Part shown: piece by piece, positions 1 to 64,000 of the stretch | Position numbering within the stretch: position 1 is the stretch's first letter | How the letters are laid out: each line of letters starts with the position of its first letter | Assembly: GCA_964035575.1 (NCBI GenBank) | Contig: OZ037837.1 | Location: 1,736,001 to 1,800,000, forward strand | Length of the DNA: 64,000 nucleotides | DNA from: Rhynchopus sp. YZ270_cl-10 | Lineage: Eukaryota | Direction: 5' to 3' | Translations under genes and position numbers: made by a program | The notes under the pieces: model-generated | The model's input: the letters and a program-made list of their open reading frames with translations, nothing else | The model's database searches: none | What the model was told of the DNA's origin: nothing

Positions 1-299
1 AGGGTGGGGGAGGGAAAATACGATGCCGGTTGCATGACACAAAAGAAATGGGAAAAACAAAAGAAAAACAAAACAAAACAAAAACCAGATGAAAGAATTC
101 CTTCGACGGGGGAAGAGAACGAAAGCTGGAAAAAAAAATGGGGAGGGGAAATGGGTTTCCAAAAAAAACAGAGGGTGAGAAAGCGTTCCTCAACCTCACC
201 CCCCATTTTTTTTTTTTTTTACTGGTTTTCTTCCTTGCTTTCGTATTTTTTGTTTTCTTTATCTATGTGGATCCCCCCCAGTGAACCGTTAGGGACCCC

Positions 300-585
300 G
301 CTCTGCCGTGGCAGTCGTGGTTAGCGTTGTCATGTTTGTCTGTAGCACACAAGTAAGAAGAGAGACTCTAGGTCTCATTGGCGTCTGTTTCTCAAAAGTT
401 TGGTTGTTGTTCTACTCTTGTGGGTTGCCGTTAAACGGAAGCGCCTCCCCATTTACCACGAAAATCGGCCGGAACATACAGGCTGCACAGATCTCCCCCC
501 ACTATGTGGCAGTCGAGCCTTGTTACGTGGCTCCCTGGCCTGACTGCGAACTCCGCGCAACCTCACACGAGGTTAACCACGGAGT
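300..585 (-). repeat. Dispersed SINE-like/structured repeat, copy 1
   Basis: Shares AGTCAGGCCAG, ACTGCCACA..GGGGGAGA and CCGT(G/T)TAACGGCAACCCACAAGAGTAGAACAACAAC with 17510-17620 and 17854-18045. Confidence 0.6.
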
Positions 586-685
586 CAAAAGGAAAAAAAA
601 AATATGATAAAAAAAAAAAAATTTATAAAGTGCACCCAAGCCCCGGGGCCTGGGCACTTTATAAATTAAAAGGAAAATCAATGAT

Positions 686-772
686 TTGTTTTTTTTTGTT
701 TTTTTTTTTTTGCTTTTTTTTTTTTTTTTTTTTTTTGTTTTTTTTCTGTTTTTTTGTTGTTTTTTTTTTTTT
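686..772 (-). repeat. Internal A-rich tract (probable earlier poly(A) tail of the LINE)
   Basis: ~85 nt T-rich run on +, about 190 nt downstream of the ORF2 stop. Confidence 0.6.
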
Positions 773-962
773 GAAAAGTAAAAAGTATGTTTGAAAGTGT
801 AACACACGTCTTCGTAGAAGACGGCGTTCCGCACATGTATTGTCTTCGCAACCGTCAGTTGCGCTGGTCGTGGTGCCGCAGGTACATCCTGGGCTTGCTT
901 TTTGTTCGTGGTTTTTTTTTTTTTTCTTGTCTTTATTGTTTCAAGTTTTGGCCGGCGTCTCC

Positions 963-2625
963 TCAGTAGGTGTTGCTCCGCACGAGTTCAGGCAGGCTGG
1001 CCTCTGTCAGTTTTGCCGCGCTGATGTACTTCAGGCACAACTGGGGTTGCTCTAGCAGTAAGAACTTGAGCGACTTGTTTGGCAGTAGGTCTGTCCTTAG
1101 TGCCTTGGTGGCTGAACACACTTTGAACATGTGTTTCAGTGTCGCCTTTGCTTTTGCCGTGCAGTTGTTGCAGCGTGCCACGTCGTTGCTGCCCATGTAG
1201 TCGAACAGCGCAGGGTGGCGCTCTGTCCGCAGCAGTCTCATCTGCACTGCTCCCCGCCGCGTGAGCTCCGGTGTGCTCAGCTTGGGTCGCGACACTCCCT
1301 TCGGGGTGTCCGCCGTGATCGTGCTGTAGAGTTCGCTCGCCGGTTGGGGTGTGTAGCTGGAGCAGACTGCGCGTATCGCCGCTTTGCACGCGAGGAGCGT
1401 GAGTGGTTCCTCTTGTAGGCGGCCTTTTTGTGATGCCCGTTCTGCTTGGTACGTGGCCGTACCTAACTTGGCTTCGTGGTCCGCTTCCTCATTTCCACTC
1501 ACCCCCACATGTGACGGGATGTACTGCATGATCACCCGCACCTTGGTTGTAGCCCGGTGTAGTGCCGACCACACGTCGCAGAGAAGTCCCGTAGCCTTCA
1601 CCGGACCTGTCTCCAACGCACGTAGTGCTGACTGGCTGTCTGTGAGGATTACCACCGTGTTGTGTTTGTGGTCTGTGCGGTGCAGTTCCTCCACCATCGG
1701 AAGTGCCTCTCTGATGGCCACCAGCTCGGCGGTGTACGATATGCTCATCCGCCCTGCTCCGACGTTGGCTGTCGCTATTTCTTTGTCGCTGTCTCCCGGG
1801 TAGACCACAATGCCTGCACCCCCGTGGCCTCGTCCGCCTTCCACCGACCCGTCTGTGTAGACGTGAAGGTCCGCTGGTGGCAGCTCTGCGATGGTCTGCT
1901 CTGTCAAGCTTCTCGCCTCTGCGTCCGTCTGCGTGCCCTTCTTGAAGCCAGCCACGTAGGGCCGGATGTCGACCTTGGGGAGGACCTCCTTCCAGCGCCA
2001 GGGTGCCACCGGGTAGTGTGTCTGGGACATCGCTGGTTGGTCGTGGCGGTACATCTTCGTCTGTTCCACTGTGTCCTTCGCCGACCGTAACCAGGTCAGT
2101 TTCGTATCGCTTGAATGCATTGCACACTCTGCTGGGGTCTCCAGTTGTCGACGTGCACGTTCGTACAGGGCTGCTGCATCGAATTCGACGTGCTCTCGTA
2201 TCTTCCTCAGGTGTGCTTCCCAGAGTAGGTCCTCTGCTTTGGTGTAGTAGTTACACCCGGTGATGACCCTCGCCCCCCTTCGGTGGAGTACTTCCAGAGT
2301 TTCAAGGCCTGCCTCATTTAGCGCTGGTCCCCACACCGCCAGTGCATACGTTATGGTCGGGAGCACGTACGTCATGTACACCTGTCTCAGCATGTGGGCA
2401 TCGCACCCCCAGTCCCGTCCAGCCATGAGCTGGATCAGAGAAAGTTTTTTGAGGAACTTCGTCTTCACCGCCGCCAGTTGTGGCTGCATCGTCAGTGCGT
2501 CATCCAGTTCCACCCCCAGGTAACGGACCGTCTGCGCACGGTTCACCACTGCTCCGTCTGCGTACTTCACTTCGCACTTAGCTTTTCTGATGTCGGCACG
2601 ATCGCCCTTCTCGGACTGGCATCAC
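963..2625 (-). CDS. LINE ORF2 C-terminal part: RT thumb, RNase H and C-terminal CCHC finger (after a frameshift)
   Basis: YLGV thumb motif; RNase H motifs VYTDGS, AELVAI, ILTDSQSAL, PSHVGVSGNEEAD; CxxC...H...C; this frame is open back to ~2621 and overlaps the end of the upstream ORF. Confidence 0.9.
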
Positions 2626-5055
2626 GAAGGTTTTCCTGCGGGATATCGTGAATCCAAGTTTGGGGAGGTGTTCCTCTAGCAGTGTAAGGACCTTCTGTAT
2701 CGCCGCTGTTGCTTCCTCCAGTGTGCGCTCCGTACACATGATGGCCAGGTCGTCAGCGAAGATGCAGAAGTGGGCCGTCGTTCCTTCCAGGATCTCTGCC
2801 ACCTCCGTCATCACCAGATTGAACAGTAGTGGTGAGAGCACTGTGCCCTGGGGAACACCCTCCCGCATCACGTATTCCTCGCTCCGTGTTCCTTCCACCG
2901 TTGTCCTTGCCGTTCTGTGCTTCAGGTAATCCGTGAGCCACCTGATGTATCGCTCTGGTACCTGGTGTTGGTGGAGCCTTTCCAGAATTTTCCCCCGTTT
3001 AACCTTGTCGTAGGCCTTGTCGAGGTCCAGCGTCAGAATGATGGGGACTTCTTTCTTCGCTGCGGAGTCCTTAGCCAGCTGCGTGATGTAGGCCAGGTTG
3101 TCCACGGCGGAACGGAAGCGTCTGAATCCTGTCTGTTTGGGATGTAGGTTCTGTGTGGCCTCGTTTGGGTCTTCCATCAGCTGGAGCAGTCTGTTCGCTA
3201 GCACGTGTTCCATCACCTTACTCACGGTACTCGTCAGGGCTATCGGCCGGTAGGATTCGAGGTCTTCCTCTGGCTTCCCTTGTTTGTGGATAGGGAAAAG
3301 TATGGCCTTCTTCCATTCTTTGGGTAGTTGCCCCTGCTTCCACGAGAGGTTCATGACATGTAGAAGCCCTTTTTTTGCGGCGGGTCCGAGGTGCATCAAC
3401 ATCTCGTTGTGTATCCCATCCGCTCCAGGTGACTTTCCTGCTTCTAGGACGTTCAGTGCGGCGTCCAGCTCCTCCAGTGTCAGGGGTGCTTCAGCTCCTT
3501 GGGATCCTGCCGTAGTTTGCTGCTCCGCATCCGGTAGGCCTGTGCCGTCACTCACGCTGCAGTAGTGCTCCCCCAGTGCGTCCGCCTTCTCCTTGTTGGT
3601 GGAGAGCTGTTGTTTTTCCTGTTGTCCCTCTTTTTTTACTTTTATGGGGTACGACTGCGCCTTGTCCGCCCGTCCGTCCAACTCGCGCAGCAGCCTGAAG
3701 GCCCCGGAGGTTGCTACTGCCTTGGTGCACTTGTCCTCCCACACCTCTCTCTTCGCCTTCCGTATCGCATTGGCCGTCTGCCGCCGGAGTTCCGTGAGTG
3801 CGTCCCCGTCGGCCACGGTCAGGGTCTCCTCCTTCTGCTGTCTGCGGAGTTCTCTGTCTCGTTGCTTCTGGGCCTTCTTCACCGCACCGTTGCACCAGCG
3901 TCGCTTCTTCTTCCTTGCCTTGCCTCTGGGGATGTGCCTCCTCGCGATGTTCTTCACCATCCCTGCCCACTTGGCTGCTGCGGTGCTGATCGAGCCCCAC
4001 TTCATTGCGTCTGGCGAACTGCGCTCCATCTCCTTGGTGAAGCCTGCCCAGTTCGCCTTCTTCCAGTTCCACAGCTCTTTTTTGAGTTTCACCTCAGGAT
4101 GTGTTGGAGGTGTTTGGGCGTTCGCTTGCACTTCAAACTCTATCGGCAGGTGGTCGGAGTTGAGCGTTTCCCGTGTTTGCCAATTGGGGTCGGCCCAGTC
4201 TCTGTCTGCGAAGACCACATCTGGTGACGTTTTGGTACCGCGCTGGATCCGCGTTGCTTCCTTCTTGTTCCAGCATCGCATGTTGTTCCCCAACGCCCAG
4301 TCGTGTAGGTCAGTTCCCGTTTGGTTGGGAATTTTCGCCTGACTCCACGCCTGGTGATGTGCGTTGATGTCCCCTGCGATCACGCAGCCCTCTCCCGTTG
4401 GCAGATCCTGTGTTGCGAAGTCATCCTCTCTCTGGTCCCCCTTCTGTAGACCCACCCCGCTCGGCCGGTACACATTCGTGAAGAGCACGCCCTCCACAAT
4501 CACATCCAGCCTCTCTGTGGTCTCCCACGCTTCGAAGGGTTGTTCTGTCGCACGCAAGTTCTTCTTCACCAGTGTCGCAATCCCTCCCCCATGCGTCTCG
4601 CTGATGTCTTTTTTTCGAGCTACCGTTCGCACCCGCAGGAAAGTCCTGTACCCGTCAAAGTTCAGCTTGCCCGTTTGCGCCGCCATGAGTTCTTGGAGGT
4701 GTACTACATCGTACTTCTCCTTCTCCAGGACCTGCTTCAGCTCCCCTTTCTTCGGGCCCGTCAGCCCCCCCGCATTCCAACTCATGCAGCGAAGGGTTCT
4801 TGGTTTTGGTCCTTGCTCTGGTTCTGGCTCTGGTCCTGGCTCAGGCTCGATGCCGTCCTCTAGCAGTTGGTTGCTCTTGATGGTGGAGGAGGTCTTGTCG
4901 AGTGTGGGGTCTGTGTTCGGTCGACCTGAGTGGTGTTGATGAGTCATCCTTGGGTGTGCGTGGGTCTTCCACTTGTACGGAAGCAAAAAAGGCAGTAGCA
5001 GCAGCAGCACACTATCCAGCATTAACCACACCAACAGCAACACCAGACACAACAG
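2578..5055 (-). CDS. LINE ORF2 N-terminal part: AP endonuclease + reverse transcriptase; +1 frameshift near 2580-2620
   Basis: APE motifs SWNAGG, LQE, AGDINAHH, SDHLPI; RT motifs YRPIAL, QTGFR, LDLDKAYD, GVPQGTVLSP, FADD. Confidence 0.92.
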   Translation of the reverse strand: MLCLVLLLVWLMLDSVLLLLLPFLLPYKWKTHAHPRMTHQHHSGRPNTDPTLDKTSSTIKSNQLLEDGIEPEPGPEPEPEQGPKPRTLRCMSWNAGGLTGPKKGELKQVLEKEKYDVVHLQELMAAQTGKLNFDGYRTFLRVRTVARKKDISETHGGGIATLVKKNLRATEQPFEAWETTERLDVIVEGVLFTNVYRPSGVGLQKGDQREDDFATQDLPTGEGCVIAGDINAHHQAWSQAKIPNQTGTDLHDWALGNNMRCWNKKEATRIQRGTKTSPDVVFADRDWADPNWQTRETLNSDHLPIEFEVQANAQTPPTHPEVKLKKELWNWKKANWAGFTKEMERSSPDAMKWGSISTAAAKWAGMVKNIARRHIPRGKARKKKRRWCNGAVKKAQKQRDRELRRQQKEETLTVADGDALTELRRQTANAIRKAKREVWEDKCTKAVATSGAFRLLRELDGRADKAQSYPIKVKKEGQQEKQQLSTNKEKADALGEHYCSVSDGTGLPDAEQQTTAGSQGAEAPLTLEELDAALNVLEAGKSPGADGIHNEMLMHLGPAAKKGLLHVMNLSWKQGQLPKEWKKAILFPIHKQGKPEEDLESYRPIALTSTVSKVMEHVLANRLLQLMEDPNEATQNLHPKQTGFRRFRSAVDNLAYITQLAKDSAAKKEVPIILTLDLDKAYDKVKRGKILERLHQHQVPERYIRWLTDYLKHRTARTTVEGTRSEEYVMREGVPQGTVLSPLLFNLVMTEVAEILEGTTAHFCIFADDLAIMCTERTLEEATAAIQKVLTLLEEHLPKLGFTISRRKTFVMPVREGRSCRHQKS

Positions 5056-7125
5056 TCAGTACCGCATGCTGCGGCGCTTCTCTTTCTCTTTCCTTGGCGA
5101 GGGGGAGGGCGTCGTCGCTAAGATCCGTCGTGTGTTCTTGGGGGTGGCACGGTCACGTTCGTCCCGCTCCGCTCTCTTCCCCCTGTTCAGCTGCTTGGGT
5201 GGCGTCAAGCCCATGCGGAGGCGGCGTTCTTCTGCGTGGAGGACGTCCCTCGCACGTTTCAGCTGGCGTTCCTCCTCCTGGCGCACCAGTGCTGCCGCTG
5301 TCGCGAGATCCATCTCCTCCTCTCGCTCTGTTTCCCGCTTTTTTTTTAAAAAAGCCTCGTAAGAGGCTTCGGCCTCTTGCAGCACTGCCTCCGTCGCCAG
5401 CCGTTTCGCTTCTGCTGAGGCGAATGCGTTCCTCCTCTTCTCCTCGGCCAACTCCTCCTGGCGTGTCTTCTTCAGGATTTCGTTATACTCCTGCCACTGT
5501 GCTTCTTCGCGTGCCTTCGCTTCTGCCCTCTCCGCCTCTGCAGTGTCGAATTCACGGCGGCGGTCCGTCTCTTCCTGCCGCCTCTGTGCCTGCAGCCGTT
5601 CTTCTGCTTCTTCTCTCTGTTCGCGTTGCTGTTGTTGTTGCCTCTGCTGTTGTTGCTGCCGCTGCTGCTGTTGCTGCCGCTGCTGCTGTTGCTTCCGCTC
5701 CTGCGTTTGCGTGGGTTCCTTCTTCGCCTTCGTCTCCTTCTTCGGCGGTGCCGTCACCTTCACCTCCTCATCGATTTGCATCTCGCCTTCTCCTTCTTCT
5801 TCTTCTTCTTCTTCCGGTTCGGTGCGTCGCTGTTGTAGCTTTAGGTCGCGCATCTCCGTCATCAGCTGGTCCAGCTGGCTCGCCATGCGTTGCAGCGTCT
5901 GCTGCATCTCGTCCTTCTCTGCCCGCAGTGCACCTTCTCTCTCCTTCGACTCCAGGAGTTCCCGACGCATCTTCTCCACCTCGGCGTCCTGTGCGGGGTC
6001 TGCCACGTAGGGCTTGGGCACGTAGTCCTGCTGTGCCGCCCTTCCTTCCTCTTTTCCTTTTCCTTTTTTATTTGCGGCGTCAAACAGCCACCCTTCTTTG
6101 GTACGGTCGTACCGACGGAAGGTCAGCACGTCCTCCCCCACCACTACCGGCTTCAGCGTCCCCGGCGGTGCGCCCCGGACGAGAAGCACCCTGTGCGTGC
6201 CGTGCTTGCCGGTCCTCACCAACTCCGGCTCCCACGCGTGCTGCTCGCTCAGGATTGCCCGCACTCCGTTCTTCGACAGCGAGAGAGGCAGCCCGTCCAC
6301 CACCCACATCTCTGCCCAGAGGTTCGTCTTCCCCTGCTCGCCCAACACCTTGCTGGCCTGCTCCTGTGTGGTGCCTTCCGGAACCGCGACGCCGAGTCCG
6401 CCCCGCGACAGCAGCACCACTCGCCCGCTCAGCTCGGTGGCCTGGTTCCGCGCCGTCTCCAGGTTCACTGTGCTCGGTAGCGGCGTCACCCGGTCGCCAC
6501 CCCGTCCCGACCCGTTGGTGAAGAACGGCCTGGCGAAGAAGCCGTCATCGCCGCTTCCTGCCAGCACGTCCTTCACCTGCGCGCCGTCTACTCCAATCTT
6601 AAAAGCCGCCGTCTTTGCGGCTGGCTTCCCCTTCTTCGCCTTCAGCTCCACGGCGGTCTGCACCTCGCCTCCGTGTGCCTTCACCCATGCACATGCTGCG
6701 GCACGGGTCACGCTGTTGCGGCTTTCCACCACAACGTATTTGGTTTGGGGCAATGCCCCCTGGTGCTGCTTTGCACCCGCCGTCTTGTGCACCGCCTGTA
6801 CGGTGCTGACTGAGCACAGGAACCGGCGCTCCGTCCTCATCTCCTCCCCCCGCACCGTCACGAGGGAGATCAGTGGGGCCGCCAACCCCTGTGGTTTGTC
6901 GGCCGGGGCTACGAGTACCCCTGCCGTGTGCTGGTGCTGCGGCTTCTGCAGCGCTTCCTCCACTTCCTTACGGCTGCACCACAGGATGCCTCCGTTTTTT
7001 TTCTTAAAATCAGCCAAGTTGGCTGCGAGTCGGCTGTCAGGAAAGTCCTCAGCCCGGGGTCTCCACATCGCCCCTGCCACCTCTTCGTCAGCCTTCTTCA
7101 TCGTCTGCTGTCCAGAGGACCCCAT
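5056..7125 (-). CDS. LINE ORF1 (689 aa, long coiled-coil and Q/E-rich C-terminal half)
   Basis: ATG at 7125 is the first AUG after the spliced leader (80-nt 5' UTR); long ORF directly upstream of, and in frame with, the APE-RT ORF. Confidence 0.8.
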   Translation of the reverse strand: MGSSGQQTMKKADEEVAGAMWRPRAEDFPDSRLAANLADFKKKNGGILWCSRKEVEEALQKPQHQHTAGVLVAPADKPQGLAAPLISLVTVRGEEMRTERRFLCSVSTVQAVHKTAGAKQHQGALPQTKYVVVESRNSVTRAAACAWVKAHGGEVQTAVELKAKKGKPAAKTAAFKIGVDGAQVKDVLAGSGDDGFFARPFFTNGSGRGGDRVTPLPSTVNLETARNQATELSGRVVLLSRGGLGVAVPEGTTQEQASKVLGEQGKTNLWAEMWVVDGLPLSLSKNGVRAILSEQHAWEPELVRTGKHGTHRVLLVRGAPPGTLKPVVVGEDVLTFRRYDRTKEGWLFDAANKKGKGKEEGRAAQQDYVPKPYVADPAQDAEVEKMRRELLESKEREGALRAEKDEMQQTLQRMASQLDQLMTEMRDLKLQQRRTEPEEEEEEEGEGEMQIDEEVKVTAPPKKETKAKKEPTQTQERKQQQQRQQQQQRQQQQQRQQQQQREQREEAEERLQAQRRQEETDRRREFDTAEAERAEAKAREEAQWQEYNEILKKTRQEELAEEKRRNAFASAEAKRLATEAVLQEAEASYEAFLKKKRETEREEEMDLATAAALVRQEEERQLKRARDVLHAEERRLRMGLTPPKQLNRGKRAERDERDRATPKNTRRILATTPSPSPRKEKEKRRSMRY

Positions 7126-7205
7126 CGTGGAGGGGGGTGGCTTTTTTGGGGGGAGGGGGGGAGCAGTTGGGATGTGCTCAGGGTTAATTCTTGATTCACT
7201 GTGTC

Positions 7206-7245
7206 CAATGAAGTACAGAAACTGTAGCTTTAGAAATCGTTGGTT
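7206..7245 (-). other. Complete spliced-leader (SL) exon sequence embedded near the LINE 5' end
   Basis: Minus strand reads AACCAACGATTTCTAAAGCTACAGTTTCTGTACTTCATTG, matching the diplonemid/euglenozoan SL pattern (AACCAACG...CAGTTTCTGTACT..ATTG); followed by GACACAG, not a GT donor. Confidence 0.88.
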
Positions 7246-8099
7246 GCCCTTCTTCTTAACATTGCTCTGAGCACCAACATGTTCTGTTCCACCCCCCATT
7301 TTTTCGTGATTATTTTTTTAATACTTTTCTTTAGAATCAACAGAGTGTGTACGTTAAGGTTTCTCGTCAGTCACACCATAATCCAACGTTTCCTGAGAGG
7401 TGTGTGCACGAGGCATATTCATCTTTGCAACTTTTCAACTTTTATTTTCTTAGATCTCTTTTATACTGGTTTAAATGGAGTAACGAGAGGCTTGTGGTCT
7501 GATAAGCTTGTCTATAATTTTTGTTTTTTCAATATTTTTTTCCGTCTCGACAAATCACTAAGAGTTGGGTGAAGCGAACCGGAGTATCTGTAAGCTCACA
7601 ACTCTTCAGCGGAAGGTGTACCGCCTGACGAGCGGTTGTGTACCTCCCTCGTTCACTTACGGTACGAACAAGCCATTTAGGTTTCTTTTTTCACATCTTC
7701 TGTTGTTGGCTGCAAGGTATTTGTGCTTTCATCCGGGGCTGGCAGCGTACGTGGGTCAGTCGGAGGTGCCTGCATCACGAACTTCATTTTTTCTTATTTT
7801 TTGTGTTGATTGATGTCAGTCGGATGCTGTCAGGATCAATAATATACCATTTCTTTGTCGTTCTCTCCGGGCTTCATTTGTTTTTCAGATTTAAAAAAGA
7901 ACCCACCCCCTTTTCGCGTCTGCAACATAACTATTTGTCTCTTCTTCACTGTTGAGTTGTTCCATATTTTATTAATATTAGACACTACAAAGCGTCATCG
8001 TCCAAAGGGAAAAATCTTCTCCCCTTGGACGAAAAATAGCAGTCCTCAGTCTCCCCCACACACACAACACCCACCAAGAAACAGAGAGACACAAAATAA

Positions 8100-9407
8100 A
8101 TGGAACTAACGGTTCGCACCTTTTGCAATAGGCAGTATGCGATTGAGGTGGGTGAGGATGACACAACGGAGAAGTTGCGGGAGAAGGTGGCGTCTGCAAC
8201 GGGGTTGTGCGAAGACGACTTTCACATGGAGTTTGGAGGGGGGGAAGTGGAGGACATCACGCAGCTGAGTGCTGGAGACACAGTTGTGCTGACGGAGGCG
8301 AAGGCGAAGAAGTACGAAGCCATTGCAGCACTTCACGCATTGGGTGAGAGAGACATCACAGCAGCAAGGTTGGAGGTGGTGACGGATCCGATGGTGGCCA
8401 CCTTGCTGCTGCAGGCAGAAGTTGCGACTCGGATTCCTGACGACTTCTTCCAATACAATGCAGTCACAGCCATTGATTTCAGCAACGTATCTGTTGTGGA
8501 TGTGATTGGGAACGGCTTCCTCCGTAGCTGCACGCTTTTGAGCGCAGTTAACCTGAGCGGGTTGTCTGCACTCACCAGGATTGAGGATCAATTCCTATGG
8601 TCCTGTACATCATTAACGACAGTAGACCTGAGCAGCTTACAATCAGTCACCACACTTGGTAAGTGGTGCCTAGGTGATTGCACAGCACTGACAGCAGTGG
8701 ACCTGAGCGGGTTGTCTGCACTCACCAGGATTGAGGATGGTTTCTTATATTCGTGTACAGCTTTGACAACAGTAAACCTCACTGGCTTGCGTGCAGTCAC
8801 CACCATCGGTGACAGTTTTATGTATAAGTGCACTGCTTTGACGACAGTAAACCTCACCGGCTTGCGCTCACTCACCACACTTGGTAAATGGTGTCTATCA
8901 CAGTGCACAGCACTGACCACAGTTAACCTGAGCGGGTTGTCTGCACTCACCAGGATTGAGGATTATTTCCTATTTTCCTGTCCAGCTTTGACGACAGTCT
9001 ACCTCACAGGCTTGCGTGCAGTCACCACAATCGGTAGTGATAGTCTGGCTTGTTGCACAGCACTCACAACAGTTGACATGAGTGGCATGTCTGCACTCAC
9101 CAGGATTGAGGATGGTTTCCTATCTTCCTGTCCAGCTTTGACAACAGTAAATCTCACAGTCCTGCGTGTAGTCACCACAATTAGTGCACGTTTTATGGAC
9201 CAGTGCACAACCTTGAAGACTGTGCGTGGACTGGGCACGTGTAGCTACGTAGTGCTGTACCATGTGGCTTGGCATCGAGCACGTTGTCTATTAATGGCAG
9301 CTGTTGATTGGACGCCTTGGATCGCTTTGTTGATTTTACTGTGTTATCTCTTGCTGCGCATACACAATGCAGTGAAAGGGTACCTATACGTTGGCACACT
9401 TGACTAA
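8100..9407 (+). CDS. Ubiquitin-like domain + 24-aa LRR array (BspA-like) with C-terminal hydrophobic helix
   Basis: N-terminal MELTVRTF..EVGEDDTTEKLREKVA Ubl-like; about 11 repeats of LTTVNLSGLSALTRIEDxFLxxC; hydrophobic tail WIALLILLCYLLL. Confidence 0.88.
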   Translation: MELTVRTFCNRQYAIEVGEDDTTEKLREKVASATGLCEDDFHMEFGGGEVEDITQLSAGDTVVLTEAKAKKYEAIAALHALGERDITAARLEVVTDPMVATLLLQAEVATRIPDDFFQYNAVTAIDFSNVSVVDVIGNGFLRSCTLLSAVNLSGLSALTRIEDQFLWSCTSLTTVDLSSLQSVTTLGKWCLGDCTALTAVDLSGLSALTRIEDGFLYSCTALTTVNLTGLRAVTTIGDSFMYKCTALTTVNLTGLRSLTTLGKWCLSQCTALTTVNLSGLSALTRIEDYFLFSCPALTTVYLTGLRAVTTIGSDSLACCTALTTVDMSGMSALTRIEDGFLSSCPALTTVNLTVLRVVTTISARFMDQCTTLKTVRGLGTCSYVVLYHVAWHRARCLLMAAVDWTPWIALLILLCYLLLRIHNAVKGYLYVGTLD

Positions 9408-9439
9408 TCGACACAAGGTGGTATCCGCACGTGAGATGT

Positions 9440-9600
9440 GCATTAGGAGTTGAGACGGAGAGAAGTGCACAGTCTGGGTGAGGACGATACCAACTGCGGA
9501 CATACGGCGGAAGGTGGCGTCTGCAGCAGCGTTGTGCGAAGACGGCTTTGGCATGAGCTTCGGAGGAAGGTCCTGTACGATGCAACAAACAACAAACGAC
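9440..9600 (+). pseudogene. Degenerate Ubl-domain fragment downstream of the Ubl-LRR gene
   Basis: GEDDT..RRKVASAAALCEDGFGMSFGG remnant with indels; repeated at ~20460-20620 and ~21760-21930. Confidence 0.6.
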
Positions 9601-9904
9601 GGATAGATGGAGAAGGGGGTGTGTTTCATTTGCAAAGATGTGAGTTGGGGGTGGGGGAAACATTCAAAAAAAAGTAGCAATACCCAACTGTTTCTTTTTC
9701 CACCAATTTTACCCTACTTAAAGTCTTCAAGGGGGTTTTTGAATCCAGAGCATACGTGAACATCGCACCGCAAGGTTGTTTCTAGGGGGGTCGGGGGAGT
9801 CAATTTGCCCCCCTGTAAAAAAACTACATATTTTCCACCCACCAGTGTTGGCACTGGTGAAGAGCGACGACACCCACACCGACTACTCCACGTGGAACGG
9901 GATG

Positions 9905-10105
9905 CATATGGGGCCCAACTTCATGTTTGAGTGCACAAACGTGAAGACTGTGCGTGGACTGGGCACGTGTAGCTACGTAGTGCTGTACCATGTGGCTTGG
10001 CATCGAGCATGGTGTATATTAATGGCAGGTTGGACGCCCTGGATCACTGCTTTGCTTTCCGTGTGTTCTGTGTACTGCGCATACACAATGCAGTGAAAGG
10101 GTACC
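9905..10105 (+). pseudogene. Orphan 3' end of a Ubl-LRR paralog
   Basis: Encodes TVRGLGTCSYVVLYHVAWHRA, nearly identical to 9215-9385. Confidence 0.7.
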
Positions 10106-10366
10106 GGGGGTACCCTCACCTAACTCGGCCCCATCCCACCCCCTCCCTTTCCCCCTTTCTCCCTGCCAAGCATCGTTTGAAAAATTGATTTTAAAAAAAG
10201 GTTCGCTTTTCTTCATTTCCTTACCACATTACCAACGGCCGCCCATTTTTTTACTCGAGTTTAAAATGTTCGAAACGTTTCTCACCCCCTCACAACACTG
10301 CCCCTGCCCTTCCCCCTTCTCTTTCACTATTCCTTTTACAGCTAAGAGATATAAGACAACGAAACA

Positions 10367-13189
10367 ATGCAGAGAAAGAAAATGCAGGGTGGACGGAAGC
10401 TGCTTTTCATTATGCTAACCTTCGCAACCTTGCTCTTTGTGTACTACCGGTCACTCAGACCCGAGGGTCCAAAATTCAAGATTACTCTAGAATATGGAAA
10501 TACAGAAACCAAAGCCCCAGCAACCAGGGCCCCAGCAACCAGGGCCCCAGCAACCAGGGCTCCAGCAACCAGGGCTCCAGCAACCAGGGCCCCAGCAACC
10601 AGGGCTCCAGAAACCAGGGCTCCTGAAACCCAGGCCCCAGAAACGAGTGCTCCAGTAATTCAGGTTCCAGAACCCCAGGCCCCAGAATCGAGCGCTCCAG
10701 TAATTCAGGCTCTAGAAACCCAGGCCCCAGAAACGAGCCCTCCAGTAATTCAGGTTCCAGAACCCCAGGCCCCAGAATCGAGCGCTCCAGTAATTCAGGT
10801 TCCAGAACCCCAGGCCCCAGAAGCGAGCGCTCCAGTAATTCAGGCTCCAGAACCCCAGGCCCCAGAAACGAGCCCTCCAGTAATTCAGGTTCCAGAACCC
10901 CAGGCCCCAGAAGTGAGCGCTCCAGTAATTCAGGCTCCAGAAACCCAGGCCCCAGCAACGAGCGCTCCAGTAATTCAGGTTCCAGAACCCCAGGCCCCAG
11001 AAGCGAGCGCTCCAGTAATTCAGGCTCCAGAAACCCAGGCCCCAGAAACGAGCCCTCCAGTAATTCAGGTTCCAGAACCCCAGGCCCCAGAAGCGAGTGC
11101 TCCAGTAATTCAGGCTCCAGAAACCCAGGCCCCGGAAACCCAGGCCCCAGAACCCAATTATGTGTATGAAGACAACCTCATAACTGGAGAGGTGCCTGAT
11201 GCTTCTGCGGCTGCGTACTGTGCGTCACAGGATCAGATCTACCCGGGACGTGTGTACAAGACGCCTGCGGACACCAGCAGCTTAGTGTGGGTGCCGTCCA
11301 CTGGTTGCAAGCTGCATCACTTCAGCCCCACGGAAGCGGCCACATGCCTCAGTGGCAAGAAGATTGCCTTCTACGGAGACTCGCTGATCGACGACACGGC
11401 TGAGGCGATCACCGTTCGCATCAACGGCAGACGCGAGTTGCGCGGTTCAGAAGACGTCGAAGGCCGCTGGTGGAAGGCACGGACCAACAAAGCCTGCTTC
11501 CTTGAAGGGCAGGAAACACCGTTCCTTGAGTTCTTCTGGACGCAGAGTGCTTTCTACAACGACCCGACGGACCCCTCGCGCGAGAACGCCTCCTTCGCGA
11601 TACGCAATGCCGACATTGTCCTGTTCGACAACGCGATGTGGGATATTGGCGACACCTGCCAGGGTGTGTACGCATTCTACCACGCCCTGAAGGCACGTAT
11701 TGAGAAGATACGGCATGTTATCAAGCCGGGTGCGATGCTTGTTCTGTATGATTTGCCTTACATCTGGACGAAAAAGGTCTGCACACCAAAATCGGACGGG
11801 GAGGGCAGCAACTGCCATGTGCATAACCAACCAAAAGAACGTGTCGCGGAGTACAGAACTGCGCTGCGTCTTGCTGCAGCGTGTACAGGCGTGCGTGTCT
11901 TTTCCGATACAGAAATGACCAAGCATATCCCATCGCACACCCCCGACGGTGTGCACTACCACACGTGGGAGTCCAAATTCATGAAGGCAGATGTCTTCCT
12001 CAACGGCATCTGCACGCGAGGTGGAGAGGCCCCCATGGAGTTCACAGTCTATCCAAAAGCAAGCTGCAACGTCACCCAGCACTTTCTGGACTGGGAAAAC
12101 AGCCCTTTCGCGGGATTTTGCCCTCGGCGAGCGAACCCTTGGGTTCCAGAAACCCAGGCTCCAGAAGCCCCTCCTGAAACCCAGGCCCCAGAACCCAATT
12201 ATGTGTATGAAGACAACCTCATAACTGGAGAGGTGCCTGATGCTTCTGCGGCTGCGTACTGTGCGTCACAGGATCAGATCTACCCGGGACGTGTGTACAA
12301 GACGCCTGCGGACACCAGCAGCTTAGTGTGGGTGCCGTCCACTGGTTGCAAGCTGCATCACTTCAGCCCCACGGAAGCGGCCACATGCCTCAGTGGCAAG
12401 AAGATTGCCTTCTACGGAGACTCGCTGATCGACGACACGGCTGAGGCGATCACCGTTCGCATCAACGGCAGACGCGAGTTGCGCGGTTCAGAAGACGTCG
12501 AAGGCCGCTGGTGGAAGGCACGGACCAACAAAGCCTGCTTCCTTGAAGGGCAGGAAACACCGTTCCTTGAGTTCTTCTGGACGCAGAGTGCTTTCTACAA
12601 CGACCCGACAGACCCCTTGCGTGAGAACGCCTCCTTCGCAATACGCAATGCCGACATTGTCCTGTTCGACAACGCGATGTGGGATATTGGCGACACCTGC
12701 CAGGGTGTGTACGCATTCTACCACGCCCTGAAGGGACGTATTGAGAAGATACAGCATGTTATCAAGCCGGGTGCGATGCTTGTTCTGTATGATTTGCCTT
12801 ACATCTGGACGAAACAGGTCTGCACACCAAAACCGGACGGGGAGGGCAGCAACTGCCATGTGCACAACCAACCGAAAGAACGTGTCGCGGAGTACAGAAC
12901 TGCGCTGCGTCTTGCTGCAGCGTGTACAGGCGTGCGTGTCTTTTCCGATACAGAAATGACCAAGCATATCCCATCGCACACCCCCGACGGTGTGCACTAC
13001 CACACGTGGGAGTCCAAATACATGAAGGCAGATGTCTTCCTCAACGGCATCTGCACGCGAGGTGGAGAGGCCCCCATGGAGTTCACAGTCTATCCAAAAG
13101 CAAGCTGCAACGTCACCCAGCACTTTATCGACTGGGAAAACAGCCCTACCGCGGAACAATGCCCTCGGCGACCGAACCCTTATATTTAG
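10367..13189 (+). CDS. Type II membrane protein with mucin-like stalk and two tandem SGNH/PC-esterase (TBL-like) domains
   Basis: N-terminal TM (LLFIMLTFATLLFVYY); APATR and APETSAPVIQ repeats; each domain has GKKIAFYGDSL and DGVHY motifs; 1041-bp internal duplication (starts 11135 and 12176). Confidence 0.85.
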   Translation: MQRKKMQGGRKLLFIMLTFATLLFVYYRSLRPEGPKFKITLEYGNTETKAPATRAPATRAPATRAPATRAPATRAPATRAPETRAPETQAPETSAPVIQVPEPQAPESSAPVIQALETQAPETSPPVIQVPEPQAPESSAPVIQVPEPQAPEASAPVIQAPEPQAPETSPPVIQVPEPQAPEVSAPVIQAPETQAPATSAPVIQVPEPQAPEASAPVIQAPETQAPETSPPVIQVPEPQAPEASAPVIQAPETQAPETQAPEPNYVYEDNLITGEVPDASAAAYCASQDQIYPGRVYKTPADTSSLVWVPSTGCKLHHFSPTEAATCLSGKKIAFYGDSLIDDTAEAITVRINGRRELRGSEDVEGRWWKARTNKACFLEGQETPFLEFFWTQSAFYNDPTDPSRENASFAIRNADIVLFDNAMWDIGDTCQGVYAFYHALKARIEKIRHVIKPGAMLVLYDLPYIWTKKVCTPKSDGEGSNCHVHNQPKERVAEYRTALRLAAACTGVRVFSDTEMTKHIPSHTPDGVHYHTWESKFMKADVFLNGICTRGGEAPMEFTVYPKASCNVTQHFLDWENSPFAGFCPRRANPWVPETQAPEAPPETQAPEPNYVYEDNLITGEVPDASAAAYCASQDQIYPGRVYKTPADTSSLVWVPSTGCKLHHFSPTEAATCLSGKKIAFYGDSLIDDTAEAITVRINGRRELRGSEDVEGRWWKARTNKACFLEGQETPFLEFFWTQSAFYNDPTDPLRENASFAIRNADIVLFDNAMWDIGDTCQGVYAFYHALKGRIEKIQHVIKPGAMLVLYDLPYIWTKQVCTPKPDGEGSNCHVHNQPKERVAEYRTALRLAAACTGVRVFSDTEMTKHIPSHTPDGVHYHTWESKYMKADVFLNGICTRGGEAPMEFTVYPKASCNVTQHFIDWENSPTAEQCPRRPNPYI
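10513..11135 (+). repeat. Coding tandem repeats (15-bp APATR units then 45-bp units)
   Basis: Direct inspection of GCCCCAGCAACCAGG and CCAGTAATTCAGG units. Confidence 0.9.
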
Positions 13190-13462
13190 GGGTTGTCGAT
13201 GTTGTCCCCCGACCTGCATGCCTTTTAATTTGCAGCAACCTTCTGTGCCCACTTCGTGTGGCCATCTCCTCCCCCTATCATCCTATCATCCTATCATACT
13301 TTTCCTCATTCATCGCTTCGCATTTGTTCGTATGTAAATATGCTTACGTAGCAGCGCACTCCCAGTGGGTGTTATGTGACGCGTTCTGTACGATGAGTTA
13401 CCTACTGTTTTGACGTGTGTCTATGATAGGCACTATTTTTTTTTTATAGTTTATCTTTTGTG

Positions 13463-14166
13463 CAGGGCCTTCAACCATCGACAAAGTCTGTCCACAGTTT
13501 TGTCGAAGTTTGAAAAAAAAAAAAAATAAAAATTGACCTCCCCGAGCCCGCGCGCGCTTCGCGCGCGCGGGTGCAGCAAATCACAGGGAGAAGCTCTCAG
13601 GGGTGTATACAGGTTTTGGTCATTTTTGAAAACTCGGTCAGCCAAAAAACTCCGCCTGTCCCACACACGTGTATTTCAACACAAGCAGCATTGGCAGCTT
13701 TGTAGCCACTGGTGACCCACAAGCCGTAGTGGGTATCACACCTGTCTTATCAGTAAGCTCAGTACATTTACAACAACAAAGGTCCCTCTGGCGAAGCCAC
13801 GGTACGCAACATTTCAAACATTGCGCATATCATGGCGCTTTATTTACAGCCAAACTATGTCATGGGAAGGGTAGGATGCCTGCTTGCGCCGCAGGCGCAC
13901 GGTACGCTACTTTTGCCTGGCTCACTCCTCATTGGGTTCTACGAGCTCTGTCCAAATGGTCACAGTGGATCACAGGAGAATGTTAAAGTTAAAACCCTGA
14001 ACCGAGTTTCTCCCATGGACTACCCTGCAACTCGGTCAGAGATAAAAGGATTTTGCCAAAATCCCATATTTTTTTTAGATTTGTCGAACTTCGACAAAAA
14101 AAAAAAAACCCAAAAAAAAAAAAGTTGTCGAAGTTAAGGCTTAACTTCGACACGTTGAAGGCCCTG
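13463..14166. mobile_element. hAT-type MITE
   Basis: TIR CAGGGCCTTCAAC / GTTGAAGGCCCTG; perfect 8-bp TSD CTTTTGTG at 13455-13462 and 14167-14174. Confidence 0.9.
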
Positions 14167-14630
14167 CTTTTGTGGATGTAGTCATAGAATTTTGACTGTC
14201 TTCGGTTGTATGTACTCAAGCTTGAGTTGCATGCACTACGTTTTGCAAAAGTTTTTTTTTTTTTTTTTTAGGGAACATTTTTGTTGATCCCTCACCATAT
14301 ACTATCAAAGCATATGATGAAATACTTATTTTAGGTACACTGTTCGAGAGGACTTTGTATTTCAAATGAACTTAGTTTTTATCTGACTGTGTAGTGGTGT
14401 GACACCGGGGAACACCTTGACATGTAACGGAAGCATTTTGTTTTTATACCTACAAGCGTAGCTGAAAGGAGAAATAGTTTCTCCGATACGGTAGCCAATC
14501 GCCCCCTTCCAACAGGGTAATTGAGCAATCAACTCAGGAGAAGCCTTTTTTCCTTTTACTTACCTAATCAGATGTGTTGCTCCACTCGCACGGCTTTTCT
14601 TGTTGTTCGCTCGTTTTTTTTTTTTTTAAA

Positions 14631-15042
14631 CCTATTAGCCACTACCTTCACATATATGTGAAGGTTAATCAGCACCAGTATCCAAGACATTAAAATTTTG
14701 TCAAAAGTGAAAAAAAACTTTTTTAATGGATTCCGGGAGGTAGAAACGTGTGCTTCCCCTATTTTTTTTGGACTTTTTAGAATTTTGTTTTTGACTTTTT
14801 CCGCCACCCACAACACGCAAACCAAGGAAAATGCGTAAAACAGGGGGGGACGGCCACATCCTAACAAATGCGATTTTTTCGATTTTGATTCTCAGAACCG
14901 CAGAAGTCCCCGAAGACCATACCAAACCACCTAGAGGACCCAAAAAATGCACCATCCCCCCAGTTTTGACCCAGAAACACTCAGATGATTTCAAAACCAA
15001 AAACGGGAAAAAAACCCCCACCCCCCCTTAGTGGCTAATAGG
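14631..15042. mobile_element. piggyBac-like MITE
   Basis: TIR CCTATTAGCCACTA / TAGTGGCTAATAGG; flanks TAAA (left) and TTAA (right). Confidence 0.65.
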
Positions 15043-15360
15043 TTAATAAGACCAGGGTTTTTTTTTATGAACAAGATAAAACAATAAGCTCGCGTTTCTT
15101 TTATCGAACAGATTTTATTCTCCGCCCCGTACCCAAAACGTAAACACCACTTTGAATCAGAAAAAAATATTTTCCTCTCCTTTTTTCTCCCTTGTTTCGA
15201 GTGCGAAACGTTTCTCCATGTATTGCACGGGAAACAATATGACAAACAGGTGCAGGGTGGTTCCGTGCTTATCATAGAACCTGGCACCTTGTGTGTCTCC
15301 CAAAAACCAAAAAAGCGTTGTGTGTGTAGTTTTGAAGGAAGGAAAAATAAAAGGATTGGT

Positions 15361-15699
15361 AACAAAAAGAAAACCGACGCAGGAGCTTTTCTTGGAACTG
15401 TTTTATTCTCCTCACCCCAACAATAACATCACATTCAGAAAAACACTGTTTTTTCGTTTTTATTCGCTTTCTTTTCTTCTTCCTCACACTTTGTTACTGT
15501 GAAGAAAATTTTTTTTGTTTCTGGTCGCATACTGCGAGTTTTCCTGGATGCGCAGGAAAAATGACTGAGGAGTGTTGGTGGCTCCGTGACGCCACAGAGC
15601 CGGCACACTCGTTGAGTGCCTCACAAAACCTAAAAATTACTTATTTGCTTTTATCTATTGTCTTCACGCTTTATCGTTGTTGTTGGGGTGGGAAATAAA
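15361..15699 (+). repeat. Duplicated intergenic segment (other copy ~30093-30369; partial copies ~21935-22000 and ~22165-22235)
   Basis: Near-identical AAAGAAAACCGACGCAGGAGC...GACGCCACAGAGCCGGCACAC...GGGAAATAAAA. Confidence 0.8.
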
Positions 15700-15922
15700 A
15701 GTGTTTTGACCCTACTATCCAAACGTCGAGTGGACGCGTATTATTTTTTTTACGCACACTACTTTGTGAGCGGAAAGTGTCACGTCGTTCACTCACCCAA
15801 CCGTGCTCCGCAACACCACCACCCAACAGGTGATTTTTAGTGTGTGTGGAAGCGTCAACGCATCAAACAACTACAAGAAGGGGGGTGAGGGAACGACAAA
15901 TGACACTTTTTTAAAAAAAAGT

Positions 15923-16147
15923 CGGGGTTTCTGCCAGGATTTGGGGTTTCAGGAATTGGGGGGTGGTTTCTTCCACTTCTTTTGACACAGCGAGCCAAAT
16001 GCTGGGTCATCTACAACCTCCAAAACCCCATTTTTCTCGGGGGGGGGGCCATGGTACCCCCCGAACCCCTGTAAAAATCCGGATTTTTCTGGGGAAAATA
16101 TTGGGGGGGACCGTGGTCCCCCCCGGTCCCCCTTGGCGGAAACCCTG
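15923..16147. mobile_element. Small MITE, hAT-like termini
   Basis: Imperfect TIR CGGGGTTTCTGCCAGG / CCTTGGCGGAAACCCTG; no clean TSD. Confidence 0.55.
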
Positions 16148-16187
16148 AAAATCGAGCTGCGATAAATTTTTTTTGTTATAGTATCAG

Positions 16188-17318
16188 CGGGGCTTGTTCT
16201 AGGATTCGGGGTTTTCAAATTTGGGGAGGGGAGCACCGTTTTTTGGGGGAAATTTTTTTTATATGCGGGTGAAAAAATAAGGTAAACTGGCGCCGCAGGC
16301 GAAAAAATTTTTGGGTACGGTGTAAAAATCCCCCTTATAAATGGGCAATGATCTGAATTTTCTTTGATGGGGTTCTGCTGAAACAGGGCAAAAAAGCGTG
16401 GAAAATTGTGAAAAACAGGGGGAAAACCAGGAAAAATTTTTTTTTGGGGGGAGTCCATTGTAAAAAACAAGTAATTGCTATCGGAAAAAAAACGGGGTGT
16501 GATGTGGAACTCCATCCTGTAGAAATAATCTACAATAAGCCCAGCATTCTGCTCTTCTGCAGGTATGCTAACGCTCTTCGTACACTGCCAGACCCACTCG
16601 GACTCCAGCATCTGAAACGTTCAAGAAGGGGGGCTGTCCTCTTCGTCCAGCACCATCTGCTCGATAGCGTTGTTGGACGCCCGCTCGGCAGGCTCGGCGT
16701 GGTCCAGCTCGTTTTTGTCCACAGGCTCCCCACATTGTAGTCGTCGTTGGAGCAGTGCGGAAGGAACACAGAATGCACAGACTACAACACATCGATCACA
16801 CCAGCAAATCGCCAGGATGCTACGGTGGTTTCGAAAATCGCGCGGAGTTTTCCACAGCACACCCGCTTTTTTCTTAGCAATTACTTGTCCTTGTTGTTAT
16901 TGTTGTTTTCAACCACCTTCCTTCAACCCTTGTAGGATCAGTTGTTATTTTTTTCGCGAAAACATGAAATTACACATTTCAAGAGAACAAATTTAAAAGG
17001 GTCCTTATTTGCATTTTTGGGCTCCGCCCGTGCAGTGGTGGGGTCAATCTCGAAAATTGGACAATTTTTTGAGCACTTAAATTTTGAGAAATATGAGCCC
17101 GGTTCCTTATACGTGGGGCCCATTTTCGGCTAAAATTTTCCTCAAAATCTGGTTTTGTAAAATTGACCCTTTACTCCCCCCCCACATCGATTTCAATACT
17201 ATACCTTACTTCACCTACGGTTGCCCTTACAGGGGGGTGAAGGAAGGTAAGTTGAAAACCCTAAATTTATTTGGGGGGGGGGAGCTCCCCCCCCCAAAGA
17301 CCCCTAGAATAAGCCCTG
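16188..17318. mobile_element. Non-autonomous TIR element with internal coding remnant
   Basis: TIR CGGGGCTTGTTCTAGG / CCTAGAATAAGCCCTG; direct repeat TAGTATCAG at 16179-16187 and 17319-17327; GC-richer remnant at ~16530-16860. Confidence 0.8.
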
Positions 17319-17509
17319 TAGTATCAGCCAAGTCTTCTTACCCTTCCCCTTTTTCCCCTCTCTTTTCTCCTTCACCTTAACCCCTTGCGTACCCTCCTCT
17401 TGTCACCTGCTTCTCCGACAAAAGCTTTTACTACCAGAAAAGAAAACAACAAGCGAACACACCAGCATATCAGCTGATCACGGGAACCTGTATAAGGCTT
17501 CCACTTTTG

Positions 17510-18045
17510 AAGTCAGGCCAGTGTCCATAACGGTACTGCCACACCCTGAGGGGGAGGTGTGCTGTCTGTATACCCTGTGTGGCAACAACGGGGAGGTGAC
17601 CTCCGTGTAACGGCAACCCGCACGTCCTAGATGTGAAAAAAAACGGCACCAAACGGGACACGGTCCCGGGTTTACTCTGGATAGAACAAAACGGCCACAC
17701 TGCTTCGGCAGCGCTAAAGAGACGAGAGTGAACACTAAGTAGCAGTAGTTTACAGCGGAGGATTACCGTGCCCTGAGGCGTCTCAACCTTAGGTTCACTT
17801 TGTCTACTTTAGATTTTTGATTTTTGATTTTATTTTTTTTACTTTTTTTAATTCTGCCACATGATGGGGGGAGATGTCTGTACTTCCCCCCGATATTCGT
17901 GGTGAATGGGAGGCGGTTCCGTGTAACGGCAACCCACAAGAGTAGAACAACAACATAAACTCCCGAGAAACATACGAGACCCCGGAGTCTCTCTTCTTTC
18001 ATGTGTGTGTACATACATGACAACGCTAACCAAAAACGGCAGCGG
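17510..18045 (+). repeat. Two further copies of the dispersed SINE-like repeat
   Basis: CCGTGTAACGGCAACCC at ~17603 and ~17919; extended similarity to 300-560 (-). Confidence 0.6.
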
Positions 18046-18094
18046 TGCTTGCACAGGTGGCAACTATTTTTCAAAACACCACTCCAAACAATTT

Positions 18095-18401
18095 CAGGGT
18101 CTCCGCAAGGTAATAAAGTTCTGATTCTCAACAGAACTTTTTGAAAATGGGGAGGGGGATTTCCGGGGGGGCGGGGGGAAGAAAGAAAAAAAAGTTCTGT
18201 TGAGTGGTTCAGACCCGTGCTACTTATCAAAAAATCTCAGGAGAAGAAGATATGGAGAGGTGAGTGCTCAAACGTCCTAAAAAAGTCAAAATCGGGTGTT
18301 GGAAAAAAAGTTGCATACCGTACGCCTGCGGTGCAAGCATGTATCACCAACGTGGACCATCAACAGAACTTTTTCAAAATTGGAAATCCTAGCGGAGCCT
18401 G
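18095..18401. mobile_element. Degenerate hAT-type MITE
   Basis: Imperfect TIR CAGGGTCTCCGCAAGG / CCTAGCGGAGCCTG; 8-bp TSD AACAATTT / AACAATTG. Confidence 0.65.
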
Positions 18402-19277
18402 AACAATTGATCAAAAAAAGAAGGGGGGGGGGAAAATAGTGGAGCACACTCTAGGGTGGCTACACCAATACAACCAAGTTTTCAACAAAAAAAAAAGCTT
18501 TCATTCAACCCCCCCAGTTGCTCTCTCAGATATAAATTGTGCTTGTCGTTCACCAAGAGTTGGGTGAAGTGAATGGGAGTATCTGTAAGCTCGTAACTCT
18601 AGAGAAGTGACTCCTTTGCCCAAAGAGACGCGGTGTGTTCATTTTCCCAGTAGCTGCTTGTCTGTATCCACGCATTCGGGGTTGCGCTGAACTGGAACAG
18701 ATCTGAGAATGCCCTGCCTCCGTGCATATATCAACTGCGTCTTTATCAAGCTGTGGTCATTTTCCCCGTGATTCCTTTTTTGTTTGTTGCCAGAGAGGAC
18801 AACGCGCTGAGTGCTGTGCTGAATGGCTCTCATCTTTTTCTGTGTCCGGCTGATCAGGCAGAGGAGTCTGATCCATGTTCAGAATTAGCTCGGGTGGATA
18901 TCATTCTCACGCGTGATTTCTGCAATCTCTTCAGTAATTGTACTCCCGTCGCGTGCTTCTCTGCTGTGTGGGTTGGAAGTTGCCACTCTCACGGACAAAT
19001 TGCTGCCTGCAGAAGCTTGCTGCCCATTAGCAGGAGAAAGTGAGCGATCCACAAAATTGCACGAGGTTGCGTCTAATCGTTTTTCCGGATTCCATTGCAG
19101 TTGCACTCACCACATTTGTGTCCACAGCTCCCCCTCCTGATGTCGTGCCACTCACTATCTCTAACTCATGTATCTCCTCCTCAGCGGTCAGCAGACCCAG
19201 CCTCCCAGAGCAACCCTAGGAGTGCTCAGTCTCCCACACACACAACACCCACCAAGAAACAGAGAGACACAAAATAA

Positions 19278-20405
19278 ATGGAACTAACGGTTCGTACCTT
19301 TGGCAATGGGCAGTATGTGATTGAGGTGGGTGAGGATGACACAACGGAGAAGTTGCGGGAGAAGGTGGCGTCTGCAACGGGGTTGTGCGAAGACGACTTT
19401 CACATGGAGTTTGGAGGGGAGGAAGTGGAGGACATCACGCAGCTGAGTGCTGGAGACACAGTTGTGCTGACGGAGGCGAAGGCGAAGAAGTACGAAGCCA
19501 TTGCAGCACTTCACGCATTGGGTGAGAGAGACATCACAGCAGCAAGGTTGGAGGTGGTGAGGGATGCGGAGGTGGCCACCTTGCTGCTGCAGGCAGAAGT
19601 TGCGACTGCGATTCCAGACTACTTCTTCTTATACAATGCGGTAGTAACGTCCATTGATTTCAGCAACGCATCTGTTGTGGATGTGATTGGGAACGGCTTC
19701 CTCTGGCACTGCACAGCTTTGACAGCAGTTAACCTGAGCGGGTTGTCTGCACTCACCAGGATTGAGGATTATTTCCTATCTTCCTGTCCAGCTTTGACGA
19801 CAGTAAATCTCACTGGCTTGCGTGCAGTCACCACAATTGGTGCACGTTTTATGTATGAGTGCACTGCTTTGACGACAGTCGACCTCAGCAGCTTGCAGTC
19901 AGTCACCACAATAGGTAGTAGGTGTCTAGCTGAGTGCACAGCACTGACCACAGTCGACATGAGCGGGTTGTCTGCACTCACCAGGATTGAGGCATATTTC
20001 CTATTTTCCTGTCCAGCTTTGACGACAGCCGACCTCAGCAACTTACGGTCAGTTACCATAATTGCTGATTTGTGTTTAGCCAATTGCAAAGCACTGGCGA
20101 CAGTTGACCTTAGCGGGTTGTCTGCGCTCACCAGGATTGAGGATGGCTTCCTATCTTCGTGTCCAGCTTTGACGACAGTAAACTTCACTGGCTTGCGTGC
20201 AGTCACCGCAATTGGGTCCCACTGCACGTTTAAATGCACAAACATGAGGGCTGTACGTGGACTGGGCACGTGTAGCTACGTAGTGCTGTACCATGTGGCT
20301 TGGCATCGAGCACGTTGTCTATTAATGGCAGCTGTTGATTGGACGCCTTGGGTCGCTTCTTTGCTTTTCGTGTGTTCTGTGTGCTGCGCATACACAATGC
20401 AGTGA
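19278..20405 (+). CDS. Ubiquitin-like + LRR paralog 2
   Basis: Ubl nearly identical to 8100 gene; about 9 LRRs; C-terminal tail read in a different frame from paralog 1. Confidence 0.88.
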   Translation: MELTVRTFGNGQYVIEVGEDDTTEKLREKVASATGLCEDDFHMEFGGEEVEDITQLSAGDTVVLTEAKAKKYEAIAALHALGERDITAARLEVVRDAEVATLLLQAEVATAIPDYFFLYNAVVTSIDFSNASVVDVIGNGFLWHCTALTAVNLSGLSALTRIEDYFLSSCPALTTVNLTGLRAVTTIGARFMYECTALTTVDLSSLQSVTTIGSRCLAECTALTTVDMSGLSALTRIEAYFLFSCPALTTADLSNLRSVTIIADLCLANCKALATVDLSGLSALTRIEDGFLSSCPALTTVNFTGLRAVTAIGSHCTFKCTNMRAVRGLGTCSYVVLYHVAWHRARCLLMAAVDWTPWVASLLFVCSVCCAYTMQ

Positions 20406-20946
20406 AAGGGTACCTATACGTTGGCACACTTGACTAATCGATACAAGGTGGTATCCGCACGTGAGATATGCATTAGGAGTTGAGACGGAGAGAAGTACAC
20501 AGTCTGGGTGAGGACGACCAACTGCGGACATACGGCGGAAGGTGGCGTCTGCAGCAGCGTTGTGCGAAGACGGCTTTGACATGAGCTTCGGAGGAAGGTC
20601 CTGTACGATGCAACAAACAACAAACGACGGATAGATGGAGAAGGGTGTGTTTCATTTGCAAAGATGTGAGTTGGGGGTGGGGGAAACATTCAAAAAAGTA
20701 GCAATACCCAACTGTTTCTTTTTCAACCAAATTTTACCCTACCTATAGACTTCAAGGTCATATATCGTCTGCAGGTGAGGAGGCTGTCTTGTAAACCCGC
20801 AAAGAAGATGTGTGTACAGGAGCTACCCCAGAAAAAGAGCAAACGATAACGCCGTTTTTCTGCTTGCTAATGTGCTTTTCCCTCACCCCACACACACAAC
20901 ACCCACCAAGAAACAGAGAGACACACAAAAGTATAATAACAAAGAA

Positions 20947-21732
20947 ATGGAACTCACGGTTCGCACCTTTGGGAATAGGCAGTATGTGATTGAGGTGGGT
21001 GAGGATGACACAACGGAGAAGTTGCGGGAGAAGGTGGCGTCTGCAACGGGGTTGTGCGAAGACGACTTTCACATGGAGTTTGGAGGGGAGGAAGTGGAGG
21101 ACATCACGCAGCTGAGTGCTGGAGACACAGTTGTGCTGACGGAGGCGAAGGCGAAGAAGTACGAAGCCATTGCAGCACTTCACGCATTGGGTGAGAGAGA
21201 CATCACAGCAGCAAGGTTAGATATGGTGATGGATGCGGAGGTGGCCACCTTGCTGCTGCAGGCAGAAGTTGCGACTCGGATTACTGACGACTTCTTCCAA
21301 CACAGTGAAGTAACGACCATTGATTTCAGCAACGTCTCTGTTGTGGATGTGATTGGGAAGGGCTTCCTCTGTCACTGCACAGATTTGACGGCAGTAGACC
21401 TGAGCGGGTTGTCTGCACTCACCAGGATTGAGAATCATTTCCTATGTTGGTGTACAGCTTTGACAACAGTAAACCTCACTGGCTTGCGTGCAGTCACCAC
21501 AATTGGCGAACGCTTTATGTATCAGTGCACTGCTTTGACAACAGTCGACCTCAGCAGCTTGCAGGCAGTCACCACAATCGGTAGTGATAGTCTGGCTTGT
21601 TGCACAGCACTCACAACAGTTGACATGAGTGGCATGTCTGCACTCACGAGGATTGAGGATGGTTTCTTATCTGCGTGTCCAGCTTTGACAACAGTGAATC
21701 TCACTGGCGTGAGTGTACGTTGGCACACTTGA
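20947..21732 (+). CDS. Ubiquitin-like + LRR paralog 3 (short, lacks hydrophobic tail)
   Basis: ATG at 20947 aligns with paralog starts; about 6 LRRs joined directly to the shared 3' sequence. Confidence 0.8.
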   Translation: MELTVRTFGNRQYVIEVGEDDTTEKLREKVASATGLCEDDFHMEFGGEEVEDITQLSAGDTVVLTEAKAKKYEAIAALHALGERDITAARLDMVMDAEVATLLLQAEVATRITDDFFQHSEVTTIDFSNVSVVDVIGKGFLCHCTDLTAVDLSGLSALTRIENHFLCWCTALTTVNLTGLRAVTTIGERFMYQCTALTTVDLSSLQAVTTIGSDSLACCTALTTVDMSGMSALTRIEDGFLSACPALTTVNLTGVSVRWHT

Positions 21733-22766
21733 CTAATCGACACAAGGTGGTATCTGCACGTGAGATGTGCATTAGGAGTTGAGACGGAGAGAAGTGCACA
21801 GTCTGGGTGAGGACGATACCCCAACTGCGGACATACGACGGAAGGTGGCGTCTGCAGCAGCGTTGTGCGAAGACGGCTTTGGCATGAGCTTCGGAGGAAG
21901 GTCCTGTACGATGCAACAAACAACAAACGACGGCAATTTTCGTTTTTATTCGCTTTCTTTTCTTCTTCCTCACACTTTGTTACTGTGAAGAAAAATATTT
22001 TCGTTTCCCTCCCTCCCTCCCAATTTTGTGTCTTTTGCTTCAGTGTTCCATGCGTAGGGTCCGTAGCTGGCCTTAGTGGACCTGAACCAACCTCCTTCAA
22101 CCTTGGTCTTGATTTATCTCCTCTACTTTAGCAGCAAAAATCCTGCACTCCCTAGTCCCATCCTAGTCGGGTTTTCCTGGATGCGCAGGAAAAATGACTG
22201 AGGAGTGTTGGTGGTTCCGTGACGCCACAGAGCCGAAACCCTGTACAGACGAGCATTTAATTACCAGACCCCCAATCCTTAGTATGCATACTGTCCCCAC
22301 TCCTCTTATGCCTTTTAAAACAAACACAAAACACAAAATAGCAAAAACAAAGAGTACAAAACACAACAAAAAGCATCCACAAACCCCCCCCTTATGTTTT
22401 GTCACTCCACAATTCTTCACCACTTCCTGACCTGTATTCCAAAAATATATCCGTTTCGCTTGATCAGATCTCGACCGTTTGTTGCATTGCACGCTTCCAC
22501 ACTCCATGTTTGGCCAGGGCCTCTCCAGCGCGTCAGTTCCAAAAAAAACCCCCCCCTACCCCTCACCTCTATAGCATATTGAAATCGTAACACCTCAACA
22601 ACCCACCTCTCTCTCATTTTTTTTTACCTCTCCTTTTGGTGAATGAAACACCAAGGCTTCGATTTACTAAAGAAACCTCGCGCGATAAACTGGTTTACCT
22701 TATAAAACATTTCTTCTTTTTTTTTTTAAAACCCCCCTTTTCGTTGCATTGTGATCAAAATAAATA

Positions 22767-23633
22767 ATGGATGACAGCTCCAGCTCCCGCTCTCACTCCC
22801 GCTCCCGCTCGATCTCCAGCTCTGAGGAGAGGAGAGAAAACGAAGCAAACCCCGATACAGACGTGGACCAGACACATGACACCCTCCTTGGCGAGCCTTA
22901 TCCCATCGAGGTGCGCATACCACACTTACCACACTTAGAGCAAAGCTTTGTTCACATGGTGTCGGCTTCAGAGACTGTAGGAGGCCTGCGCGAGGCTATC
23001 ACACAGCAGACCCCTTTCAATGGCGTGGACATTTCGTTGTGTCTCGGATCTACGGCGGACGGCACCACCTCGCAGGCCCTGGATGATGATGCGACCCTGC
23101 TCCGTTCGGTCGCCCCTGTTAACAGTTGTGTGTGTGTTGCGTACTCCAATAAGAAAATTTTGAAGCGGATGACCGAAGAAGTGAAGCAGGGGAGAAAGCT
23201 GCGTGACTGTCCAGACTGGGCGAAGCAGGACGATACCATAGTGCGGACCGCAGTGGAGCAGCACGGTGCATCGCTCGGGTATGCGTGCAGGGCGTTGCGC
23301 GCGTCTAAGTCTATCGTCCTCCTCGCTGTCACGCAAGACAGCGCTGCCCTCAAATACGCCGCACCGTCACTCAGAAACGATCCCGACGTGATAGCTGCGG
23401 TGCAAAAGGCAGAAATAGAAGAAGCGTCACTACTAGATACAGAAAGCACGCCAGCAACGCGAGAAAGAGAATTCCCGGAAAATGACAAAGATGGTGATAA
23501 AGCAACCCCTCTCGAGTCCAAAGAACCCGAAAAACAGAGTGAAGAAACACTGAAAAACGCCCAAATATGCGCTTCGAATCCCACACCGTCGCTCGGAAGC
23601 GAGCCAGATGTGATGGCTTCTCAAAAGGAATAA
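22767..23633 (+). CDS. Ubiquitin-like domain + DUF4116-like repeat protein
   Basis: SASETVGGLREAI Ubl-like segment; DDTIVRTAVEQHGASLGYA / SIVLLAVTQDSAALKYAAPSLRND repeats. Confidence 0.7.
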   Translation: MDDSSSSRSHSRSRSISSSEERRENEANPDTDVDQTHDTLLGEPYPIEVRIPHLPHLEQSFVHMVSASETVGGLREAITQQTPFNGVDISLCLGSTADGTTSQALDDDATLLRSVAPVNSCVCVAYSNKKILKRMTEEVKQGRKLRDCPDWAKQDDTIVRTAVEQHGASLGYACRALRASKSIVLLAVTQDSAALKYAAPSLRNDPDVIAAVQKAEIEEASLLDTESTPATREREFPENDKDGDKATPLESKEPEKQSEETLKNAQICASNPTPSLGSEPDVMASQKE

Positions 23634-23900
23634 ACAGAAGCATCACCACCGATAGCAATTACAGAAGAAGGGACTCCAGAAGCGCGAGAAGCAAGAGAAT
23701 CCCCGGAAGATGACAAAAAATGGTGAGGAGGAAGCCACCCCTCTCGAGACCACAGAACCCGACGCAAAAACTTGAGTGAGGAAAACACCCTGAAAGACGG
23801 TGTCCAAATTGTGTGCCTCGAAAGCCCACCACCGTCGCTCAGAAGCGATCCAGATGCAGCAGCTGTGCAACAGGCGGAAAATAGAAGAACCTCCAGAAAT
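23634..23900 (+). repeat. Degenerate tandem copy of the 3' ~240 bp of the DUF4116 gene
   Basis: CCCGGAA.ATGACAAA, CCCCTCTCGAG, CACCGTCGCTC.GAAGCGA.CCAGATG repeated with indels. Confidence 0.65.
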
Positions 23901-25290
23901 TTTCAAACTCGCAAACCCGGGTAGCAACTTCCGCCAAACGCCGCAAGATGCAACCCAAACTCGGTTCAAAATTAGGCGATGTGACGAGAAATCTAGATAC
24001 TATTCCTGTGTTGAAAAAGTGTAAAGTCGTCGAAAAAACAAGATGTGAAAAAAGGGTCGGGAAAAGATGTGGAGGTTCGTTTGTGTATGTTGTGGGGGAA
24101 GAGACGCGATACGTTGGGTAGGGAGCAAAAAAGCAAGAATTTATTCTGCTGAAAATAAGGTGATTTTTGTGTCCCTGTCCATCCTCCCCCCCCCTCCCCT
24201 TCCAACCTTCAGCTCCGCTGAAGTGGTGCTCCTCAAGAATCAAAAAAAGGGTATAAGCATTCATTTTTGGAATAGTATTATCTAGCTCTCTCAAGGCATA
24301 GCCACAGCTCCTTACCTTCGTACTTGAGAGAAGGTTTATATTTGGGAGCGTCCGCGAAAGACCCCCCCCTAAAGCTAACATCCATGCTTATTGGTATTTC
24401 ACTAATTAAAATTTTGGTATTTTATAAGATTTTTTTTTACAATGAACTCAGAGTTAAGTTTCTGAGTTCATTAAAAAAAAAATCGGTGAAAAATTCCGAG
24501 TAGGTATTAATTTAGATAGGAAAAGCTATGTCAGCAGCTATGTGTCCCCTTATTTTACCTGTAAATACTAAGGATATAGGAAGGAATTCACTAATATCTG
24601 TCTCTAAACCCATTATCAAAAAGGGGGGGAGGAAAGGGGGGTGGAGGCTTGTCGCCCCCTCCGAACACTCTAAATAGAGCGCGAAAGAGCTTCACGCTCC
24701 GGGTCGTCTGCGGCGATGTCGACTTTCTCGCAGAAAACCCCCTTTTTTGAGTGACCCTATTGACCTCCGTGATGAGTCTCTCCAAGAGTTGCAGACAATT
24801 GTCCGCCTGTTCCTCCTCTTCCTCCTCCGTCTCGCTGTCACTGTCCTGAGGGTGTCGCTGATGCAACTACAGGAGTAGTAAACGGCGGACACCCCTTTTC
24901 TCCTGGTGGTTGTCTTCTGCATATGGAGGGACATATGCTTCGAGCTACACACCTCGCGCATCCAGCTCCTCGCGCCCCACCCTTTGCCCCCCTGCCAGTG
25001 GACCCCTGCATACACCTGCAGCTCGGCGAAGTTTTTTAGGCCTCGGAAAGGCCGGGTTTTCAGCTCCTGAGCGAATGCTTTGGCTGGTGATTACATTTCC
25101 CCCTGTTGTGTTGTTTGGTGGTTATATGGGTGTTTGTGAGGATTTCCTTGTATATCCTTAGTATTTACAGGTAAAATAAGGGGACACATAGCTGTTGACA
25201 TAGCTTTTCCTATCTAAATTAATACCTACTCGGAATTTTTCACCGATTTTTTTTTTAATGAACTCAGAAACTTAACTCTGAGTTCATTTA

Positions 25291-25688
25291 TAGGGGAGCC
25301 TATACCGGTAATTTTGGCTCCTTTTGATTTTAAATTGAAATTTCTAAGTCTTTTTTGACCTACGACCCCGGCAATGCATTTTTTGGGACTCTGTGGACTC
25401 AACTGAGCAAAAATTTAGACAAAATGCTGCCCGTTGGCACATTTAAACGCACATTTTGTTGAAAATTGTCATTTTACACTGGATTTGCCTTTGCCATTTT
25501 CAGTTTTTTTGCAGATTTTTTTCAAAAAAAAAATTGAAGAAAAAAGGCTCAAAAGTGCCTGAAACCCGGCGGAAAGTGATTTTTGGTGAGGTATATAGGG
25601 TAGTTTCATCTATTTTTGGGGTTTTTTGCCGAAAGGCGCCAAATTTTCCGAGCCAAATGAAGGAATAGCCGATGCATAGGCTCCCCTA
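25291..25688. mobile_element. MITE with TAGGG termini and 7-bp TSD
   Basis: TIR TAGGGGAGCCTAT; TCATTTA at 25284-25290 and 25689-25695. Confidence 0.82.
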
Positions 25689-25704
25689 TCATTTAAAAAA
25701 AAAA

Positions 25705-27783
25705 GGGTGAAAGTCAAATGTATACACATATACACAGGGTTATAGTCAGATCTATACACTCATTGTATATACAATTGTCAATTGTACATACAATTGTATA
25801 GAAATTGTATAGATCTGACTATTTGATGTACAATCCCAACTTTTTTTATAGTCAGATCTATACAATTTATGTACAATCCCAGTATACACTAGGTCGTACA
25901 CAAATCCCTACCCATAGTGGAAAACAGTTTAGAGTACACCCACCCACCTACCCACCTACCCACACACACACCCACCCCTACAGGACTATACACAAAAAAT
26001 GGAAATTGGGTTTCGCACACCCGATTTTTCTCAGAAGTCAGTCACTGCTATTGCCATTTAACCCAGGGAGCATAGCTAGTGCAAGAAATTCGACTTTGGA
26101 AACCTTCCGGAAAGTCTGTCCTCTGCTTGCGGAGGACTAGACACAAGAAAATATTGCGTTCCCCCAGAAAACCAGCGCACATTTCACACTCCTTGTGGGT
26201 GGTCTTGTTGCCTTTTCCTCATAGTAATTTTGGCCCAGGCATGCTCTTAAAGCATGACAATTTAGTGTGTATGGGGCAGGGTGTTGTTTTGTTCTGAATT
26301 CTCTTTGTTATAACATCTAAGTCAATCGCGGGTGGTGGTTTGTGTAGCGTGAGGCACTCTTTTTAGCAAACTTCCTGCGGCTGCTAAAGTGTTATTTCTT
26401 CGGATTTAACAACGTACAGCGTAACATAGTGGTTTCGCCTGGTCGACACAACCTTTGATAGATACGGGATAACCAACCCCCTTCGACCCCTCGTGGGTTC
26501 ACTGAACAAGCCCTCGTGGTAGTTAAACGCGATTGACATTTACATTCCTAGAGATGAAAGAACAAGATAACACTTCTGTACCCGCGCATCAAAATTGTGG
26601 AAAACTTTGCACCCCAAACACCCTCAACAACGCCCGCCAAAAGGCGCCCCTTGTTTCTGGGAGTTGTTCTCATGTTTGATACCTGCACAGCGGGCATTCC
26701 TCTGAGTCCAACGCATGTTTGGCCTGTCTGCGGCGTTGTACTTCAGGTACACGAAGACAGGGTCTGGTGGTAAATTTTGCGTAGTGTCGCATTCCCTCAT
26801 GTGTGGGTCACTCACACTTGCCGTCATGTGCCACTGCGTGGGTTTGGGAATTTGGGTACCTGGGTACAGGATATTTGTTGTGAAAGACATCTTCCACCAT
26901 GCATTGAGGAGGGTAAGACAGTGCTCGCATTTTACTTGAAATCATTACAACATTTAACTTCTCCACGGGGGTCTTGGGCCGTTCATTCGGTTATACCTTG
27001 ACTAGCGGCAGAGGCCTTTTAGGACTCTATAACTCCGATATTCCCGAACGGAGGCACACTTTGTGTGTTACTACGACCTGGCAATTTCCAGCAGTAGGTT
27101 AAGTAATGTTTTCTTGTGAATTGTTGGATCATTATCTCCTCAGTGCATGAATGCCCCACGCGACGGACACTTTTGTGTTTGTCAAGTGGACTGTCTGGTC
27201 ACTTCTCAGTGACTGGCGGGTTGGCTGTGGTTGCTCTTTCACGACTTTTATCCTTGTATCCAGTGTACCGTGTACCTGGGTACCTGGGTACCTGGGTACC
27301 TGGGTACCTGGGTACCTGGGTACCTGGGTACCTGGGTACCTGGGTACCTGGGTACCTGGGTACCTGGGTACCTGGGTACCTGGGTACCTGGGTACCTGGG
27401 TACCTGGGTACCTGGGTACCTGGGTACCTGGGTACCTGGGTACCTGGGTACCTGGGTACCTGGGTACCTGGGTACCTGGGTACCTGGGTACCTGGGTACC
27501 TGGGTATGGCGTGTACAATCTCCCTCGAGTGTACAATCCAAAAATTGTATAGATCTGACTTTTGTATAGTCAAATCTATACAATTTGTGTACGACCTAGT
27601 GTATACTGGGATTGTACATAAATTGTATAGATCTGACTATAAAAAAAGTTGGGATTGTACATCAAATAGTCAGATCTATACAATTTCTATACAATTGTAT
27701 GTACAATTGACAATTGTATATACAATGAGTGTATAGATCTGACTATAACCCTGTGTATATGTGTATACATTTGACTTTCACCC
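25705..27783. mobile_element. MULE-like non-autonomous element 1 with cargo
   Basis: ~200-bp TIR starting GGGTGAAAGTCAAATGTATACAC; flanked by A-runs consistent with a 9-bp TSD. Confidence 0.82.
27272..27506. repeat. Tandem 8-mer (GGGTACCT)n, about 29 copies
   Basis: Perfect array; 5 copies also at 55156-55195 and 2 at ~26853 and ~29367. Confidence 0.95.
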
Positions 27784-27891
27784 AAAAAAAAATCTTATAA
27801 AATACCAAAATTTTAATTAGTGAAATACCAATAAGCATGGATGTTAGCTTTAGGGGGGGGTCTTTCGCGGACGCTGCCATTTTAGTTTTTT

Positions 27892-30081
27892 GAGAAAAGT
27901 TCGATTTCGGCCTCGAAAATACCCGTGACACCGATTTGTCACGGTACTTTGTCACGGAATTTTTTTGAAAGATTCGATTTCGTGACAAAAAAAGTTCGAT
28001 TTCGTGACAAGCCGATTTTTTCATTGACACACAAAATTCAAGTTAGTGACAAATGACTTTTTTCATTGACAAAAAAAATTTCGATTTCGTGACAAATCCA
28101 TTTTTTCATTGACAAAAAAATGTCATTGAAAAAAATGGATTTTGTCAAGGAAAAAGTCGTGACAGCCAACCCGCCAGTCACTGAAAAGTGACCAGACAGC
28201 CACTTGACAAACACAAAAGAGGCCATTCTTGAGCTGTCTAGAAACCTAAGGGCAGAGACTGAAGACACAAGGTATGATAACTTTATGATTATGCAAGACT
28301 TAGTATATCGCGAACACGGTCAGGCTTGCACGCCTCTGGCCAGAGGCCAGCCCCACTAAATGATATGCAGCAGACACTCATTGCAGATTTCATTTTCATT
28401 CGGTAAAAAATTAATGGGTGCGCAAGTTTCTATACCTAATACCCCAACCCTCACCCATACATTCCATTACACACACCAAAACAGATCGAATCCACCAGCG
28501 CATGCGACGGAAGCAGATTCAGATTGTGGTTTGATAAGCAGAGTTCGGTTATTATGGTGGTGGAAAGGGGGGTGGGAACACTTTGTCAGTCACTGCTATA
28601 GCCATTAACCAGGGAGCATAGCTAGTGCAAGAAATTCGACTTTGGAAACCTTCCGGAAAGTCTGTCCTCTGCTTCCGGAGGACTAGACACAAGAAAATAT
28701 TGTTTGTTCCCCCAGAAAACCAGTGCACAATTCACACTCCTTGTGGGTGGTCTTGTTGCCTTTTCGTCATAGTAATTTTGGCCCAGGCATGCTCTCGAAG
28801 CATGACAATTTAGTGTGTATGGGGCAGGGTGTTGTTTTGTTCTGAATTCTCTTTGTTATAACATCTAAGTCAATCGCGGGTGGTGGTTTGTGTAGCGTGA
28901 GGCACTCTTTTTAGCAAACTTCCTGCGGCTGCTAAAGTGTTATTTCTTCGGATTTAACAACGTACAGCGTAACATAGTGGTTTAGCCTGGTCGACACAAC
29001 CTTTGATAGATACGGGATAACCAACCCCCTTCGACCCCTTGTGGGTTCACTGAACAAGCCCTAGTGGTAGTTAAACGCGATTGACATTTACATTTCCTAG
29101 AGATGAAAGAACAAGATAACACTTCTGTACCCGCGCATCAAAATTGTGGAAAACTTTGCACCCCAAACACCCTCAACAACGCCCGCCAAAAGGCGCCCCT
29201 TGTTGCTGGGAGTTGGTTCTCATGTTTGATACACTGCACAGCAGGCATTCCTCTGAGTCCAACGCATGTTTGGCCTGTCTGCGGCGTTGTACTTAAGGTG
29301 CACGAAGACAGGGTCTGGTGGTAAATTTTGCGTAGTACTGCGACGTGGTACTGCGTGGGTCTGGGAACCTGGTACCTGGGTACAGGATATTTGTTGTAAA
29401 GATATCTTCCACCATGCATTGAGGAGGGTAAGACAGTGTTCGCAGTTTCTACCTGATAGCATTACACATTTAACTTCTCCACGGGGGTCTTGGGCCGTTC
29501 ATTCGGTTATACCTTGACTACCGGAAGATATTCTTGAGGCCTTTTTGGTCTCTAGAATATCCGGTCTTCCCGAACGGAGGCACACTTCGTGTGTTACTAC
29601 GACCTGGCAATTTCCAGCAGTAGGTTAAGTAATCTTTCTTGTAAATTGTTGGATCATTATCTCCTCAGTACATGCATGCCCCACGTGACTGGACACTTTT
29701 GTGTTTGTCATGTGGAGCTGTGGTTGCTCTTTCACGACTTTTATCCTTGTATCCAGTGTACCCAGTACCCAGTGCCCTGTCACGACTTTTTCCGTGACAA
29801 AAAGTTTGGTTTCCTTGACAAAATCCATTTCTGTCACGACTTCTTCCGTGACAAAAAGTTCGGTTTCCTTGACAAAATCCATTTTTTCATTGACATTTTT
29901 TTGTCACTGAATTTTTGGATTTGTCACGAAATCGAATTTTTTTTGTCAATGAAAAAATCGGTTTGTCACGAAATCGATTTTTTTTTGTCACGAAATCGAA
30001 TCTTTCAAAAAAATTCTGTGACAAAATTCCGTGACAAATCGGTGTCACGGTAATTTTCGAGGCCGAAATCGAACTTTTCTC
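27892..30081. mobile_element. MULE-like non-autonomous element 2 with cargo
   Basis: ~270-bp TIR starting GAGAAAAGTTCGATTTCGGCCTCG; 9-bp TSD TAGTTTTTT at 27883-27891 and 30082-30090. Confidence 0.88.
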
Positions 30082-30878
30082 TAGTTTTTTTTAACCAAAA
30101 GAAAACCGACGCAGGAGCTTTTCTTGGAACTGTTTTATTCTCCTCACCCCAACAACAACATCACATTCAGAAAAACACTGTTTTTTCGTTTGGTCGCATA
30201 CTGCGAGTTTTCCTGGATGCGCAGGAAAAATGACTGGGGAGTGTTGGTGGCTCCGTGACGCCACAGAGCCGGCACACTTCGTTGAGTGCCTCACAAAACC
30301 TAAAAATTACTTATTTGCTTTTATCTATTGTCTTCACGCTTTATCGTTGTTGTTGGGGTGGGAAATAAAATGAGACCACTTTTTGTGTGGTGATGCAATG
30401 CCTGCACGCACAGAGACGTTTGTACAACAATATTTTCTCCTTTTTCCCCCATATTTTTCACCCCCCCAGACCCCCCTGCAGCGTGCTTCGCACGTCAGTT
30501 ATTCAAATGTCTTTCTCCTCTCTCTCTTTCTCGCCCGATCCTATTTTCCTACCCCTGTTGATGAGAGTATGCAAAGGTACAGTGAGACAACAAACATCGG
30601 GTAAAAACACTGATAGGGTAAAAAACTAAGGTGTATTTTGGGATTTCAAAACTCTAAGGAGAGGTTTTTTTTACCTCCACCGGTGTTTGTTGTCTGACTG
30701 CAATGCATAATGCAGTCCTTTATCTAATCCCACATAGTCCACATAGCAGTTCTGGAAGAGCGGGCCACTTTTAACATAATCAGTCCTATTCGTGGTCCTT
30801 TACCCCCCCCCCCTTTGGGTCGGTGAACCGGAAATTTTGGAAAAAGGGGGGTAAAATAAGGGGGGGGGGGGGGGGGGG

Positions 30879-33800
30879 CAGAGTCCGCGGAACACCCCCG
30901 TTCACCCCGTCCCGGACGGGGGTCAATTATTTTCCAAAAACCGACCCCCGTCCCGACCCCCGTCCAGGGACGGGGGTTTTGGGTTTTTTTTTTGGGTGTT
31001 TTTTTTGGGGGGAGGGGGGTTTGGGAGGGGGAAATTTTATTTTTCCTGCCTCAGTAGGTGATTGTCGATACAAAAAAAAAAAGGAAAAAGGGTTTGGGAG
31101 CCTCAGCCCCGCAGGGGTTTTTTGTAGTTTCGACAATCGCCTGTACATCGACATCCCTTTCCCATGTACAATACTTAACAGAAAAATCAAAAAAGAATAA
31201 TAATAATAATGTCCGGCCGGCCGACAAAGCGGATGCAAGCTTTGGCAAGGCTGGGAAAGAGGGAGAAGGGGTCACTGCCGGCCATGTTGCAGCAGGCGAA
31301 GAGGAAGGCCGATCAGATGAAGGCTGCATCAGCGACAGAAGCCATGTCACAACTTGACGCCAGCGTGGCAATGCAGGTCGGTGGCGATGGCGATGACGAT
31401 GACGAAGATGAAGATGAAGTGCCAGCTACAGGTGTTAAAGCCTCCGTGAGCGACTTTGTGTTGCAGCCCCCTTCCGTTGCCGTCACATCTACGGAGACTG
31501 CGCCTGTTGCTATTACAGAGGAGACTGCGCCTGTTGCTACTACAGAGGAGACTGCGCCTGCTGCTACTACAGAGGAGACTGCGCCTGTTGCTACCGCCAT
31601 GCAGATAGATGTTGATGCTACGACCGACGTCCCAGATGCGGCTTCTGCGACAGGTTCAGGTGATCGTACTCGTCTTGCGTCTGATGTGTCAAGCTCCAAT
31701 CGTGCAGCGAAGAAGCGAAAAGTACGGACGTACCAGGAATCGTGGGAGAGCCAGTTCAAGTGGCTCTGCAAGGACGAACTTGGGATGACGTGCAAGCACT
31801 GCGAGTGGTTCTTCGTGAAGGAGAAGAAGGGAACGATGCCTACAAATGTTCAGCACGCGTTCACTTCCAAAAGACCACTGAACAACTGGAACACTGCACT
31901 TGATGCAATAAAATCGCATCATAAGGCGGAGTATCATGTTACTGCTGAACGTGAGCATGCGAAGTTCCTGGTTAACAGTAAGAAGCCCGCCGCGCCCACC
32001 TCCTCCATCGCTGCACAGCTTGACATGGCGAGTGAAAACACGAAGGAGAAGAACCTGGAAGGGCTCATTAGCCTGATCAAGTGTGTGCACTACAACGCTC
32101 GACGTATGCACGCCATTGAGGAGTTGCAAGAGCACGTGATCTACGTGGCTGAGGAGCAGGGGTGCGCCAGTTTGCAGCGGCATTTAGCTGAGCCGCCGAC
32201 TTACCTCGGCACGGCAGAGTCTCGCCAATTACTGGAGTCAGTGTCGATGGTTACGACAGAGGACTTGCTACTGTGCATCCAGCAGTCTCCCTGGTGGTCT
32301 TTGATGTGCGATGAGAGCAAGGACATCGCCCAGTGTGCAGAGTGTGCTCTTTGTGTTCGCTACATCGACGTAGAGGAGGGGGAGGTTCGCGAGTGCTTCC
32401 TGTCCTTGCTCCCCATGAACAACGGCACATCAGAGGAGTATGAGAGGGTACTCTTGGGGGCGGTACGCGACCTTGGTTTAAATCCGAAAAGGATGATTGC
32501 TATCGGATTGGATGGGACAGCGTCGATGTCTGGGAAAAAGAGGGGGCTGCAGAAGAGGCTACGCGTGAGAATGAACCTGCACGCGAAGTACTTCTGGTGT
32601 ACGTGCCACCAGTTTGTGCTGAAGCCAAAGGGGGCGACGAAGGCCGTGCCGTGCCTGGATGCGGCGATCGCCATGGAGTCGAAGCTGTACTCCTGGTTCA
32701 ACGCCAGCAGCGTTCGTGTGACGGACTGGATGAAGTTCCAGAAAGGAGTTGGAATCGACAAGCCACGCAAGGTACTGGAACCCCATGAGATTCGGTGGAT
32801 CCAGAATGCCAGATGTTTGGATAACATCACGGCAGTGTACCGCCCTCTGGTGCGGTTCCTTAGAGCAAAGACCGCTGATCTGTCAGCGAAGCTCATGGAA
32901 CCCGCCATGGTAAAGAGCGTGCATCTGCTTGCAGATGTCGAGGATGCCAACAGCTCGTTGGTCTCAACACTCCAGGTATGGCCCAAATCAATTCCCTTTA
33001 TCGTTTATTTTATTTCATTCCACAGGACCGCAGCCTGAGCGTGTTTGATCTGGTCGACGTGTTCGACCAGTACCTGCACACTATCCGCGAACTGCGTGAT
33101 AATCCTGCGATATCAGGACAGGTGTACCCCACGTGGCCAGAGGTGCTGGCCGACGTAAATGCGGAGGCATTGGACGAAGACCTGGAATTTAACCCATTCC
33201 ACGAAATCGTCGCCTCCCCCTACCTCACCCGCCTCATTGAAGAGACTGAGGGCGTGATTTGTGATGTGCCCTTTTTGTCTAAATTTAAATTTTTTTCCCC
33301 TAGACATTTCCCCAGGGACACATCACAATTACTACTTTTTGGGGCAAAAGAGCTAGACGACCTGTTGTCGTGGTACACTAGCGGCGTGACAGATTTTTTT
33401 TACAGTGGCACCTCCTCCGACCCCTGCACTGAGGACCGAAAGGTGTCAGGCACACATGGAGGTTACGACTTCGATCTCGCCCGTATCAAGGCGGAGTTCA
33501 TTGTTTACAAAGACACGTTTTCTACTTTGTCTGACACGACAGTGCCTGACATTTATAAAATAATGAAAAAAAAAAAACTCTTCCCTCATTTGAGAGAAAT
33601 TATTGAAATTTTTCTTGTTTTCCCCGTGAGCAACGCTGAATGTGAGAGAGTCATATCAGCTATGAATCAAATAAAAACTAATCAGCGGAAATTGCTTTCA
33701 TCCGACAACCTGAACGGGAACATGCGTATTGCTCTGCATGCCCGTGGGAAGGGCAGAGTGTTTTCTGCGCCTGGGAAGGAGGTCAAGAGATTCGATAAAC

Positions 33801-34192
33801 GTCTGTCCCACAACCAGTGTCTGCGAGCAGTGAAGCGATTTTATACCGCTTACACGAATGCGTCAGGGTGCCAAATTAATCGCGCACTGCGTATCCCTGA
33901 CCATGTTGTCACGTCAGTGTATCCGCCTTTCTAAGTTTTTTACCCCAACCCCAACCCCACCACCACCCCCCCCGTATACCGAATGTAAAATCATCAAAGA
34001 ACATATGACCCCCCTCCCCCCGTCATTTTTTCACTTTCAGCAGGAGAAAAAGCCTCCCTTTCGTATTTCTGGCTTGTCCTCGGGGAAAGCTCGGGAGAGG
34101 TTTTTTTTTGTTTTTTTTTTTGTGTTTTTTGGGCGGGACGGGGGTTGGAAGGGGGTGCATAATTAATTTTCGGGGGAGGTCCGCGGGCTCTG
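30879..34192 (+). mobile_element. Autonomous hAT transposon
   Basis: TIR CAGAG(T/C)CCGCGGA; flanked by G-runs consistent with a G8 TSD; encodes a transposase. Confidence 0.9.
31209..33934 (+). CDS. hAT transposase (ZNF862-like), 891 aa; exons 31209-32975 and 33026-33934
   Basis: 50-nt GTATGG..CACAG intron restores the frame (..STLQ|DRSL..); TTF-type finger, MCDESKD, LDGTASM, CTCH, IRW, PVSNAECERVIS. Confidence 0.9.
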
Positions 34193-35094
34193 GGGGGGGG
34201 GTTAGGGGCGGTCATATGTATGTGAGAAAGTGACATTTTTCAAAATGTTGTCAAAAGCGATTCTAAGGTAAAAAAAAGTAGAAAATCCACCCCACAGGCC
34301 CAAAAAAATGTGGTGTGCCCCGTTTTCCACCCTTTTTGTGCCTCTCAGGGGCCCAAATCACAGTTTTTTAAAAACTGTCCCCTTATGGTACCTGAGTGCC
34401 CCCCTGGTTTGCCCCTTCAGGTTGACTATGGACAGAAAACACCCCAATATGGCCCAGAACATAGAGCAAAGGGTATATTTCACCCCCAAAACCCCACAGG
34501 AGACCCACAAAACCGTAACTGGGGTGTTTCGTGACTCCTGTTGGTGCTCAAACCTCATAAAACCTGAAACACCGGTCAGACAGTGAAAATAGGCCAAAAC
34601 AGGCCAAAATAGCCTGAAAATGGCCTAAAATGGCCAAAAAACACCCAAAAAAGCCATATTTTCCCTCAAAAACACCCGGAAAGTCGCAGAAACCCGATTC
34701 CAGGGTGGTTCTGGGCACCTGTGGGGGCTCATACCCCATAGAATGTCAAAAATATGGTGTAAATGTGGTTTTTTTTTTTTTTTTTTTAATCTGTATTCTG
34801 TAACCTCTCTCTATTTTACGGCAGGTGTGACCGGTTGAGGTGATACTTCCGGACTGAGGAAGGGCATTCTTTTACTTTTTTTTTCTGTGTGTTTGTTTTC
34901 TTGTTGTAGTCTTTTTTGGTGAAGGGGCTTGGCCGACGACACTGAGAACCTCTTTGGTTCATAGCTGTTAACGACGTCTGGTCCTACCTAGCTGTACACT
35001 CTAATTCTAAAAATAAAATAAAATAAAACCAATAGGCAAAGGGGGAGGGGGGAGGCTAAAAGCCAAACAAAAGTAAAGAATGAAAAAGAAAAAC

Positions 35095-38000
35095 TCAAGT
35101 GTTCTGGGACGGCCGCGAGTTCCTGCTCCGCTTTAGGCCCCGCAGACGGTTGTAGAGGGTGTAAGCCTCTTCCACCTCGTCGGAGCTCATCGACGGCTTC
35201 TTCGCTTCTTTCCACAGGTAGAGGCAGGTGAGGGCGTCATCCACCGACTGCCAATCCCCTCCCGCTGCCAGCGACTGGTGCTGAAGCGTGTTCGGGTAGA
35301 ACGTGTCCTTCCACGCCTCGGCGGTCGCTGGACACCCCATGTTGTTGAATCCTGGGCAGGGCGCCATACCGGCATAGAACGGCACGTTGGTCGGGAGGGC
35401 TGTAGGTGCGGGTTGAGAGCCACTCTCCGATTGCGTGTACGTGCTGGGGGCCGAAGTGGCGTCAGACATGGGGACTGCGAGTTCTGATTCGTCGATGAGG
35501 TCCATAGAGAACTCGCTGCCCTGCGATGCGGCGGGCGGCTGCTCTCTCGGGTGGACGGAAGAGGGAACTGCCTCAGAGGAAGAAGATACGGGGAGGGCTG
35601 AGTGGGTGTTTGAGAAGCCACTCTCCGTACCGGTCTGAGGTTGTGTTGCCCCGTCCGAACCAGGGTGTGTCTGCGCAGAGGCGCCGGGACGGGCAACTGC
35701 TTGTGCGACAGGGGGCACCGAGGACGCGACCGGAGTAGGGAGGGCTGAATGTGTGGTGGAGTAGCCGCTCTCTTGTCCCTGGACGTCTGATGATGCCTGT
35801 CTCATGTTGCGTTGCGTCTGTGCCCTCCGCGCCTTTGCAGTCTCCACTTGGCTGGTCACGCGAGCTTCACGCTGTACCTTCACCAAGTTAATGCTCTTGG
35901 GGTCAATCATCTCGTGCGCGCGCGCAATGATCCTCGCCGCGCATGGCTTGCTGGACACTGGCAGGGCCCGCGGGCAGGTTGAGGGGAGGGAACGACACGG
36001 CACACACACCCAAACTGAGCACTCCCGACACTCCCAATGACGTTCACGACCGAGGACCGCAGCCGAGCACAGCTCGCATTTCCCGAAATCCGCCCGTGAG
36101 TCTTCCAGGGGGCAGTCCAGAAGCCCCTCGCGTGACACACAAGTGAGAGGCGGCAGGCGCGGGGTCGGTTCATGCATGAGGAGGAACTGCGTCAGCTTCT
36201 CGGGGATATTGACCGGCGTGAAGTGACCTGCGGTGCGGCCATCGTGGGCTAGTGCGAGCACCTGACGGTATCCCACTTCGCCTGAGGGGGTGAAGACCGA
36301 CGGTCGATGGCCACCAATGAACACCACCACCAGGGAATGCAGAGCTCGGGCCAGGCCGCTAACCGTCACCATGTCAGCCCAAGTGTCAGGACGCGCACAC
36401 CCAGCGATGCTCATCTGTCGCGCCCATACTCCGACACTTGGTTCAGCGCGAGCCGCTAAGTCCTCGTCTTGGACCACCTGTGCAATCGCCGCCTGTCTCA
36501 GGGACCCCGCACTCCTCCCGCACTGGTACGCCACGGCATCGAAGCAACAGTCGCCCACTGTGTAGCGGAAGTCCGCGGGAACGGAGCACCCGAGGGAGGA
36601 CAGCTGTAGCGGCAGGGCCGGCGGGGGGTCACATGTCTCCAGCGCCTTGAATGCTGTTGCAGGGTCTTCGCAGGGAGTGGAGGGTACTTCAAGGGTGGAC
36701 GGATGGGTGGATTCCTTGCCCGCTTGTCGGCTCAGCCATGCCTCCATCGCTGCCGTGGCTTCGTCGACGTCATAAAGGGGATCAGGGGCGACGGGAGCGA
36801 CAGGTTCCTCTTCAACTTCACAGTCGTTCTCAGACAAGCGGTACAGATGGTCATCCACGTACGAAGGGAAACGGTCATCGGGAGGGTCTGGCGAGACGTA
36901 GTAGCTTTTGTCGAGGGACACTGCTTTCGCTGGCACTGCTGTGCGCGTGACCGCAAGGCTGAAGCACAGGGCGCCTCTCTTCAGCAATGTGGCGCCCACC
37001 TCCCGCTGGACACACACGGCCAGACGTTCGTTCCACTTGACCGATGCCAGAACTTTATCCCCGTCCGCTCGCTCCGCAGCCATCTTGTTCAGATGGCGCC
37101 ACAGCGTGTCTGCCTCCGGACCTAGCCCCCCAAGGACCTCGGCTGCAAAGGCTGTGAAGGAAATATGAGCTTTCCTGCAGGCTTCGCCGTGCTTGCCCCG
37201 TTTCGCCGTCTGATGTGTGACCGCGGCGTGTCCCACCGCCCGGGCCGCCCCTTGGACATGCGACTTGGCGAGGGGATTCGCTACCACGCAGTCCACCGCT
37301 CGAGGCTTGCCATCACCGACTCCGATGGAGAAGAAGATGTCTGCCGGTTTGGTCCCTCCGAGGACGATGTGCTTAGGCTCCAGGGACGGAGCGAGGCCCG
37401 CCTTCGAACCCAGCATGCCCACCAGATCGCGTAGCCGGTCATGCCTGCGAATCGTGCAACCCCCATGGCTGCAGTTGAGGGCGTGTATCCCGAACTCATC
37501 CATGGGCCGACCACATTGTTCGCATAGTGCCTTGTCCCTGTGTACCGCAAGACCCAGTCTGAGACGGACCACTGCTCGAAACTCTTCCGGGTTGATGACG
37601 TTTTCTGGGGTGGGTAATGCGGTAATCCACGCCCCCGCCAAGGGCAGCTGAAGGGAATTCAGCCGAGCACGGTCCTGGATGTCCCCTGTGTCGCGCAACT
37701 CAGACACTTGACGTGTGATGATCGGGGCAGACAGATCACGCTGTTTGAGGATTTGCTGGGGCTGTTCCTCTGGGTTCACGCGGGCATCGGCGTCCACAAG
37801 CTCATTGTACCGGGTGGCAGTGTGGCTCCACCCTCCAGCATCCCAACGGTAGTGTTTGTCCAGGTGCTTGCATAAATCGAAGGTGCCACTAGCAGCTCCC
37901 ATAGCGGCAGCGGTCCAGTGGTCGTATGCACGGCGCACCCCCAAGCCCCCTATACGCACGGGGAGGGCAGCTTGCACTCGAGCCGCATCCGGCATCAATG

Positions 38001-41000
38001 CGTCCGGGTCCGACCCTGGCGAACTCAGAATCTGTGCCAGCACCCGGTCCACCTCCTTGTCGTACTTGTCCAGCCACTTGTGATCCCCTTGGTGACGAAG
38101 GGCCCGCATGTAGAAGACAGTTTTGCAAAATCCTTCACAGTGGCGCAAGAGAGACAGAGCCACCTGAGCATCTCCCAGTTTACCCAGCAGGCGGAGTTTC
38201 TTCGAGAATTCAAGCATCGTGCTCTCCATGAACTCGTCGCAGTACTCGTTAGTGCCGATGGGGGCCCCCAGAAAGCTGAATCCCTCTCGGAGCACCTTCA
38301 GGTCCGCCACGGCAAATCCTGCATCCTGGAGGACGGCATCAGTGTGGTTCTTCTCACCTCCGAGGGGGATGAGTTCGCATTTGCAGGAATTCACCGATAG
38401 CCCCAACTTCAGGCTCTCCGACTTTAGTACCTCAAAGGCTTTCGCAACTGCCGCAGGCGATCCCATGAGCGTCCCGTCATCCAGGTACCAAACCGACAGA
38501 TCCACCCCCGGCAGGTCGCGAACCGTTTCCGTCAAGCCCTTCACCACCAGAGAGAAGAGAAGGGGGCCTAGCGGGTCACCTTGCTGCACACCGGACTGCG
38601 ATTGCACCACTACTTCACCGTACACCAGGGAGGACGGATACACGTAGCACCACTCCACAAAACGGGACAGCTTAGGGAGGTGTGCGCGCGTCTGATTCAG
38701 CAAGGTGTTGCGGCACACAGTGTTGAACGCATTGCTGAAGTCAATCTTCAGCACTACTTTGTCCTGGCCGATGTGACGGAAAGCGAAGTCCCGGACTGTC
38801 TCTGTCGCTGCCTCGATGCCACCTTCCACCCCTACCCCCACCTGCTTACCAGGGAGCAGAATGTCCTTCGCTTGCTTCTTCACATCAGCTGCATACGATT
38901 TCGCTGCCAGCCTACGGAGAGTTTCACCCACTGCGATCGGACGGACATCGTTGGCACCTTTGGGGAGCGCCATCAAACGGGCCCCAGCCAGGAAAGGAGT
39001 GACTTCGTCGGGGACTCTGGCTGCGCGGACTGCGTTGAGCACGTGAGTCAAGGCCGGTAGGATGTTGACGTCACTCTCATTCAGCATCTGCTTGAGGTGG
39101 TCCGCACGGAGGCCGGAAGGACCTGCAGCAGTGCCTCGCGGCATGCGTTTCACCAGTGCCAGCACCTGCGCAGGGGTCAAGTCATCTGGGGTGGCGGGCT
39201 TCACCAAAGCCGGGCCTAACTCCACTTTGGATGGGGGCGGAGGGTGCTTGGCCCGCAGAGCTTGCAGTGTGGCTTCAGAGTCCGGGGCGAGTCCCGACGA
39301 AGAGAGACGGGAGAAGGCTGCGGCGGGACGACCCTTCCGAGCTTCAGCGACGCACGCCCGTTCCAGATCCTCAAATATGGGGGCCTCTTGCTCTGCTCGT
39401 CTCCCCGGCACCTGAGCCTGCGCGTCCCGCCACAGTGCGGATAACTCGCCTTTCTCCCACCGCTCCAAGTCTTCGATGCGCTTCTCTCGCATGCGCTTCT
39501 TCTTCGTCTTGCCACTTCGGCGAGTGCGGAGGAGCGTTTTCCACAGCATGCCGAACCGGTTCCACGCGGACAGGTCCTTAGCGTTGGCTGCGATGTCCAA
39601 GAGTGCTATGTTCACCGCCTCCGTCACTGCACGAAGCATGTAGTCCGGGATGAACTCCATGACACGGGAGCGGCTTACGGCGATGTCATGCGCAGACGGA
39701 AGAAGGCGATCGTCGTCTACTTCCTGCTGGGACCTCTTTCGGATGGGCGGAACAGCGGATGGTGCGGTCGCCCCCCTGCACGAGAAGCATGTCCCATCCT
39801 TGGCCTTTATGGGGAGGACGTCCCCGCACCGCACGCACTGCGTGAACTTCAGGCGGCGGAGGTCGGCTGCAGGCAGGATGTCGCCTTGCTGGGCGTGCTC
39901 CTGCAAGTGATCCCGCAGCTTGCGGTGCTTAAACTCCGCGCTCCTGTGGATCTTGGAGCCCGAGCAGTGAGGCAGGGGGCAGTAATAACCCTGCGCTGGG
40001 GGGTCGAGGGAGCAAGAGGCGGTGGAATCTGCAGTGATCGCTGCCAACGGATGCGCGGCAATGGTGTCGGGGTTGAGCAGGGAGTAGGGAGCCCCTGCTG
40101 TGAGCAACTCGATAGCGTCGTTGTCGGCGTACACCGCGTCGAAGTGATTGCCCACCCGAGTGATGACCCTCGTCCTCGCGACTTCTTTTGTGGACAGCCG
40201 CGTTGCCCGGATGCGCACCACAGGGTTCTCACCACACTGCACCACGAGGATGTTCTCCCGCCACACGTTCGCCGCAAGGTGGATGGCGAAGTGGTCTCCC
40301 CAGGCGTCACCTCTGAGCCCTGCGACGTACGCATCCAACTGCTTCTGCCCACCCAACATCACTTCACCCTGTGCACGGGTCTCAACGGCTCTGTCGGCAA
40401 ACAGCTCACGAAGCTCAGTACACTCAGCAGCCGTAGGGGGCGGCCTGTTCCTGGTCTGAGCCTGGAACAGCGAGACAAAGAGGCAATTGTCCGACTCGGA
40501 GTTAGGGACGCGGACTGCGGCTCCTTGGGAAATGGAGCTCAGGAAAGCGTCAACCCTCTCTCGTTCAGCATCCACCTGGGCATCCTGTTCGTTCCCACCT
40601 CTCATGGCACCTGGGCCCGCCCAGACGTGACGGCACCGCCCTACTCTGTCTCTGCCAACATGACGCATGCGGAACAGCGCTCTGCTGCGGCGACGGGAGC
40701 CTGCCAGTGGAGGGTTGTCTTGCGGGCAATGCCCCCACGCGACGCAACGACGGACCCCAGACAGGGAGCACCGACACATCAGACGGAGACCCTGACACCA
40801 GGGGTTCCGAGCAATCCATCTGCGGCGACGGCGACGGCGACGTCGGCAGGGCTCCTTCCACGAGAGGGTGTCGGCAAGGAGGGCACGGAGCAACGCCGCG
40901 ACGTGGCAGACCATCAAGGCCCACACAACACCAGGCCCTACGACCCCACACCCACTGACGGAACCAGGAACATCCCGCGCCCCCCAGCTCCCAACCTGAC

Positions 41001-41169
41001 CAACCGACGCCTCCGCACCTCGCCTTCGCACACACACGCGCCTGAAGATGTTGCTGCTGTAGCCGTTGCTGCTGCTGTTGTTGCTGTTGTTGCTGTTGCT
41101 GCTGCTGTTGTTGCCGTAGCTGCTGTTGCTGCTGCAGTTGCTGTTGTTGCTGTTGTTGCTGTTGTTCAC
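35095..41169 (-). CDS. CRE-like polyprotein: OTU-like, C2H2/C4 fingers, RT, CCHC + restriction-like endonuclease, second OTU-like, Cys-rich finger (first ATG at 40914)
   Basis: RPIAVGE, KIDFSNAFN, GVQQGDPLGP, WYLDD; CxxC..H...C, RHD, KPAD..D; DNCLF..WGD..NHF and GDCCF..WAD..GHF. Confidence 0.92.
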   Translation of the reverse strand: MNNSNNSNNSNCSSNSSYGNNSSSNSNNSNNSSSNGYSSNIFRRVCVRRRGAEASVGQVGSWGARDVPGSVSGCGVVGPGVVWALMVCHVAALLRALLADTLSWKEPCRRRRRRRRRWIARNPWCQGLRLMCRCSLSGVRRCVAWGHCPQDNPPLAGSRRRSRALFRMRHVGRDRVGRCRHVWAGPGAMRGGNEQDAQVDAERERVDAFLSSISQGAAVRVPNSESDNCLFVSLFQAQTRNRPPPTAAECTELRELFADRAVETRAQGEVMLGGQKQLDAYVAGLRGDAWGDHFAIHLAANVWRENILVVQCGENPVVRIRATRLSTKEVARTRVITRVGNHFDAVYADNDAIELLTAGAPYSLLNPDTIAAHPLAAITADSTASCSLDPPAQGYYCPLPHCSGSKIHRSAEFKHRKLRDHLQEHAQQGDILPAADLRRLKFTQCVRCGDVLPIKAKDGTCFSCRGATAPSAVPPIRKRSQQEVDDDRLLPSAHDIAVSRSRVMEFIPDYMLRAVTEAVNIALLDIAANAKDLSAWNRFGMLWKTLLRTRRSGKTKKKRMREKRIEDLERWEKGELSALWRDAQAQVPGRRAEQEAPIFEDLERACVAEARKGRPAAAFSRLSSSGLAPDSEATLQALRAKHPPPPSKVELGPALVKPATPDDLTPAQVLALVKRMPRGTAAGPSGLRADHLKQMLNESDVNILPALTHVLNAVRAARVPDEVTPFLAGARLMALPKGANDVRPIAVGETLRRLAAKSYAADVKKQAKDILLPGKQVGVGVEGGIEAATETVRDFAFRHIGQDKVVLKIDFSNAFNTVCRNTLLNQTRAHLPKLSRFVEWCYVYPSSLVYGEVVVQSQSGVQQGDPLGPLLFSLVVKGLTETVRDLPGVDLSVWYLDDGTLMGSPAAVAKAFEVLKSESLKLGLSVNSCKCELIPLGGEKNHTDAVLQDAGFAVADLKVLREGFSFLGAPIGTNEYCDEFMESTMLEFSKKLRLLGKLGDAQVALSLLRHCEGFCKTVFYMRALRHQGDHKWLDKYDKEVDRVLAQILSSPGSDPDALMPDAARVQAALPVRIGGLGVRRAYDHWTAAAMGAASGTFDLCKHLDKHYRWDAGGWSHTATRYNELVDADARVNPEEQPQQILKQRDLSAPIITRQVSELRDTGDIQDRARLNSLQLPLAGAWITALPTPENVINPEEFRAVVRLRLGLAVHRDKALCEQCGRPMDEFGIHALNCSHGGCTIRRHDRLRDLVGMLGSKAGLAPSLEPKHIVLGGTKPADIFFSIGVGDGKPRAVDCVVANPLAKSHVQGAARAVGHAAVTHQTAKRGKHGEACRKAHISFTAFAAEVLGGLGPEADTLWRHLNKMAAERADGDKVLASVKWNERLAVCVQREVGATLLKRGALCFSLAVTRTAVPAKAVSLDKSYYVSPDPPDDRFPSYVDDHLYRLSENDCEVEEEPVAPVAPDPLYDVDEATAAMEAWLSRQAGKESTHPSTLEVPSTPCEDPATAFKALETCDPPPALPLQLSSLGCSVPADFRYTVGDCCFDAVAYQCGRSAGSLRQAAIAQVVQDEDLAARAEPSVGVWARQMSIAGCARPDTWADMVTVSGLARALHSLVVVFIGGHRPSVFTPSGEVGYRQVLALAHDGRTAGHFTPVNIPEKLTQFLLMHEPTPRLPPLTCVSREGLLDCPLEDSRADFGKCELCSAAVLGRERHWECRECSVWVCVPCRSLPSTCPRALPVSSKPCAARIIARAHEMIDPKSINLVKVQREARVTSQVETAKARRAQTQRNMRQASSDVQGQESGYSTTHSALPTPVASSVPPVAQAVARPGASAQTHPGSDGATQPQTGTESGFSNTHSALPVSSSSEAVPSSVHPREQPPAASQGSEFSMDLIDESELAVPMSDATSAPSTYTQSESGSQPAPTALPTNVPFYAGMAPCPGFNNMGCPATAEAWKDTFYPNTLQHQSLAAGGDWQSVDDALTCLYLWKEAKKPSMSSDEVEEAYTLYNRLRGLKRSRNSRPSQNT
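41051..41166. repeat. (GCT/GTT)n compound trinucleotide microsatellite
   Basis: Direct inspection. Confidence 0.85.
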
Positions 41170-42029
41170 TTGTCCCCTTTGCCCTCCTCCCCTGAAGAAG
41201 AAGTGGGGAGGCGCAGGTCAGGCTGAGGACCTTTCCGCTGCTAGCCGTCCTACACCCTTTTTACACATACCTGGGGTGTTTCCGACCAGCAGCCCCTCGG
41301 TCTCCTGGTTGTGTCCTTTTCAGACACGCCCTTCCACCGAGAGCACAGCTCACTACCACCCGTTGGCTTCTTCCGTATCACAGAAACTTCCGAAGTCCGC
41401 GGGGTGTGTAACTCACTGTGGCCCGACTGTACATTGAGCCCTCTGCTTGAGAGGACCGGCTGGTGACCCAGTCTGTAGCGATCCCATGCGTCCCAGTTTG
41501 TGGTTTCACGCACTGGTGGGACACAGCCAGCTCGCGCTGACCACTCCAGTCGCCCGGAGGTGGAACCGACGGTCTGAACCGCATGAATCTGCCGACCCAA
41601 TGCGATCTTTGACCGTTAGCCAGCCGATTACTCGACCTGACCTCTGCTCGGCAAGTTGGTCACGCCTGTCTGCAGGGGAGTGACTCCCCACAAGTATGCA
41701 TCCGACACAACTCCCTAACAGATTCACCAGCCTAGCCTGTTCACATCCCAACCGTCGCGGTTATGTCACCACTCACTAGTGTCGGAGTCTGTTAGTTTTT
41801 TTTGAAACCCAGCCATTTTAGCCTACAGGGGTACCATAAGGGGGCAATTTTTAAAAAACTGTGATTTGGGCCCCTGAGAGGCACAAAAAGGGTGGAAAAC
41901 GGGGCACACCACATTTTTTTGGGCCTGTGGGGTGGATTTTCTACTTTTTTTTACCTTAGAATCGCTTTTGACAACATTTTGAAAAATGTCATTTTCTCAC
42001 ACTTTTAATACAGGATATGACCGCCCCTA

Positions 42030-42872
42030 GGCATACTGTGCAGGCGAGCCGTTTTTAGGCGAGTTTTTCGTTTTCCTGATTTTCAGGAAAAACTCGCCAA
42101 AAACTCGCCCTACTCGCCCATTACTCGCCTATTACTCGCCAAAACTCGCCAAAAACTCGCCAAAACTCGCCTAAACTCGCCAAAAACTCGCCTAAACTCG
42201 CCTAAACTCGCCCACATTTGGGTGCAAATCCTGGTGCACATACGCACCTTGGGGGTGAAAATGTGCACCAGGATGTGAAAATGGAGGGCGGGGGTGACTG
42301 ATGACAACATGCCACTCGAAAACACACAAAAAAATTGAAATTGTGTCACTTGTACGTCTAAAGGCAACCATGTCACGGCAGTGGCTGACAGGCATGTATG
42401 TAAACATTTGCTCCAGGGGAAGATCCAAGCGTGCCATAGATCCCGGGGGACAAGACGTGCTACAATCCGGAGGATGACGAAGACATGAGCCGGGGCTACA
42501 CTCGCTATACAACAATGTCCTCGCCATGCCGGTAAATGGCAACCCTGCAGGCCACCCCTTGGCGGTATTCCACCACGACTACATCGCACCCATCTGTGCA
42601 AACTTCATGGATCCGCAGAAGCTACAGCTGGACTGGTGGTACTGGTTGTGGAAGCCTACAAAGCAAACTGTAGAGGTCTTGTTCAAGTGGAACGAAAAAA
42701 TTTTTCTCTTCAAAACTCAAATTTCCCTCATATTTTCGTGTGTACACTTTTCCCAAGGTAAAATCCCTACCAAAAAAAAAACTCGCCAAAACTCGCCCCC
42801 CAAAAATGGGCGAGTTTTAGGCGAGTTTTTGGCGAGTAGGCGAGTTTTTTTTACTCGCCCGCACAGTATGCC
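42030..42872. mobile_element. Non-autonomous GGCATAC-terminus element B
   Basis: TIR GGCATACTGTGC(A/G)GGCGAG; TA on both sides; subterminal AAACTCGCC repeats. Confidence 0.85.
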
Positions 42873-42913
42873 TAGGGGGGGGGTAAAGGAGGGGGTAAGG
42901 GGGGGGGGGGGGG

Positions 42914-44106
42914 TAGGGGGTACGACTCCAGCCATTTTTTGCGCACGGAAAATTCATTTGGCATTATCTGGTCATCTCCAAGGCAACTGCGGGTGAAAAA
43001 CACCCTCAGAGTGGGTCACAGGGGGCCTGTGGGTCGAAAAACGACCCAGAAGCCACCCCAGAATACAAAAAAATGGAAAAAAATAGTGAAAAAACGGCTT
43101 TTTTCACGTTTTGGCCACTTTGGGCAAAATAGCGATTTTTCGAGAAAAAAATCAAAAACCGGGATATTTTTTGACATCACAAAGCCTCCTTTGGCACAAA
43201 TATACCCCAAAAGTGGCCTGTGAGTCCATTCCAACCTGTTTTGGACATATTTGACACTTTTGGAAGTGTTTTTTTGGTGTTTTTAGGTCAAAAAAATGCC
43301 CAAGACGTCCCCAAGACATCCCCAAGACACTTTGCACACCCCCTGTTACGGTCATATTTTTTTCGTTTTTTTTGCCTGAAACCCCCAAAATACCCCTCCC
43401 GGACCCCACATAGTCCCGAATATCCATCACACACCCACTCAGAGTGAGTAGAAGCACCCCAAAAAAAATATTTTTTAAAGCCCTTCAACTTCAACATGGA
43501 TGCTGCCGAAACTGAAGCACAATTTTAGGGCTTTAAAAAATATTTTTTTTGGGGTGCTTCTACTCACTCTGAGTGGGTGTGTGATGGATATTCGGGACTA
43601 TGTGGGGTCCGGGAGGGGTATTTTGGGGGTTTCAGGCAAAAAAACGAAAAAAATATGACCGTAACAGGGGGTGTGCAAAGTGTCTTGGGGATGTCTTGGG
43701 GACGTCTTGGGCATTTTTTTGACCTAAAAACACCAAAAAAACACTTCCAAAAGTGTCAAATATGTCCAAAACAGGTTGGAATGGACTCACAGGCCACTTT
43801 TGGGGTATATTTGTGCCAAAGGAGGCTTTGTGATGTCAAAAAATATCCCGGTTTTTGATTTTTTTCTCGAAAAATCGCTATTTTGCCCAAAGTGGCCAAA
43901 ACGTGAAAAAAGCCGTTTTTTCACTATTTTTTTCCATTTTTTTGTATTCTGGGGTGGCTTCTGGGTCGTTTTTCGACCCACAGGCCCCCTGTGACCCACT
44001 CTGAGGGTGTTTTTCACCCGCAGTTGCCTTGGAGATGGCCAGATAATGCCAAATGAATTTTCCGTGCGTTTGGTCCCAGCCAAAATGGCTGGAGTCGTAT
44101 CCCCTA
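42914..44106. mobile_element. hAT-type foldback element C
   Basis: ~570-bp arms starting TAGGGG(G/A)TACGACTCCAGCC, ~40-nt spacer at ~43485-43526. Confidence 0.88.
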
Positions 44107-47100
44107 GGCATACCTAGAAAGCGAATATGATATTCGGCCTATATTCGGATCCGAATATGCGTATTCGCCCTATATTCGGATCCGAATATAGGCGAATATA
44201 GGCCGAATATGACCCGAATACACGTATCACCAACAGGAATGTATCATATTTTTGAAATAGACCCCACCACGTTCCGCAATTGGCTCGGAAAATCCAAAAA
44301 TGGGGGGGAAGGGGAAAAAAAGAGAAAAAAAAGTCCAAAAAAAAAGAAGAAAGAAAGTCACTTTTGTATTTCGAAGCCCCGCGGGCTTTCCATGAATTTT
44401 CGCCGAAAATTATCGCGTTTAGGTTTGCACAATATATGACGTGCTTCGGTGAATTCTTTTCGGTGCACCCCTACACTATCAACAGGAATTTATCAGTTTA
44501 AACGCTAAAAAAAATATCATCAATGGGCCCAAAAAGCAGAAAGAGGAAGGTCGACGAGACGACCATTGTCTCGAGCAACACGGACGCGAGCGATTCCTCT
44601 TCCACCAGGGCACAAACAAAGAAAAGAGTGAAAAAATCAGCGAAGAAGGCAACGAATAAGCCTTCTACAAAGACTGCAAGCAAGCCACCAGCCAAGAAAG
44701 GCGGCGCGATAGAGAAGACCCCGGCGGAGAAGCGCAAAGAGACCATAGAGTCTCGGAAGAAGCTGAAGGAGGTGTCGGCGGAGGCGAAGGCGGGATCGTC
44801 GGTAACCGCGCAGGGTCGTTTAACCGCGCTGGAGAAGTACGACCGATCAATTGCAGAGTGTTATGAAGTATGTATCGCTAAAAATGTATTAAAAAACCGG
44901 TCAGTATAGAACAAAATGAGGGGCCACACTGCTACGGCGGCGCTAAAGTGACTAGGGTGAATACAAAGTAATAAAAAATAAAAAAAATGTAACAAATAAC
45001 AAAAAAATCTCAGGTAATGGAGGTTGATGAGCTCCCCTTCGAGGAAAAGGCAGCAGCGAAGAAAACAGGGCGAAAGGGAGACGACACAGTTCTTTTTTGT
45101 GTACATTGCCGTGGAGTGGTGCAACACGGTGAAAGTAGTACCGCCAAGGTACACGTCCAAAGCGACCGCCACAAAAATAATGAGCGTAGGGAGAAGAAGA
45201 AGAAGAAGAAGGCTGCAGCTCCAGTTGGTGACACGAAGGAGAAGCGGCAGCAGGTGTTGACGCCGGTGATGGGGTTGGCGGCGTTTGTCACAACATGGGC
45301 ATTGGCTGTGCTGGTCTGCGGACTCACAGAACGCCAAGCCGACATTATGTCGCTGCCAGTGCGTCCCCTCTTCGGAGAGGACTTCCCAACCGGGAAAACG
45401 GTCCTGGGCCGCTCCACGAAGTTCGTGAAGGAGATCGAGGGTGTGCTACTGAAGTTGGTTGAAGGGAAACCAATCCCTCTCGGGATAGATGGATCGGGTA
45501 TGCTAATAAACAAATGACCACTATCCCAAAATTTTTATTGCAGGACAGAGACATCTGGGTTTTTCGACATTGTGCATTGTAGCGTTCGTTGCAGGCCAAG
45601 CCCTCCTCATTCATATGGACGTAAAAGATACTGGAGAAGTCCACTGTGGTCGAGATGTGAAGGATGCTATCAACACAGCTCGAAAAAAATTTAATATCGC
45701 GCATTCTCCCGTGGTTGCTGATTATGGATCGATAAATGTGGTAGGGTTGTCTGACGAGGAAGCCAGTTGGTGTTTTGGCCACGTGACAAATTCGGCACTG
45801 AAAGCACACGTAAAAATTAACTACCAGCTGTCATATGTTTTTTGTACAGCGTTTAGTCAGCTTTTCTCTTGTAAAAGCCGACGAGTGCGCTGGCTCAATT
45901 TCCAGGAATCTTCTGTCAGCAACGCGCGTGAGTCGGCGGCGGACACACAAGACACCAGGATTCGTTTGAAAGTCGCTGTGGAGAAAAAAAGTGTCAGGGG
46001 CATGCAACGTTTGCTTCCGGGGCCGAAAATAGATGATATTGAAGAGCTTCTGGCCAAAGCAAAGGAGGTGTTGAGCGAAACGATCGATGTTGACGTTGAG
46101 AATGTTGATACGGCATCGCCGAAGACACCATCACTCACCAGCGACACCCGGTGGTTAGCCATGGCCGACCTTGCTATACACATTAGAGACAGACATCAAC
46201 CCCTGGTATCTTTCCTCGATAGTGAAATGGGGAGAAAGAAAAAGAACCAGTCTCTCCTCTCCCTCGTTGAACTTGTCAAAACGGACAGGTGGCAGGATCA
46301 TGTACGCGAAGTGTCGGCATTTGCAAACGATATCGAACCTCTTCTTCCATTCCTCAGAAAGGTGCAAAATCCCGGCACCAAAATTGCAGCGAGCTGGTGG
46401 TTTCCAGAGATTCAGAGGGTACTCACCAACAGCGACTACTCTGCGAATATGCGCGAGTGTTTATCAGCAGCATGGGCCGAGTACAAGTCGAGAGACCGGT
46501 TTGAGAAGTTAATATTCTTTGACTGCAATGTCATCCTCTCCGGGGACTATGATGATGATGACCTGCCGACAGGGGAGCCACAGTGTCAGGACGCAGAGAT
46601 GCAGAAATGGGGTGCTATTTTCTATGCTTTGCGCGAACCGACCGTGTGGAACGAATTCATCCTGTACCTCAACGCCGAAGCCCTTTTGTTTCAGGATGTT
46701 ACTGACCTGTTCGAGTTCTGGAGTCCAAGAGGCAGTGGAGGGTTACGCTTCCCGAATTTAGCGCCACACGTCCATGGATGGCTTTCAACCCCGATCAGCG
46801 TAACCTCAGTTGATGGATTATTTTCTTCCTTAAGTGCAATGAAAAATAAACGCTCCTCGAATTTATCTAAGGAAAAGTTTATTGAGAAGCTGATGCTGCG
46901 GAAGAACGGCAAGCTCCTTGGATTGCTTCAGGACAAGAAGGGGCTCCTCGGCGAGGCGGTGGAGCAGTCGGAATCGTCAGATTCCGACTGTGAGCCTCTC
47001 GCCGAGGAGCTCGAGATGATACCAGTGTTCTAAATGCTGGTATCATCTCGAGCTGCTTTTTCATGAGCAAACAAAAAAAAAAAACAAAAAAAAACCCCTC

Positions 47101-47568
47101 TTTGTTTGCACTACTCCTACTACTACTTCAATCTTAAGTCCACACCCACGTGGCGGACGCTTTGGCATGCGTCTGTAAGGACAGCCTTGATACTTTCTGT
47201 ATTGCCTCTTTTCCATCAACAGTGCTTTTTGTGCTTTCAACTTCTCTTGTTTTTGCAAAGACACCGATCATCAAAAGACCCCCACACCCACCCCCCAATA
47301 CACGCGTTTCGCTACCTCATGTCCCCACCCACCCCCATCCAAACTCACTCACACCCTTTCTGCAGTCTAGATTCTGTGTATTCGGATCCGAATATAGGGC
47401 GAATATGATATTCGGCCTATATTCGGATCCGAATATAGGCCGAATATGCATATTCGGCCTATATTCGGATCCGAATACGATATTCGGATCCGAATATAGG
47501 CCGAATATGGCCCAAGAATTTTGGATCCGAATATAGGCCGAATATCATATTCGCTTTCTAGGTATGCC
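44107..47568 (+). mobile_element. Putatively autonomous GGCATAC-terminus transposon D
   Basis: TIR GGCATACCTAGAAAGCGAATATGATATTCGGCCTATATTCGGATCC; TA on both sides; palindromic TATTCGGATCCGAATA subterminal repeats; transposase gene. Confidence 0.9.
44523..47033 (+). CDS. hAT-like (CGGBP1-type) transposase, 772 aa; exons 44523-44867, 45014-45497, 45544-47033
   Basis: Two GTATG..CAG introns join three ORFs in frame (2319 nt); LFCxxC..H.....H finger, IDGS, ADYGS, CFGH, DTRW, FW..RFPNL..PISVTSVDGLFS. Confidence 0.85.
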
Positions 47569-47591
47569 TAGGGGGGGGGGGGGGGGGGGGG

Positions 47592-48781
47592 TAGGGGGTC
47601 CGACTCCCTAGTAAAATTTTGTCCGGTTTTTAATTTTTTCAACATTAGGCCATTTCCCGGGCACCCCCGGGTGAATCCTGCCCCCAAAATAGGGTTTCTG
47701 GGCCCTGTGGGGCTAAATTCACCCTCTAGGTACCCCAAAATATGAAAAAAATTGAAAAATATGGTGAAAAATCGGGTTTTTGGCCTTTTGGGCACTATGG
47801 CCAGTTTTGACTAAATTTCCAAAAAAAAATCAAAAAAAGCCCCAAAAATAGACGAAAAAAGGAGTCTCTGGCCACAATTTCGGCCCAAAAATGTGTTTTG
47901 AGTCCATTGCAAACGGTTTTTCGCCTTTTTGCCACTTTTTTTGACGATTTTTTGGTGTTTTTAGGTGCAAAAACAACCCCAGAACAACCCCAGAACAACC
48001 CCAGAACACTTTTTCACCACATTCTGGATCAATATCTAGTCGAACTTTTTGCTGAAAACCGCCGAAAAACCACCCCTGTAAGTCAGATTATACCGAATGG
48101 TGCTCCAATTCCCACAATAACACCCAAATCTACGTCAGAAAATAGGGGGAAAAAAACACACTTTTTTCAAAAAGGTCGTCAGGCAGGTTCCATAATGAGC
48201 TTTTTGAAAAAAGTGTGTTTTTTTCCCCCTATTTTCTGACGTAGATTTGGGTGTTATTGTGGGAATTGGAGCACCATTCGGTATAATCTGACTTACAGGG
48301 GTGGTTTTTCGGCGGTTTTCAGCAAAAAGTTCGACTAGATATTGATCCAGAATGTGGTGAAAAAGTGTTCTGGGGTTGTTCTGGGGTTGTTTTTGCACCT
48401 AAAAACACCAAAAAATCGTCAAAAAAAGTGGCAAAAAGGCGAAAAACCGTTTGCAATGGACTCAAAACACATTTTTGGGCCGAAATTGTGGCCAGAGACT
48501 CCTTTTTTCGTCTATTTTTGGGGCTTTTTTTGATTTTTTTTTGGAAATTTAGTCAAAACTGGCCATAGTGCCCAAAAGGCCAAAAACCCGATTTTTTACC
48601 ATATTTTTCAATTTTTTTCATATTTTGGGGTACCTAGAGGGTGAATTTAGCCCCACAGGGCCCAGAAACCCTATTTTGGGGGCAGGATTCACCCGGGGGT
48701 GCCCGGGAAATGGCCTAATGTTGAAAAAAATAAAAACCGGACAAAATTCCTTAAGGAATTCCTTAAGAGTCGGACCCCCTA
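47592..48781. mobile_element. hAT-type foldback element E
   Basis: ~580-bp arms starting TAGGGGGTCCGACTC, 25-nt loop at 48175-48199; related to 56034-56835. Confidence 0.88.
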
Positions 48782-51700
48782 GGCATACCTAGAAAGCGAA
48801 TATGATATTCGGCCTATATTCGGATCCAAAATTCTTGGGCCATATTCGGCCTATATTCGGATCCGAATATCGTATTCGGATCCGAATATAGGCCGAATAT
48901 GCATATTCGGCCTATATTCGGATCCGAATATAGGCCGAATATCATATTCGCCCTATATTCGGATCCGAATACACAGAATCTAGACTGCAGAAAGGGTGTG
49001 AGTGAGTTTGGATGGGGGTGGGTGGGGACATGAGGTAGCGAAACGCGTGTATTGGGGGGTGGGTGTGGGGGTCTTTTGATGATCGGTGTCTTTGCAAAAA
49101 CAAGAGAAGTTGAAAGCACAAAAAGCACTGTTGATGGAAAAGAGGCAATACAGAAAGTATCAAGGCTGTCCTTACAGACGCATGCCAAAGCGTCCGCCAC
49201 GTGGGTGTGGACTTAAGATTGAAGTAGTAGTAGGAGTAGTGCAAACAAAGAGGGGTTTTTTTTTGTTTTTTTTTTTTTGTTTGCTCATGAAAAAGCAGCT
49301 CGAGATGATACCAGCATTTAGAACACTGGTATCATCTCGAGCTCCTCGGCGAGAGGCTCACAGTCGGAATCTGACGATTCCGACTGCTCCACCGCCTCGC
49401 CGAGGAGCCCCTTCTTGTCCTGAAGCAATCCAAGGAGCTTGCCGTTCTTCCGCAGCATCAGCTTCTCAATAAACTTTTCCTTAGATAAATTCGAGGAGCG
49501 TTTATTTTTCATTGCACTTAAGGAAGAAAATAATCCATCAACTGAGGTTACGCTGATCGGGGTTGAAAGCCATCCATGGACGTGTGGCGCTAAATTCGGG
49601 AAGCGTAACCCTCCACTGCCTCTTGGACTCCAGAACTCGAACAGGTCAGTAACATCCTGAAACAAAAGGGCTTCGGCGTTGAGGTACAGGATGAATTCGT
49701 TCCACACGGTCGGTTCGCGCAAAGCATAGAAAATAGCACCCCATTTCTGCATCTCTGCGTCCTGACACTGTGGCTCCCCTGTCGGCAGGTCATCATCATC
49801 ATAGTCCCCGGAGAGGATGACATTGCAGTCAAAGAATATTAACTTCTCAAACCGGTCTCTCGACTTGTACTCGGCCCATGCTGCTGATAAACACTCGCGC
49901 ATATTCGCAGAGTAGTCGCTGTTGGTGAGTACCCTCTGAATCTCTGGAAACCACCAGCTCGCTGCAATTTTGGTGCCGGGATTTTGCACCTTTCTGAGGA
50001 ATGGAAGAAGAGGTTCGATATCGTTTGCAAATGCCGACACTTCGCGTACATGATCCTGCCACCTGTCCGTTTTGACAAGTTCAACGAGGGAGAGGAGAGA
50101 CTGGTTCTTTTTCTTTCTCCCCATTTCACTATCGAGGAAAGATACCAGGGGTTGATGTCTGTCTCTAATGTGTATAGCAAGGTCGGCCATGGCTAACCAC
50201 CGGGTGTCGCTGGTGAGTGATGGTGTCTTCGGCGATGCCGTATCAACATTCTCAACGTCAACATCGATCGTTTCGCTCAACACCTCCTTTGCTTTGGCCA
50301 GAAGCTCTTCAATATCATCTATTTTCGGCCCCGGAAGCAAACGTTGCATGCCCCTGACACTTTTTTTCTCCACAGCGACTTTCAAACGAATCCTGGTGTC
50401 TTGTGTGTCCGCCGCCGACTCACGCGCGTTGCTGACAGAAGATTCCTGGAAATTGAGCCAGCGCACTCGTCGGCTTTTACAAGAGAAAAGCTGACTAAAC
50501 GCTGTACAAAAAACATATGACAGCTGGTAGTTAATTTTTACGTGTGCTTTCAGTGCCGAATTTGTCACGTGGCCAAAACACCAACTGGCTTCCTCGTCAG
50601 ACAACCCTACCACATTTATCGATCCATAATCAGCAACCACGGGAGAATGCGCGATATTAAATTTTTTTCGAGCTGTGTTGATAGCATCCTTCACATCTCG
50701 ACCACAGTGGACTTCTCCAGTATCTTTTACGTCCATATGAATGAGGAGGGCTTGGCCTGCAACGAACGCTACAATGCACAATGTCGAAAAACCCAGGTGT
50801 CTCTGTCCTGCAATAAAAATTTTGGGATAGTGGTCATTTGTTTATTAGCATACCCGATCCATCTATCCCGAGAGGGATTGGTTTCCCTTCAACCAACTTC
50901 AGTAGCACACCCTCGATCTCCTTCACGAACTTCGTGGAGCGGCCCAGGACCGTTTTCCCGGTTGGGAAGTCCTCTCCGAAGAGGGGACGCACTGGCAGCG
51001 ACATAATGTCGGCTTGGCGTTCTGTGAGTCCGCAGACCAGCACAGCCAATGCCCATGTTGTGACAAACGCCGCCAACCCCATCACCGGCGTCAACACCTG
51101 CTGCCGCTTCTCCTTCGTGTCACCAACTGGAGCTGCAGCCTTCTTCTTCTTCTTCTTCTCCCTACGCTCATTATTTTTGTGGCGGTCGCTTTGGACGTGT
51201 ACCTTGGCGGTACTACTTTCACCGTGTTGCACCACTCCACGGCAATGTACACAAAAAAGAACTGTGTCGTCTCCCTTTCGCCCTGTTTTCTTCGCTGCTG
51301 CCTTTTCCTCGAAGGGGAGCTCATCAACCTCCATTACCTGAGATTTTTTTGTTATTTGTTACATTTTTTTTATTTTTTATTACTTTGTATTCACCCTAGT
51401 CACTTTAGCGCCGCCGTAGCAGTGTGGCCCCTCATTTTGTTCTATACTGACCGGTTTTTTAATACATTTTTAGCGATACATACTTCATAACACTCTGCAA
51501 TTGATCGGTCGTACTTCTCCAGCGCGGTTAAACGACCCTGCGCGGTTACCGACGATCCCGCCTTCGCCTCCGCCGACACCTCCTTCAGCTTCTTCCGAGA
51601 CTCTATGGTCTCTTTGCGCTTCTCCGCCGGGGTCTTCTCTATCGCGCCGCCTTTCTTGGCTGGTGGCTTGCTTGCAGTCTTTGTAGAAGGCTTATTCGTT

Positions 51701-52244
51701 GCCTTCTTCGCTGATTTTTTCACTCTTTTCTTTGTTTGTGCCCTGGTGGAAGAGGAATCGCTCGCGTCCGTGTTGCTCGAGACAATGGTCGTCTCGTCGA
51801 CCTTCCTCTTTCTGCTTTTTGGGCCCATTGATGATATTTTTTTTAGCGTTTAAACTGATAAATTCCTGTTGATAGTGTAGGGGTGCACCGAAAAGAATTC
51901 ACCGAAGCACGTCATATATTGTGCAAACCTAAACGCGATAATTTTCGGCGAAAATTCATGGAAAGCCCGCGGGGCTTCGAAATACAAAAGTGACTTTCTT
52001 TCTTCTTTTTTTTTGGACTTTTTTTTCTCTTTTTTTCCCCTTCCCCCCCATTTTTGGATTTTCCGAGCCAATTGCGGAACGTGGTGGGGTCTATTTCAAA
52101 AATATGATACATTCCTGTTGGTGATACGTGTATTCGGGTCATATTCGGCCTATATTCGCCTATATTCGGATCCGAATATAGGGCGAATACGCATATTCGG
52201 ATCCGAATATAGGCCGAATATCATATTCGCTTTCTAGGTATGCC
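48782..52244 (-). mobile_element. Second, inverted, near-identical copy (F) of the GGCATAC transposon
   Basis: Same TIRs, TA on both sides; reverse complement of 44107-47568. Confidence 0.9.
49318..51828 (-). CDS. hAT-like (CGGBP1-type) transposase, copy 2; introns 51338-51483 and 50808-50853
   Basis: ORF translations identical to copy 1; one synonymous His codon difference noticed (CAT/CAC). Confidence 0.85.
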
Positions 52245-52266
52245 TAGGGGGGGGGGGGGGGGGTAT

Positions 52267-55200
52267 CACGACGGACTAGTTATGGCCATGACAGGTGATA
52301 TGACAGGTGGTGTTACTAGTTATAAATATGACAGGTGATAATTGAATATTACTAGTCATATGACAGGTGGTACCTGTAAAATGACAGGTGCACCTGTCAT
52401 TTTGACAGGTGCACCTGTCAAATGACAGGTGGTACCTGTCAAAATGACAGGTACCACCTGTCATATGACAGGTGTTTTTGCCGGTGGCTATTGCCTCCCA
52501 GGGAAAGGGACTCTCGAATTTTTTTTTTTGCCCCCTTTTAGGGCGAATTTCGACGATTTGAGGCCATTAAAAGCAAAATTTGACACTTTTGAGCATCTAT
52601 GGGGGTCTAAAACGCGATTTTGCGCACCACGATTTTTCGTGGGATTTACGAAAGACAAGTCAATTTTTGACCCCAAAAAAATTCACAAAATTGCCCTCGG
52701 TGGTCCTCACCCCCACATGTCCTCAATACTGGGCGAAAAAATGCAAAAAAACGCAAAAATCGGGTGTTTTAATCTGGGTGCACCAAATACACGGGAGTGC
52801 GGTACTAAGCCATAATCAGTTTTTCCGCGCTGAAGAATCCGATGAAGAATTCTTCAAAAAAAAAAAAAGGTACAAATAAAAAAATTGAAGAGGTGGGCTG
52901 GGGCCCGAAGGGTCGCCCACCTCTTTCATCTTCCTCCCAGCCTCCTCGCCCGAGCCATCTGCCGACTATTTCCTTCCGTTGCAACCCGACCTCGGAGATG
53001 ACAAGGAGTGGGGAGAAGCTCCTGGTGGATCCGGTGAAGCCGGGGACAAGCAGAGAGGAGATGAAGACGCAACTGAAGAAGGAGTACGGGATAATGCGAG
53101 TTTGTGCGACTCGCCTTCTGACCCCCTGTTTCGTCTTGCGAAGATGAGCGGGCATTTTCGTGATTGAAGTTGGTGAAGACACGTCTCCGCTCACAAGTTG
53201 TCGACGAACCCCTTGCTGCACTTTTGCATGCCAAGAACCATCCCGAGGGTACCTCAGTGAGGAGGTGTCCGCAGAGATTCTGCATCTCTTTGAATATCAT
53301 AAAGATCCACCCCACCCACCACCGTGCGAAAGCTCAGAACTTCCGGCGCGCTACGCGCGCCGGGCTCGGGACGTATTTACCTTTTATGCACAAAATCACT
53401 ATTCTTCATCAAAAATCCCGCTGCATTTTTTACAATGTACCCTAATTTTTTTCCGATCCAAAAAAATGGAAAAAGCCCGGGTGCCCGCCCACCCCTGCAA
53501 AAATCGACTTGTACAGCCATTGCTTTGGTGTGGGCTTGTTCACACCGGGCAGAGTGCGAGTTATTCTCAGCAACACGGCCCCGGCCCCCCAGATTTTTCC
53601 CGTAAGAAAACCACCTGCGCGAACCATAGGCATTTTTTGTCCTCCCTCAAGTGCTCCCTCGAACCTGGCGGGAGGGAGGGAAATAGCTATTTACTGACGC
53701 AGTGGTGGGTTTGTATGTCCAATGATGTTCTCGTACCTGGAGAGTGGACCGAGTGCGAGGTATGTTTTTAACCCCCGGTTTTCACCACCCCCGCTCCCCC
53801 TTTTCGACATTTTCCCGCTCTGGATGTACGTCTCGCCTCCGGATGTAAATTGAAGCTATTTTTTCCCGCCCAAATTAGCGACTCAGGATTTGTGCACCTC
53901 TATCTATCTCTTGTTGGGTGTCCACCCCGGTACAGCCGGTCATGTACCAAGGTACACTGTTCACGAGAGGGTTTTGTATTTCAAGTCAACTTTTTCTTTT
54001 TGTTCTAAATGTCACTTTTGTCCTCAATTTCTCTTAACAGGTACCCGAACCGACGACCCTTCATTGTGACAGCGAAGCAGTGCCGACGGACGAGCTGGTG
54101 CAAATATTTCAAAATCAGGTGGCGACCGAGACCACCCTAATGAAAAAGTCGGGTTTATAAACCAACTTTTCCATTAACCCACCCCATAGACCACCCTAAT
54201 TATTATGAAACTCTTAGTCAGTCACTGCTATAGCCATTAACCCAGGGAGCATAGCTAGTGCAAGAAATTCGACTTCGGGATCCGGAAAGTCTGTCCTCTG
54301 CTTGCGGAGGACTAGGCACAATAAAATATTGCGTTCCCCCAGAAACCAGTTTTTGTCACAGTAATTTTTGCCCAGGGCATGCTCTTGAAGCATGGCGGCT
54401 TGGTGTGAGAAGGGGCAGTGTGTTGTTTTGTTCTAGATTTCAACGGTTGTTAGAACGAGTCAAGTGGATGCTTATCTAAACACTGACTTTAGTACAGACC
54501 CGAGAGATCACACATGACTTTGAGGAAAGAACAAAGCAATGCATCTGTACCCGCACGCCAGGTTGTAGTTACTTCAGAATTTTCTTAAGTTTGCGCGAAA
54601 GAGAGCGGGGGCAACTCCTTTGTATCATAAGCCCGCTGTGCAGAACAAAGCGAGGAACCTTAAAACACTACCTGCGTGGTGGCTGAATTCACATCCCTTA
54701 GAATTACCAGAATTCAGCCTTTGTTGAAGTAACGTACATACTTGTATGTGCGTGTCACGCTTCTCCATCCTTAAATGGGTGCACTGCTTCACTGCAGCGG
54801 GTAAGCCTCTCTCGACTAGTGCAAACTTAAGAATTTTCTGCTGTAACTTACCAAAATCGATTTTCTTTCACCCCAAACACCCGCAACACCCCACCTGCTA
54901 CTTCGGTAGCCTGTGTTGTTGGGAGTTGGTTCTCATGTTGATCCCCAGTGTTTTGCACTGCTTCTTCTGAGCCCAACGCTGTTTGGCCTGTCGACGTAAT
55001 AAATACGAAGACAGGGCGGCGGTGCCAACAATTTTCCGATGATGTAACGTTTATCTGATTGATTTATCGTTTGATCTACCTTGTGTGCTACTTCATGCAC
55101 ACCCAAGAAAGGTTATTGAACGGTACTTTCAAGCGATACTTCGTTATGTCATTGGGGGTACCTGGGTACCTGGGTACCTGGGTACCTGGGTACCTGGTGC

Positions 55201-55312
55201 CTGTATGTTGACAGGTGGTACCTGTCAAAATGACAGGTACCACCTGTCAAAAATTTTCACCTGTCATTTTACTAGTAAAATCACCTGTCATGGTCATAAC
55301 TAGTCCGTCGTG
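52267..55312. mobile_element. CACTA/CMC-like non-autonomous element G with cargo
   Basis: TIR CACGACGGACTAGTTATG(G/A)CCATGACAGGTGAT; ATGACAGGTG subterminal repeats; flanks TAT / TAA (3-bp TSD, one mismatch); coding remnant at ~53000-53300. Confidence 0.8.
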
Positions 55313-55876
55313 TAAAGGACCATGTTATGGGTTTGGTCATGTTTTTGGGTGGGAAGGGGGTACTTTTTCATACACCGTGGGGTGAAATTTTGTGCAACAC
55401 AGTGTGACGACACATGATCTAATGATAAATGTATCGTCTGAAAAAAAATTCTCACCTCCTTGCGACCTCGCAAGTGGTCATGAATCATGGAAATCCACAT
55501 CATCCACATCATCTTTCTGCCCGTGCCTGTACCATGACTGGTCAGGGATGACGATGTTGCCTCAGATTCCGTGAGGTGTCCCAAACGTATCGCCCACGCG
55601 GCACAAACGTACCCACCTGCACCCATCTACCTGCACACCCGATGAAAAACAGGGGTGAAGGATTATTTGCACTTTACCCTTTCCTCATTTCGAGCTTGTC
55701 TCCAGCTTCAAATCAGACCAGTCCTACAGTCTCCGGATGTACGACCCGCTGAACACATCAGCCCCTCCCAACAAACCATCAAACAATACAGGTATGCGCT
55801 GCATTATGTGAAACTATCACCCCATAATTACACGCCAGGTGGTGTGTCGCGGTGATAATTACCCAAAAATTGCCTG

Positions 55877-55920
55877 GTGGCTGGTACTTTACCCCCCCAG
55901 GGGGGTAAAGTACCAGCCAC
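55877..55920. repeat. Perfect 21-bp-arm palindrome
   Basis: GTGGCTGGTACTTTACCCCCC-CA-GGGGGGTAAAGTACCAGCCAC; contains the GGGGTAAAG motif of the outer element. Confidence 0.85.
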
Positions 55921-56033
55921 AACAGGGTACTATAAGGGGGGGGGGTAAAGGACCATGTTATTTTGGCCTGAACCGTTTTTTTCTGAAAAAGGGGGTAAAA
56001 TAAGGGGGGGGGGGGGGGGTAAAGGAAGGGGGG

Positions 56034-56835
56034 TAGGGGGTCCGACTCCCTAGTAAAATTTTGTCCGGTTTTTAATTTTTTCAACATTAGGCCATTTCCC
56101 GGGCACCCCCGGGTGAATCCTGCCCCCAAAATAGGGTTTCTGGGCCCTGTGGGGCTAAATTCACCCTCTAGGTACCCCAAAATATGAAAAAAATTGAAAA
56201 ATATGGTGAAAAATAGGCTATTTTGGCCTTTTGGGCAACATAGCCGATTTTGACCAAATTTCCAAAAAATCAAAAAAAAGCCCAAAAAATAGACGAAAAA
56301 AGGCGTGTCTGGACACAATTTCGACCCAAAAATGTGTTTTGAGTCAATTGAAAACAGGGTTTCACCCTTTTGACAATTTTTTTGACGTTTTTTTGTGTTT
56401 TTAGGTGAAAAAACGCATGAGGTGGACCGGGGTTGGACCGGGGTTGGACCGGGGACAAGAAAAACACAAACAAGGCGTCGCAAAATTGTCTAAAGTGTGA
56501 AAAACCGGTTGTAATTGACTCAAGCCACGTATTTCCGTCGAAATTGTGTCCAGAGACGCCCTTTTTCGTCTATTTTTTGGGCTTTTTTTGATTTTTTTTT
56601 GGAGACACCATTTTTAGTCAAAAACCGGCCATTTTGCCTAAGGCTAAAATAGCCTATTTTCACCATATTTTTCAATTTTTTTCATATTTTGGGGTACCTA
56701 GAGGGTGAATTTAGCCCCACAGGGCCCAGAAACCCTATTTTGGGGGCAGGATTCACCCGGGGGTGCCCGGGAAATGGCCTAATGGTGAAAAAATTAAAAA
56801 CCGGACAAAATTTTACTAGGGAGTCGGACCCCCTA
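56034..56835. mobile_element. hAT-type foldback element H
   Basis: TIR TAGGGGGTCCGACTCCCTAG (~285-bp arms); 8-bp TSD AAGGGGGG at 56026-56033 and 56836-56843. Confidence 0.9.
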
Positions 56836-57104
56836 AAGGGGGGGGGGGGGGTAAAGGACCACGAATAGGACTGATATTAGGTATTCTATGTCAGTCGCAT
56901 GCCAACAGACACATCGTCGCCCGAAACACTTTTATCTGCGATGAGTGATCAAAGTTGAGCCGTTCAAACACTGCTTCCGAACTACGTAGTACGTCAGGTC
57001 GTATTTGCACACTCTGTTCATCCCATGCCACACACACACAACCCCTTCCAGACACCCCTACCTCCCACCTCTTCGAAACACCTAGGGAAATAGATACACA
57101 CACC

Positions 57105-58487
57105 ATGTCGAAGCAACGTACGGACAGCACATTAGGCGAGGATGCACCAAAGAGAAGACAGCCTTCCCCAGACGAGGTCTTTGTCGATGCTGCGCGGCAC
57201 GGCGACACTGCTGCGGTGCGGGCGGGGCTTGAGAAGCGCAGTCCAGATGCAGACAGCAAAACAGTTTTCTCAGATGCTGTGCACGAGGCATGCAGAGGGA
57301 ACCACGATGAATGCCTCGCACTGCTTCTTCCGTATGTTGAGACAACGCAGGTGGGCTTTGGGATCTTGCTGAGTGAGTGTGTCCACGCAGACCATGTTGC
57401 GTGCACGGAAGTCCTCTTGCAGCATTGGAAGTCCGTCTGCGGCAACGCGTCGTGTATCCCACATGAACGTAAGGGCATAACAGTGCGTCCCTGTCCAGCC
57501 ATGTGGGCAGACCCAACAGTGTGTCAGGTGCTCATTGATGCAGGGGCAGACATCGAGACTCTGGACGAGTTTGGGCGTTCGCCTCTGCTCAAGGCTAGCA
57601 GTTTTGGAGAACTCGCGATTGTGAAGATGTTGGTCAAAGCAGGTGCGGGAGTGCGTGTCACAGACAAGGATGGAGCCACGTGTCTTACCCTTGCGGCCTA
57701 TTTTGGATTCATCGAGACTGTGCGCTATCTTGTGGGCTTTCCTGAGGTGGATGTGAATCATGCAGAAAAAGAAGGCTACACTGCGTTGCACTTTGCAGGG
57801 CAAGAGAACCACCCCGAAGTGGTGGAGGTGCTCATTGATGCAGGGGCAGATGTCGAGGCAATTGAAGATGAGTTGGGCTGCTCGCCTCTGCTCACAGCTA
57901 GTATGTCAGGGGGGCTCGACGCTGTGAAGGTGTTGATCAGAGCAGGTGCGGACGTGCGTGTCGCGGACAACGAAGGTGACGCATGCCTTATCCTTGCGAC
58001 GTATTTTGGACACATCGAGACTGTGCGCTATCTTCTGTGCATGCCGGAGGTGGGCGTGTATTACTCTTATACCAAGGCCTTCACTGCGTTACACTTTTCA
58101 GGTCAAGAAAACTTTCCTGATATTGTGCAGGTTCTCATTGATGCAGGGGCAGACATCAATGCAAAGGACGAGAAGGGACGTTCACCTCTGCACTCGGCTT
58201 GCAATTACGGGGAACTCGCGATTGTGAAGATGTTGGTCGAAGCAGGTGCGGAAGTGTGTGTCCGAGACAATGAAGGTGACACGTGTCTTACCCTTGCGGC
58301 GCGTGCTGGATGTACCGGGACTGTGCGCTATCTTGTGGGCCTGCCAGAGGTGGACGTGAACCACAAAGGATCGAACGACCGCACTGCGTTTCAGAGGGCC
58401 GAGCACGAAGGACATCCCGATGTGATGCGGGTGCTCATTGATGCAGGGGCAGGCACGGAGACGATGCACAGCATGTCAGGGGACTAG
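57105..58487 (+). CDS. Ankyrin-repeat protein (460 aa)
   Basis: Repeated G.SPL..A / TALH.A..VLIDAGAD ankyrin units in a ~100-aa triplet periodicity; first ATG at 57105. Confidence 0.9.
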   Translation: MSKQRTDSTLGEDAPKRRQPSPDEVFVDAARHGDTAAVRAGLEKRSPDADSKTVFSDAVHEACRGNHDECLALLLPYVETTQVGFGILLSECVHADHVACTEVLLQHWKSVCGNASCIPHERKGITVRPCPAMWADPTVCQVLIDAGADIETLDEFGRSPLLKASSFGELAIVKMLVKAGAGVRVTDKDGATCLTLAAYFGFIETVRYLVGFPEVDVNHAEKEGYTALHFAGQENHPEVVEVLIDAGADVEAIEDELGCSPLLTASMSGGLDAVKVLIRAGADVRVADNEGDACLILATYFGHIETVRYLLCMPEVGVYYSYTKAFTALHFSGQENFPDIVQVLIDAGADINAKDEKGRSPLHSACNYGELAIVKMLVEAGAEVCVRDNEGDTCLTLAARAGCTGTVRYLVGLPEVDVNHKGSNDRTAFQRAEHEGHPDVMRVLIDAGAGTETMHSMSGD

Positions 58488-59479
58488 TCTTATATACTCA
58501 AAAGACGGCTGATTGCATCCTCCTCACTCCCTTTTCCCTACCTGCATGCAAAGGGTGGTGTTTTTCCTATTTTTTTTTTTTGGACTCATCAATGCAAAAC
58601 AAGAACGATCAATAAATAAAGAGATTCCGACAAGCGTAGTTTTTCTACCAGGACCTACCCCTTCCTTTTTGTTTTATACCTTAGCGAGGTGAGGAGAAAG
58701 AGCTCCAATACGGTCTCCAATCACCCCTCCAACAGGGTAATTGAGCGATCAACGGAAAACCCTTTTCCCTTATACCTAGTGTACTCCTTTTATTAGCTCT
58801 ATTTTAAGGATCCTGTGAAGAAAAGTCGTGGCTGCTGTCTAGTGATAGTAGTCTATAATCAAACAAAACTTTTACTTACCCATCGGAGTTACTGTTTCTT
58901 CTTTGCTGGCGCTGCGTGATAAATGCCCCCCACCCCAAATAGAAAAAGGATCCTGACATTTCCTACTGCAAAGCTTAAAACTTCTCTTTAGTATTTATTC
59001 TGTGAGCGTAGTCAAAACTAAAATCAAACAAAAAAATTGTTTGGCGCTGTGTTTTTTTGTCACAAATTTTACGGATTTTATCTCAACTCGTGATATAAAC
59101 TCTCTCCGCATTTGCGGATTTTCTCGTAAAAACTCGCGAAATGATCTAGGCGTTACGCACACAACGCTGCCTTTTCTCTAACCCAACGACATCTTCACTG
59201 CGTTCCGCGTACTTTTTTATGTAAGAAAATCAAACACAGCTTCACCTTTGTGGATAACGCCCTCCTGCTTCCCACCAACTCCCTTCCCTTCTTTTTATCC
59301 TTCATCCAATCCCACATAGTCCACAAGCACTTCTGACAGAGTCGACCACCTTTGACATCCGTTTTCAGTGTCAGCTTCTGAACTACGTAGTACGTCAGGT
59401 CGTGTTTGCACACTCTGTTCTTCCCATGCCACACACACAACCCCTTCCAGACACCTACCCCTGCCCTCCCTTCAAGCAT

Positions 59480-61090
59480 ATGCCTGACGTGCAGCCCAGC
59501 GCACCACAGATGCCCAGCTGTGAGAACTGTGGCGTGCCTGCACAGCTGCAGTGCGGGATCTGCACGGCGCTGTTCTTCTGCGAGAAGGCTGCGTGCTTCG
59601 AAGTGTTCCACCCAAGGGCACGTGACCGTGAGACACATCGCGCTTCTGTGACTCCGTACGGGACGTCGTCGAAGTGTGCACAGCACCCAAACCAAGAGCT
59701 GTCCCGCGTCTGCGAAGACCCTGCGTGTGGAGACGCGTTGATCTGCTTGCACTGTGATAAGTCTGAGGCACATGCGGGACACAAGACAGTTGACATCACG
59801 GACTACATGAAACGCCAGCGCAACACCCTCCGTTCGCACGTGGCATCCCTGACAACACAGCGGACTGCTGCAGAGGAGAAGTGCCGTGTGCTTGAGGCAC
59901 TCCCACCCACGGAGGACACGGAGGACAGGTACAAAGACCTTCTCCTGCAGACACGCGTCGGGCACTTCGTGATGCGTGAGGATGTGTCGCGCAGCGAAGT
60001 CGTGTGTGAGGAGGAGTTGGCACGGAGCTTCCTCACACAGGCACTCAGTCGTGAAGGGGAGGTGTGTGCGCTGAAGACGTTTGTTGCGAAGGCAGGACAC
60101 ATAATTGCTGAGTGCGAGGCGGTGTGCCAGCTTGGGGACGACCAGGTGCTGCGTGCGGTCACAGAGTTGCAGACCGTTGTGCGGAGCATGAACAGCACGG
60201 AACGGAGTGGAGACGACCACCGCCTTGTGGGTGCTGCAGACCCACACGCAATGTTTTCTCTGAAGCTGCCTGTTTCGAACGTGCACGACGCCCTTACCCA
60301 GAAGTTGGCGCTTTTTGTGCCTGTCCTTGTGCAGGGGTTGGATGGAGTGGAACACGAGATTGAGGTGGGTGTGGATGACACGGGCAGGGACTTGCGTCAG
60401 AAGGTGGCGTCTGCAGTGGGGTTGCCTGAAGACAGCTTCAATATGAAGTTCAGAGGTGCAGCGATCTCAAGAAGAACGGGCGTGGCGCAGATGAGGGGTC
60501 ATAGGGTTGTTGTTACGATGAGAAACACACAGAGGCAGGAGGCTGTTGCAGCACTTCGTGCGTTGGGTGAGACAACACTTACAGAAGAAAGGTTGCAGCA
60601 GGTGACTGATCCGAAGGTGGCTTGCTTGTTCCTGCAGGCAGAATTTGCGACTGCGATTCCAGACAACTTCTTGTCGAGAAATTCGGTGACGTGCATTGAT
60701 CTCAGTCATGCATCTGCTGTGACTGCGATTGGGAACGAATTTCTTCGTGACTGCACAGCTTTGACGAAACTCGATCTGAGTGGCTTAAGACAGGTTGCCA
60801 GGATTGGGAATTCATTCCTCGCTGGGTGCACATCATTATCGACACTTGATCTGAGTGGATTGCGAGCTGTCGTCGGGATTGGGAACGGATTCCTCTTCGG
60901 GTGCAAATCTTTGTCGACAGTTGATCTGAGTGGATTGCAACTTGTCACCACGGTTGGAGAGCTGTTCCTCGTGTGGTGCACAGCGTTGAAGACCTTGTAT
61001 GGAAGGGACAAATGCAGCAAGGTTGTGCTCAAACGTCTGACAAACGCATCTTCTCCCTACGCACAACTGTGTCGTCCGTGCGTTCAGTGA
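59480..61090 (+). CDS. Tandem B-box-like zinc fingers + coiled coil + ubiquitin-like + LRR protein
   Basis: CENC..C..C..C..H..H and CAQH..C..C..C..C..H..H; EVGVDDTGRDLRQKVASA Ubl; about 5 LRRs; start could be 59426. Confidence 0.85.
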   Translation: MPDVQPSAPQMPSCENCGVPAQLQCGICTALFFCEKAACFEVFHPRARDRETHRASVTPYGTSSKCAQHPNQELSRVCEDPACGDALICLHCDKSEAHAGHKTVDITDYMKRQRNTLRSHVASLTTQRTAAEEKCRVLEALPPTEDTEDRYKDLLLQTRVGHFVMREDVSRSEVVCEEELARSFLTQALSREGEVCALKTFVAKAGHIIAECEAVCQLGDDQVLRAVTELQTVVRSMNSTERSGDDHRLVGAADPHAMFSLKLPVSNVHDALTQKLALFVPVLVQGLDGVEHEIEVGVDDTGRDLRQKVASAVGLPEDSFNMKFRGAAISRRTGVAQMRGHRVVVTMRNTQRQEAVAALRALGETTLTEERLQQVTDPKVACLFLQAEFATAIPDNFLSRNSVTCIDLSHASAVTAIGNEFLRDCTALTKLDLSGLRQVARIGNSFLAGCTSLSTLDLSGLRAVVGIGNGFLFGCKSLSTVDLSGLQLVTTVGELFLVWCTALKTLYGRDKCSKVVLKRLTNASSPYAQLCRPCVQ

Positions 61091-61836
61091 GGGCTTGAGA
61101 GGATTGGGGTAATGTGTGTACAATACAATGATTATTTATTCCCCCCCATAGTGAATTTGTCCAAAATAAAGACCAAAAATTGTGTGTGATCTGGGGGTGG
61201 AGGAAGCGTTCCAACTGTTCAACGTCTTCCCCAATTTACCATTCGCGATTTTTTTCTCTCCCCCGTTTTTTTAGAAATCAACAGAGTGTGTACGTCAAGA
61301 TTTTTTTGCATGAGCTTGACCGAGCACTTGACTGAAATGCGTTTTCGAACTTTTCAACCCACCTCTCGACCCCCCCACCTTTTACCTTCCGCGATTTTTT
61401 ACCCTCCCCCGTTTTTTAGAAATCAACAGAGAGTGTACGTTTAGATATTTTTTTACTCAGGCTCTTCACTCAGGCAGCATTGGCTAGTTACTGGTAAGAT
61501 CAATCAGGGCAACTCTTACAGGTGCGTGCCGAAGTGCGGGGTTTTGGTTAAGATTCTATCTGGGTGGTGTACTCGAGCGCTTTTGTACAATCTAGGATAG
61601 GTTCACAAAAACATGTCTCTCCCATTTTTTTTCTCTTTTTTCGTTGCAACTCCATTCCTGATTCCACCCTCCCCCTACTTCCTCCCCCCTTCTTCCACAA
61701 CTACCACCACCACCACCACCACCAGATTAAATTTGTTACCCCACAACATCTCAGAACTTTGTGTTGTTTGTGTCGTTCTCCTTCCCACATCCTCTTCTCT
61801 CTATAGAAAAGCGACCAACCCCCCATCGACAACACA

Positions 61837-63219
61837 ATGTGGCACATTGCCGTGTTCGTGATGCTTGCACTGCTGGTCCTGTACTGGCTGCTGTGTGAAT
61901 TCTGCCCCAACTTCATGGTTGGCGTGATGTCCAACCCGTACACTTCGCAGGCACGGTGGTGCGTGGGGAGGGACTCCTTTAGGTTTCAAACCGTGAACCT
62001 TGTGTTGTACCACGCACACAACATCGACCGCGTTGCGCACATCATTACATTCCACGTTGAGTCGGTTGCCTGGCTGCTGATTCTTCACCGTGCGACACAC
62101 ATTGCGGTCATGCCTGTCGCAGTGCTGATTCTCTGTGCAATGATGGCTGATGGGACACGCTGTGTCCGCATGGCGTTTGTTGCGTTTGTGTACTGGAGTG
62201 CTGCTGCGACTGCCGCTGTGTTGTGCCCATACTCTGCGACCGTGGCTGCTTTTTCCATTGTGTGCGGTGCGACCATTCGTTGCTTGGCCCACACCTGCGA
62301 TGGACTTCCTCCGGGCATTATGTACGAAGGCGGCTTCGACAAGACCTTTTCCATCGCAAAGGAGCTGCTGAGCGACTGCTTCCACCCGCCGCGTTTGGTG
62401 TCCAGGCTGTCCTGGACGCTCCTCTGCACCTTCTTCGGTGTCTGGGCAGAGATGTGGGCGGCGGTTCCGTTCCGCGCAACCAACCCTGGCCTCTACATAG
62501 AAATGATTGTTCTGTTCCCTTCGATGAACACCTGCACCTCCGAGGAAGGTGAGCTGGAGACGATCCAATACTACCTCCAGCAGGCAGCCATCATCGAGCA
62601 GGACGGCTTCATCGCCTCCGTCTGCAGCCGCGCAGCCTTTGAGGGAGTCGAATACAACGGCTACGAAGGTGACTCATGGACCCCTTCCCTCCCGAAGTGG
62701 CTCCCCAACCCATGGTACTGGCTGTTCCTCGCGGAGCTTCCCATCTGCTTTGTGACAGTCCTGATGTGGATGGTCGACCCGGACACATTCCTGCAGGGGG
62801 TGTACGGCATCGAAGCGCCGACCCCGGCAGAGCGTGCGCTGTTGAACCTTCCCGCGAACGTTGTCTTCTCTGCATACGTCTGGTTCTACGGACGTCTTCT
62901 CCTTCAAGGGAACGACCCTGACATGAAATGCCTGAAGATGCTCCAGGAGGGAATGCTAATTGGCGACATCTGGGTCGTCGCTGCCTCAATCCGCACCGCC
63001 TTCGACGACCAGATCGTACCAGGAAACATGACAATGTTCTACTCTCAGATCGTGACCGCTGGCGCCTTTGGTCTGGCCCGTGTCGTATTTCTCTACAAAC
63101 ACCGTGTTGTCAAACCCGTTGAGACAAAAGACGGCGAAGAAATGGATGAGGACCTCCACCATCTGATCGATATGGACAAAATGAGCGGTATTTCCACATC
63201 GAAAGTTGTGATTGCATAG
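61837..63219 (+). CDS. Polytopic membrane protein of unknown function (460 aa)
   Basis: Long ATG-initiated GC-rich ORF with many hydrophobic segments. Confidence 0.78.
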   Translation: MWHIAVFVMLALLVLYWLLCEFCPNFMVGVMSNPYTSQARWCVGRDSFRFQTVNLVLYHAHNIDRVAHIITFHVESVAWLLILHRATHIAVMPVAVLILCAMMADGTRCVRMAFVAFVYWSAAATAAVLCPYSATVAAFSIVCGATIRCLAHTCDGLPPGIMYEGGFDKTFSIAKELLSDCFHPPRLVSRLSWTLLCTFFGVWAEMWAAVPFRATNPGLYIEMIVLFPSMNTCTSEEGELETIQYYLQQAAIIEQDGFIASVCSRAAFEGVEYNGYEGDSWTPSLPKWLPNPWYWLFLAELPICFVTVLMWMVDPDTFLQGVYGIEAPTPAERALLNLPANVVFSAYVWFYGRLLLQGNDPDMKCLKMLQEGMLIGDIWVVAASIRTAFDDQIVPGNMTMFYSQIVTAGAFGLARVVFLYKHRVVKPVETKDGEEMDEDLHHLIDMDKMSGISTSKVVIA

Positions 63220-64000
63220 AAAAAATATATAAAAAAATCTCATAAAAAAAGTCAAAAAATAAAATTGACTTTTGACTTGGGTGTTGACTTACCCATACAA
63301 TTATTTCCACGCATTTTTTTTGTATTGTAGTAGGTGACTAAGCAACCGAAGCTTAGCATCCGGGTTTTTTTTTTCCGACATTTTTCATTTATTTCACTCA
63401 TAGACTGAGTACTCTTGGGTGGGGAAAGTGGCCCTTCCTCCCAAATTTTATGTGTATTCAAGGTGATACAAGCATGAGAGAGGCTTGAGGTCATCTTAGA
63501 AAAAAAAATTTTTTTTTTTTGATTTTTTTTTTTTTGGCCAAACCACCTTCTCCACTCCCCCTATATCTTTATATCCTCGTTTCCTCTCCAAAACCCCCCC
63601 TTTTCCCCCCAATTTTTTTTTGAAAAGTTGTGTGTTGCATCAGGCGCATCGCTTCTTGTCAAATAATCCATTTTTATTGATATTTTTTTTTTTACTATTT
63701 TACTCCCCTCCACTCCCCCGCGTTTTCTATACTCCCTCATCCCCGAAAAAAAGTATTTTTTTTGATTTTTTTTCCCCAAACCTCCAAAAAAAAAAAAGTT
63801 AAAAATCTTTCCATTCTTTCCTTCGCACCCCCACCCCTTCTCCTTATATCCCTACTAAGCGCAACTAAGAGTAAACTGTATCAGATTCTATAGCGACCAT
63901 AAAAGACATGCCTTTGTTCTCCCGATTTTAAATGACTAAATTCTGGTTCAATTGGCAAAGGTGTGTTATGGCCGTATTGTGTGGTACATTTTTTGTTTCT

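What the first reader, a model, noticed from the sequence alone, without database searches (positions are those of the whole stretch)
42024..52250. hAT-like transposon family that inserts exactly at the terminal TA of other hAT elements, duplicating only TA
Seen: all three GGCATAC...GTATGCC elements (42030-42872, 44107-47568, 48782-52244) lie in the context CCCC-TA|element|TA-GGGG. Each time the left CCCCTA is the right terminus of a different TAGGG-ended element (A, C, E). The fourth related element (H, 56034-56835) ends CCCCCTA-AAGGG, lacks the CCCCTAGGGG palindrome and has no such insertion. Established: hAT transposases usually make 8-bp TSDs (variants about 5-8 bp), not 2 bp. Inference: a target-specific hAT-derived lineage that uses CCCCTAGGGG, a site created when TAGGG-ended hATs land in G-runs. 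The host TIR stays intact, so this would be a safe-haven or hitch-hiking strategy; host plus rider is again bounded by TAGG...CCTA and G-runs and might move as one unit.
Basis: partly seen in the sequence, partly recalled or inferred. Interest (0 to 1): 0.87.

Follow-up and report, generated by a model that had tools for sequence, protein, structure and literature searches.

The report
CCTAGG-targeting hAT transposon with DDD triad
A young, multi-copy hAT-type jumping gene, with an aspartate where hAT enzymes have their third catalytic glutamate, sits in the palindrome CCTAGG and likely duplicates all six bases rather than just TA, and it lands at other transposons' ends likely because those ends happen to create its target.

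Summary
The junctions are as described: three elements sit in CCCCTA|GG…CC|TAGGGG at the ends of three TAGGG-ended elements. "Duplicating only TA" is not shown. The target is a palindrome, so 2-bp (TA), 4-bp (CTAG) and 6-bp (CCTAGG) duplications fit equally; 8 bp is excluded. The 6-bp reading gives hAT-like 5'-CA/TA ends, and 6-bp-TSD hATs are known (hAT6), so I favour it (about 0.65–0.7). The 772-aa protein is a hAT transposase (Hermes E 6e-9; a homolog's fold Z 24). All 11 aligned rows that reach the last catalytic motif have D at Hermes E572 and lack the next R. The only named homologs are from diplonemids. In contigs of four public runs, all 58 displayed flank ends align through at least CTAGG next to CATAC; 17 lack CCCTA and 37 lack CCCCTA. 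Many copies are therefore not at such ends, though some host-end junctions recur. Hitch-hiking is unsupported. Verdict: a real, sequence-specific, short-TSD DDD variant of hAT, not a hAT-end-riding, TA-duplicating new class.

The parts
44109..47566 (+). Autonomous rider D (preferred ends CATAC..GTATG; 44107-47568 under the TA reading); 44-bp perfect TIR, ATATTCG/CGAATAT subterminal repeats at both ends
44523..44867 (+). Transposase exon 1 (K/A-rich N-terminus); predicted GT-AG intron of 146 nt follows
   Evidence: tblastn of P0007 matches 44724-44870, weakly, E 0.009
45014..45497 (+). Transposase exon 2: BED-like C2H2 finger and first catalytic D (D274); predicted GT-AG intron of 46 nt follows
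45544..47033 (+). Transposase exon 3: D336, CxxH (C353/H356), R479-W480, D700 in place of Hermes E572, hAT C-terminal region
48784..52242 (-). Autonomous rider F; differs from D by 1 substitution and 1 single-base indel; transposase gene about 51828 to 49318
42032..42870 (+). Non-autonomous rider B (839 bp); shares only the terminal CATAC..GTATG with D, has ACTCGCC subterminal repeats, no significant internal similarity to D
42026..42031 (.). CCTAGG left of B (right copy 42871-42876): putative 6-bp TSD
44103..44108 (.). CCTAGG left of D (right copy 47567-47572): putative 6-bp TSD
48778..48783 (.). CCTAGG left of F (right copy 52243-52248): putative 6-bp TSD
34203..42029 (.). Host A, TAGGGG..CCCCTA, about 190-bp TIR, interrupted by a non-LTR retrotransposon (ORF 35095-40914); flanked by G9T on both sides once B is removed
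42914..44106 (.). Host C, near-fully palindromic non-autonomous element in a G-run
47592..48781 (.). Host E, near-fully palindromic non-autonomous element in a G-run
56034..56835 (.). H, relative of E with exact 8-bp TSD AAGGGGGG; its end forms CCTAAA, not CCTAGG, and has no rider (internal control)
30879..34192 (+). Canonical autonomous hAT (CAGAG..CTCTG, G-run flanks, last motif NAECERVIS) in the same nest; a comparison, not part of the family

Best explanation
B, D and F are members of a recently amplified hAT lineage, so far named only from diplonemids, whose transposase has D-D-D in place of D-D-E; they sit in the palindrome CCTAGG, likely cut it with a 6-bp stagger so that the true ends are 5'-CATAC/TATAC and the duplication is CCTAGG, and likely land at TAGGG-element ends as a by-product of sequence. 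Steps: (1, shown) D and F carry an intact three-exon hAT ORF, TIRs and subterminal repeats. (2, inferred from Hermes) the BED-like finger binds the subterminal repeats and the enzyme excises by cut-and-paste. (3, shown as a pattern, mechanism inferred) the target is read as CCTAGG, best in a C-rich/G-rich context. (4, inferred) a 6-bp stagger duplicates CCTAGG and so regenerates the target on both sides, allowing head-to-tail riders, whose junctions are seen in contigs. (5, shown for this window) a TAGGG..CCCTA element landing in a G-run creates CCCCTAGGGG at one end only, which explains why only right ends carry riders and why H does not. (6, inferred) the host end stays intact and could leave without the rider.
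For: Boundary test: TSD 2, 4 or 6 fit, 8 does not. Under the 6-bp reading the ends are CATAC..GTATG, and a related mini-element ends GTATA directly before CCTAGG|CATAC in 3 of 4 runs (table 5c; X4 record 11, 87-nt period). So the base that varies (C/T) is the terminal one and both forms start YA, like the hAT motif YARNG (PMC3014272) and the widespread CA..TG ends (PMC2577343). hAT5, hAT6 and hAT7 are described (PMC12730594). The TA reading needs the element's GG..CC ends to equal the target's own flanking bases by coincidence (inference). All 58 displayed diverse-flank ends align through at least CTAGG and 50 through CCTAGG; no displayed row starts at 44105-44109. 37 of 58 lack CCCCTA and 17 lack CCCTA. 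Empty C-type ends followed by G-runs exist (2 contigs each in X1 and X6). Protein: family profile vs Hermes E 6.3e-9, collinear; model of homolog P0024 vs Hermes Z 24.1, rmsd 4.9 over 386 residues, next hit Z 11.2; D at the E position in 11 of 11 rows reaching it, 9 distinct families. Recent amplification: D and F differ at 2 sites; exon-3 cluster has 6 members on 17 contigs; an identical 772-aa homolog on 9 D. papillatum contigs.
Against: No junction with a non-palindromic target was seen at both ends, so the TSD length is not measured. 8 of 58 displayed ends vary at the outer C (xCTAGG|CATAC; X4 1, X5 4, X6 3), yet no partner row with a changed inner G is displayed, as a 6-bp TSD would predict. 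This is weak, because 15 rows are hidden and the aligner probably absorbs such a mismatch. The ends fit only the YA of YARNG (CATAC, not CARNG). P-element ends do complement their target (PMC2577343), so the 'coincidence' has a precedent. In this window 3 of 3 CCCCTAGGGG sites but 0 of 3 other CCTAGG sites are occupied (P = 0.05). A C-end/rider junction contig has about 5 times the depth of the flank contigs in X1 (486 vs 75-102; depth is a rough guide), so host ends are recurrently used. Contigs under-count ends in multi-copy hosts. The four runs represent at most 3 studies and probably show the same loci repeatedly.
Confidence: 0.62

Rival explanations
1. Same hAT lineage and target, but the stagger is 2 bp (TA; ends GGCATAC, the first reader's view) or 4 bp (CTAG; ends GCATAC), and the element's terminal G's restore the target as P-element ends do.
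For: Equally compatible with all three junctions. Variation is displayed at the outer target base but not at the inner G's. The catalytic motif is unusual (E to D, R lost), so altered target geometry is conceivable. Target-restoring ends are described for P (PMC2577343).
Against: It gives G-starting ends unlike other hATs and unlike the TAG/CAG ends of the other elements in this nest. The C/T variation falls at the would-be terminal base of the 6-bp reading. hAT TSDs in the papers seen are 5-8 bp. The search for TA/2-bp/CTAG-TSD hATs listed 6 papers; only PMC12730594 was opened (its TA-TSD lineages are PHISTA and ESTA, not hAT), and the other five titles do not point to one.
Confidence: 0.22
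2. Besides reading CCTAGG, the rider is actively drawn to host termini (bound host transposase, longer C4TAG4 context or chromatin), which would be a true safe-haven strategy.
For: 3 of 3 CCCCTAGGGG sites vs 0 of 3 other CCTAGG sites occupied. The C-end/rider junction is at several-fold depth in X1. 21 of 58 displayed ends have CCCCTAGG or more.
Against: At least 16 of 58 displayed ends are neither a CCCTA host end nor a C-run. The free CCTAGG sites lie in or just upstream of ORFs (8669, 19215, 57081), where selection would remove insertions. H, a close relative of E with a different flank, has no rider. A longer target consensus alone explains the preference.
Confidence: 0.12
3. Host plus rider move as one composite, or D-E-F is one inverted duplication or assembly artefact, so the three cases are not independent.
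For: 44101-52250 is a 98.8% palindrome. The composite is bounded by TAGG..CCTA. The recurrent C-end/rider junction would also fit composite copying or segmental duplication.
Against: D meets its host with its 5' end and F with its 3' end, and their flanks differ beyond CCCCTA/TAGGGG. B is a different sub-family. The composite end matches the host TIR for only 4 nt, whereas Hermes needs subterminal repeats (PMC10368747). The family is multi-copy in an assembly and in runs of 3 studies.
Confidence: 0.04

Closest known systems
Hermes (hAT superfamily; PDB 8EDG, 4D1Q)
   Same: BED-like finger, D..D..CxxH..RW..last acidic residue in the same order, same fold; TIR plus subterminal repeats
   Different: Hermes has E572-R573, an 8-bp TSD and a weak nTnnnnAn preference (PMC10368747). 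Here D with no R, TSD of 6 bp or less, and a near-strict CCTAGG target; about 15% identity for homolog P0024.
hAT6 (also hAT5, hAT7)
   Same: hAT elements with a non-8-bp TSD; hAT6 makes 6 bp (PMC12730594, passages read)
   Different: hAT5/hAT6 fall inside a Blackjack/animal lineage per that paper. Relationship to this lineage was not tested (no hAT6 sequence at hand), and their target specificity and triad were not seen.
Charlie-related hATs of Anolis (hAT-HT1N1_AC, hAT-HT2N1_AC)
   Same: CTAG-centred palindromic targets: NTCTAGAN, NHCTAGRN (PMC3014272 Table 1)
   Different: 8-bp TSD and CAG ends; the target here is C/G-flanked and stricter.
IS4321/IS5075 (IS1111 family)
   Same: Works like: a mobile element found in the terminal repeat of another transposon (title of Partridge and Hall 2003 in the reference list of PMC11187229; paper itself not read)
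   Different: Bacterial DEDD enzyme with RNA-guided target choice. Here a hAT transposase, no guide RNA sought, and many insertions away from host ends.
P element and Tc3 end/target ambiguity
   Same: Ends that complement a palindromic target regenerate the site and blur TIR versus TSD; resolved for Tc3 by changing the target (PMC2577343)
   Different: Different superfamilies; P has only a soft 14-bp motif.
Dada (target-specific DNA transposons)
   Same: Target-specific eukaryotic DNA transposon (PMC3706591, listing and abstract start only)
   Different: Dada targets small-RNA genes. This protein's best structural match is Hermes; it was not compared with Dada.

Membership tests
hAT superfamily | Hermes-like transposase with RNase H core and helical insertion | tested here: met
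   Profile vs Hermes E 6.3e-9; Foldseek E 1.9e-9; VIA Z 24.1, rmsd 4.9, 386 aligned. The model is of homolog P0024; the window's exon 3 folded alone gave pLDDT 37.5.
hAT superfamily | C-terminal PF05699 region | tested here: met
   9 of 15 alignment members match at E<=0.1, best 3.8e-8. The window protein alone scores E 0.007, below the curated cut-off.
hAT superfamily | CxxH and RW motifs | tested here: met
   CFGH at 353, TRW at 478; conserved in homologs
hAT superfamily | DDE triad with terminal E (E572 in Hermes; its catalytic role is recalled) | tested here: not met
   D at this column in 11 of 11 rows that reach it (4 of 15 do not); gap-free alignment to Hermes and to the window's canonical hAT. 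An acidic residue is kept, so this marks a variant.
hAT superfamily | 8-bp TSD (canonical) | tested here: not met
   Longest possible direct repeat is 6 bp in all three elements
hAT superfamily | Termini YARNG | tested here: inconclusive
   YA is met under the 6-bp reading (CATAC, TATAC) but RNG is not; nothing is met under the 2- or 4-bp readings
hAT superfamily | N-terminal BED finger and subterminal repeats | tested here: inconclusive
   C2H2 motif aligns with the Hermes N-terminus; zf-BED E 0.084 in 1 of 15; repeats present; binding untested
hAT6 | 6-bp TSD | tested here: inconclusive
   Fits but cannot be told from 2 or 4 bp
hAT6 | Placement in the Blackjack/animal hAT lineage | not testable with these tools
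   No Repbase sequences available; the 17 representatives found are unnamed or diplonemid (10 of them looked up)
TA-duplicating superfamilies (Tc1/mariner, PHISTA, ESTA) | Transposase of that superfamily | tested here: not met
   Mos1 Z 7.8, Sleeping Beauty Z 7.0, Transib Z 7.9, RAG1 Z 6.6 against Hermes Z 24.1. No PHISTA or ESTA structure is listed, so those two rest on the positive hAT match.
CGGBP-type hAT domestication | Truncated BED plus Hermes DNA-binding domain protein without a mobile element | tested here: not met
   Full-length transposase inside TIRs and multi-copy. No CGGBP phylogeny was built; PMC8097297 seen as abstract start only.

The most novel reading that the evidence does not exclude
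A diplonemid hAT lineage that has changed both its active site (DDD, loss of the conserved arginine) and its integration geometry, cutting CCTAGG with only a 2- or 4-bp stagger and restoring the site with its own GG ends. It would be a hAT with a piggyBac- or mariner-like short stagger and restriction-enzyme-like target specificity that exploits other hATs' ends as renewable landing sites.
Probability: 0.2. Interest if true: 0.8.

Novelty: new variant of a known kind. Interest (0 to 1): 0.5.

Why it matters
hAT transposases generally make 8-bp duplications, choose targets loosely and use a DDE triad. An apparently active lineage with a DDD triad, a duplication of 6 bp or less and a near-strict hexamer target is a natural experiment on what sets stagger length and target choice in the hAT fold. 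It can be tested directly by swapping D and E here and in Hermes. A transposase that reads CCTAGG could also be a semi-site-specific integration tool. The case also warns that TSD calls at palindromic targets are ambiguous.

Tried and rejected
No whole genome is held, so no genome-wide flank logo could be built. JGI metagenomes gave nothing by TIR pattern or protein, nor viral contigs or prokaryote genomes. Alignments were too divergent for the search for related loci. Word-based homolog searches added nothing beyond the family itself (each scored only about 8000 candidates). Folding exon 3 alone failed (pLDDT 37.5), and the single-sequence PDB search found nothing relevant. The ESM atlas did not answer. 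Three look-ups for Hermes structure papers found nothing, so no role for R573 is claimed; the one hit was not opened. Earlier scan findings: none. Rejected: a blunt TAGGCATAC..GTATGCCTA element, because the empty site would then lack the host's terminal TA; an 8-bp TSD; a TA-only target, because flanks would diverge right at the TA; B as a deletion derivative of D (best blastn E 0.36). The head-to-tail junction could come from excised circles rather than tandem copies; contigs cannot tell. Supplements of PMC12730594 (hAT tree, termini figures) were not opened and could bear on the hAT6 comparison.
Full report
Setting. The window is eukaryotic and 23-57 kb is a dense nest of mobile elements. 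No genome is held. Of the 17 representatives found for the transposase, 10 were looked up. The 3 with names are Diplonema papillatum (two) and Flectonema neradi; 7 are unnamed ENA or Logan records. I infer a diplonemid host at the level of the group only.

Observation. With the riders removed in silico, they occupied all 3 CCCCTAGGGG sites among 6 CCTAGG, 78 CTAG and 1997 TA sites. The chance is 8e-10 for a TA target but 0.05 for a CCTAGG target. D and F differ at two sites, yet meet their hosts with opposite ends and have different flanks. B is another sub-family sharing only the terminal five bases. These look like three separate insertions.

The boundary problem. Every junction reads CC-CCTAGG-CATAC...GTATG-CCTAGG-GG. 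Shifting both boundaries by 0, 1 or 2 nt gives a TSD of TA, CTAG or CCTAGG with the same empty site; 8 bp is impossible. This ambiguity is known and was resolved for Tc3 only by changing the target (PMC2577343, passages read). I prefer 6 bp for four reasons. It gives 5'-CA..TG-3' ends. A related mini-element ends in GTATA directly before CCTAGG-CATAC in runs X4, X5 and X6, so the varying base is the terminal one and both forms begin YA (table 5c; record 11, period 87 nt = 6 + 81). It needs no coincidence between element ends and target. And hAT5, hAT6 and hAT7 exist (PMC12730594, passages read). Against it: the ends do not fit the rest of YARNG; P-element ends do complement their target; and 8 displayed ends vary at the outer C with no displayed partner varying at the inner G. 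That last point is weak because 15 rows are hidden and the aligner probably extends through such a mismatch. The TSD length is therefore inferred, not measured.

Other copies. The exon-3 protein cluster has 6 members on 17 contigs. Six runs of 3 studies hold 86-93% of D's words; 4 were laid. On a 60-bp stretch over D's left junction, the displayed rows with loose sequence before the element sum to 58 contig ends (X1 16, X4 4, X5 22, X6 16). The same loci probably recur across runs, and 15 of 38 rows are hidden. The match begins at 44100-44101 in 21, at 44102 (CCCTAGG) in 20, at 44103 (CCTAGG) in 9 and at 44104 (CTAGG) in 8; none is displayed at 44105-44109. Agreement among pooled flanks is 0.48-0.61, and median loose length in rows 44102-44104 is 173-255 nt (one tandem-rider row aside). 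So the family reads (C)CTAGG, not TA, and at least 16 of 58 displayed ends are neither a CCCTA host end nor a C-run. Contigs under-count ends in multi-copy hosts. A C-end/rider junction has depth 486 against 75-102 for most listed flank contigs in X1, so host ends are used repeatedly; depth is only a rough guide. Empty C-type ends followed by G-runs also exist (X1, X6). Head-to-tail junctions GTATG-CCTAGG-CATAC occur (X4), as expected if insertion regenerates the target.

Why hAT ends. A TAGGG..CCCTA element in a G-run makes CCCCTAGGGG at one end only; the other end reads GGGG-TAGGG. This predicts riders only at the CCCTA-GG end and none at H, as seen. The hosts' hAT nature is inferred from YARNG-type ends and H's exact 8-bp TSD; no transposase for them was identified, and their arms are long for hATs. 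The rider lies outside the host, whose end is intact. The composite end matches the host TIR for four bases only, while Hermes needs subterminal repeats (PMC10368747, passages read). Hitch-hiking is unsupported; a mild safe-haven effect cannot be excluded.

The protein. Three predicted exons with GT-AG introns (146 and 46 nt) give 772 aa, and homolog P0007 matches all three blocks, the first weakly. No RNA was examined. A 15-row family profile finds Hermes (E 6.3e-9) collinearly from the zinc finger to the C-terminus. An AlphaFold model of the D. papillatum homolog P0024 (pLDDT 68.7) matches Hermes at Foldseek E 1.9e-9 and Z 24.1, next hit Z 11.2. The motifs are D274, D336, C353/H356, R479-W480 and D700. 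D700-G701 aligns without gaps to Hermes E572-R573 (numbering counted; the catalytic role of E572 is recalled) and to E-R of the window's canonical hAT (weak overall match). All 11 rows reaching this motif have D and none has the following R; three rows are one D. papillatum family, leaving 9 distinct sequences. Near-identical intact copies here and an identical protein on 9 D. papillatum contigs suggest the DDD enzyme is active (inference). A link between this change and the short stagger is a hypothesis only.

What is known. A search for hAT transposase + DDD + catalytic triad + hAT superfamily found 0 papers. Searches on diplonemid hATs, on targeting of another transposon's TIR and on TA- or CTAG-TSD hATs listed nothing that describes this lineage by title or abstract start (only top listings seen). 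The D. papillatum genome paper names TATE, MULE and Helitron and has 0 matches for 'hAT' in its main text (PMC10161547, passages). Repbase Reports and subscription journals are not searched, so a prior entry is possible. CTAG-centred hAT targets are known from Anolis (PMC3014272). PMC8721813 (part 1 of 4 read) describes low target specificity in some hATs. PMC5499845 and PMC3942097 (passages) give 8 bp as the usual hAT TSD. PMC2266710 (passages) and the EDTA v2 preprint (one passage) added little.

Verdict. A real feature and a new variant of a known kind: a sequence-specific, short-TSD, DDD hAT lineage. The headline claims, a TA-only duplication and riding on hAT ends, are respectively less likely than a 6-bp duplication and contradicted as a rule. 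Interest 0.5, rising to about 0.8 if the stagger proves to be 2 or 4 bp (probability about 0.2).

Noticed in passing
window 30779-30813 and 56841-56875: A 35-bp perfect inverted repeat brackets the whole 26-kb nest, and G-run motifs (GGGGGGTAAAGG, GGGGGGTAAAATAAGG) recur inside. An outer element may supply the G-run landing pads for several families; no clear TSD.
   Followed up: partly
window 30879-34192: Canonical autonomous hAT (PF05699 E 1.2e-5; DUF4371 weak) with CAGAG..CTCTG ends between G-runs, in two overlapping ORFs that probably need an intron; a second G-run-associated hAT.
   Followed up: partly
window 35095-40914 (-): 1939-aa non-LTR retrotransposon ORF (RT E 4e-14, weak OTU-protease match E 0.019) inserted inside host A.
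   Followed up: no
window 963-7299 (-): Non-LTR retrotransposon with ORF1, APE-RT and RNase H; RT and RNase H lie in separate ORFs (frameshift or assembly error).
   Followed up: no
window 52264-55313: Element with CACGACGGACTAG inverted ends and ACAGGT subterminal repeats (CMC/EnSpm-like ends by recollection), inserted in the G-run after F.
   Followed up: no
window 24343-30081: A second nest of non-autonomous TIR elements (24343/27879, 24441/25288, 25705/27783, 27892/30081). Three of the nest's elements, including the one at 52264, carry the same captured ~1.2-kb or shorter segment (26037-27276, 28585-29769, part at 54209-54434), near GGGTACCT tandem arrays (27265-27506, 55156-55197).
   Followed up: no
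window 34193-34202 and 42875-42884: Host A is flanked by G9T on both sides once B is removed: either a 10-bp duplication or an 8-bp one with G-run slippage.
   Followed up: partly
table 5c, run X4 record 11: An 81-bp mini-rider (CATAC..GTATA) joined head-to-tail through CCTAGG; tandem array or circle junction.
   Followed up: partly
window 45554: D has T where F and the contigs of all four runs have C (synonymous); a private change or assembly error.
   Followed up: yes
window 8100-9407, 19278-21732, 59426-61090: Repeated genes with a ubiquitin-like N-terminus and 25-aa leucine-rich repeats (by eye); also an ankyrin-repeat-like ORF at 57105-58487.
   Followed up: no
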